Origin: Eledone cirrhosa
Lineage: Eukaryota
Assembly (NCBI GenBank): GCA_964016885.1
Contig: OZ024741.1
Location: 11,222,001 to 11,286,000, forward strand
DNA: 64,000 nt
Reading direction: 5' to 3'
Shown here one piece after another: positions 1-64,000 of the stretch. Position numbers and translations under genes: made by a program. Every line of letters begins with the position of its first letter. Within the stretch, counting starts at the first letter, position 1. The notes under the pieces were generated by a model that was not told the DNA's origin, searched no databases, and was given only the letters and a program-made list of their open reading frames with translations.

Positions 1-3000
1 GACAGAGATCTGTGTCTCACTTATCCACTGATCCCCCAGACAAGACAGAGATCTGTTTCTCACTTATCCACTGATCTCCCAGACAAGCCAGAGATCTGTG
101 TCTCACTTATCCACTGATCTCCCAGACAAGCCAGAGATCTGTGTCTCACTTATCCACTGATCTCCCAGACAAGCCAGAGATCTGTGTCTCACTTATCCAC
201 TGATCTCCCAGACATATCAGAGATCTGTGTCTCACTTATCCACTGATCTCCCAGACATATCAGAGATCTGTGTCTCACTTATCCACTGATCTCCCAGACA
301 AGCCAGAGATCTGTGTCTCACTCACTTATCCACTGATCTCCCAGACAAGCCAGAGATCTGTGTCTCACTTATCCACTGATCCCCCAGACAAGCCAGAGAT
401 CTGTGTCTCACTTATCCACTGATCTCTCAGACAAGCCAGAGATCTATGTCTCACTTATCCACTGATCTCCCAGACAAGCCAGCGATCTGTGTCTCACTTA
501 TCCACTGATCCCCCAGACAAGCCAGAGATCTATGTCTCACTTATCCACTGATCTCCCAGACAAGCCAGAGATCTGTGTCTCACTTATCCACTGATCCCCC
601 AGACAAGCCAGAGATCTATGTCTCACTTATCCACTGATCTCCCAGACAAGCCAGAGATCTATGTCTCACTTATCCACTGATCCCCCAGACAAGCCAGAGA
701 TCTGTGTCTCACTTATCCACTGATCTCCCAGACAAGCCAGAGATCTGTGTCTCACTTATCCACTGATCCTCCAGACAAGCCAGAGATCTGTGTCTCACTT
801 ATCCACTGATCTCCCAGATAAGCCAGAGATCTATGTCTCACTTATCCACTGATCTCCCAGACAAGCCAGAGATCTGAGTCTCACTTATCCACTGATCTCC
901 CAGATAAGCCAGAGATCTGTGTCTCACTTATCCACTGATCTCCCAGACAAGCCAGAGATCTGTGTCTCACTTATCCACTGATCTCCCAGATAAGCCAGAG
1001 ATCTGTGTCTCACTTATCCACTGATCTCCCAGACAAGCCAGAGATCTGTGTCTCACTTATCCACTGATCTGCCAGATAAGCCAGAGATTTATGTCTCACT
1101 TATCCACTGATCTCCCAGATAAACCAGAGATCTATGTCTCACTTATCCCCTGATCTCCCAGGCAAGCCAGAGATCTGTGTGTCAGTTATCCACTGATCTC
1201 CCAGATAAGCCAGAGATCTGTGTCTCACTTATCCACTGATCTCCCAGATAAGCCAGAGATCTGTGTCTCACTTATCCACTGATCTCCCAGATAAGCCAGA
1301 GATCTGTGTCTCACTTATCCACTGATCTCCCAGATAAGCCAGAGATCTATGTCTCACTTATCCACTGATCTCCCAGGCAAGCCAGAGATCTGTGTGTCAG
1401 TTATCCACTGATCTCCCAGACAAGCCAGAGATCTATGTCTCACTTATCCACTGATCTCCCAGGCAAGCCAGAGATCTATGTCTCACTTATCCACTGATCT
1501 CCCAGACAAGCCAGAGATCTGTGTCTCACTTATCCACTGATCTCCCAGATAAGCCAGAGATCTGTGTCTCACTTATCCACTGATCTCCCAGATAAGCCAG
1601 AGATCTATGTCTCACTTATCCACTAATCTCCCAGGCAAGCCAGAGATCTGTGTGTCACTTATCCACTGATCTCCCAGACAAGCCAGAGATCTATGTCTCA
1701 CTTATCCACTGATCTCCCAGGCAAGCCAGAGATCTATGTCTCACTTATCCACTGATCTCCCAGACAAGCCAGAGATCTGTGTCTCACTTATCCACTGATC
1801 TCCCAGATAAGCCAGAGATCTGTGTCTCACTTATCCACTGATCTCCCAGATAAGCCAGAGATCTATGTCTCACTTATCCACTGATCTCCCAGCCAAGCCA
1901 GAGATCTGTGTGTCAGTTATCCACTGATCTCCCAGACAAGCCAGAGATCTATGTCTCACTTATCCACTGATCTCCCAGGCAAGCCAGAGATCTATGTCTC
2001 ACTTATCCACTGATCTCCCAGACAAGCCAGAGATCTGTGTCTCACTTATCCACTGATCTCCCAGATAAGCCAGAGATCTGTGTCTCACTTATCCACTGAT
2101 CTCCCAGATAAGCCAGAGATCTATGTCTCACTTATCCACTGATCTCCCAGGCAAGCCAGAGATCTGTGTGTCACTTATCCACTGATCTCCCAGACAAGCC
2201 AGAGATCTATGTCTCACTTATCCACTGATCTCCCAGGCAAGCCAGAGATCTATGTCTCACTTATCCACTGATCTCCCAGACAAGCCAGAGATCTGTGTCT
2301 CACTTATCCACTGATCTCCCAGATAAGCCAGAGATCTGTGTCTCACTTATCCACTGATCTCCCAGACAAGCCAGAGATCTGTGTCTCACTTATCCACTGA
2401 TCCCCCAGACAAGCTAGAGATCTATGTCTCACTTATCCACTGATCTCCCAGACAGATCAGAGATCTTTGTCTCACTTATCCACTGATCTCCCAGACAAGC
2501 CAGAGATCTATGTCTCACTTATCCACTGATCTCCCAGACAAGCCAGAGATCTATGTCTCACTTATCCACTGATCTTCCAGACAAGCCAGAGATCTGTGTC
2601 TCACTTATCCACTGATCTCTCAGACAAGCCAGAGATCTGTGTCTCACTTATCCACTGATCTCCCAGACAAGCCAGAGATCTGTGTCTCACTTATCCACTG
2701 ATCCTCCAGACAAGCCAGAGATCTGTGTCTCACTTATCCACTGATCTCCCAGATAAGCCAGAGATCTGTGTCTCACTTATCCACTGATCTCCCAGACAAG
2801 CCAGAGATCTGTGTCTCACTTATCCACTGATCCCCCAGACAAGCCAGAGATCTGTGTCTCACTTATCCACTGATCCCCCAGACAAGCCAGAGATCTGTGT
2901 CTCACTTATCCACTGATCTGCCAAACATATCAGAGATCTATGTCTCACTTATCCACTGATCTCCCAGATAAGTCAGAGATCTGTGTCTCACTTATCCACT

Positions 3001-6000
3001 GATCTCCCAGACAAGCCAGAGATCTGTGTCTCACTTATCCACTGATCCCCCAGACAAGCCAGAGATCTGTGTCTCACTTATCCACTGATCTCCCAGACAA
3101 GCCAGAGATCTGTGTCTCACTCACTTATCCACTGATCTCCCAGACATATCAGAGATCTGTGTCTCACTTATCCACTGATCCTCCAGACAAGCCAGAGATC
3201 TGTGTCTCACTTATCCACTGATCCCCCAGACAAGCCAGAGATCTGTGTCTCACTTATCCACTGATCTCTCAGACAAGCCAGAGATCTATGTCTCACTTAT
3301 CCACTGATCTCCCAGACAAGCCAGAGATCTGTGTCTCACTTATCCACTGATCCCCCAGACAAGCCAGAGATCTATGTCTCACTTATCCACTGATCTCCCA
3401 GACAAGCCAGAGATCTATGTCTCACTTATCCACTGATCTCCCAGACAAGCCAGAGATCTATGTCTCACTTATCCACTGATCCCCCAGACAAGCCAGAGAT
3501 CTATGTCTCACTTATCCACTGATCCCCCAGACAAGACAGAGATCTGTGTCTCACTTATCCACTGATCACCCAGACAAGCCAGAGATCTGTGTCTCACTTA
3601 TCCACTGATCTCCCAGACATATCAGAGATCTGTGTCTCACTTATCCACTGATCCCCCAGACAAGCCAGAGATCTGTGTCTCACTTATCCACTGATCTCTC
3701 AGACAAGCCAGAGATCTATGTCTCACTTATCCACTGATCTCCCAGACAAGCCAGAGATCTGTGTCTCACTTATCCACTGATCTCCCAGACAAGCCAGAGA
3801 TCTGTGTCTCACTTATCCACTGATCTCCCAGATAAGCCAGAGATCTGTGTCTCACTTATCCACTGATCTCCCAGACAAGCCAGAGATCTGTGTCTCACTC
3901 ACTTATCCACTGATCTCCCAGACATATCAGAGATCTGTGTCTCACTTATCCACTGATCCTCCAGAGAAGCCAGAGATCTGTGTCTCACTTATCCACTGAT
4001 CCCCCAGACAAGCCAGAGATCTGTGTCTCACTTATCCACTGATCTCTCAGACAAGCCAGAGATCTATGTCTCACTTATCCACTGATCTCCCAGACAAGCC
4101 AGAGATCTGTGTCTCACTTATCCACTGATCCCCCAGACAAGCCAGAGATCTATGTCTCACTTATCCACTGATCTCCCAGACAAGCCAGAGATCTGTGTCT
4201 CACTTATCCACTGATCCCCCAGACAAGCCAGAGATCTATGTCTCACTTATCCACTGATCTCCCAGACAAGCCAGAGATCTATGTCTCACTTATCCACTGA
4301 TCCCCCAGACAAGCCAGAGATCTGTGTCTCACTTATCCACTGATCTCCCAGACAAGCCAGAGATCTGTGTCTCACTTATCCACTGATCCTCCAGACAAGC
4401 CAGAGATCTGTGTCTCACTTATCCACTGATCTCCCAGATAAGCCAGAGATCTATGTCTCACTTATCCACTGATCTCCCAGACAAGCCAGAGATCTGAGTC
4501 TCACTTATCCACTGATCTCCCAGATAAGCCAGAGATCTGTGTCTCACTTATCCACTGATCTCCCAGACAAGCCAGAGATCTGTGTCTCACTTATCCACTG
4601 ATCTCCCAGATAAGCCAGAGATCTGTGTCTCACTTATCCACTGATCTCCCAGACAAGCCAGAGATCTGTGTCTCACTTATCCACTGATCTGCCAGATAAG
4701 CCAGAGATTTATGTCTCACTTATCCATTGATCTCCCAGGCAAGCCAGAGATCTGTGTCTCACTCATCCACTGATCCTCCAGACAAGCCAGAGATCTGTGT
4801 CTCACTTATCCACTGATCTCCCAGATAAGCCAGAGATCTGTGTCTCACTTATCCACTGATCCCCCAGACAAGCCAGAGATCTGTGTCTCACTTATCCACT
4901 GATCTGCCAAACATATCAGAGATCTATGTCTCACTTATCCACTGATCTCCCAGATAAGTCAGAGATCTGTGTCTCACTTATCCACTGATCTCCCAGACAA
5001 GCCAGAGATCTGTGTCTCACTTATCCACTGATCCCCCAGACAAGCCAGAGATCTGTGTCTCACTTATCCACTGATCTCCCAGACAAGCCAGAGATCTGTG
5101 TCTCACTCACTTATCCACTGATCTCCCAGACATATCAGAGATCTGTGTCTCACTTATCCACTGATCCTCCAGACAAGCCAGAGATCTGTGTCTCACTTAT
5201 CCACTGATCCCCCAGACAAGCCAGAGATCTGTGTCTCACTTATCCACTGATCTCTCAGACAAGCCAGAGATCTATGTCTCACTTATCCACTGATCTCCCA
5301 GACAAGCCAGAGATCTGTGTCTCACTTATCCACTGATCCCACAGACAAGCCAGAGATCTATGTCTCACTTATCCACTGATCTCCCAGACAAGCCAGAGAT
5401 CTATGTCTCACTTATCCACTGATCTCCCAGACAAGCCAGAGATCTATGTCTCACTTATCCACTGATCCCCCAGACAAGCCAGAGATCTATGTCTCACTTA
5501 TCCACTGATCCCCCAGACAAGACAGAGATCTGTGTCTCACTTATCCACTGATCACCCAGACAAGCCAGAGATCTGTGTCTCACTTATCCACTGATCTCCC
5601 AGACATATCAGAGATCTGTGTCTCACTTATCCACTGATCCCCCAGACAAGCCAGAGATCTGTGTCTCACTTATCCACTGATCTCTCAGACAAGCCAGAGA
5701 TCTATGTCTCACTTATCCACTGATCTCCCAGACAAGCCAGAGATCTGTGTCTCACTTATCCACTGATCTCCCAGACAAGCCAGAGATCTGTGTCTCACTT
5801 ATCCACTGATCTCCCAGATAAGCCAGAGATCTGTGTCTCACTTATCCACTGATCTCCCAGACAAGCCAGAGATCTGTGTCTCACTCACTTATCCACTGAT
5901 CTCCCAGACATATCAGAGATCTGTGTCTCACTTATCCACTGATCCTCCAGAGAAGCCAGAGATCTGTGTCTCACTTATCCACTGATCCCCCAGACAAGCC

Positions 6001-9000
6001 AGAGATCTGTGTCTCACTTATCCACTGATCTCTCAGACAAGCCAGAGATCTATGTCTCACTTATCCACTGATCTCCCAGACAAGCCAGAGATCTGTGTCT
6101 CACTTATCCACTGATCCCCCAGACAAGCCAGAGATCTATGTCTCACTTATCCACTGATCTCCCAGACAAGCCAGAGATCTGTGTCTCACTTATCCACTGA
6201 TCCCCCAGACAAGCCAGAGATCTATGTCTCACTTATCCACTGATCTCCCAGACAAGCCAGAGATCTATGTCTCACTTATCCACTGATCCCCCAGACAAGC
6301 CAGAGATCTGTGTCTCACTTATCCACTGATCTCCCAGACAAGCCAGAGATCTGTGTCTCACTTATCCACTGATCCTCCAGACAAGCCAGAGATCTGTGTC
6401 TCACTTATCCACTGATCTCCCAGATAAGCCAGAGATCTATGTCTCACTTATCCACTGATCTCCCAGACAAGCCAGAGATCTGAGTCTCACTTATCCACTG
6501 ATCTCCCAGATAAGCCAGAGATCTGTGTCTCACTTATCCACTGATCTCCCAGACAAGCCAGAGATCTGTGTCTCACTTATCCACTGATCTCCCAGATAAG
6601 CCAGAGATCTGTGTCTCACTTATCCACTGATCTCCCAGACAAGCCAGAGATCTGTGTCTCACTTATCCACTGATCTGCCAGATAAGCCAGAGATTTATGT
6701 CTCACTTATCCATTGATCTCCCAGGCAAGCCAGAGATCTGTGTCTCACTCATCCACTGATCCTCCAGACAAGCCAGAGATCTGTGTCTCACTTATCCACT
6801 GATCTCCCAGATAAGCCAGAGATCTGTGTCTCACTTATCCACTGATCTCCCAGATAAGCCAGAGATATGTGTCTCACTTATCCACTGATCTCCCAGATAA
6901 GCCAGAGATCTGTGTCTCACTTATCCACTGATATCCCAGATAAGCCAGAGATCTATGTCTCACTTATCCACTGATCTCCCAGGCAAGCCAGAGATCTGTG
7001 TGTCAGTTATCCACTGATCTCCCAGACAAGCCAGAGATCTATGTCTCACTTATCCACTGATCTCCCAGGCAAGCCAGAGATCTATGTCTCACTTATCCAC
7101 TGATCTCCCAGACAAGCCAGAGATCTGTGTCTCACTTATCCACTGATCTCCCAGATAAGCCAGAGATCTGTGTCTCACTTATCCACTGATCTCCCAGATA
7201 AGCCAGAGATCTATGTCTCACTTATCCACTGATCTCCCAGGCAAGCCAGAGATCTGTGTGTCACTTATCCACTGATCTCCCAGACAAGCCAGAGATCTAT
7301 GTCTCACTTATCCACTGATCTCCCAGGCAAGCCAGAGATCTATGTCTCACTTATCCACTGATCTCCCAGACAAGCCAGAGATCTGTGTCTCACTTATCCA
7401 CTGATCTCCCAGATAAGCCAGAGATCTGTGTCTCACTTATCCACTGATCTCCCAGACAAGCCAGAGATCTATGTCTCACTTATCCACTGATCTCCCAGAC
7501 AGATCAGAGATCTGTGTCTCACTTATCCACTGATCCCCCAGACAAGCCAGAGATCTATGTCTCACTTATCCACTGATCTCCCAGACAGATCAGAGATCTG
7601 TGTCTCACTTATCCACTGATCTCCCAGACAAGCCAGAGATCTATGTCTCACTTATCCACTGATCTCCCAGACAAGCCAGAGATCTATGTCTCACTTATCC
7701 ACTGATCTCCCAGACAAGCCAGAGATCTGTGTCTCACTTATCCACTGATCTCTCAGACAAGCCAGAGATCTGTGTCTCACTTATCCACTGATCTCCCAGA
7801 CAAGCCAGAGATCTGTGTCTCACTTATCCACTGATCCTCCAGACAAGCCAGAGATCTGTGTCTCACTTATCCACTGATCTCCCAGATAAGCCAGAGATCT
7901 GTGTCTCACTTATCCACTGATCTCCCAGACAAGCCAGAGATCTGTGTCTCACTTATCCACTGATCCCCCAGACAAGCCAGAGATCTGTGTCTCACTTATC
8001 CACTGATCCCCCAGACAAGCCAGAGATCTGTGTCTCACTTATCCACTGATCTGCCAAACATATCAGAGATCTATGTCTCACTTATCCACTGATCTCCCAG
8101 ATAAGTCAGCGATCTGTGTCTCACTTATCCACTGATCTCCCAGACAAGCCAGAGATCTGTGTCTCACTTATCCACTGATCCCCCAGACAAGCCAGAGATC
8201 TGTGTCTCACTTATCCACTGATCTCCCAGACAAGCCAGAGATCTGTGTCTCACTCACTTATCCACTGATCTCCCAGACATATCAGAGATCTGTGTCTCAT
8301 TTATCCACTGATCCTCCAGACAAGCCAGAGATCTGTGTCTCACTTATCCACTGATCCCCCAGACAAGCCAGAGATCTGTGTCTCACTTATCCACTGATCT
8401 CTCAGACAAGCCAGAGATCTATGTCTCACTTATCCACTGATCTCCCAGACAAGCCAGAGATCTGTGTCTCACTTATCCACTGATCCCCCAGACAAGCCAG
8501 AGATCTATGTCTCACTTATCCACTGATCTCCCAGACAAGCCAGAGATCTGTGTCTCACTTATCCACTGATCCCCCAGACAAGCCAGAGATCTATGTCTCA
8601 CTTATCCACTGATCTCCCAGACAAGCCAGAGATCTATGTCTCACTTATCCACTGATCCCCCAGACAAGCCAGAGATCTGTGTCTCACTTATCCACTGATC
8701 TCCCAGACAAGCCAGAGATCTGTGTCTCACTTATCCACTGATCCTCCAGACAAGCCAGAGATCTGTGTCTCACTTATCCACTGATCTCCCAGATAAGCCA
8801 GAGATCTATGTCTCACTTATCCACTGATCTCCCAGACAAGCCAGAGATCTGAGTCTCACTTATCCACTGATCTCCCAGATAAGCCAGAGATCTGTGTCTC
8901 ACTTATCCACTGATCTCCCAGACAAGCCAGAGATCTGTGTCTCACTTATCCACTGATCTCCCAGATAAGCCAGAGATCTATGTCTCACTTATCCACTGAT

Positions 9001-12000
9001 CTCCCAGACAAGCCAGAGATCTATGTCTCACTTATCCACTGATCTCCCAGACATATCAGAGATCTTTGTCACACTTATCCACTGATCTCCCAGACAAGCC
9101 AGAGATCTGTGTCGCACTTATCCACTGATCTCCCAGACAAGCCAGAGATCTGTGTCTCACTTATCCACTTTTTTCTCCCAGATAAGCCAGAGATCTATGT
9201 CTCACTTATCCACTGATCTCCCAGATAAGCGAGAGATCTGTGTCTCACTTATCCACTGATCTCCCAGACATATCAGAGATCTGTGTCTCACTTATCCACT
9301 GATCTCCCAGACAAGCCAGAGATCTATGTCTCACTTATCCACTGATCTCCCAGACAAGCCAGAGATCTGTGTCTCACTTATCCACTGATCTCCCAGACAA
9401 GCCAGAGATCTATGTCTCACTTATCCACTGATCTCCCAGATAAGCCAGAGATCTGTGTCTCACTTATCCACTGATCTCCCAGACATATCAGAGATCTGTG
9501 TCTCACTTATCCACTACTCCCCCAGACAAGCCAGAGATCTGTGTCTCACTTATCCACTGATCTCCCAGACATATCAGAGATCTGTGTCTCACTTATCTAC
9601 TGATGCCCCAGACAAGCCAGAGATCTATGTCTCACTTATCCACTGATCCCCCAGATAAGCCAGAGATCTGTGTCTCACTTATCCACTGATCTCCCAGATA
9701 AGCCAGAGATCTATGTCTCACTTATCCACTGATCTCCCAGACAAACCAGAGAGCTATGTCTCACTTATCCACTGATCTCCCAGACAAGCCAGAGATCTGT
9801 GTCTCACTTATCCACTGATCTCCCAGACAAGCCAGAGATCTGTGTCTCACTTATCCACTGATCTCCCAGACAAGCCAGAGATCTGTGTCTCACTTATCCA
9901 CTGATCTCCCAGACAAGCCAGAGATCTGTGTCTCAGTCACTTATCCACTGATCTCCCAGACATATCAGAGATCTGTCTCTCACTTATCCACTGATCCTCC
10001 AGACAAGCCAGAGATCTGTGTCTCACTTATCCACTGATCCCCCAGACAAGCCAGAGATCTGTGTCTCAGTTATCCACTGATCTCCCAGACAAGCCAGAGA
10101 TCTGTGTCTCACTCACTTATCCACTGATCTCCCAGACATATCAGATATCTGTGTCTCACTTATCCACTGATCCTCCAGACAAGCAAGAGATCTGTGTCTC
10201 ACTTATCCACTGATCCCCCAGACAAGCCCGAGATCTGTGTCTCACTTATCCACTGATCTCTCAGACAAGCCAGAGATCTATGTCTCACTTATCCACTGAT
10301 CTCCCAGACAAGCCAGAGATCTGTGTCTCACTTATCCACTGATCCCCCAGACAAGCCAGAGATCTATGTCTCACTTATCCACTGATCTCCCAGACAAGCC
10401 AGAGATCTGTGTCTCACTTATCCACTGATCCCCCAGACAAGCCAGAGATCTATGTCTCACTTATCCACTGATCTCCCAGACAAGCCAGAGATCTATGTCT
10501 CACTTATCCACTGATCTCCCAGACAAGCCAGAGATCTGAGTCTCACTTATCCACTGATCTCCCAGATAAGCCAGAGATCTGTGTCTCACTTATCCACTGA
10601 TCTCCCAGACAAGCCAGAGATCTGTGTCTCACTTATCCACTGATCTCCCAGATAAGCCAGAGATCTGTGTCTCACTTATCCACTGATCTCCCAGACAAGC
10701 CAGAGATCTGTGTCTCACTTATCCACTGATCTGCCAGATAAGCCAGAGATCTATGTCTCACTTATCCATTGATCTCCCAGGCAAGCCAGAGATCTGTGTC
10801 TCACTCATCCACTGATCCTCCAGACAAGCCAGAGATCTGTGTCTCACTTATCCACTGATCTCCCAGATAAGCCAGAGATCTGTGTCTCACTTATCCACTG
10901 ATCTCCCAGATAAGCCAGAGATCTGTGTCTCACTTATCCACTGATCTCCCAGACAAGCCAGAGATCTGTGTGTCACTTATCCACTGATCTCCCAGACAAG
11001 CCAGAGATCTGTGTCTCACTTATCCACTGATCTCCCAGATAAGCCAGAGATCTGTGTCTCACTTATCCACTGATCTCCCAGACAAGCCAGAGATCTGTGT
11101 GTCACTTATCCACTGATCCTCCAGATAAGCCAGAGATCTGTGTGTCACTTATCCACTGATCTCCCAGATAAGCCAGAGATCTGTGTCTCACTTATCCACT
11201 GATCTCCCAGATAAGCCAGAGATCTATGTCTCACTTATCCACTGATCTCCCAGGCAAGCCAGAGATCTGTGTGTCACTTATCCACTGATCTCCCAGACAA
11301 GCCAGAGATCTATGTCTCACTTATCCACTGATCTCCCAGGCAAGCCAGAGATCTATGTCTCACTTATCCACTGATCTCCCAGACAAGCCAGAGATCTGTG
11401 TCTCACTTATCCACTGATCTCCCAGATAAGCCAGAGATCTGTGTCTCACTTATCCACTGATCTCCCAGATAAGCCAGAGATCTATGTCTCACTTATCCAC
11501 TGATCTCCCAGGCAAGCCAGAGATCTGTGTGTCACTTATCCACTGATCTCCCAGACAAGCCAGAGATCTATGTCTCACTTATCCACTGATCTCCCAGGCA
11601 AGCCAGAGATCTATGTCTCACTTATCCACTGATCTCCCAGACAAGCCAGAGATCTGTGTCTCACTTATCCACTGATCTCCCAGATAAGCCAGAGATCTGT
11701 GTCTCACTTATCCACTGATCTCCCAGACAAGCCAGAGATCTATGTCTCACTTATCCACTGATCTCCCAGACAGATCAGAGATCTGTGTCTCACTTATCCA
11801 CTGATCCCCCAGACAAGCCAGAGATCTATGTCTCACTTATCCACTGATCTCCCAGACAGATCAGAGATCTGTGTCTCACTTATCCACTGATCTCCCAGAC
11901 AAGCCAGAGATCTATGTCTCACTTATCCACTGATCTCCCAGACAAGCCAGAGATCTATGTCTCACTTATCCACTGATCTCCCAGACAAGCCAGAGATCTG

Positions 12001-13230
12001 TGTCTCACTTATCCACTGATCTCTCAGACAAGCCAGAGATCTGTGTCTCACTTATCCACTGATCTCCCAGACAAGCCAGAGATCTGTGTCTCACTTATAC
12101 ACTGATCCTCCAGACAAGCCAGAGATCTGTGTCTCACTTATCCACTGATCTCCCAGATAAGCCAGAGATCTGTGTCTCACTTATCCACTGATCTCCCAGA
12201 CAAGCCAGAGATCTGTGTCTCACTTATCCACTGATCCCCCAGACAAGCCAGAGATCTGTGTCTCACTTATCCACTGATTCCCCAGACAAGCCAGAGATCT
12301 GTGTCTCACTTATCCACTGATCTCCCAGATAAGCCAGAGATCTGTGTCTCACTTATCCACTGATCTCTCAGACAAGCCAGAGATCTGTGTCTCACTTATC
12401 CACTGATCCCCCAGACAAGCCAGTGATCTGTGTCTCACTTATCCACTGATCTCCCAGATAAGCCAGAGATCTGTGTCTCACTTATCCACTGATCTCCCAG
12501 ATAAGCCAGAGATCTGTGTCTCACTTATCCACTGATCTCCCAGACAATCCAGAGATCTGTGTCTCACTTATCCACTGATCTCCCAGATAAGCCAGAGATC
12601 TGTGTCTCACTTATCCACTGATCTCCCAGATAAGCCAGAGATCTGTGTCTCACTTATCCACTGATCTCCCAGACAATCCAGAGATCTGTGTCTCACTTAT
12701 CCACTGATCTCTCAGATAAGCCAGAGATCTGTGTCTCACTTATCCACTGATCTCCCAGACATATCAGAGATCTGTGTCTCACTTATCCACTGATCTCCCA
12801 GACAAGCCAGAGATCTGTGTCTCACTTATCCACTGATCTCCCAGATAAGCCAGAGATCTGTGTCTCACTTATCCACTGATCTCCCAGATAAGCCAGAGAT
12901 CTGTGTCTCACTTATCCACTGATCTCCCAGATAAGCCAGAGATCTGTGTCTCACTTATCCACTGATCTCCCAGATAAGCCAGAGATCTGTGTCTCACTTA
13001 TCCACTGATCTCCCAGATAAGCCAGAGATCTATGTCTCACTTATCCACTGATCTCCCAGACAAGCCAGAGATCTGTGTCTCACTTATCCACTGATCTCCC
13101 AGACAGATCAGAGATCTGTGTCTCACTTATCCACTGATCTCTGTCTCACTTATCCAATGATCTCCCAGACAGATCAAATCTGTGTCCCACATATCCAATG
13201 ATCTCCCTGACAGATCAGATATCTGTGTCT
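1..13230. repeat. 43-bp tandem satellite (consensus GAGATCTGTGTCTCACTTATCCACTGATCTCCCAGACAAGCCA), ~305 copies, runs off the left edge
   Basis: GAGATC recurs at 5, 48, 91 and onward (period 43). Copies are highly homogeneous and degenerate only at ~13140-13230. Confidence 0.98.
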
Positions 13231-13399
13231 TCTTTATGTAAGGTCTCAAGTTGTCTAAAACTATGAACTATTTCAACTGAGCTGACCAGGATTTATATAA
13301 TGTTTGTGATGGTCAATGTTCGCCAGCAAAGTTTAACTAAACCTCATAACTCTATGTATTTGTCACTACATATCCTCTGCTACATGACAAACTTCCATT

Positions 13400-13500
13400 A
13401 TTGTTGACTTTGCCTTTCAACCTTACGGGGTCAATAAAATAAAGTACCAGTAATGCACTGGGTAATTGCTGGCCTTGTGCCTAAAGTAGAAACAATTATT
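13400..13500 (+). mobile_element. Internally deleted SINE 3' fragment
   Basis: GACTTTGCCTTTCA..GGGGTCAATAAAATAAAGTACCAG...GCTGGCCTTGTGCCTAAA resembles a common octopod SINE body/tail as I recall it; not verified by search. Confidence 0.5.
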
Positions 13501-13954
13501 GTAATAATGTAAAGACCACCTTTACAATGTCACTTCCAACCACCCTTATACATGGAGCAAACTATCTTACACACACACACTTCATTCACCCTTACACATA
13601 CATGCAGCACAATAACTTTCACACACACACACCCTCCAACCACCCTCCAACCACCCCTACAACCACTCCTCCACTACCAACAGTCCATGTTGACATCAAT
13701 GTTAGGGTTCAATCATGTAACTGTTGTTGTGTAACTGATGTAGGAAAGATGTGATTGGACATAAATATAGAGAGGGAGGTATGGGGGTGGGGAAGGTGAG
13801 ATATAGAGGGAGGAGGAGGTGGGATGTGGAGGGAGAGAGGGGAGGGGCAGATATATAGATAGATGGATAGATGGATATATAGAGAGAAAGATTATAATAT
13901 ATATATATATATATATGTGTGTTTGAATCAGGGGTTCAAATAGGAGTAACCACA

Positions 13955-14085
13955 GTAAGTAAGGTACTCAATACATTAGTAGAGTGTAAACATCATGTTT
14001 AATAGAGAAATGGTTTCTACAGGACTAGAACTGTTTCATTTGACTGAAACAGTTCTAGTCCTGTATAAACCATTTCTATATTAAA
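13955..14085. repeat. Fold-back (hairpin) element, 41-bp arms, probably PLE-derived
   Basis: 13998-14038 and 14045-14085 are reverse complements with 2 mismatches and a 6-nt loop; GTTTCA..TGAAAC at the centre. Confidence 0.8.
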
Positions 14086-14253
14086 TGTGATATATAAGCA
14101 AAGGGATATTTAATTTGTTGGTAATTCAACAAATATATTAAAGAATTGGAAACTATATTTATAAAACCCGTCGCACACCTTAGCTCAGGTCTATATTATC
14201 CTTTCCGTCGAAACGGCTTGAGCTCTGCTATTGGGGTCCTATATTTTCCTATT

Positions 14254-14304
14254 ATCATCATCATCATCATTTTACGTCCGCTCTTCCCTGCTTGCAAGGG
14301 TGGG

Positions 14305-14308
<4 letters not shown>
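14254..14308 (-). mobile_element. 3' tail stub of the RTE-dependent SINE
   Basis: (ATC)n-TTTTACGTCCGCTCTTCCCTGCTTGCAAGGGTGGGAC matches the SINE end at 42701-42748. Confidence 0.85.
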
Positions 14309-14334
<26 letters not shown>

Positions 14335-14335
<1 letters not shown>

Positions 14336-14530
14336 CGGAACAAATGTGGTAAGGAACCAGGTGGACCATAACGCACCAAGGTACTCAATACTTAGGGTAG
14401 TAGAGTGGGTAATAGGAACAAGTAGGACCCCGACGGCTGAGCTCTCGCCGTTTCGACGGCTAATTCTGGACTCTAGAATTAGCCGTCGAAACGGCTTGAG
14501 CTCAGCCGTTGGGGTCCTACTCGTTCCTAT
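14335..14530. repeat. Fold-back element, ~57-bp arms (14412-14530), copy 1, probably PLE-derived
   Basis: ATAGGAAC..GTTTCGACGGCTAATTCT / AGAATTAGCCGTCGAAAC..GTTCCTAT. A second copy lies at 43125-43320 and a partial arm at ~14205-14250. Confidence 0.85.
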
Positions 14531-14556
14531 ATATATATATATATAATATATATATA

Positions 14557-14622
<66 letters not shown>

Positions 14623-14623
14623 A

Positions 14624-14689
<66 letters not shown>

Positions 14690-14725
14690 ATATATAATAT
14701 ATATATTATATATATATATATATAA

Positions 14726-14770
<45 letters not shown>

Positions 14771-15108
14771 ATTATATATATATATATATAATATATATAT
14801 TATATATATATATATATAATATATATTATATATATATATTATATATATATATATATAATATATATTATATATATATATTATATATATATATATATAATAT
14901 ATATTATATATATATATATATAATATATATATATATAATATATAATCATCATCACCATCATCATCACCGTTTTACGTCCGTTCTTCCACGCTAGCATGGG
15001 TTAGACGGGTTGTCCTGTTGTGGGCAGTGTCTGGTCGGCTGACCATGCCTTGCTCATACAGGAACTGATCTGGCTATATATATATAATATATATATATAT
15101 ATATAATA

Positions 15109-15201
<93 letters not shown>

Positions 15202-15204
15202 ATT

Positions 15205-15285
<81 letters not shown>

Positions 15286-15288
15286 ATT

Positions 15289-15360
<72 letters not shown>

Positions 15361-15366
15361 ATATAT

Positions 15367-15398
<32 letters not shown>

Positions 15399-15406
15399 AT
15401 ATATAT

Positions 15407-15440
<34 letters not shown>

Positions 15441-15453
15441 ATATATTATATAT
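14531..15453. repeat. (TA)n microsatellite tracts flanking an RTE-B stub
   Basis: Direct reading; TAA/TTA interruptions. Confidence 0.97.
14946..15075 (-). mobile_element. RTE family B, 3'-terminal 130-bp stub
   Basis: Reverse complement of the end of 21600-22446, including the (GAT)n tail. Confidence 0.92.
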
Positions 15454-15490
15454 AAATTCACCTCTTGGACGAGAATGCGAGCACTCCTCA

Positions 15491-18088
15491 TTGTTTCGAC
15501 CGCGGACGGCTAACATAACCCCATCGCCCCCGGCCCCTCACCGCCCCCAACCCCCAAACGCAATCCAAAACCTCAGAGTTGGTACCATAAATGTAGGCAC
15601 CCTAAAGGGTCGCGCTAACGAGGTTGTAGAAATGCTTGAACGTAAGGAGGTCGATGTTTGTTGTATTCAAGAGACCAGGTGGAGGGGTGGGTCTGCTAGG
15701 TTCATTGAGGGTAAAAAACGATGTTATAAGCTTTTCTGGGTGGGAAACGACGATGGGCTGGGTGGAGTAGGAATCATGGTAGCAGAAAAGTGGGCAGATA
15801 AGATAATAGACGTAAATAGAGTGAACGACAGAATAATTAAAATACGACTTGTCCTCAATAGAACTACGGTGACAGTAATATCTGCGTACGCACCCCAATC
15901 CGGACTGCCCGACACTATAAAAGACAGATTCTATGAGACACTGATGCTAACTACCTCCCAAATATCCGACAGTGACTATATAATTATCGCAGGCGACCTA
16001 AATGGTCACGTTGGACAACATTGTGACGGCTACGACGAAATCCATGGAGGCTATGGGTTTGGTACTAGAAATGAGGAAGGCTCCAGAATCCTGGAATTCT
16101 GTGATGCAAATAACCTAACTATCTGTAACACTAACTTCAAAAAACGTGACAATCACCTGATCACCTATAGATCCGGGGAACACACAAGCCAGGTAGATTA
16201 TATCCTTACCAGAAGACGTGACAGAGTGTCTGTTGTAAACACTAAATCCCTCCCCCATGAAGAATGCACCTCCCAACATAGACTGATAATTAGCGACCTC
16301 ATAGTCAGGACGAGACGTACTCGACAACAGAAGAGGACTATCCTCAGGAGGAAAATATGGAAGCTAAAGGACCCCACAGCCAGGAATAAATTTCAAAGCA
16401 TATTACTTGATGCTTTCGACAGTAAGGAAGAACATTTAGAGTCTGACAATATAGAGGGAGAGTGGGAATTTCTGAAAGCAAACCTGCTGTTGGCGACAGA
16501 CGAAGTCTGTGGCTGGAGCAGGCCTGTAGGCAGGAGGAGAGTAACATGGTGGTGGAACAGTAAGGTGGAGGGGTCAATTAAGGCCAAAAAGCAGGCTTGG
16601 AAAGTATGGCGGGATGGGGGAAGTCGAGAGGACTATCAAGTGGCCAGGAGGGAAGCTAGGAGACAAGTGTACTTAGCAAGAAGGGAAGCTGAGGAAAGAA
16701 AGTTCAAGCATGTTCTACAACGCGATGACCAAAAACGTGAGGTGTTCAGGATTGCTAGGCAATGCGTCAAGGAAAACCGTGATATTGTCGGGGAGAAGTG
16801 TGTACTAAACGACGATGGCACACTTGCCATCACCGACGCTGATAAGAAGGTAGCTTGGAAGTGTCACTATGAAAGGCTACTAAATGAGGAGAATAATTGG
16901 GAGAAAGGCAGTCTCCCCCATATCGACCCAATAGAGGGACCAGCAGTGTTAGTCGAGGGGAGTATAATAAGTAAGGCAATCAAGGATATGAAGACTGGTA
17001 AGGCGGCTGGGCCTTCGGAAATAGTTGCTGAGATGCTGAAGGCATCTGGCACGGTGGGACACACCATGGTCACCCGCATAGTTAACCAAGTCGTACAGAA
17101 TGGGGTTGTTCCGAAGGACTGGCATAGCAGCATCATCGTTAACTGTTATAAGGGTAAAGGAGACGCCCTAGATAGGAGTAACTATAGAGGCATTAAATTA
17201 ATCGACCAGGTCATGAAGGTCACGGAAAAAGTAATAGCGCAACTAATCAGAGAGAGAATTGACCTAGATGAAATGCAGTTCGGGTTTGTGTCAGGCAAAA
17301 GTACCACAGATGCTCTTTTCATAGTACGACAACTACAGGAGAAGTACCTAGCTAAAGGTAAACCCCTCTACTTAGCTTTTGTCGACTTGGAGAAAGCCTT
17401 CGACAGAGTCCCCCGCTCCATTATCTGGTGGGCTCTTAGAAAACTAGGCGTTGACGAATGGCTTGTGAGGGCTATACAAGCCATGTATAAAGAAACAGTC
17501 AGCAAGGTTAGAATTAACAACGAATATAGTGAAGAGTTTAGCGTAAAAGTTGGCGTCCATCAGGGCTCTGTTCTCAGTCCACTACTATTTATTATTGCCC
17601 TTCAGGCTATAACAGAGGAGTTCAAGACAGGCTGCCCATGGGAACTCCTATACGCAGACGACCTGACACTCATAGCGGAATCAATGGCCGAGCTAGAGAA
17701 GAAATTCCAAACATGGTTGTACGATGCCTGCATACGAACAGCAATGTTGCATGGTAGTGAGACCTGGGCATTGTGTGCAGAGGATATACGCAGACTAGAG
17801 AGGAACGAAGCTTGCATGCTCCGCTGGATGTGTAACAGTAATATACGTGAACGGCAAAGCATAAACGAACTAAGGAAAAAATTAGAGATAAGAGGGATCA
17901 GATGTTGTTTACTCGAGAGAAGGCTGCGTTGGTATGGACACGTGATGTGCATGAAAGTCGATAGCTGTATAACAAAGTGCAGGGCAATAAAGATAGACGG
18001 TAGCCACGGAATAGGCAGACCTAGAAAAACCTGGGATGAGCTGATAAACTCAGCCCCCTACTATTTATTATTGCCCTTCAGGCTATAA
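15491..18088 (+). CDS. RTE ORF (AP endonuclease + reverse transcriptase), 5'-truncated, with a 155-codon in-frame deletion
   Basis: 865-aa ORF; KKFQTW is fused directly to LYDACIRT. Confidence 0.9.
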   Translation: MFRPRTANITPSPPAPHRPQPPNAIQNLRVGTINVGTLKGRANEVVEMLERKEVDVCCIQETRWRGGSARFIEGKKRCYKLFWVGNDDGLGGVGIMVAEKWADKIIDVNRVNDRIIKIRLVLNRTTVTVISAYAPQSGLPDTIKDRFYETLMLTTSQISDSDYIIIAGDLNGHVGQHCDGYDEIHGGYGFGTRNEEGSRILEFCDANNLTICNTNFKKRDNHLITYRSGEHTSQVDYILTRRRDRVSVVNTKSLPHEECTSQHRLIISDLIVRTRRTRQQKRTILRRKIWKLKDPTARNKFQSILLDAFDSKEEHLESDNIEGEWEFLKANLLLATDEVCGWSRPVGRRRVTWWWNSKVEGSIKAKKQAWKVWRDGGSREDYQVARREARRQVYLARREAEERKFKHVLQRDDQKREVFRIARQCVKENRDIVGEKCVLNDDGTLAITDADKKVAWKCHYERLLNEENNWEKGSLPHIDPIEGPAVLVEGSIISKAIKDMKTGKAAGPSEIVAEMLKASGTVGHTMVTRIVNQVVQNGVVPKDWHSSIIVNCYKGKGDALDRSNYRGIKLIDQVMKVTEKVIAQLIRERIDLDEMQFGFVSGKSTTDALFIVRQLQEKYLAKGKPLYLAFVDLEKAFDRVPRSIIWWALRKLGVDEWLVRAIQAMYKETVSKVRINNEYSEEFSVKVGVHQGSVLSPLLFIIALQAITEEFKTGCPWELLYADDLTLIAESMAELEKKFQTWLYDACIRTAMLHGSETWALCAEDIRRLERNEACMLRWMCNSNIRERQSINELRKKLEIRGIRCCLLERRLRWYGHVMCMKVDSCITKCRAIKIDGSHGIGRPRKTWDELINSAPYYLLLPFRL

Positions 18089-18159
18089 CAGAGGAGTTCA
18101 AGACAGGCTGCGCATGGGAACTCCTATACGCAGACGACCTGACACTCTTAGCGGAATCA

Positions 18160-19083
18160 ATGGCCGAGCTAGAGAAGAAATTCCAAACATGGAAGCACGG
18201 CCTAGAGTCAAAAGGACTTAAAATTAACCTGGCTAAGACCAAAGTACTAGTTTGTAGGAAAGAAAACAAGGCGGCGGTCCCTTCTGGGAAATGGTCGTGC
18301 TCGGTGTGTAGGAAAGGCGTAGGTAGAAACTCCATTTTATGTCCTAAATGCAAAGTATGGGTGCATAAAAGATGTAGTGGGATCACAGGTAAGCTAACTA
18401 AGAACATAGATTTTACATGTGGCCGGTGCTCTGGTGCAATAAGTAGCAGCAAGTGCCCACAAACTACTAGCTCTTTCAATTGCGCAGAGGGTTCTATAGA
18501 AATAGTGGACAGCTTCCGTTACCTGGGCGATAAAATCAGCAGTGGGGGAGGGTGCTCTGAGAGTACTGTAGCTAGAGTCAGAACTGGTTGGAAAAAGTTC
18601 AGAGAGCTTATACCACTATTAGCTGCTAAAGGGTTCTCACTAAAAATGAAAGGCAGGTTGTACGATGCCTGCATACGAACAGCAATGCTGCATGGCAGTG
18701 AGACCTGGGCATTGTGTGCAGAGGATATACGCAGACTAGAGAGGAACGAAGCTTGCATGCTCCGCTGGATGTGTAACAGTAATATACGTGAACGGCAAAG
18801 CATAAACGAACTAAGGAAAAAATTAGAGATAAGAGGGATCAGATGTTGTTTACTCGAGAGAAGGCTACGTTGGTATGGACACGTGATGCGCATGAAAGTC
18901 GATAGCTGTATAACAAAGTGCAGGGCAATAAAGATAGACGGTAGTCACGGAATAGGCAGACCTAGAAAAACCTGGGACGAGCTGATAAACTCCGACATCA
19001 CACACTTACACCTCTCCAAGACAATGTCACTGGACCGAGACCTTTGGCGGTACTCAGTAACAGAGAAGACCCGCCTTACCTAA
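18160..19083 (+). CDS. RTE-A C-terminal fragment with intact PHD-type finger and RT thumb
   Basis: 307-aa ORF containing CSVC..CPKC..HKRC..CGRC, FRYLG and RLRWYGHV. Confidence 0.88.
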   Translation: MAELEKKFQTWKHGLESKGLKINLAKTKVLVCRKENKAAVPSGKWSCSVCRKGVGRNSILCPKCKVWVHKRCSGITGKLTKNIDFTCGRCSGAISSSKCPQTTSSFNCAEGSIEIVDSFRYLGDKISSGGGCSESTVARVRTGWKKFRELIPLLAAKGFSLKMKGRLYDACIRTAMLHGSETWALCAEDIRRLERNEACMLRWMCNSNIRERQSINELRKKLEIRGIRCCLLERRLRWYGHVMRMKVDSCITKCRAIKIDGSHGIGRPRKTWDELINSDITHLHLSKTMSLDRDLWRYSVTEKTRLT

Positions 19084-19481
19084 ATATATAGTAAAACCTA
19101 CTCCAGCCAGTAGGCATCTCTAACAAAATACACCCCGTCCCACCACCACCACCCCCACCCGATCCACACCACCCCGTTCTATGTAAAGTTATGTTGGTGC
19201 CGCGCCATCGAGGCCGAAACAAATGAGATCGTGTAGGTGTCACGACAAAAAAACACACAGTCCACGCTGTAATGTGGCCGTGTAGGCAACACGGTAAAAA
19301 CCTCCCAGACCCACACTGTAAATGTGGTTGGTGTTAGGAAGGGCATCCAACTGTAGAAAACCTGCCAGACAGTCCTATGCGAGCAAGACAATCACTCTTG
19401 CCTCAAGTGGGACTACCCCCGTCCAAACCCATGCAAGCGTGGAACACGGACGTTAAACGTTGATGATGATGATGATGATGA

Positions 19482-21081
<1,600 letters not shown>

Positions 21082-21599
21082 GGTTAACACAAATCAATAT
21101 ATTTGATAAACAAATCCTCATATTTATTTATGTATGTATTGTAAATGACCAAGTTAGCTAGATAGAAATATACTAATAATAATATTACAGTTTGCCTATC
21201 ATGACTTAAGATAATACATCATAAATCAACAAAAACAAATTGTATTGGCAATGGCCGTGGTGCTTGGACAAATTTAAATTTCAAAATCAAACCTGTTCCG
21301 TAGACAGGTTTAAACCTTAAAATCCAAATATGTTTCGAATAATGAAAAAGTGGAAGGAATACCGCATTTAGATCTCCTCAGCAAGCACTATAAAAATTGG
21401 TATGTTCCACTTCAAAATATTTAGGAAGACTGTTTAACGCACGAGGTAACATCATGCGGTTATCCAGTGTCTAGCTAGCCACATACTTGTGCTGCTAGAA
21501 ATAACAGCCGTTTGTATGGGGCTAAAATCAGCTCAACGAAGGAGCAGTGTAAAATCAATAATAATGAGTTCAAATCTCAGGCGATCATTTACAATGATA

Positions 21600-22446
21600 G
21601 CTCAGAAAGTACAATAACTAGGGTAAGAACGGGATGGAAGAAGTTTAGGGAACTACTACCACTGCTAGCTGCAAAAGGCTTCTCCCTCAGAATGAAAGGC
21701 AGACTGTATGATGCGTGTATCCGAACAGCGATGTTGCATGGTAGTGAGACCTGGGCGCTGAAGGTGGAAGACTTACGTAGATTAGAGAGAAACGAAGCCT
21801 GCATGCTCCGATGGATGTGTAATAGTAATATACGTGAACGACAAAGCATAAAGGAATTGAGAGAGAGACTGAGCATAAGAGGAATCAAATGCTGCGTGCA
21901 GGAGAGGCGGTTACGCTGGTATGGACATGTGATGCGTATGAAGGATGACAGCTGCATAAAAAGGTGCAGAGCACTAGAAGTTGATGGAAACCGCGGAGTG
22001 GGGAGACCCAAGATGACTTGGGATGAGGTGATAAAAGCCGACCTAACCCAACTACACCTCTCAAAGTCAATGACACACGACCGTGACTTCTGGCGTCACG
22101 CAGTAATACAGGGTACCCGACCTCCCATGGGTACATGCTGAAGCATATAAACAATATTCCCCCACTACCCCCACCGCAAGGTGGTCGTGGAGGTGCCACG
22201 GCAAAAAAGCACCCAGCCCACACTGTAAAGTGGACGTGTAGGCGCCACGAAAAAGCACCCAGCACTCACTGTAAATGAGGTTGGTGTTAGGAAGGGCATC
22301 TAGCTGTAGAAATCAAGCCAGATCAGTTCCTGTATGAGCAAGGCATGGTCAGCCGACCAGACACTGCCCAGAACAGGACAACCCGTCTAACCCATGCTAG
22401 CATGGAAGAACGGACGTAAAACGGTGATGATGATGATGATGATGAT
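21600..22446 (+). mobile_element. RTE family B, 5'-truncated
   Basis: SESTITRVRTGW...[10 protein letters not shown]-type 3' UTR and (GAT)n tail. Confidence 0.93.
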
Positions 22447-22477
22447 AATATATATATATAATATATATATATATAAT

Positions 22478-22536
<59 letters not shown>

Positions 22537-22581
22537 TATAATATATAATATATATAAATAATATATATATATATAATATAT

Positions 22582-22615
<34 letters not shown>

Positions 22616-22938
22616 ATATATATATATATATAATATATATATATAATATATATATATGTATAATATATATATATAATATATATATATAATATATATATAT
22701 AATATATATATATATATAATATATATATATGTATAATATATATATATAATATATATATATATATAATATATATAAATGTATAATATATATATATAATATA
22801 TATATATATATAATATATATATATGTATAATATATATATATAATATATATATATATATAATATATATAAATGTATAATATATATATATAATATATATATA
22901 TATATAATATATATATATGTATAATATATATATATAAT

Positions 22939-22970
<32 letters not shown>

Positions 22971-23019
22971 ATATATATATATATATATAATATATATATA
23001 TATAATATATATATATAAT

Positions 23020-23076
<57 letters not shown>

Positions 23077-23116
23077 TATATATATAATATATATATATAA
23101 TGTATATATATATAAT

Positions 23117-23148
<32 letters not shown>

Positions 23149-23194
23149 ATATATATATATATATATAATATATATATATATATATAATATATAT

Positions 23195-23243
<49 letters not shown>

Positions 23244-23289
23244 TATATATATAATATATATATATATATATAATGTATATATATATAAT

Positions 23290-23320
<31 letters not shown>

Positions 23321-23362
23321 TATATATATTATATATTATATATATATTATATATATTATATA

Positions 23363-23408
<46 letters not shown>

Positions 23409-23452
23409 ATATATATTATATATATATTTATTATATATATATATATATTTAT

Positions 23453-23484
<32 letters not shown>

Positions 23485-23544
23485 TATATATATATTATAT
23501 ATATATTTTATTTATTATATATATATATATATATATATATTTAT

Positions 23545-23575
<31 letters not shown>

Positions 23576-23730
23576 ATATATATATTTTATTTATTATATA
23601 TATATATATATATATTTATTTTATTTATTATATATATATATATATATATATATTTATTTTATTTATTATATATATATATATATATTTTATTTATTATATA
23701 TATATATTTTATTTATTATATATATATATA
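22447..23730. repeat. (TA)n tract between two tail-to-tail RTE-B copies
   Basis: Direct reading. Confidence 0.97.
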
Positions 23731-24181
23731 TCATCATCATCATCATCATCATCGTTTTACGTCCGTTCTTCCACGCTAGCATGGGTTAGACGGGTTGTCC
23801 TGTTGTGGGCAGTGTCTGGTCGGCTGACCATGCCTTGCTCATACAGGAACTGATCTGGCTTGATTTCTACAGCTGGATGCCCTTCCTAACACCAACCTCA
23901 TTTACAGTGAGTGCTGGGTGCTTTTTCGTGGCGCCTACACGTCCACTTTACAGTGTGGGCTGGGTGCTTTTTTGCCGTGGCACCTCCACGACCACCTTGC
24001 GGTGGGGGGGGGGGGGGGGGCATATTGTTTATATGCTTCAGCATGTACCCATGGGAGGTCGGGTACCCTGTATTACTGCGTGACGCCAGAAGTCACGGTC
24101 GTGTGTCATTGACTTTGAGAGGTGTAGTTGGGTAAGGTCGGCTTTTATCACCTCATCCCAAGTCATCTTGGGTCTCCCCAC
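23731..24181 (-). mobile_element. RTE family B, 3'-terminal 450 bp
   Basis: Reverse complement of ~21998-22446. Confidence 0.93.
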
Positions 24182-24194
24182 ATATATATATATA

Positions 24195-27091
24195 AAAGGG
24201 TCGCGCTAACGAGGTTGTAGAAATGCTTGAACGTAAGGAGGTCGATGTTTGTTGTATTCAAGAGACCAGGTGGATGGGTGGGTCTGCTAGATTCATTGAG
24301 GGTAAAAAACGATGTTATAAGCTTTTCTGGGTGGGAAACGACGATGGGCTGGGTGGAGTAGGAATCATGGTAGCAGAAAAGTGGGCAGATAAGATAATAG
24401 ACGTAAATAGAGTGAACGACAGAATAAGACTTGTCCTCAATAGAACTACGGTGACAGTAATATCTGCGTACGCACCCCAATCCGGACTGCCCGGCACTAT
24501 AAAAGACAGATTCTATGAGACACTGATGCTAACTACCTCCCAAATAACCGACAGTGACTATATAATTATTGCAGGCGACCTAAATGGTCACATTGGACAA
24601 CATTGTGACGGCTACGACGAAATCCATGGAGGCTATGGGTTTGGTACTAGAAATGAGGAAGGCTCCAGAATCCTGGAATTCTGTGATGCAAATAACCTAA
24701 CTATCTGTAACACTAACTTCAAAAAACGTGACAATCACCTGATCACCTATAGATCCGGGGAACACACAAGCCAGGTAGATTATATCCTTACCAGAAGACG
24801 TGACAGAGTGTCTGTTGTAAACACTAAATCCCTCCCCCATGAAGAATGCACCTCCCAACATAGACTGATAATTAGCGACCTCATAGTCAGGACGAGATGT
24901 ACTCGACAGCAGAAGAGGACTATCCTCAGGAGGAAAATATGGAAACTAAAGGACCCCACAGCCAGAAATAAATTTCAAAGCATATTACTTGATGCTTTCG
25001 ACAGTAAGGAAGAGCATCTAGAATCGGACAATATAGAGGGACAGTGGGAATTTCTGAAAGCAAACCTGCTGTTGGCGACAGACGAAGTCTGTGGCTGGAG
25101 CAGGCCTGTAGGCAGGAGGAGAGTAACATGGTGGTGGAACAGTAGGGTGGAGGGGTCAATTAAAGCCAAAAAGCAGGCTTGGAAAGTATGGCGGGATGGT
25201 GGAAGTAGAGTAGACTATCAAGTGGCCAGGAGGGAAGCTAGGAGAGAAGTGTACTTAGCAAGAAGGGAAGCTGAGGAAAGAAAGTTCAAGCATGTTCTAC
25301 AACGCGATGACCAAAAACGTGAGGTGTTCAGGATTGCTAGGCAATGCGTCAAGGAAAACCGTGATATTGTCGGGGAGAAGTGTGTACTTAATGATGATGG
25401 CATACTTGCCATCACCGACACTGATAAGAAGGTAGCTTGGAAGTGTCACTATGAAAGGCTACTAAATGAGGAGAATAAATGGGAGAAAGACAGTCTCCCC
25501 CATATCGACCCAATAGAGGGACCAGCAGTGTTAGTCGAGGGGAGTATAATAAGTAAGGCAATCAAGGATATGAAGACGGATAAGGCGGCTGGGCCTTCGG
25601 AAATAGTTGCTGAGATGCTGAAGGCATCTGGCACAGTGGGACACACCATGGTCACCCGCATAGTTAACCAAGTCGTACAGAATGGGGTTGTTCCGAAGGA
25701 CTGGCATAGCAGCATCATCGTTAACTGTTATAAGGGTAAAGGAGACGCCCTAGATAGGAGTAACTATAGAGGCATTAAATTAATCGACCAGGTCATGAAG
25801 GTCACGGAAAAAGTAATAGCGCAACTAATCAGAGAGAGAATTGACCTAGATGAAATGCAGTTCGGGTTTGTGTCAGGCAAAAGCACCACAGACGCTCTTT
25901 TCATAGTACGACAACTACAGGAGAAGTACCTAGCTAAAGGTAAATCCCTCTACTTAGCTTTTGTCGACCTGGAGAAAGCCTTCGACAGAGTCCCCCGCTC
26001 CATTATCTGGTGGGCTCTTAGAAAACTAGGCGTTGACGAATGGCTTGTGAGGGCTATACAAGTCATGTATAAAGAAACAGTCAGCAAGGTTAGAATTAAC
26101 AACGAATATAGTGAAGAGTTTAGCGTAAAAGTTGGCGTCCATCAGGGCTCTGTTCTCAGCCCCCTACTATTTATTATTGCCCTTCAGGCTATAACAGAGG
26201 AGTTCAAGACAGGCTGCCCATGGGAACTCCTATACGCAGATGACCTGACACTCATAGCGGAATCAATGGCCGAGCTAGAGAAGAAATTCCAAACATGGTT
26301 GTACGATGCCTGCATACGAACAGCAATGTTGCATGGTAGTGAGACCTGGGCATTGTGTGCAGAGGATATACGCAGACTAGAGAGGAACGAAGCTTGCATG
26401 CTCCGCTGGATGTGTAACAGTAATATACGTGAACGGCAAAGCATAAACGAACTAAGGAAAAAATTAGAGATAAGAGGGATCAGATGTTGTTTACTCGAGA
26501 GAAGGCTGCGTTGGTATGGACACGTGATGTGCATGAAAGTCGATAGCTGTATAACAAAGTGCAGGGCAATAAAGATAGACGGTAGCCACGGAATAGGCAG
26601 ACCTAGAAAAACCTGGGATGAGCTGATAAACTCCGACCTCACACACTTACACCTCTCCAAGACAATGTCACTGGACCGAGACCTTTGGCGGTACTCAGTA
26701 ACAGAGAAGACCCGCCTTGCCAGTAGGCATCTCTAACAAAATACACCCCGTCCCGCCACCACCCCCACCCCATCCACACCACCCCGTTCTATGTAAAGTT
26801 ATGTTGGTGCCGCGCCATCCAGGCCGAAACAAATGAGATCGTGTAGGTGTCACGACAAAAAAACACACAGTCCACGCTGTAATGTGGCCGTGTAGGCAAC
26901 ACGGTAAAAACCTCCCAGACCCACACTGTAAATGTGGTTGGTGTTAGGAAGGGCACCCAACTGTAGAAAACCTGCCAGACAGTCCTATGCGAGCAAGACA
27001 ATCACTCTTGCCTCAAGTGGGACTACCCCCGTCCAAACCCATGCAAGCGTGGAACACGGACGTTAAACGTTGATGATGATGATGATGATGA
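24195..27091 (+). mobile_element. RTE family A, 5'-truncated deletion variant (ORF 24223-26736)
   Basis: 837-aa APE+RT ORF with the same TW|LYD fusion as 15491-18088, 3' UTR and (GAT)n tail. Confidence 0.95.
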
Positions 27092-27096
27092 TATAT

Positions 27097-27167
<71 letters not shown>

Positions 27168-27313
27168 ATACTTTGGGAGGGTCATGTTGCCAATAAGAAA
27201 CACACGCACCAGTTGCTTTCACTTCAATTTATTATAATAAATTTATAAATTTAGGAATTTATAAATTTCTGGTTGGTTGGTTGGTTTCACAACCAGATAG
27301 TTGTTTATATATT

Positions 27314-27356
27314 GTCAAAGTTCTTTCGTCACACATTCTGTGACCTCTTCAGTGAC
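27314..27356 (-). ncRNA. Type I hammerhead ribozyme-like motif in the pLTR
   Basis: Minus strand reads GUCA-CUGAAGA-G-GUCAC(AGAAUGU)GUGAC-GAAA-G(AA)C-UU-UGAC. Confidence 0.65.
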
Positions 27357-27557
27357 TGGGGATTCTTTTCTTTGTTTTTGTGCCTCTCCTTTGTTCTGTC
27401 CTACGCCATTTTGTTTCTGTGTGTGTGTTGTGTGCTCAGTCTGCGCATGCGCCACGTCCGGGTGTCTGTGTGTGTTTATATTCGTTTATTTATTTGTTTA
27501 TTTACATGTTATTGGTTGGTTGTTTGTTCTATGTGTGTGTGTGTTTTCATTTTGTCC

Positions 27558-27875
27558 TTAATTGTAAGTTGTGATGTTGCTGTTCCACTCATATTTCCTA
27601 TTTAATTTTGGTTGTAATTCTTTTATGTTTATTGCCTCTGTGATTTGTCTAAACATTGCGTCTTTTCTGTGTGTAGATTCTATTTTTATTTCTATGTTCT
27701 CTAATTTACCCTTATGTTCTATTTTAGCATGTTGGTAGAGTACAGATGATTCTTTACTATCTTGAAGGTCTCGCCAGTGTTCATTTATCCGTTCCCCTAC
27801 ACTACGAGCTGTCTCACCTATGTACACTATATTTTTGTCTCTACATTGTCCTTCAGTACATCTTATGCTATACAC
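27558..27875 (-). pseudogene. GIY-YIG endonuclease domain of a PLE
   Basis: YIGET-R--R--EH and E---I----P-LN motifs; the upstream frame is broken. Confidence 0.85.
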
Positions 27876-28067
27876 TACATTTCTAGTTTTACAGTTAATA
27901 TGGGGGCTTATTTTACAGGTTATACATTTCTTATCTATGCAGGGGGGTCTTTGAAAAGGGTATGTCTTGCTAATAAGTGTTTTTACGGAGGTACCTGGTC
28001 TTTCTACTATCTTAATATTGAGTTTATGTTTATCTAGGGCCCTTCTAAATTTGTAAGCTAGACAGGT

Positions 28068-28827
28068 TAATTTTAAGGCCTTTTGATTCTAAGCCATGCT
28101 TCCATGTTCGGAATTTCTTCTCTCTTCGGCCATTGATTCAGCTATGAGCATTAGATCATCTGCGTATAGGAGTTCCCATGGGCAGCAGGTTTGCTTTCAG
28201 GAAATCCCACTGTTCCTCTATATTGTACGACTCTAATTGCTCTTCCTTACTGTCGAAAGCATCAAGTAATATGCTTTTAAATTTATTACTGGCTGTGGGG
28301 TCCTTTAGCTTCCATATTTTTCTCCTGAGGATAGTCCTCTTCTGTTGTCGAGTACGTCTCGTCCTGACTATGAGGTCGCTAATTATCAGTCTATCTTGGG
28401 AGGTACATTCTTCATGGGGGAGGGATTTAGTGTTTACAACAGACACTCTGTCACGTCTTCTGGTAAGGATATAATCTACCTGGCTGGTATGTTCCCCTGA
28501 TCTGTAGGTGATCAAGTGATTGTCTCGTTTTTTGAAGTTAGTGTTACAGATAGTTAGGTTATTTGTGTCACAGAATTCCAGGATTCTGGAGCCTTCCTCA
28601 TTTCTAGTACCAAACCCATAGCCTCCATGGATTCCGTCATAGCCATCACAATGTTGTCCAACATGACCATTTAGGTCGCCAGCAATAATTATATAGTCAC
28701 TGTCGGTTATTTGGGAGGTAGTGAGCATCAGTGTCTCATAGAATCTGTCTTTTATAGCGCCAGGTAGTCCGGATTGGGGTGCGTACGCAGATATTACTAT
28801 CACAGTAGTTCTATTTAGAACAAATCT
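28068..28827 (-). mobile_element. Older RTE-A fragment: APE part fused to the YADD region by a large deletion
   Basis: ORF 28156-28803 (APE). The junction AACCT-GCTG-CCCATGG at ~28185 uses GCTG microhomology. Confidence 0.88.
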
Positions 28828-31800
28828 TCATCATCATCATCATCATCAGGTTTAGCGTCCGTGTTCCACGCTTGCATGGGTTTGGACGGGGGTTTTCCCA
28901 CTTGAGGCAAGAGTGGTTGTCTTGCTCGCATAGGACTGTCTGGCGGGTTTTCTACAGCTGGATGCCCTTCCTAACACCAACCACATTTACAGTGTGGGGC
29001 TGGGAGGTTTTTACCGTGTTGCCTACACGGCCACATTACAGCGTGGACTGTCTGGCGGGTTTTCTACAGCTGGATGCCCTTCCTAACACCAACCACATTT
29101 ACAGTGTGGGGCTGGGAGGTTTTTACCGTGTTGCCTACACGGCCACATTTACAGCGTGGACTGTGTGTTTTTTTTGTCGTGACACCTACACGATCTCATT
29201 TGTTTCGGCCTGGATGTTGTGGGACCAACATAACTTTACATTGAAAGGGGCGGTGTGGATGGGGTGGAGGTGGTGGGACGGGGGTGTGTTTTGATAGAGA
29301 TGCCTACTGACTGTAGTAGGTTTTTACTTTGTATTTAGGTAAGGCGGGTCTTCTCTATTACTGAGTACCTCCAAAGGTCTCAGTCCAGTGACATTGTCTT
29401 GGAGAGGTGTAAGCGCGTGAGGTCGGAATTTATCAAGTCGTCCCAGGTTTTTCTGGGTCTGCCTACTCCGTGGCTACCGTCTATCTTTATTGCCCTGCAC
29501 TTTGTTATACAGCTGTCGTCTTTCATGCGCATCACGTGACCGTACCAACGTAGCCTTCTCTCGAGTAAACAACATCTGATCCCTCTTATTTCTAATTTTT
29601 TCCTTAGTTCGTTTATGCTTTGCCGTTCACGTATATTACTATTGCACATCCAGCGGAGCATGCAAGCTTCGTTCCTCTCTAGTCTGCGTATATCCTCTGC
29701 ACACAATGCCCAGGTCTCACTGCCATGCAGCATTGCTGTTCGTATGCAGGCATCGTATAACCTGCCTTTCATTTTTAGGGAGAACCCTCTAGCGGCTAAT
29801 AGTGGTATAAGCTCTCTGAACTTTTTCCATCCAGTTCTGACTCTAGCTACTGTACTTTCAGAGCACCCTCCCCCACTGCTGATTTTGTCACCCAGATAAC
29901 GGAAGCTGTCCACTATTTCTATAGAACCCTCTGCGCAGTTGAAGGAGCTAGTATTTTGTGGGCACTTGCTGCTACTTATTGCACCAGAGCACCGGCCACA
30001 TGTAAAATCTATGTTCTTAGTTAGCTTACCTGTGATCCCACTACATCTTTTATGCACCCATACTTTGCATTTGGGACATAAAATGGAGTTTCTACCTACG
30101 CCTTTCCTACACACTGAGCATGGCCATTTCCCGGAAGGGACCGCCGCCTTATTTTCTTTCCTACAAACTAGAACTTTAGTCTTAGCCAGGTTAATTTTAA
30201 GGCCTTTTGATTCTAGGCCGTGCTTCCATGTTTGGAATTTCTTCTCTAGCTCGGCCATTGATTCCGCTATGAGTGTCAGGTCGTCTGCGTATAGGAGTTC
30301 CCATGGGCAGCCGGTCTTGAACTCCTCTGTTATAGCCTGAAGGGCAATAATAAATAGTAGGGTGCTAAGAACAGAGCCCTGATGGACACCAACTTTTACG
30401 CTAAACTCTTCACTATATTCGTTGTTAATTCTAACCTTACTGACTGTTTCTTTATACATGGCTTGTATGGCTCTCACAAGCCATTCGTCAACACCTAGTT
30501 TTCTAAGAGCCCACCAGATAATGGAACGGGGGACTCTGTCGAAGGCTTTCTCCAAGTCGACAAAAGCTAAGTAGAGGGGTTTACTTTTAGCTAGGTACTT
30601 CTCCTGTAGTTGTCGTACAATGAAAAGAGCGTCTGTGGTACTTTTACCTGACACAAACCCGAACTGTATTTCATCTAGATCAATTCTCTCTCTGATTAGT
30701 TGCGCTATTACTTTTTCCGTGACCTTCATGACCTGGTCGATTAATTTAATGCCTCTATAGTTACTCCTATCTAGGGCATCTCCTTTTCCCTTATAGCAGT
30801 TAACGATGATGCTGCTACACCAGTCCTTCGGAACAACCCCATTCTGTATGACTTGGTTAACTATCCGGGTGACCATGGTGTGTCCCACCGAACCAGATGC
30901 CTTCAGCATCTCAGCAACTATTTCCGAAGGCCCAGCCGCCTTACCCGTCTTCATATCTTTGATTGCCTTACTTATTGTACTACCCTCGACTAACACTGCT
31001 GGTCCCTCTATTGGGTCGATGTGGGGGAGACTGTCTTTCTCCCATTTATTCTCCTCATTTAGAAGCCTTTCGTAGTGACACTTCCAAGCTACCTTCTTAT
31101 CAGCGTCGGTGATGGCAAGTATGCCATCATCGTTAAGTACACACTTCTCCCCGACAATATCACGGTTTTCCTTGACACATTGCCTAGCAATCCTGAACAC
31201 CTCACGTTTTTGGTCCTCCCGTTGTAGAACATGCTTGAACTTTCTTTCCTCTGCTTCCCTTCTTGCGAAGTACACTTGTCTCCTAGCTTCCCTCCTGGCC
31301 ACTTGATAGTCTTCTCTACTTCCCCCATCCCGCCATACTTTCCAAGCCTGCTTTTTTGCCTTAATTGACTCCTCCACCTTACTGTTCCACCACCATGTTA
31401 CTCTCCTCCTACCTATAGGCCTGCTCCAGCCACAGACTTCGTCTGCCGCCGTCAGCAGGTTTGCTCTCAGGAATTCCCACTGTTCCTCTATATTATACGA
31501 CTCTAATTGCTCTTCCTTACTGTCGAAAGCATCAAGTAATATGCTTTTAAATTTATTTCTGGCTATGGGGTCCTTTAGCTTCCATATTTTTCTCCTGAGG
31601 ATAGTCCTCTTCCGCTGTCTAGTACGTCTCGTCCTGACTATGAGGTCGCTAATTATCAGTCTATGTTGGGAGGTGAATTCTTCATGGGGGAGGGATTTAG
31701 TGTTAACAACAGACACTCTGTCACGTCTTCTGGTAAGGATATAATCTACCTGGCTTGTGTGTTCCCCCGATCTATAGGTGATCAAGTGATTGTCTCGTTT

Positions 31801-33415
31801 TTTGAAGTTAGTGTTACAGATAGTTAAGTTATTTGCGTCACAGAATTCCAGGATTCTGGAGCCTTCCTCATTTCTAGTACCGAACCCATAGCCTCCATGG
31901 ATTCCGTCATAGCCGTCACAATGTTGTCCAACGTGACCATTTAGGTCGCCTGCAATAATTATATAGTCACTGTCGGTTATTTGGGAGGTAGCGAGCATCA
32001 GTGTCTCATAGAATCTGTCTTTTATAGCGCCGGGCAGTCCGGATTGGGGTGCGTACGCAGATATTACTGTCACCGTAATTTTATTGAGGGCAAGTCTTAT
32101 TTTAATTATTCTGTCATTCACTCTATTTACGTCTATTATCTTATCTGCCCACTTTTCTGCTACCATGATTCCTACCCCACCCAGCCCATTGTCATTTCCC
32201 ACCCAGAAAAGTTTATAGCATCGTTCTTTACCCACAATGAATCTAGCAGACCCTCCCCTCCACCTGGTCTCTTGAATACAACAAACATCGACCTCCTTAC
32301 GTTCAAGCATTTCTACAACCTCGTTAGAGCGACCCTTTAAGGTGCCTACATTCATGGTACCAACTCTGAAGTTTTGGATTGTGTTTGGAGGGTGGGAGCG
32401 GTGGGGCGCGGGGGGGGGGGGGGTTATGTTAGCCATCCTCGGCCGAAACAAGGAGGAGTGCTTGCATTCTCGTCCACGAGGTGAATTTGTCTTTATCTTT
32501 GGCATTGTCGCTGAGCGTCCACATTTTTCTCTCTTCAACTCTCCAGAATTCCGTAGTCCATCCATCATATAGAAAAGCAACCAGTTAAGCGATAGTATGG
32601 GCCTCTGACTTATGATTGGTCCACGTATTTTAATTATTCTGTCATTCACTCTATTTACGTCTATTATCTTATCCACCCATTTTTCTGCTAACATGATTCC
32701 TACCCCACCCAGCCCATTGTCATTTCCCACCCAGAAAAGCTTATAACATCGTTTTTTACCCACAATGAATCTAGCAGACCCACCCCTCCACCTGGTCTCT
32801 TGGATACAGCAAACATCAACCTCCTTACATTCAAGCATTTCTACAATCTCGTTAGAGCGGCCTTTTAAGGTGCCTACATTCATGGTACCAACTCTGAAGT
32901 TTTGGATTGCGTTTGGTGGGTGGGGCGCAGGGAGGGGTGAGGAGGATGGGGTTGGGTTTATGTTGGCCATCCGCGGCTGAAACAAAGAGGAGGAGTCCTT
33001 GCCCTTTTGTCCGGCAGCATGAGGTGAATTTGTCGTTATCTTTGGCATTGTCTCCGAGTGTCCAGATTCTTCAGACTCTCCAGAAATTCCTTAGTCCATC
33101 CATCATATCGAAAAGCAACCAGGAGAAGTGATAGCATAGGCCGCTGACTTATGATTGATCCAAATAATAATGGTGGAGAGTGGGGGAAGACGGGAGGGGT
33201 ATGGGGTAGTTAGCAAGGTGAAGGTTTTAAATAAAGCAATAAACAGTAACAAGCGATATACTGGAATTTTAAAATACACAAGATTATTTAGAACAGCCAG
33301 ACAGAATTATAGAATAGCATTGAGAAAGTAGGATATGGATTCTGGGCGATTATACAGATATATGGATGAATGAACCGAAGGGTGGGGAGACAAGAAGAAA
33401 TGGTATTTTGCTATT
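28828..33415 (-). mobile_element. RTE family A (subfamily A2), near full length, with duplicated 5' region and duplicated 3' UTR block
   Basis: 1222-aa ORF, (GAT)n tail at 28828 and leader upstream of the ATG; the 5' boundary is approximate. Confidence 0.93.
29380..33048 (-). CDS. RTE APE-RT(PHD) polyprotein. The native start is probably 32505 (MPKIKTNS); a premature stop (CGA>TGA) removes the last ~14 aa
   Basis: Complete APE, RT (YADD), PHD finger and thumb; the N-terminal 181 aa come from a duplicated 5' segment. Confidence 0.9.
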   Translation of the reverse strand: MPKITTNSPHAAGQKGKDSSSLFQPRMANINPTPSSSPLPAPHPPNAIQNFRVGTMNVGTLKGRSNEIVEMLECKEVDVCCIQETRWRGGSARFIVGKKRCYKLFWVGNDNGLGGVGIMLAEKWVDKIIDVNRVNDRIIKIRGPIISQRPILSLNWLLFYMMDGLRNSGELKREKCGRSATMPKIKTNSPRGRECKHSSLFRPRMANITPPPPAPHRSHPPNTIQNFRVGTMNVGTLKGRSNEVVEMLERKEVDVCCIQETRWRGGSARFIVGKERCYKLFWVGNDNGLGGVGIMVAEKWADKIIDVNRVNDRIIKIRLALNKITVTVISAYAPQSGLPGAIKDRFYETLMLATSQITDSDYIIIAGDLNGHVGQHCDGYDGIHGGYGFGTRNEEGSRILEFCDANNLTICNTNFKKRDNHLITYRSGEHTSQVDYILTRRRDRVSVVNTKSLPHEEFTSQHRLIISDLIVRTRRTRQRKRTILRRKIWKLKDPIARNKFKSILLDAFDSKEEQLESYNIEEQWEFLRANLLTAADEVCGWSRPIGRRRVTWWWNSKVEESIKAKKQAWKVWRDGGSREDYQVARREARRQVYFARREAEERKFKHVLQREDQKREVFRIARQCVKENRDIVGEKCVLNDDGILAITDADKKVAWKCHYERLLNEENKWEKDSLPHIDPIEGPAVLVEGSTISKAIKDMKTGKAAGPSEIVAEMLKASGSVGHTMVTRIVNQVIQNGVVPKDWCSSIIVNCYKGKGDALDRSNYRGIKLIDQVMKVTEKVIAQLIRERIDLDEIQFGFVSGKSTTDALFIVRQLQEKYLAKSKPLYLAFVDLEKAFDRVPRSIIWWALRKLGVDEWLVRAIQAMYKETVSKVRINNEYSEEFSVKVGVHQGSVLSTLLFIIALQAITEEFKTGCPWELLYADDLTLIAESMAELEKKFQTWKHGLESKGLKINLAKTKVLVCRKENKAAVPSGKWPCSVCRKGVGRNSILCPKCKVWVHKRCSGITGKLTKNIDFTCGRCSGAISSSKCPQNTSSFNCAEGSIEIVDSFRYLGDKISSGGGCSESTVARVRTGWKKFRELIPLLAARGFSLKMKGRLYDACIRTAMLHGSETWALCAEDIRRLERNEACMLRWMCNSNIRERQSINELRKKLEIRGIRCCLLERRLRWYGHVMRMKDDSCITKCRAIKIDGSHGVGRPRKTWDDLINSDLTRLHLSKTMSLD

Positions 33416-33431
33416 TATATATATATTATAT

Positions 33432-33782
33432 GGAGGCACATGGCTTAGTGGTTAGAGCATTGGCCTTGAAATCGAAAGGTTGTGAGTTCAATTCTCAGAT
33501 CGGGTGATGTGTCGTTTCCTTGAGCAAGACACTTTATTTCACATTGCTCCAGTTTACTCAGGTGTAGAAATGAGATGATAGGGACTGGGGTCCTTATCAT
33601 TCCACTGCAAAGTGGTCGCGGAGGTGCCACGGCAAAAATGCACCCAGCACTCACTGTAAATGAGGTTGGTGTTAGGAAGTGCATCCAGCTGTAGAAATCA
33701 AGCCAGAATCAGTTTCCCTCCAACCTTTGCAAGCAGGGAAAAGCGGACGTAAAATGAAATGATGATGATGAATGATGATGAT
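33432..33782 (+). mobile_element. Full-length tRNA-derived SINE with an RTE-B-type tail
   Basis: A box TGGCTTAGTGG, B box GAGTTCAATTC, central CCTTGAGCAAGACACTT domain, tail shared with the RTE-B 3' UTR, then (GAT)n. Confidence 0.92.
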
Positions 33783-33790
33783 TATATATA

Positions 33791-34152
33791 TATTAATTCA
33801 AAATATTAACAAAAATAGACATTCGTGTGATCAAGTATATTTTATTATACATATTTCAGAGGTACTGAGTTATCTTCAAAAGTACGTCCTCATCAGATAA
33901 AATAACATACCCTGACTAAGTAGATGGTTAAAATTTAGTCATGGTAGTATTTTACCTGATGAGGAGGTACTGCTGAAGATAACTCAGTACCTCTTAAATA
34001 TGCATAATAATATATACTTGATCACACGAATTTCTATTTTTGTTAATATTTTGAATTAATATTAATAACTCCGGAAAACCATCCTGTGGAGTGCTTCTAA
34101 TCTATTGTAAAACTTTATTCTTTGATTTATTCATTGAACCTTGTTTAACCTT
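33791..34152. mobile_element. PLE-type inverted pLTR pair with a hammerhead motif in each arm
   Basis: 33791-~33918 and ~33937-34062 are inverted copies; each contains CTGATGA-stem-(G/T)AAA. Confidence 0.75.
33839..33904 (-). ncRNA. Type I hammerhead ribozyme motif
   Basis: Minus strand reads UUUUAU-CUGAUGA-[GGACGUACU..AGUACCUCU]-GAAA-U(AUGU)A-UA-AUAAAA. Confidence 0.65.
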
Positions 34153-34235
34153 TATATACATATATATTATATATACATATATATTATATATACATATATA
34201 TTATATATACATATATATTATATATACATATATAT

Positions 34236-34850
34236 TGTAATAGTAATATATGTGAACGGCAAAGCATAAACGAACTAAGGGAAAAATTAGAAATAAGAGG
34301 GATTAGATATTGTTTACTCGAGAGAAGGCTACGTTGGTATGGTCACGTGATGCGCATGAAAGACAACAGCTGTATAAAAAAGTGCAGGGCAATAAAAATA
34401 GACGGTAGCCACGGAGTAGGCAGACCCAGAAAAACCTGGGACGACTTGATAAATTCCGGCCTCACACACACCTCTCCAAGACAATGTCACTGGACCGAGA
34501 TCTTTGGCGCTACACAGTAATACAGAAGACCCGCCTTACCTAAGTACAAAGTGAAACCTACTACAGTCAGTAGGCACCTATAATAAAAATACACCCCCAT
34601 CCCACCACCCCACCCCTTTCAATGTAAAGTTATGTTGGTACCACAACATCCAGTCCGAAACAAATGAGGTCGTGTAGGTGTCATGACAAAAAAACACACA
34701 GTCCACGCTGTAATGTGGCCGTGTAGGTAACACGGTAAAAACCTCCCAGTCCACACTGTAAACGTGGTAGGTGTTAGGAAGGGCATCCAGCCGTAGAAAA
34801 ACCCATGCAAGCGTGGAACATGGACGTTAAACGATGATGATGATGATAAT
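34236..34850 (+). mobile_element. RTE-A 3' fragment, older, with a 3' UTR deletion
   Basis: Matches 18772-19481 with substitutions. Confidence 0.9.
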
Positions 34851-34969
34851 ATATATACGATAATATTGCTTTTTGCTGAACTCCTTATTGTAGAGTTTTT
34901 TCGGAATGTTTTTGACTGTTGTTTCATGTAAACAAACATTCGTCTCATTCTGACGTCACCAGCCCTGTT

Positions 34970-35920
34970 TTTCCACATGTGCGTTTTATTTTCATAATCA
35001 CGCATGATGTTAAACTAGCCTGCTTTTAAATTCCCTTTTTGGCATATTAATCAGTGAGAATCTGACTATCGTGTTGAGCTCTGCTGATGATCGTATTCCA
35101 GCCGTGACCATCTCCACTGAAAGTTTACGTGAAATAGTCTTTTTCAAGACTATACAGAGCATTTGTAGTTGTCCCAAATTGAAGGATGAGTATTTTAAAC
35201 TTTATTTTATCATGAGTTAAGGCTCTATTGATTTTTCCCTGGATTTCACTAAATTCTGTTGGATAAATCTATATCCTGATTCTTTTTGAATTGAGTTTGA
35301 ATTATTTTTCCCACATCTTACGTTAACTATTTTCCTATTTTGACGCTATAGTCACTTATATATTATGAAATACTGTTGGCTTCTTGCTACAATACTTTCT
35401 ATACCTTTCATTTATATATATTATATATATACATATATATATAATATATATGTATATATATATATGTTCTCCATGTGTGTTTATTTTCATAATTCCGCAC
35501 AAAGTGTAACTAGCCTGCTTTTAAATTCCCTTTCTGGCATATTTTAGCAGTGGATTTTTTTATCGTGTTTTGAGCTCTACTGATAAACGATTCCAACCGT
35601 GACTAACCCCACTGAAAAGTTTCATGAAATAGTCTTTTTAAGACGAAATAGAGCATTTGTAGTTTTTCAAAATTGAAGGATGAGTATTTAACCTTAATAT
35701 TATTCTGAGTTAAGACTCTATTGGTTTTTTCCCTGGATTTCACAAAATCTGTGGATAAAATTTCTGTCTTGACTTTTTTTTTAATTGAGTTTGAATTATT
35801 TTCCCATATCTTACGTTAAATATTTTCCATTTTGACGCTATAGTCACTTATATATTATGGAATACTGTTGGCTTCTTGCTACAATAATTTCTATACTTTT
35901 CATTTATATATATATATATA
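34970..35920. repeat. Diverged direct duplication, unit ~495 bp
   Basis: AACTAGCCTGCTTTTAAATTCCCT at ~35013 and ~35507, colinear through GGCTTCTTGCTACAATA. Confidence 0.88.
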
Positions 35921-36169
35921 TAGGGGGGAGGGAGTGAGAGAAATAATTGGATGACTAGATAGGTGGACAGGAAAGAGGATCACATGGTGTATTGCATAAA
36001 TATTCATTTAATAACATCTATGTGTGTGTGCGTGTGCCTGTATGTGTGTGTATGTATATGTGTATGTGCATGTGTATGTATGTGTGTATATGTGTATGTA
36101 TGTGTGCACGTGTATTCTCAGATGAATATTTATGTAACATACTGTCTCTGTTAAACAGTGATGATTTTA

Positions 36170-36214
<45 letters not shown>

Positions 36215-36420
36215 AAAAATTGAACGGGAACAAAACAGAGATGCAGTACGAACAAAGGTTTATTAGTTTCATGCTCTTGAGAGTGGGGTGGTGGTATATA
36301 TATATATATATATCACTCTGTATACATATATGTGGGCATATAGATATATAGATATTATATATGTTATATATATATACATAACTGTGTGGATATAGATATA
36401 GATATATATATTACTTATAT

Positions 36421-36811
36421 CATTCATCATTCATCATCATTTTACATCCGCTTTTCCCTGCTTGCAAGGGTGGGACCAATATCATTTCATTTTACGTCCG
36501 CTTTTTCCCTGCTTGCAAGGGTAGGACGGGAACTGATGCTGGCTTGATTTCTACAGCTGGATGCCCTTCCTAACACCAACCTCATTTACAGTGAGTGCTG
36601 GGTGCTTTTTTGCCGTGGCACCTCCACGACCAATTTGCAGTGGAATGATAGGGACCCCAGTCCTATCATCTCATTACTACAGCTGAGTAAACTGGAGCAA
36701 TGTGAAATAAAGTGTCTTGCTAAAGGAAACAACACATCACCCGGTCTGAGAATTGAACTCACAACCTTTCGGTTGCAAGGCCAATGCTCTAACCACTAAG
36801 CCATGTGCCTC
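36421..36811 (-). mobile_element. tRNA-derived SINE (36481-36811) plus an extra tail stub (36421-36478)
   Basis: Reverse complement of 33432-33782. Confidence 0.92.
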
Positions 36812-37049
36812 TATATATAATAAATGTAATCTGAGCTTTTTGAATATTAATAATAACATCGATTCGTTTGCAATTATGCAAACAAGCCTCATTTTTAAAG
36901 CCATGTCAGTAGAATGAACCCTTCATTCTTGCTCTTGTGTTGGCAAACAAATCGAATGTTATTATTGATATTTGAAAAACTCTGATTACATTTATTGTAT
37001 TCAGCCATGTAGAGCAAAAAAGTTTTCTTTTTTATTATATATATATATA

Positions 37050-39571
37050 TCTGGAAGCCGAAAGACCCCTCAGCCAGTAACAGATTTAAAGATATTTTAC
37101 TCAACGCCTATGACAGTAAAGAAGAACAGATAGAGACATTCAATGTAGAAGAGCACTGGGAGTTCCTAGAAAGTAACTTACTAGAGGCGACGGAGGAGAG
37201 TGACTTGGTGGTGGAACAATAAGGTAGATGAGGCAGTTAAGGCTAAGATTCAGGCAAGGAAAGAATGGAAGAACGGGGGAAGCAGGGTCATTAGATAGAG
37301 ACCAGGAGGGAAGCTAGGCAACAAGTATACTTAGCTAGAAGGGAAGCAGAGGATAGAAAATTCAAGCATGTATTGCAACGTGAGGACCAGAAACAGGAGG
37401 TGTTCAAGATTGCGAGGCAGTGTGTCAGAGAGAATTGTGATGTCACTGGAGAGAAGTGTATCCGGAATGATAAGGGTGAGCTTGCCTTCACAAGTGCTGA
37501 GAAGAAAGATGCGTGGAAGAGCCATTATGATAGATTACTAAATGAGGAGAATGCATGGGAAGAAGAGACCCTACCCCAAGTAGACTCTATAGAGGGGCCA
37601 GCAGTACAAGTCAGCAGCAGCCTAGTAAGTAAGGCAATCAAAGATATGAAGATGGGGAAGGCAACCAGTCCATCGGGTATAGCTGCCGAGATGCTGAAGG
37701 CATCTGGGTCGGTAGGTCACACTATAACCACACGTATTGTTAACCAGGTAATAGTAGGTGTCATACCAAAGGATTGGTGCAGTAGCATCATTGTCAACTG
37801 CTACAAAGGTAAAGGTGATGCACTAAATAGAGGAAACTATAGAGGTATAAAGCTGATGGACCAGGTCATGAAAGTAACAGAAAGAGTTATAGCACAGTTG
37901 ATTAGGGACTGGATGAAACTAGATGAGATGCAATTTGGGTTTGTGCCAGGAAGAGGAACCACTGATGCCCTCTTCCTTGTGAGGCAGTTACAGGAAAAGT
38001 ACCTAGCTAAAAGTAAGCCACTCTACCTGGCATTTGTCGATCTCAAGAAAGCCTTTGATAGAGTTCCCCGTGCTATAATCTGGTAGGTTCTTAGAAAACT
38101 AGGAGTAGATGAATGGCTTGTGAAAGCTGTACAAGCCATGTAGAGAGGAGCAGTCAGGATTAGCAATGAGTATAGCAAGGAATTTAGCGTACAGTCGGTG
38201 TCCACCAGGGCTCTCTTCTTAGCCTTCTGCTGTTCATCATAGTCCTGCAGGCAATAACGGAGGAGTTTAAGACCGGATGCCCATGAGAACTTCTGTATGC
38301 AGATGACCTCGCACTTATAGCTGAATCTATGGTAGAACTAGAGAAGAAATTCCAAACTTGGAAGCAGGGACTGGAAAGAAAGGGTCTCTAAGTCAACCTA
38401 ACAAAGACTAACGTTCTTGTAAGTAGATGACAAAACATAACCCAGATCCCCTCAGGGAAATGGCCTTGCTCAGTATGTAGGAAAGGTGTAGGTAGGAACT
38501 CCATTCTCTGCCCCAAATGCAAACAATGGGTACACAAGAGATGTAGCGGGATCTCAGGAAGCTTAACTAAGAATGTAGGCTTCACATGTAGCAGCTGAGC
38601 TGGGACAGCAAGCAGCAAACAGCAGCAGGAAACAAGTACCACCAATCTCTGGGAGGGCTCTGTAGAAACAGTAGACAGCTTCTGCTACCTAGGTGACCGA
38701 ATTAGCAGCAGAGGTGGGTGTTCAGAAAGTACAATAACTAGGGTAAGAACGGGATGGAAGAAGTTCAGGGAGCTACTGCCACTGCTAGTTGCAAAAGGCT
38801 TTTCCCTCAAAATGAAAGGCAGACTGTATGAAGTGTGTATACGAACAGCAATGTTACATGGTAGAGTAGTGAGACCTGGGCGCCGACTGTGGAAGACTTG
38901 CGTAGATTAGAAAGAAGCCTGCATGCTCCGATGGATGTGTAATAGTAATATACGTGAACGGCAAAGCATAAATGAATTGAGAGAGAGACTGAGCATAAGA
39001 GGAATCAAATGCTGTGTGCAGGAGAGGCGGTTGCGTTGGTATGGACATGTGATGATATGAAGGATGACAGCTGCATAAAAAGGTGCAGAGCACTAGAAGT
39101 CGATGGAAACCGCGGAGTGGGGAGACCGAAGAAGACCTGGGATGAGGTGATAAAAGCCGACCTTACCGAATTACACCTCCCAAAGGCGATGACACACGAC
39201 CGTGACCTCTGGCGTCACAAAGTAATACAGAAGACCCGGCCCCCCACGGGTACAAGCCGAAGCTGAAGCATATAGACAATATGCCCCCACATCCTCCCAC
39301 TGCAAAGTGGTCGTGGAGGTGCCACAGCAAAAAAGCACCCAGCGCACACTGTAAAGTGGACGTGTAGGCACCTCAGAAAAAAAGCACCCAGCACTCACTG
39401 TAAATGAGGTTGGTGTTAGGAAGGGCATCCAGCTGTAGAAATCAAACCAGAATCAGTTCCCGTATGAGCAAGGCATGGTCAGCCGACCGGACACTGCCCA
39501 CAACATGACAACACGTCTAACCCATGCTAGCGTGGAAGAATGTAAAACGGTGATGAAGATGATGATGATGA
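37050..39571 (+). pseudogene. Degenerate RTE family B copy, 5'-truncated, with several stops and frameshifts
   Basis: RT fragments (QFGFVPGRGTTDA, FVDLKKAFD, YADD), PHD remnants, B-type 3' UTR and tail. Confidence 0.92.
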
Positions 39572-39745
39572 ATATATATATATATATGAATATTTATACA
39601 ACATATTGCTTGTTTTATTTTTCGCTGTCCCCCCCCCCCCCACACTCTTACCCTTTTTCGCCATCTTGTTTACACATACATACATGCATACACACACAAA
39701 TATATACATACATATATACACAAACATATACATACATACACACAC

Positions 39746-40140
39746 GTGGTAGTATGTGATGGTGGTGATGGTGATGGTGGTGGTGATGGTGGTAGTGGTG
39801 ATGGTAGTGGTGGTGGTGGTGTTAGTGGTGGTGATGGTGGTGGTGGTGATGGTGGTGGTGGTGGTGATAGTGATGGTGGTAGTGATGCTAGTGGTGGTGG
39901 TGGTGGTAGTGGGGGTGATGGTGGTGGTGTAGGTGGTGATGATGTAGGTGGTGGTGATGGAAGTGGTGGTGGTGGTGGTGGCAGTATGTGGTGGTGGTGG
40001 AGGTGGTAGTGGTAGTGTTAGTATGTGGTGGTAGTGTTAGTATGTGGTGGTAGTGTTAGTATGTGGTGGTAGTGATGGTGGTAGTGGTAGTATGTGTGGT
40101 GGTGGAGGTGGTAGTGGTAATGGTAGTAGTGGTACACAAT
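39746..40140. repeat. (GGT)n/(GAT)-rich low-complexity tract
   Basis: Direct reading. Confidence 0.95.
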
Positions 40141-40271
40141 GGTAGTATGAGGTATGTAATGCTTATATGTAGTAGCTGGGGCAGTAGTTGAATATTCATG
40201 CCAGCTTCTCGAGCAGAAGTATTGAGAGACTGCATAATATGACATGGAAAATATAGTCTACCATACTCCTG

Positions 40272-40550
40272 CATACACACACACACACACACACACACGC
40301 ATACACAGACACACACACATACGCATACACACACATACATACACAGGCACACACACACACACACACACAGACATACACACACAGACACACAGACATACAC
40401 AGACACAGACATACACACACAGACATACATACAGACATACACAGACACAAACACACACACACACACACAGACATAAACAGACACACACATACACAGACAC
40501 CCACCCACACATACAGACACATTGACACACACATACACACACACACATAT
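40272..40550. repeat. (CA)n/(CACAGA)n microsatellite
   Basis: Direct reading. Confidence 0.95.
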
Positions 40551-40609
40551 ATATAAAAAATATATGACACACAAACATATATCATATATATATATATGTA
40601 TATATATTT

Positions 40610-40816
40610 AAACGTTAAACAAGGTTCAATGAATAAATCAAAGAATTAGTTTTACAATAGATTGGAAACACTCAACAGAGATGGTTTTCTATTTTCATGC
40701 ATCATCTTATTTTATCTGATGAGGACGTACTGTTGAAGTTAGCTCAGTACCTCTGAAATATGTATAATAAAATATACTTGATCACAATGAAGTTCTATTT
40801 TTGTTAATATTTTGAA
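40610..40816. mobile_element. Second, rearranged copy of the 33791-34152 PLE pLTR element
   Basis: 40610-40690 is the reverse complement of ~34072-34150, and 40705-40816 matches ~33948-34056 directly. Confidence 0.8.
40708..40774 (+). ncRNA. Type I hammerhead ribozyme motif
   Basis: Stem I UAUUUUAU/AUAAAAUA (8 bp), CUGAUGA, stem II GUACUG/CAGUAC, GAAA, minimal stem III and an AUA cleavage triplet. Confidence 0.72.
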
Positions 40817-40819
40817 TGA

Positions 40820-42700
<1,881 letters not shown>

Positions 42701-43035
42701 CATCATCATCATTTTACGTCCGCTTTTCCCTGCTTGCAAGGGTGGGACGGGAACTGATTCTGGCTTGATTTCTACAGCTGGATGCCCTTCCTAACACCAA
42801 CCTCATTTACAGTGAGTACTGGGTGCTTTTTTGCCGTGGCACCTCCACGACCACTTTTGCAGTGGACTGATATGAACCCCAGTCCCTATCATCTCATTTC
42901 TACAGCTGAGTAAACTGGAGCAATGTGAAATAAAGTGTCTTGCTCAAGGAAACAACACATCACCCGGTCTGAGAATTGAACTCACAACCTTTTGATTGCA
43001 AGGCAAATGCTCTAACCTCTAAGCCATGTGCCTCC
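42701..43035 (-). mobile_element. Full-length tRNA-derived SINE with an RTE-B-type tail
   Basis: Reverse complement of the 33432-33782 family. Confidence 0.93.
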
Positions 43036-43124
43036 ATATATATATATATATATATAGTTTATATATATATATATATAGTATATATATATATATATATATA
43101 GTATATAGTATATATATATATAGT

Positions 43125-43320
43125 AAACAAAGGAAATGTGGTAAGGAACCAGGTAGACCATAACGCACCAAAGTATTCAATACTTAGGGTAGTAGAGTGG
43201 GTAATAGGAACAAGTAAGACCCCGACGGCTGAGCTCAAGCCGTTTCGACGGCTAATTCAGTCCAGAATTAGCCGTCGAAACGGCTTGAGCTCAGCTGTCG
43301 GGGTCTTACTTGTTCCTATA
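43125..43320. repeat. Fold-back element, copy 2
   Basis: Homologous to 14335-14530. Confidence 0.87.
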
Positions 43321-43473
43321 TAGTATATATATATATATATATATAGTATATATATATAATATATATATATATAGTATATATATATAGTATATATATATAG
43401 TAAATATATATATATAGTATATATATATAGTAAATATATATATATAGTATATATATATAGTAAATATATATAT

Positions 43474-43693
43474 GAAAGGTCGATTGACTTTCGTCAAATC
43501 GGACCGAGGGAACAATGTTTCCGTTGGTCTTTCCAATTGCTAATACTATCTATCGGTCGCAACTCCAGGTAGAAGGAGCAACGTGAAATAAAGTGTCTTG
43601 CCCAAGGACATAACGCATCGCCTGGTCCAGGAATCGAACTCACAACCTTACGATTTCGAATCCAATTCTCTAACCACTCAGCCACACGCCTTC
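43474..43693 (-). mobile_element. Second tRNA-derived SINE (tRNA-Arg-like head, same central domain, different tail)
   Basis: Minus strand reads TGGCTGAGTGG..GATTCGAAATC..GAGTTCGATTCC..GTCCTTGGGCAAGACACTT, then an unrelated tail. Confidence 0.85.
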
Positions 43694-44083
43694 ACATATA
43701 TATATATATAGTATATAAATATAGTATATATATATAGTATATATATATAGTATATATATAGTATATATATATATAGTATATATATATAGTATATATATAT
43801 ATAGTATAATATATAGTATATATATATATAGTATAATATATAGTATATATATATATAGTATATATATATATAGTATATATATATATAGTATATATATATA
43901 GTATATATATATATAGTATATATATATAGTATATATATATAGTATATATATATAGTATATATATATAGTATATATATATAGTATATATATATAGTATATA
44001 TATATAGTATATATATATAGTATATATATATAGTATATATATATATATATATATATAGTATATATATATAGTATATATATATA

Positions 44084-44125
<42 letters not shown>

Positions 44126-44326
44126 TATATATATAGTATATATATAGTATATATATATATATATATATAGTATATATATATAGTATATATATAGTATATA
44201 TATAGTATATATATATATATATAAATATATAGTATATATATATATATATATAGTATATATATATATATATATATATATAGTATATATATATATATATATA
44301 TATAGTATATATATATATATATATAG

Positions 44327-44357
<31 letters not shown>

Positions 44358-44380
44358 TATATATATATATAGTATATATA

Positions 44381-44735
44381 TCATCATCATCATCATCATC
44401 ACCGTTTTACGTCCGTTCTTCCATGCTAGCATGGGTTAGACGGGTTGTCCTGTTGTGGGCAGTGTCTAGTCGGCTGACCATGCCTTGCTCATACAGGAAC
44501 TGATCTGGCTTGATTTCTACAGCTGGATGCCCTTCCTAACACCAACCTCATTTACAGTGAGTGGTGGGTGCTTTTTCGTGGCGCCTACACGTCCACTTTA
44601 CAGTGTGGGCTGGGTGCTTTTTTGCCGTGGCACCTCCACGACCACCTTGCGGTGGGGGGGGGGGGGGACATATTGTTTATATGCTTCAGCATGTACCCAT
44701 GGGAGGTCGGGTACCCTGTATTACTGCGTGACGCC

Positions 44736-44737
<2 letters not shown>
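44381..44737 (-). mobile_element. RTE family B, 3'-terminal 357 bp
   Basis: Matches 23731-24090. Confidence 0.93.
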
Positions 44738-44791
<54 letters not shown>

Positions 44792-44798
44792 GTATATA

Positions 44799-44861
<63 letters not shown>

Positions 44862-44863
<2 letters not shown>

Positions 44864-47800
44864 GCGAGCACTCCTCATTGTTTCGACCGCGGACGGCTAA
44901 CATAACCCCATCGCCCCCCCCCCCCCCCCCAACCCCCAAACGCAATCCAAAACTTCAGAGTTGGTACCATAAATGTAGGCACCCTAAAGGGTCGCGCTAA
45001 CGAGGTTGTAGAAATGCTTGAACGTAAGGAGGTCGATGTTTGTTGTATTCAAGATACCAGGTGGATGGGTGGGTCTGCTAGGTTCATTGAGGGTAAAAAA
45101 CGATGTTATAAGCTTTTCTGGGTGGGAAACGACGATGGGCTGGGTGGAGTAGGAATCATGGTAGCAGAAAAGTGGGCAGATAAGATAATAGACGTAAATA
45201 GAGTGAACGACAGAATAATTAAAATACGACTTGTCCTCAATAGAACTACGGTGACAGTAATATCTGCGTACGCACCCCAATCCGGACTGCCCGGCACTAT
45301 AAAAGACAGATTCTATGAGACACTGATGCTAACTACCTCCCAAATATCCGACAGTGACTATATAATTACGCAGGCGACCTAAATGGTCACGTTGGACAAC
45401 ATTGTGACGGCTACGACGAAATCCATGGAGGCTATGGGTTTGGTACTAGAAATGAGGAAGGCTCCAGAATCCTGGAATTCTGTGATGCAAATAACCTAAC
45501 TATCTGTAACACTAACTTCAAAAAACGTGACAATCACCTGATCACCTATAGATCCGGGGAACACACAAGCCAGGTAGATTATATCCTTACCAGAAGACGT
45601 GACAGAGTGTCTGTTGTAAACACTAAATCCCTCCCCCATGAAGAATGCACCTCCCAACATAGACTGATAATTAGCGACCTCATAGTCAGGACGAGACGTA
45701 CTCGACAGCAGAAGAGGACTATCCTCAGGAGAAAAATATGGAAGCTAAAGGACCCCACAGCCAGGAATAAATTTCAAAGCATATTACTTGATGCTTTCGA
45801 CAGTAAGGAAGAACATTTAGAGTCGGACAATATAGAGGGAGAGTGGGAATTTCTGAAAGCAAACCTGCTGTTGGCGACAGACGAAGTCTGTGGCCGGAGC
45901 AGGCCTGTAGGCAGGAGGAGAGTAACATGGTGGTGGAACAGTAAGGTGGAGGGGTCAATTAAGGCCAAAAAGCAGGCTTGGAAAGTATGGCGGGATGGGG
46001 GAAGTAGAGAAGACTATCAAGTGGCCAGGAGGGAAGCTAGGAGACAAGTGTACTTAGCAAGAAGGGAAGCTGAGGAAAGAAAGTTCAAGCATGTTCTACA
46101 ACGCGATGACCAAAAACGTGAGGTGTTCAGGATTGCCAGGCAATGCGTCAAGGAAAACGGTGATATTGTCGGGGAGAAGTGTGTACTTAACGATGATGGC
46201 ATACTTGCCATCACCGACACTGATAAGAAGGGAGATTGGAAGTGTCACTATGAAAGGCTACTAAATGAGGAGAATAAATGGGAGAAAGACAGTCTCCCCC
46301 ATATCGACCCGATAGAGGGACCAGCAGTGTTAGTCGAGGGGAGTATAATAAGTAAGGCAATCAAGGATATGAAGACGGGTAAGGTGGCTGGGCCTTCGGA
46401 AATAGTTGCTGAGATGCTGAAGGCATCTGGCACGGTGGGACACACCATGGTCACCCGCGTAGTTAACCAAGTCGTACAGAATGGGGTTGTTCCGAAGGAC
46501 TGGCATAGCATCATCATCGTTAACTGTTATAAGGGTAAAGGAGACGCCCTAGATAGGAGTAACTATAGAGGCATTAAATTAATCGACCAGGTCATGAAGG
46601 TCACGGAAAAAATAATAGCGCAACTAATCAGAGAGAGAATTGACCTAGATGAAATGCAGTTCGGGTTTGTGTCAGGCAAAAGTACCACAGACGCTCTTTT
46701 CATAGTACGACAACTACAGGAGAAGTACCTAGCTAAAGGTAAACCCCCTCTACTTAGCTTTTGTCGACCTGGAGAAAGCCTTCGACAGAGTCCCCCGCTC
46801 CATTATCTGGTGGGCTCTTAGAAAACTAGGCGTTGACGAATGGCTTGTGAGGGCTATACAAGCCATGTATAAAGAAACAGTCAGCAAGGTTAGAATTAAC
46901 AACGAATATAGTGAAGAGTTTAGCGTAAAAGTTGGCGTCCATCAGGGCTCTGTTCTCAGCCCCCTACTATTTATTATTGCCCTTCAGGCTATAACAGAGG
47001 AGTTCAAGACAGGCTGCCCATGGGATCTCCTATACGCAGATGACCTGACACTCATAGCGGAATCAATGGCCGAGCTAGAGAAGAAATTCCAAACATGGAA
47101 GCACGGCCTAGAGTCAAAAGGACTTAAAATTAACCTGGCTAAGACCAAAGTTCTAGTTTGTAGGAAAGAAAACAAGGCGGCGGTCCCTTCTGGGAAATGG
47201 TCGTGCTCGGTGTGTAGGAAAGGCGTAGGTAGAAACTCCATTTTATGTCCTAAATGCAAAGTATGGGTGCATAAAAGATGTAGTGGGATCACAGGTAAGC
47301 TAACTAAGAACATAGATTTTACATGTGGCCGGTGTTCTGGTGCAATAAGTAGCAGCAAGTGCCCACAAAATACTAGCTCTTTCAATTGCGCAGAGGGTTC
47401 TATAGAAATAGTGGACAGCTTCCGTTACCTGGGCGATAAAATCAGCAGTGGGGGAGGGTGCTCTGAAAGTACTGTAGCTAGAGTCAGAACTGGTTGGAAA
47501 AAGTTCAGAGAGCTTATACCACTATTAGCTGCTAAAGGGTTCTCCCTAAAAATGAAAGGCAGGTTGTACGATGCCTGCATACGAACAGCAATGTTGCATG
47601 GTAGTGAGACCTGGGCATTGTGTGCAGAGGATATACGCAGACTAGAGAGGAACGAAGCTTGCATGCTCCGCTGGATGTGTAACAGTAATATACGTGAACG
47701 GCAAAGCATAAACGAACTAAGGAAAAAATTAGAGATAAGAGGGATCAGATGTTGTTTACTCGAGAGAAGGCTGCGTTGGTATGGACACGTGATGCGCATG

Positions 47801-48361
47801 AAAGTCGATAGCTGTATAACAAAGTGCAGGGCAATAAAGATAGACGGTAGCCACGGAATAGGCAGACCTAGAAAAACCTGGGATGAGCTGATAAACTCCG
47901 ACCTCACACACTTACACCTCTCCAAGACAATGTCACTGGACCGAGACCTTTGGCGGTACTCAGTAACAGAGAAGACCCGCCTTGCCAGTAGGCATCTCTA
48001 AACAAAATACACCCCGTCCTGCCACCACCCCCCACCCCATCCACACCACCCCGTTCTATGTAAAGTTATGTTGGTGCCGCGCCATCCAGGCCGAAACAAA
48101 TGAGATCGTGTAGGTGTCACGACAAAAAAACACACAGTCCACGCTGTAATGTGGCCGTGTAGGCAACACGGTAAAAACCTCCCAGACCCACACTGTAAAT
48201 GTGGTTGGTGTTAGGAAGGGCATCCAACTGTAGAAAACCTGCCAGGCAGTCCTATGCGAGCAAGACAATCACTCTTGCCTCAAGTGGGACTACCCACGTC
48301 CAAACCCATGCAAGCGTGGAACACGGACGTTAAACGTTGATGATGATGATGATGATGATGA
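44862..48361 (+). mobile_element. RTE family A, nearly full ORF broken by frameshifts (~45368, ~46748, plus poly-C slip)
   Basis: ORF pieces 45014-45382, 45607-46821 and 46847-48001; PHD finger intact; tail present. Confidence 0.95.
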
Positions 48362-48620
48362 TATATAGTATATATATATATAGTATATATATATATAGTA
48401 TATACATATATAGTATATATACATATATATATATAGTATATATATATATATATATATATAGTATATATATATATATATATATATATAGTATATATATATA
48501 TAGTATATATATATATAGTATATATATATATAGTATATACATATATAGTATATATACATATATATATATAGTATATATATATATATATATATATAGTATA
48601 TATATATATATATATATATA

Positions 48621-48662
<42 letters not shown>

Positions 48663-48742
48663 TATATATATATATATATATATAGTAATATATATATATA
48701 TATATATATATATAGTATATATATATATATATAGTATATATA

Positions 48743-48782
<40 letters not shown>

Positions 48783-48800
48783 TATATATACTATATATAT

Positions 48801-50023
48801 CCTCAAAGTCAACATGACAAAGACTAAGGTCCTTATAAGTAGACGAGAAAACAGAACCCAGATCCCCTCAGGGAAATGGCCTTGCTCAGTATGTAGGAAA
48901 GGTGTAGGTAGGAACTCCATTCTTTGCCCCAAATGCAAACAATGGGTACACAAGAGATGTAGCGGGATCTCAGGAAGCTTAATTAAGAATGTAGGATTCA
49001 CATGCAGCAGCTGTGCTGAAACAGCAAGCAAACAGCCACAGGAAACAAGTACCACCAATCTCTGGGAGGGCCCTGTAGAAACAGTAGACAGCTTCTGCTA
49101 CCTAGGTGACCGAATTAGCAACGGAGGTGGGTGCTCAGAAAGTACAATAACTAGGGTAAGAACGGGATGGAAGAAGTTTAGGGAACTACTACCACTGCTA
49201 GCTGCAAAAGGCTTCTCCCTCAGAATGAAAGGCAGACTGTATGATGCGTGTATCCGAACAGCGATGTTGCATGGTAGTGAGACCTGGGCGCTGAAGGTGG
49301 AAGACTTACGTAGATTAGAGAGAAACGAAGCCTGCATGCTCCGATGGATGTGTAACAGTAATATACGTGAACGACAAAGCATAAATGAATTGAGAGAGAG
49401 ACTGAGCATAAGAGGAATCAAATGCTGCGTGCAGGAGAGGCGGTTACGCTGGTATGGACATGTGATGCGTATGAAGGATGACAGCTGCATAAAAAGGTGC
49501 AGAGCACTAGAAGTTGATGGAAACCGCGGAGTGGGGAGACCCAAGATGACTTGGGATGAGGTGATAAAAGCCGACCTTACCCAACTACACCTCTCTTGGG
49601 ATGAGGTGATAAAAGCCGACCTTACCCAACTACACCTCTCAAAGTCAATGACACACGACCGTGACTTCTGGCGTCACGCAGTAATACAGGGTACCCGACC
49701 TCCCATGGGTACATGCTGAAGCATATAAACAATATGCCCCCCCCCCCCCCACCGCAAGGTGGTCGTGGAGGTGCCACGGCAAAAAAGCACCCAGCCCACA
49801 CTGTAAAGTGGACGTGTAGGCGCCACGAAAAAGCACCCAGCACTCACTGTAAATGAGGTTGGTGTTAGGAAGGGCATCCAGCTGTAGAAATCAAGCCAGA
49901 TCAGTTCCTGTATGAGCAAGGCATGGTCAGCCGACCAGACACTGCCCACAACAGGACAACCCGTCTAACCCATGCTAGCGTGGAAGAACGGACGTAAAAC
50001 GGTGATGATGATGATGATGATGA
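48801..50023 (+). mobile_element. RTE family B, 5'-truncated (ORF 48814-49719) with a 45-bp in-frame tandem duplication
   Basis: PHD finger and thumb present; WDEVIKADLTQLHLS appears twice. Confidence 0.94.
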
Positions 50024-50027
50024 TATA

Positions 50028-50168
50028 TACATATGTTGATGCCCTACGGACAGACACTGGTCTGTTGGAGATGCAGGATATGGCAGCGATAATGAGGGAC
50101 AGAGACCGCTGGAGAGAACTCGTCCATGGATCTCTGGAATTCTACCCGCCTTAGATAGATAGATAGAT
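50028..50168 (+). mobile_element. 3' stub of a third RTE-type family with a (TAGA)n tail
   Basis: TYVDALRTDTG..MRDRDRWRELV is an RTE-like C-terminus; the stop codon runs directly into TAGATAGATAGA. Confidence 0.72.
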
Positions 50169-50582
50169 ACTATATGTATATATATATACTATATATATAT
50201 ATATACTATATATATATATATGTATACTATATATATATATATATATGTATATACTATATATTTATATATACTATATATATATATATATATACTATATATA
50301 TATATATATATATACTATATATATATATACTATATATATATATATATATATACTATATATATATATATACTATATATATATATATATATATACTATATAT
50401 ATATATACTATATATATATATATATATATACTATATATATATATATACTATATATATATATATACTATATATATATATATATACTATATATATATATATA
50501 CTATATATATATATATACTTATATATATATATACTATATATATATATATACTATATATATATATATATACTATATATATATA

Positions 50583-50649
<67 letters not shown>

Positions 50650-50967
50650 TATATATATATACTATATATATATACTATATATATATACTATATATATATA
50701 TATACTATATATATATACTATATATATATATATATATATACTATATATATATACTATATATATATATATACTATATATATATACTATATATATATATATA
50801 TACTATATATATATATACTATATATATATACTATATATATACTATATATATATAATATATATATACTATATATATACTATATATATATAATATATATATA
50901 CTATATATATATAATATATATATACTATATATATATATATATATACTATATATATATACTATATATA

Positions 50968-51003
<36 letters not shown>

Positions 51004-51013
51004 GATATATATA

Positions 51014-51047
<34 letters not shown>

Positions 51048-51133
51048 TATATATATACTATATATATATATATATATATATATACGATATATATATACTA
51101 TATATATATATATATATATATATACGATATATA

Positions 51134-51167
<34 letters not shown>

Positions 51168-51177
51168 GATATATATA

Positions 51178-51217
<40 letters not shown>

Positions 51218-51263
51218 TATATATATATATATATATATATTATTATATATATATATATACATA

Positions 51264-51297
<34 letters not shown>

Positions 51298-51309
51298 TAT
51301 ATATATATA

Positions 51310-51388
<79 letters not shown>

Positions 51389-51408
51389 TATATATATATA
51401 TATATATA

Positions 51409-51454
<46 letters not shown>

Positions 51455-51489
51455 TATATATATATATATATACTATATATATATATATA

Positions 51490-51563
<74 letters not shown>

Positions 51564-51585
51564 CTATATATATATATATACTATA

Positions 51586-51617
<32 letters not shown>

Positions 51618-51634
51618 CTATATATATATATATA

Positions 51635-51665
<31 letters not shown>

Positions 51666-51670
51666 CTATA

Positions 51671-51705
<35 letters not shown>

Positions 51706-51855
51706 TATATATTTATATATATATATATATACTATATATTTATATATATATATATATATATACTATATATATATATATATATACTATATATATATATACT
51801 ATATATATATATATATATATACTATATATATATATATATATACTATATATATATA

Positions 51856-51893
<38 letters not shown>

Positions 51894-51985
51894 TATATAT
51901 ATATATATATATACTATATATATATACTATATATATATACTATATATATATATATATATATATATACTATATATATATATATATA

Positions 51986-52016
<31 letters not shown>

Positions 52017-52066
52017 CTTTATATATATATATATATATATATACTATATATATATATATATATATA

Positions 52067-52097
<31 letters not shown>

Positions 52098-52116
52098 CTA
52101 TATATATATATATATA

Positions 52117-52147
<31 letters not shown>

Positions 52148-52195
52148 CTATATATATATATATATATATATACTATATATATATATATATATATA

Positions 52196-52225
<30 letters not shown>
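50169..52225. repeat. ~2-kb (TA)n / TACTA-variant tract
   Basis: Direct reading. Confidence 0.97.
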
Positions 52226-52226
<1 letters not shown>

Positions 52227-54180
52227 ACTTTGAATAACTTTGAAATGTTTTGGCCAGTATTGGCCCAGGCCATGTCTAACTTAATAGCACCACCTGGCGA
52301 AGTCTTTCAATTCAGGATTTGGGCACCATGGCCCATTCGAGAAGAGAATTACTGTTTGCGGAGACATATCCGGGTGTGGGTGGTTTGTCCGGGATTACTT
52401 GGAGGAATTTGTCCAAAGACTTCTTGAATTTTGTGTGGTCAGTTTCTGTTTTGACGTGTCCTGGTGTGATGTTGAAGAGAGCAGGGCCGATTGAGGTGAA
52501 ATAATTGTGCCGTATTGTTGTTATGAGTTGCGATTTAGATTTTTGAATGGGACGGATAGCACGGGGCCCAAGCCTTGGGTGTATCTTGAAGGCGATGCCA
52601 ACATCATTTGGGCAGTGATGATGGAACATTTTCCACATCATGCAGATAATATAACGCTCACGGCGACGTTGGAGTGAGTAAAGTTTCAGGTTTTCTAATC
52701 GACCCCAGTAGTCAAGGTCTGACATGCCATCTATCTTTTTCGTGATTGCCCTTTGAGGAGCTTCAAGTTTCATGATACTTTGTTTCGTGTGGGGAGACCA
52801 CAGTGGACAACAGTATTCAAGGTGTGGTCGGGCAAAAGTAGAGAAGAGAAGGATAATGGTGCGGGAATCTCTCGACTGGAAGGTTCTGAGGATCCAGGAA
52901 CACATTCTGCGGGCCATGTCAACTTTGTTGCTTATATGCGTGGTCCAGCTTATGTTGCTGTCCACGGTTACTCCCAAGTCTCTGATGTTGTTAGATGCCA
53001 CGAGAGTTTCCCCGGAGGGAAGGGAGTACGGGAGTTTCAGAGCATCCTCTTTTCCAAAGTGGATCAGTTCGAATTTGTCTTCGTTCAGTAACATGTTGTT
53101 CTTTTCTGCCCATTGGGTAACAGCCAGTAGGTCTGACTGAAGGCTTATCCGGTCATCCACGCCATTGATGACCTTTTGGAGCTTGGAATCATCAGCGAAA
53201 ATTTTAATGTTGCTGTGTTTGATGATCTCAGTGATGTCATTAATATAGATGATGAAGAGAAGTGGGCCCAACACAGTGCCTTGTGGGACCCCACTACTGA
53301 CTTTGGCTGGGCTTGATTTGACTCCCTCAACTACAACATGTTGGGTTCTGTTTGACAGGAAGCTCTTGATCCACTGCAGCAGCTTTCCAGTGACACCAAT
53401 ATTGGACAGCTTTCTCAGTAGAATGTTATGATCAACCCTGTCAAAGGCCTTGCTGAAATCAAGGTAGATAACATCAGTGTTGGAACCCTCTCCCAAGGCT
53501 CTCAAAATGTCATCAAAGTGATGCAGTAGTTGCGTCAGGCAATCCCTTCCATTACGGAATCCATGCTGGTTGGAGTTCAGCATATTGTTACTCTCAAGGA
53601 AGTGGGTCATTCGCGATCTCACCACTCGCTCAAATACCTTAATGATATGAGAGGTGAGTGAGATTGGACGGTAATTCACGGCAAGGGATTTGTTTCCCTT
53701 TTTGAAAACTGGGACAACAGACTGGGATAGAAGGTTTTCTGGCACATATCCAGCATCCAGTGAGTTCCGCCACAGATTGGCAAGAGGAGAAGCAAGTTGG
53801 TGTTGACACGCCTTCAAGACACAAGCAGGGAACCTATCGGGACCTACTGCTGAATTATGCTTGATTTCCTTTATTGCCGCCAAGACATCAGGGGCGCCAA
53901 ACGTTATGTCCGATAAGGTGTAATGGGGAGTAACATCGCCGATACAGCCCAGATCGGCCATATCAGGATTGCTGAAAACAGAGCAGTATTGTTTCTGCAG
54001 TATCTCACCCATGGTTTTAGCATTGTCTTGAAGAGTGCCATTTTCATCAATTAGAGGGCCAACAGTAGAGCCAGTGATTTTGTGTTTTTTTGCAAATGAA
54101 AAGAACACTTTGGGATTGAGTTTGATCTTCTCAATGGCCCAGGCCTCTTCAGCTCTTCTCTGATTGTTGATGAGGGACAT
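52226..54180 (-). mobile_element. CR1/L2-group LINE, 5'-truncated, intact RT ORF (52312-54180)
   Basis: NYRPISLTS, QHGFR, YLDFSKAFD, SGVPQGTVLGP, FADD, RDLGV, LEYCCPLWSP; short 3' UTR with a GGCCA/TGGCC hairpin and (TTCAAAGTTA)2 end. Confidence 0.93.
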
Positions 54181-54190
54181 TATATATACA

Positions 54191-54224
<34 letters not shown>

Positions 54225-54505
54225 TATATATATATATACATACTATATATATATATATATATATATACTATATATATATATATACATACTATATATATAT
54301 ATATATATATATACATACATACTATATACATATATATATATATATACATACTATATACATATATATATATATATACATACTATATACATATATATATATA
54401 CATACTATATATATATATATACATACTATATATATATATATACATACTATATATATATATATATATACTATATATATATATATATATACTATATATATAT
54501 ATACA

Positions 54506-54536
<31 letters not shown>

Positions 54537-54562
54537 CTATATATATATATACATATATATAC

Positions 54563-54631
<69 letters not shown>

Positions 54632-54838
54632 ATAATAATAAAATTGAAGACTAAAATCCAAAGAGGGCTCGATAAGGATAAATATATATCAAATATATAA
54701 GAACCGTAGAGCAAATATTTATTAAAATAACAGATTAAAGTTTAAGCAAAGAATCGCTGCTTTCACCCTTAACGGGATCTTCTGAAACTAACAAAGTCAA
54801 TCTGTAAACGCAGAACTGGATATTTCAAAAAACGTTGC

Positions 54839-54869
<31 letters not shown>

Positions 54870-54870
<1 letters not shown>

Positions 54871-57800
54871 CATCATCATCATCATCAACGTTTAACGTCC
54901 GTGTTCCACGCTTGCATGGGTTTGGACGGGGGTAGTCCCACTTGAGGCAAGAGTGATTGTCTTGCTCGCATAGGACTGTCTGGCAGGTTTTCTACAGTTG
55001 GATGCCCTTCCTAACACCAACCACATTTACAGTGTGGGTCTGGGAGGTTTTTACCGTGTTGCCTACACGGCCACATTACAGCGTGGACTGTGTGTTTTTT
55101 TGTCGTGACACCTACACGATCTCATTTGTTTCGGCCCGGATGGCGCGGCACCAACATAACTTTACATAGGACGGGGTGGTGTGGATGGGGTGGGGGTGGT
55201 GGGACGGGGTGTATTTTGTTAGAGATGCCTACTGGCAAGGCGGGTCTTCTCTGTTACTGAGTACCGCCAAAGGTCTCGGTCCAGTGACATTGTCTTGGAG
55301 AGGTGTAAGTGTGTGAGGTCGGAGTTTATCAGCTCGTCCCAGGTTTTTCTAGGTCTGCCTATTCCGTGGCTACCGTCTATCTTTATTGCCCTGCACTTTG
55401 TTATACAGCTATCGACTTTCATGCGCATCACGTGTCCATACCAACGTAGCCTTCTCTCGAGTAAACAACATCTGATCCCTCTTATCTCTAATTTTTTCCT
55501 TAGTTCGTTTATGCTTTGCCGTTCACGTATATTACTGTTACACATCCAGCGGAGCATGCAAGCTTCGTTCCTCTCTAGTCTGCGTATATCCTCTGCACAC
55601 AATGCCCAGGTCTCACTGCCATGCAGCATTGCTGTTCGTATGCAGGCATCGTATAACCTGCCTTTCATTTTTAGGGAGAACCCTTTAGCAGCTAATAGTG
55701 GTATAAGCTCTCTGAACTTTTTCCAACCAGTTCTGACTCTAGCTACAGTACTTTCAGAGCACCCTCCCCCACTGCTGATTTTATCGCCCAGGTAACGGAA
55801 GCTGTCCACTATTTCTATAGAACCCTCTGCGCAATTGAAAGAGCTAGTATTGTGTGGGCACTTGCTGCTACTTATTGCACCAGAACACCGGCCACATGTA
55901 AAATCTATGTTCTTAGTTAGCTTACCTGTGATCCCACTACATCTTTTATGCACCCATACTTTGCATTTAGGACACAAAATGGAGTTTCTACCTACGCCTT
56001 TCCTACACACCGAGCACGACCATTTCCCAGAAGGGACCGCCGCCTTGTTTTCTTTCCTACAAACTAGAACTTTGGTCTTAGCCAGGTTAATTTTAAGTCC
56101 TTTTGACTCTAGGCCGTGCTTCCATGTTTGGAATTTCTTCTCTAGCTCGGCCATTGATTCCGCTATGAGTGTCAGGTCGTCTGCGTATAGGAGTTCCCAT
56201 GGGCAGCCTGTCTTGAACTCCTCTGTTATAGCCTGAAGGGCAATAATAAATAGTAGGGGGCTGAGAACAGAGCCCTGATGGACGCCAACTTTTACGCTAA
56301 ACTCTTCACTATATTCGTTGTTAATTCTAACCTTGCTGACTGTTTCTTTATACGTGGCTTGTATAGCCCTCACAAGCCATTCGTCAACGCCTAGTTTTCT
56401 AAGAGCCCACCAGATAATGGAGCGGGGGACTCTGTCGAAGGCTTTCTCCAAGTCGACAAAAGCTAAGTAGAGGGGTTTACCTTTAGCTAGGTACTTCTCC
56501 TGTAGTTGTCGTACTATGAAAAGAGCGTCTGTGGTACTTTTGCCTGACACAAACCCGAACTGCATTTCATCTAGGTCAATTCTCTCTCTGATTAGTTGCG
56601 CTATTACTTTTTCTGTGACCTTCATGACCTGGTCGATTAATTTAATGCCTCTATAGTTACTCCTATCTAGGGCGTCTCCTTTACCCTTATAACAGTTAAC
56701 GATGATGCTGCTATGCCAGTCCTTCGGAACAACCCCATTCTGTACGACTTGGTTAACTATGCGGGTGACCATGGTGTGTCCCACCGTGCCAGATGCCTTC
56801 AGCATCTCAGCAACTATTTCCGAAGGCCCAGCCGCCTTACCTGTCTTCATATCCTTGATTGCCTTACTTATTATACTCCCCTCGACTAACACTGCTGGTC
56901 CCTCTATTGGGTCGACATGGGGGAGACTGTCTTTCTCCCATTTATTCTCCTCATTTAGTAGCCTTTCATAGTGACACTTCCAAGCTGCCTTCTTATCAGT
57001 GTCGGTGATGGCAAGTATGCCATCATCGTTAAGTACACACTTCTCCCCGACAATATCACGGTTTTCCTTGACGCATTGCCTAGCAATCCTGAACACCTCA
57101 CGTTTTTGGTCATCGCGTTGTAGGACATGCTTGAACTTTCTTTCCTCAGCTTCCCTTCTTGCTAAGTACACTTCTCTCCTAGCTTCCCTCCTGGCCACTT
57201 GATAGTCTACTCTACTTCCCCCATCCCGCCATACTTTCCAAGCCTGCTTTTTGGCCTTAATTGACTCCTCCACCTTACTGTTCCACCACCATGTTACTCT
57301 CCTCCTGCCTACAGGCCTGCTCCAGCCACAGACTTCGTCTGTGGCCAACAGCAGGTTTGCTTTCAGAAATTCCCACTGTCCCTCTATATTGTCCGACTCT
57401 AAGTGTTCTTCCTTACTGTCGAAAGCATCAAGTAATATGTTTTGAAATTTATTTTTGGCTGTGGGGTCCTTTAGCTTCCATATTTTTCTCCTGAGGATAG
57501 TCCTCTTCTGCTGTCGAGTACGTCTCGACCTGACTATGAGGTCGCTAATTATCAGTCTATGTTGGGAGGTGCATTCTTCATGGGGGAGGGATTTAGTGTT
57601 TACAACAGACACTCTGTCACGTCTTCTGGTAAGGATATAATCTACCTGGCTTGTGTGTTCCCCGGATCTATAGGTGATCAGGTGATTGTCACGTTTTTTG
57701 AAGTTAGTGTTACAGATAGTTAGGTTATTTGCATCACAGAATTCCAGGATTCTGGAGCCTTCCTCATTTCTAGTACCAAACCCATAGCCTCCATGGATTT

Positions 57801-58196
57801 CGTCGTAGCCGTCACAATGTTGCCCAACGTGACCATTTAGGTCGCCTGCAATAATTATATAGTCACTGTCAGATATTTGGGAGGTAGTGAGCATCAGTGT
57901 CTCATAGAATCTGTCTTTTATAGTGCCGGGCAGTCCGGATTGGGGTGCATACGCAGATATTACTGTCACCGTAGTTCTATTGAGGACAAGTCGTATTTTA
58001 ATTATTCTGTCGTTCACTCTATTTACGTCTATTATCTTATCCGCCCACTTTTCTGCTACCATGATTCCTACTCCACCCAGCCCATCGTCGTTTCCCACCC
58101 AGAAAAGCTTATAACATCGTTTTTTACCCTCAATGAATCTAGCAGACCCACCCCTCCACCTGGTCTCTTGAATACAACAAACATCGACCTCCTTAC

Positions 58197-58198
<2 letters not shown>
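54870..58198 (-). mobile_element. RTE family A, young copy; ORF uninterrupted from inside APE to the stop (55219)
   Basis: ORF 55219-58239, whose first residues derive from (TA)n. It lacks the N-terminal APE segment (GTINV). Confidence 0.96.
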
Positions 58199-58232
<34 letters not shown>

Positions 58233-59384
58233 TATCCATCGTGAGGGCCTGGAACCACGTTGACTAATCTGAGAGGGTGCCGTCGGAGATGTATGTCAAC
58301 AAACTCGAGAACTGCCTAGGGAAACAGTAACAAAACACCCAATATGGCGGCCGCTCCCTGCCTATAGCAACTCACCCCCACCCCCACCCCCAGTAAACCC
58401 CCGCCCAAATAGATGCCCCCCATTCTTTTGAGCTGGTTCTTTATTATCAGTGATTAGTTCTTTACTAATAGGAATTTTTTTTTTTTTTTTTTTTTTTTTT
58501 GTATTTCACCACGGTCGACATAATGGGCTTGGAGAGTTGACTCCCTTGAAGTCTGACCACTCGATAAGTTAGGGGTTGTGCCCCTTGATCAGGGGTGTGT
58601 ATGGCTGGTCTACCTGCTGTCTGCTACTACCCGAGACTGGACACGGTCGTAGCCACAGGACAGCGCGTGCGCGATGGCATAGAATGTTTATTTTCTGCTG
58701 GTCACCCCGTGTAATATGATACCCTAAGATTCCATGCATGAGATTCACCGAAGCATGCGCAGTCTTAACCGGGAGATGACATGCGAACTTGAAAATACCA
58801 CAAGCGAGACCCTCTGGATAACGTAGACGCAGGACCATACCCGCAAATACATACCCTGATCTGTCTTGAATATACAGGGCTGACGGAATATGGATAACAC
58901 GACCACCATCTAAGCTGGGACCGACCCATACAGCAAACAAAGAGAGGACAGCCCTTCGCTTTTGACCAGTCGCGTGTGGACTTGGAGTTCATAATATACC
59001 ACCCCAGTCAAATCCACACTGGTTCTTTAACGATATAGCATGTGGACCAATACATCATGCGTGGCGAAACCTTGGACTTAGAACCAGCAGGCTCGTCTAT
59101 CGCGAAAGCGTTCAACCCCTGAAACTAAAGGATCGAACGGACCACATCCAGCAACCACTGGCTATTAGATCCACAGGTACATCTCCCAGAGAGTCCACGC
59201 AGATAATAGTGAACCCCAGGTGATCTATGAACGTTTAAACAAGACCAGCTGCGCCTGGAGCTATGCAGATGACTGCTTACGCCTAGTGGATATCGTGCCT
59301 GGAGCTGTGCAGGGGACTGCATAGGCAGAATGGATATCGCGCCCACACGGTCACCAGTAATGTTCATCCTGTTATATTTTTGCA

Positions 59385-59505
59385 ATAATTTTATGATAAT
59401 TTTGTAATAATTTTGCGATAATTTTATGATAATTTGATGGTTTTGTAATGATTTTGTGGTAATTTTGTGATGATTTGATAATTTTGTAATGATTTTGTAA
59501 TAATT
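59385..59505. repeat. ~11-bp minisatellite (TAATTTTGTGA-like)
   Basis: Direct reading. Confidence 0.85.
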
Positions 59506-60227
59506 TCTAAGCCTGTATCAATAATTTTAGAAGGTTTTTTTGTGATAATACAGGGTTAGATCACTGAAGCTACCTTGTACCTTCTTAAGGATACATTTTA
59601 TGATTATTGTCTTTTTGCTTATGTATTTCCTTAGTTACCACTTTCTTTAATCTTGCCCAACTTGATAAACTCCTTGAATTGCTCCCTAATTAAATTGCTT
59701 AAATTGCTTAGATTATTGTACCTATTATGCCTAGGTTGTATCTGTTGAAGCAGCCCTTTGAAAATTCCTCGGATATCCCAAATACCGTAATTTTTAATTT
59801 TTAACTTTTAATGTATAATTTTCCTCAATTCATTTTTATATTTATCCTCAAAGGCTCTCTAAAATTTTAATTCTTCGAAGGGTCTCTCGGAAGAAGCTCC
59901 TATTGGAAATAGTAAAGGGGCCTTTTCTGAGAGATTTATGGAAGGCTCTCTGAATTAACCTCTAATTGATTAGTTTCTTTCAACCTAGTTTTCAATTCAG
60001 TTTTCTGAACTTTGTAAACGTGATCTCAGGGGAAGAAGGTTTCTTTCTTTGGGAAAAAAATTTTTTCTCTAGAAGAAATTTCATAAGAACTCTATATATT
60101 TTTTAGGGAAACTTTATATTTTTATTTTCTTATTTTATTAGCCTCTTAATTTTCTTCTAGACTAATAGGTGTATTGGAGCCTGTAAGCTTTATGCACTCA
60201 TTGAGGGATTTTCTGAGGTGCTTCTAC

Positions 60228-60628
60228 GGGACCCCAAGTCTCTTGGTTTAATGTTGATGCGTGAATTATATATTTTTGTCTAATTTTTAAACTTCAATCC
60301 CTGACCCCGACAACTAATATAAAAGAGCCCCCCTTAAAGCGGAGTTGCTGATGTATACAACAATTTCAAACTGCTAGCCTTGAGTGATACGTTGATGTAA
60401 ACAATGATCTTGCAATCACATGTTATATGCCTTGATAAGTCCCACCATGGGGTCGGACGAAACGGCTGTCGGCAATAAACTTGTTATAATGTCATAATAG
60501 TTCCTTTGTTCTTTTTCACTAATATTTCTGCTCTGCGTATACGCATAGAGCTTAACTAGCTACCATCAGATATTTGGTAGGTCAGACGTGATCATCGCGA
60601 TTCACATACGACCTACCATACATCTTAC
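60228..60628 (+). mobile_element. Probable PLE pLTR with hammerhead; 59510-60225 may be a decayed inverted PLE ORF
   Basis: GGGACCCCAAGTCTCTTGGTTTAATGTTGATGCGTGA resembles a frameshifted GT..P.GLN* GIY-YIG end, and a hammerhead follows ~170 bp later. Confidence 0.55.
60423..60478 (+). ncRNA. Type I hammerhead ribozyme with a U3-A8 variant core
   Basis: UGCC-UUGAUAA-GUCC(CACCAUGGGGUC)GGAC-GAAAC(GGCU)GUC-GGCA. Confidence 0.8.
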
Positions 60629-61316
60629 TTATATATATATATATAGTATATATATATATAGTATATATAGTATAGATATATATAGTATATATAGTATATA
60701 TATATATAGTATATATAGTATATATATATATAGTATATATATATATAGTATATATATATATAGTATATATATATATAGTATATATATATATAGTATATAT
60801 ATATATAGTATATATATATAGTATATATATATATATATAGTATATATATATAGTATATATATATATATATATAGTATATATATATATATATAGTATATAT
60901 ATATATATATAGTATATATATATATATATAGTATATATATATATATATAGTATATATATATATATATATAGTATATATATATATATATATAGTATATATA
61001 TATATATATAGTATATATATATATATATAGTATATATATATATATATAGTATATATATATATATATATAGTATATATATATATATATATAGTATATATAT
61101 ATATATATATAGTATATATATATATATATATAGTATATATATATATAGTATATATATATATATATAGTATATATATATATATATAGTATATTTATATATA
61201 TATAGTATATATATATATATATAGTATATTTATATATATATAGTATATTTATATATATAGAGTATATTTATATATATAGAGTATATATATATATATAGTA
61301 TATATATATATATATA

Positions 61317-61370
<54 letters not shown>

Positions 61371-61760
61371 TATATATATATATATATATAGTATATATAT
61401 ATATATATAGTATATATATATATATATATAGTATATATATATATATATATATAGTATATATATATATAGTATATAGTATATATATATATATATATATAGT
61501 ATATATATATATATATATATAGTATATATATATATATAGTATATATATAGTATATATATATATAGTATATATATATATATATAGTATATATATATATATG
61601 TATATAGTATATATATATATATATAGTATATATATATATGTATATAGTATATATATATATATATAGTATATATATATATATATAGTATATATATATATAT
61701 ATAGTATATATATATATATAGTATATATATATATATATATAGTATATATATATATATATA

Positions 61761-61804
<44 letters not shown>

Positions 61805-61995
61805 TATATATATATATATATAGTATATATATATATATATATAGTATATATATATATATATATAGTATATATATATATATATAGTATATATATATATATA
61901 TAGTATATATATATATATATAGTATATATATATATATAGTATATATATATATATAGTATATATATATATATATATAGTATATATATATATATATA

Positions 61996-62039
<44 letters not shown>

Positions 62040-62540
62040 TATATATATATATATATAGTATATATATATATATATATAGTATATATATATATATATATAG
62101 TATATATATATATAGTATATAGTATATATATATATAGTATATATATATATATATAGTATATATATATATATATATAGTATATATAAATATAGTATATATA
62201 TATATATATATATAGTATATATATATATGTATATAGTATATATATATATATATAGTATATATATATATATAGTATATATATATATATATATAGTATATAT
62301 ATATATATATATATATATAGTATATATATATATATATATAGTATATATATATATATATATATAGTATATATATATATAGTATATAGTATATATAGTATAT
62401 ATATATATAGTATATATATATATATATATAGTATATAGTATATATATATATATATATAGTATATATATATATATATATAGTATATAGTATATATATATAT
62501 ATATATAGTATATAGTATATATATATATATATATATAGTA
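60629..62540. repeat. ~1.9-kb (TA)n / TAGTA-variant tract
   Basis: Direct reading. Confidence 0.97.
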
Positions 62541-64000
62541 TCATCATCATCATCATCATCACCGTTTTACGTCCGTTCTTCCACGCTAGCATGGGTTAGA
62601 CGAGTTGTCCTGTTGTGGGCAGTGTCTGGTCGGCTGACCATGCCTTGCTCATACAGGAACTGATCTGGCTTGATTTCTACAGCTGGATGCCCTTCCTAAC
62701 ACCAACCTCATTTACAGTGAGTGCTGGGTGCTTTTTCGTGGCGCCTACACGTCCACTTTACAGTGTGGGCTGGGTGCTTGTTTGCCGTGGCACCTCTACG
62801 ACCACCTTGCGGTGGGGGGAGTGGGGGCATATTGTTTATATGCTTCAGCATGTACCCATGGGAGGTCGGGTACCCTGTATTACTGCGTGACGCCAGAAGT
62901 CACGGTCGTGTGTCATTGTCTTTGAGAGGTGTAGTTGGGTAAGGTCAGCTTTTATCACCTCATCCCAAGTCATCTTGGGTCTCCCCACTCCGCGGTTTCC
63001 ATCAACTTCTAGTGCTCTGCACCTTTTTATGCAGCTGTCATCCTTCATACGCATCACATGTCCATACCAGCGTAACCGCCTCTCCTGCACGCAGCATTTG
63101 ATTCCTCTTATGCTCAGTCTCTCTCTCAATTCCTTTATGCTTTGTCGTTCACGTATATTACTGTTACACATCCATCGGAGCATGCAGGCTTCGTTTCTCT
63201 CTAATCTACGTAAGTCTTCCACCTTCAGCACCCAGGTCTCACTACCATGCAACATCGCTGTTCGGATACACGCATCATACAGTCTGCCTTTCATTCTGAG
63301 GGAGAAGCCTTTTGCAGCTAGCAGTGGTAGTAGTTCCCTAAACTTCTTCCATCCCGTTCTTACCCTAGTTATTGTACTTTCTGAGCACCCACCTCCGTTG
63401 CTAATTCGGTCACCTAGGTAGCAGAAGCTGTCTACTGTTTCTACAGGGCCCTCCCAGAGATTGGTGGTACTTGTTTCCTGTGGCTGTTTGCTTGCTGTTT
63501 CAGCACAGCTGCTGCATGTGAATCCTACATTCTTAATTAAGCTTCCTGAGATCCCGCTACATCTCTTGTGTACCCATTGTTTGCATTTGGGGCAGAGAAT
63601 GGAGTTCCTACCTACACCTTTCCTACATACTGAGCAAGGCCATTTCCCTGAGGGGATCTGGGTTCTGTTTTCTCGTCTACTTACAAGGACCTTAGTCTTT
63701 GTCATGTTGACTTTGAGGCCCTTTCTCTCTAGTCCCTGCTTCCAGGTTTGGAATTTATTCTCTAGTTCTACCAAAGATTCAGCTATGAGTGCGAGGTCAT
63801 CAGCATACAGGAGTTCCCATGGGCATCCGGTCTTAAACTCCTCCGTTATTGCCTGCAGGACTATGATGAACAGGAGAGGGCTAAGAACAGAGCCCTGGTG
63901 GACCCCAACCTGAACGCTAAATTCCTCGCTATACTCATTGCTAATCCTAACTTTGCTGACTGCTCCCCTATACATGGCTTGTACCGCTTTCACAAGCCAT
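62541..64000 (-). mobile_element. RTE family B, young copy running off the right edge (ORF 62845->64000)
   Basis: QGSVLSP, YADD, PHD finger, thumb, B-type 3' UTR and (GAT)n tail. Confidence 0.95.

Follow-up and report, generated by a model that had tools for sequence, protein, structure and literature searches.

Predicted tandem H-type pseudoknots in RTE-type LINE 3' UTRs from Eledone cirrhosa, a module likely to have moved from the 5' end

The 3' UTR of an RTE-type LINE of Eledone cirrhosa (family A) contains a row of four H-type pseudoknots, PK1-PK4, which is supported as a prediction by conservation and by covariation of the stems, and which is followed by a conserved core, PK5. The array is real and conserved and probably structural, as judged from comparisons of sequence. 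It is best accounted for as a relocated 5'-UTR module, which likely folds into a set of small pseudoknots of the H type; docking of the RNA on a conserved host partner is its predicted role, and the likeliest partner is the ribosome or the initiation machinery; we regard this reading as plausible but short of probable. The window, that is, the whole stretch of 64,000 nucleotides analysed, is a nest of RTE-type LINEs and SINEs among (TA)n tracts in a source genome of 3.0 Gb, and holds (GAT)n tails at 15 places and 18 occurrences of the core motif. The features discussed are given in Table 1.

Table 1. Features of the array and of its relatives in the window
Feature	Position	Strand	Details
Family A RTE-clade LINE, C-terminal reading frame	18040..19083	+	ORF
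Upstream 3' UTR of family A: C-rich tract and decayed earlier A+B unit	19084..19228	+	25% vs family B, unalignable
PK1, type A, predicted H-type pseudoknot	19229..19256	+	UCGUG/CACGA x GUGU/ACAC, A-rich loop 3
PK2, type B, predicted pseudoknot	19257..19277	+	ACAG/CUGU x CCAC/GUGG
PK3, second type A copy	19278..19303	+	CCGUG/CACGG x AGG/CCU, shifted register; weakest slot
PK4, second type B copy	19306..19327	+	CAG/CUG x CCACA/UGUGG
PK5 core, conserved RTE 5'-UTR motif	19327..19366	+	stem GUUGG (19327-31)/CCAAC (19347-51)
RTE terminal stem-loop and (GAT)n tail, then (TA)n tract	19418..19482	+	
Family B array	22185..22318	+	PK1, PK2, PK3 with C·A mismatch, PK4, PK5 core
tRNA-headed CORE-type SINE	33432..33785	+	one A+B unit and family B-type PK5, then family D tail
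Older family A array	34670..34799	+	PK3 AGGU/ACCU
Family A, almost complete copy	55219-58263	-	APE endonuclease, RT, PHD-type finger

Families A and D encode an APE endonuclease (PF03372/PF14529) and a reverse transcriptase (PF00078) in a single ORF, as matched by Pfam; the ORFs of families D and B are about 1020-1040 aa long, and the nearest named homologue of the family A protein is from Octopus bimaculoides (65% identity). The stop codon at 19083 is followed in family A by a C-rich tract, the array, a spacer, the terminal stem-loop (19418-19452) and (GAT)n. A single APE and RT ORF, a repeat tail behind a terminal stem-loop and frequent 5' truncation are all found, and family A is assigned to the RTE clade because of this architecture and of the motif it has in common with RTE-2_EBu and with RTE-4_EBu, both of hagfish, the protein tree having been drawn without Repbase references. 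A 26-mer of the 3' core has 72,270 matches in the genome, SINEs and family B included, as against 570 for the family A 5' pattern. Family A copies at 17723-18049, 26297-26305 and 29380-33090 (-) have a common internal deletion, from the RT to the C-terminus (…FQTW/LYDAC…), and one internally deleted copy has a duplicated 5' end, both of which are signs of template jumping. A family A subfamily at 28828-29335 (-) and 40822-41212 (-) carries a duplicated B-A-B-PK5 block, with two cores per 3' UTR in 8 copies (cluster 60). Elsewhere in the window lie about 300 copies of a 43-bp satellite, in an array whose GC skew is strongly negative (1-13000), a long near-perfect inverted repeat between RTE tail fragments (14386-14595), an intact-looking 626-aa RT frame which we take to belong to another LINE clade (52312-54192, -) and a 176-aa frame, presumably resembling GIY-YIG-type endonucleases (27558-28088, -).

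The stem pairs of PK1-PK4 had been predicted from the letters of the window alone, and all four are present at the positions in Table 1. Their crossing stems, with the short loop 1 and the A-rich last loop, were recovered on the transcribed strand by a strict scan (Watson-Crick pairs, loop 1 of 1-3, loop 2 of 0-3 and loop 3 of 2-10 nt, at least 7 bp), the ranges of which were chosen after the prediction was known. Exactly four H-type pseudoknots were returned on the sense strand of family A, namely PK1-PK4, and one on the antisense strand, and four were reached in 0/400 dinucleotide shuffles. PK1-PK4 are two copies of one 49-nt unit of two pseudoknots, type A (CGUG..GG..CACG..A-run..CC) and type B (CAG..stem..CUG UAAA stem); shuffling of three single units yielded both pseudoknots in 0, 3 and 0 of 2000 trials. 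In control regions of the same genome, 15.6 kb in all, 10 back-to-back 25-nt bins were counted, and the density of single pseudoknot motifs was 4-13 per kb. Since ordinary sequence also yields back-to-back bins, the shuffles alone are not decisive, and it is conservation together with covariation that excludes chance.

Energies were estimated from stacking with an assumed pseudoknot penalty of 7-9.6 kcal. PK1 has a stacking energy of -15.1 kcal and comes to -5.5 to -8.1 kcal after the penalty as against -4.7 for the nested fold, so that the pseudoknot is favoured. For the type B pseudoknots the margin is small (-1.2 to -6.9 kcal with the penalty included vs -1.2 to -4.1 nested): PK2 and PK4 are equal to or modestly better than their nested folds and PK2 of family B straddles its nested value. 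For PK3, the hairpin is at least as good as the pseudoknot. When the whole UTR was folded with nested pairs, z values of -1.8 and -2.6 were obtained, with competing long-range pairings present.

Comparison with family B, the ORF of which ends at 22141 and is followed by a relic of an old tail arm, provides evidence for constraint. The two ORFs are 75% identical at the DNA level and match at 16/46 four-fold sites (35%), and identity outside the ORF is 81% in PK1-4, 88% in PK5, 83% in the tail and 54% in the spacer. Constraint on the array is seen in its A-B identity of 81-88%, compared with 35% for four-fold sites. Scanning of family B returned three pseudoknots on the sense strand and none on the antisense, a number reached by 0/400 strict shuffles and by 3/400 when G-U pairs were admitted. 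The original prediction that family B keeps the topology of PK1-PK4 holds for PK1, PK2 and PK4, which pass the strict scan, but only in part for PK3, whose stem 2 (GGCGC/GCACC) is interrupted halfway by a C·A mismatch that had gone unmentioned. The two compensatory changes that it named in family B, GGUGC/GCACC and CUCA/UGAG, and the AGGU/ACCU variant in PK3 of the older family A copy are all present in the sequence.

For a wider comparison, 436 copies from 1.2 Mb of genome stretches, the window and the pattern loci were clustered by the sequence downstream of the core, giving 15 clusters with at least four members. In 18 units, 87.6% of the cells of type A and of stem 1 of type B are paired (slid controls, 23-45%), two-sided changes occur at 5/13 pairs (15/500 shuffles) and the covariation score is attained by 3/500 shuffles, while stem 2 of type B, in 17 units, is 92% paired with a score attained by 0/500; these units are real copies hand-picked to represent subfamilies, the shuffles ignore relatedness, the invariance of CAG/CTG is by construction as CAG...CTG is demanded by the parser, and the patterns used to retrieve families C, D and E prescribe some letters of the stems. 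In stem 1 of type A, the two-sided change C-G to U-A may be a double CpG decay. About five independent compensatory changes remain, counted as events across subfamilies: in stem 1 of type A, U-A/C-G via U-G; in stem 2 of type A, U-A to A-U and also C-G to U-A; and in stem 2 of type B, A-U to U-A and also C-G to U-A. Two shifts of register are added to these, one in family A, AGG(U)/(A)CCU, and one in family D, where stem 2 is traded for stem 1. Covariation of the crossing stems is thus found in types A and B; it does not extend to PK5, in which neither of the stems considered, AGG/CCU and GGCA/UGCC, shows a two-sided change.

A genome-wide pattern with both partners left free gave 50 A-T, 14 T-A, 26 C·A and 10 other combinations in the first 100 of 2110 matches, counted by hand. 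Breaks are concentrated in the PK3 slot, in three subfamilies (B, 33 and 29), and PK3 is broken in a very abundant active family. In contigs of four other organisms, differences of at least 8% within PK1-4 fall at loop or PK3 positions (19287, 19301-02 and 19309-10), and none of that level was found in the stems of PK1, PK2 and PK4. After insertion the A+B unit may be multiplied into a 48-bp minisatellite, with 13-46 parsed units at four loci, in which one stem or the other has drifted to 68-78% paired. Long minisatellites of this kind, of the A+B or the C-A-B unit, were observed at L292:7850-9970 (-), L278:1360-2460 (+), L249, L073 and L325.

The outer stem of PK5, GUUGG/CCARC, is solid. Its crossing stem had been drawn as AGG/CCU, which is paired in 64% of the cells; CCT is present in 4/15 subfamily consensuses and 18/108 unselected copies, as against 15/15 and 92/108 for GC[C/T] after the core, and AGG/CCU was rejected as the general PK5 stem. 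The alternative GGCA/UGCC is paired in 83% of the cells, and these pairing frequencies favour GGC(A)/(U)GCC as the crossing stem. GGCA itself (19342-45) may pair either with UGCC (19363-66), as a pseudoknot, or with UGUU, as a hairpin, both being equally possible. TGCC stands at the crossing position in 7/7 hagfish sequences listed; in metagenome elements, the partner GC[C/T] is found in 8/127 matches and is otherwise missing.

The same cassette occurs at the opposite end of other RTEs. Family D, retrieved with a pattern for an A+B variant, is an intact sister RTE (ORFs of 1021 and 1022 aa, 64% aa identity to family A) which carries the cassette ahead of its ORF, and the ORF runs directly into the tail hairpin with no 3' UTR. 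Its leader consists of 1-3 repeats of C-A-B, the core, an A-rich spacer and the ATG, the motif lying about 73-76 nt before the ATG in the young subfamily. The motif lies up to 600 nt upstream of the ORF in 33/36 D-like starts, a biased sample mostly retrieved via cassette patterns, in 0/16 A-like starts and in 0/1 family B start, the one example of that 5' end. It is also 5' in a more distant RTE (L088, 42-50% identity), and it is read through as an N-terminal extension, in all three frames, in 6/51 foreign RTE proteins with an endonuclease start (P0003, P0004, P0030, P0073, P0082 and P0098). At least 40 of 120 homologues end inside the tail hairpin, as family D does. Across family D, L088, hagfish RTE-2/4_EBu and SINEs, the local SINE and metagenome elements of about 250 bp, the motif is 5' in autonomous RTEs and ahead of the tail in non-autonomous elements.

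Additional pseudoknot-like units were observed in family D leaders, namely type C, whose loop 3 contains a hairpin, and a second unit, GGAG/CTCC x ACCA/TGGT (L451:1395-1700, L413:975-1130), the leader stem ACCA/TGGT being replaced by ACCT/AGGT in L284. The type C pseudoknot of family D and old families does not rise above shuffles (score attained by 49/500). The metagenome loci, at least 120 in number, belong nearly all to one family of short elements and were dropped as covariation evidence, as their variable stem positions look like independent CpG decay. These RTE-tailed elements open with the motif, and one has a 14-bp target-site duplication. L153, L173 and most of L091-L210 are such non-autonomous elements of about 250 bp, with a sharp 5' end, the core first and an RTE tail; their first 65 nt may adopt a nested multi-stem fold of HDV-like order, with no Rfam match. 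In L195:300-420 (-), a metagenome stretch resembling the hagfish RTE-4_EBu 5' UTR, a type B motif (CAG/CTG x CCTG/CGGG) adjoins the core upstream. Viral contigs gave 0 pattern matches and 0 relatives, and genome contigs three distant RTE fragments (L211-L213), with no cassette found after the ORF. The stretch just before the core of hagfish RTE-2_EBu resembles what we take to be the twister ribozyme consensus, and a ribozyme there would leave an uncapped RNA. No Rfam family was found on the array, the family D leaders or the metagenome elements, and HDV-like, twister, pistol and hammerhead ribozymes as well as viral elements were rejected on this ground.

In a midpoint-drawn tree of the last 330 aa of the protein, the clade of A/C and B (100/99) takes in every row with a 3' cassette, together with one long unlabelled row; the family D clade, with no 3' UTR, is separate (100/99). 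[quoted passage not shown] The cassette is thus likely not native to the 3' end, and appears from these comparisons to be a 5'-UTR module shifted once to the 3' UTR in the A/B/C lineage, the direction of the move being given by the outgroup proteins and hagfish. We infer that the ORF/tail junction received the cassette once, from a bipartite derivative whose 5'-UTR piece and tail would have been joined to the ORF end by a template switch; such a switch would leave the old-tail-arm relic of family B, and the 5' UTR of A/B/C would have been replaced by an unrelated AT-rich one. A bipartite-derivative route is described for SINEs in the available text of Kojima 2018 (PMC5786205). Five old elements (L425, L426, L427, L428 and L429) carry repeated C-A-B-PK5 blocks and an RTE tail without an ORF match directly upstream, and are candidates for the bipartite donors of the 3' cassette.

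The local SINE carries a further type B motif in its CORE region (33550-33574, +), which is intact in the copy at 42893-42917 (-) and also found at 36670-36694 (-); a pattern for this region has 41,897 matches. In CORE-SINEs, the CORE domain's 3' half reads CAG-x-stem-x-CTG-TAAA-stem, like the type B unit, and takes the type B form CAG/CTG x CTCA/TGAG in the local SINE. The letters of stem 2 are CCCCA/TGGGG in MIR1_AMi, ACTCA/TGAGT in BivaCORE-SINE2 (PMC4824008, in part) and ACTCA/TGAG locally, a comparison of three sequences by eye, and BivaCORE-SINE1, as printed there, is without a type B-like half. As to homology of the CORE 3' half with the RTE type B unit, the letters suggest a likeness of form only. 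In BivaMD-SINE1, from the same portion of PMC4824008, the end of the Meta-type body resembles the family D type A unit, by eye and in one sequence, and an H-type pseudoknot whose last loop is A-rich may be drawn for it. The SINE body is termed enigmatic in a passage of Kojima 2018 (PMC5786205).

As the module is kept in a 5' leader, in an untranslated Pol III SINE and in a 3' UTR, it must act regardless of its position. A host partner rather than the RT is suggested by the core, which is nearly letter-identical from hagfish to this genome while the tails differ, the homologous RT regions sampled being about 50% identical, and by the local SINE, which joins a B-type cassette to a D-type tail; the ancestral position, a short way ahead of the start codon, suggests the ribosome or the initiation machinery. 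Ahead of an ORF the cassette would help translation start, in a SINE it would bring the RNA to ribosomes making RTE protein, and in the 3' UTR it would provide the same ribosome docking from behind the ORF, where, we propose, 5'-truncated copies would keep both cis signals. The A-rich loops of the A and B units would likely form minor-groove triples, stiffening and shielding the core.

Other readings of the cassette have to be weighed against docking on a host partner. It may be bound by the protein of the RTE itself and serve, in addition to the tail, as a second cis element comparable to the 5' pseudoknot of R2, a possibility that is doubtful but deserves attention. A move beside the tail places both RT contacts on every 5'-truncated transcript; moreover, in the portions of the sources available, RTE bipartite elements keep a 5'-UTR piece and the tail (Kojima 2018, PMC5786205), the 5' and 3' pieces joined in hagfish SINEs mostly come from one RTE, a 5' pseudoknot is bound by the R2 protein and a pseudoknot is present in the 3' UTRs of A-clade R2 (PMC12503042, PMC6765202), and both UTRs are used in RTE-1 gene-writer templates. 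A site for the RTE protein would, however, be hard to reconcile with a core that is nearly invariant across phyla as protein and tail diverge, or with a SINE that mixes cassette and tail types. A version of the docking reading in which the pseudoknots are a position-independent ribosome-docking device, acting as an IRES-like leader in some LINEs, a 3' translation enhancer in this lineage and a functional counterpart of the Alu domain in SINEs, is unlikely.

The original prediction likened the 3' row to that of tobamoviruses and proposed a role in stability, translation or RT recognition, of which the latter two may still hold. On this model the row would substitute for poly(A), as in tobamoviruses, or block 3'-to-5' decay of what would be a non-polyadenylated LINE RNA. 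The architecture is the same, with consecutive small H-type pseudoknots ahead of a terminal structure (three in TMV, according to the available passages), the row has been retained at the 3' end since the A/B split, and its units have been duplicated repeatedly. However, family D and the many relatives which end in the tail hairpin have no 3' UTR, so RTEs of this group need no 3' pseudoknot row, and the same row is found in 5' leaders; a virus-like 3' role is weakened by the recurrence of the cassette as the family D leader, in a SINE body and as a known hagfish RTE 5'-UTR segment, and is now quite unlikely. It is very improbable that the core acts as DNA (a promoter or transcription-factor site) and that the A+B repeats are a slippage-prone minisatellite with incidental complementarities, for although inserted copies have multiplied the 48-bp unit into extended tandem arrays (L292, L278, L249, L073), the PK5 core letters are conserved without covariation, binding of regulators is speculated on in Kojima 2018 (PMC5786205, in the text available), back-to-back pseudoknot-like pairs arise by chance about once per 1.5 kb and the A-B similarity could reflect recent exchange between families, some five independent two-sided changes and two register shifts preserve pairing, loop 1 columns vary (0.61-0.67) next to near-invariant core stem columns, the geometry fits the sense strand only (4 vs 1, 3 vs 0), and additional pseudoknot-like units, unrelated in sequence, are present in the leader of family D.

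The locus offers a concrete, mutable structure for the LINE 5'-UTR piece kept by RTE-driven SINEs, and bears on why SINE bodies such as CORE stay conserved across phyla. It is also a natural experiment, with sister autonomous families in one genome carrying the cassette at opposite ends and a SINE carrying it mid-body. As RTE UTRs are being tuned empirically for RNA-based gene insertion, according to the reports available in part, a defined cis module would be useful there. That pseudoknots had not been described in RTE 3' UTRs agrees with the literature accessible to us, PMC4758252, PMC9115989, PMC3894237 and PMC13708176 included; in it no report was found of pseudoknots in RTE 3' UTRs, in the PK5 motif or in the CORE domain, or of the relocation, although subscription papers, Repbase reports and further supplements may hold one. 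Within these sources, the predicted tandem pseudoknot units and the likely 5'-to-3' relocation are new, and the core is already known as an RTE 5'-UTR segment.

Among known systems, the HDV-like and twister ribozymes of RTE 5' UTRs (PMC8501958, PMC6765202) are likewise pseudoknotted RTE-leader RNAs, with roles in processing and cap-independent translation in the passages available; the array differs in its simple back-to-back H-type topology and matches no ribozyme family. The upstream pseudoknot domain of tobamoviruses (PMC4683447) has, in the text available, likewise a row of consecutive small H-type pseudoknots, which precedes the terminal structure of a 3' UTR, but here the row belongs to a cellular retrotransposon, has no tRNA-like end and likely derives from a 5' UTR, so that the likeness is architectural; no Rfam match to that domain was obtained at E up to 5 in window positions 14000-35500. 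The pseudoknots of R2 (PMC12503042, PMC6765202) similarly lie in UTRs of a non-LTR retrotransposon and act in RNP assembly, but they are single pseudoknots of an RLE-clade element, with no tandem chain or end switch reported in the portions available. The RTE 5'-UTR segment of the bipartite SINEs of hagfish, carried by RTE-2_EBu, RTE-4_EBu and SINE1-1/2-1/2-9/2-10_EBu (Kojima 2018, PMC5786205; Kojima 2020, PMC7245038), is the same motif as the PK5 core and, in the non-autonomous elements, is kept just ahead of the RTE tail. The published passages on it assign it no structure or function, whereas at the present locus tandem predicted pseudoknot units precede the core, in the 3' UTR of autonomous intact families.
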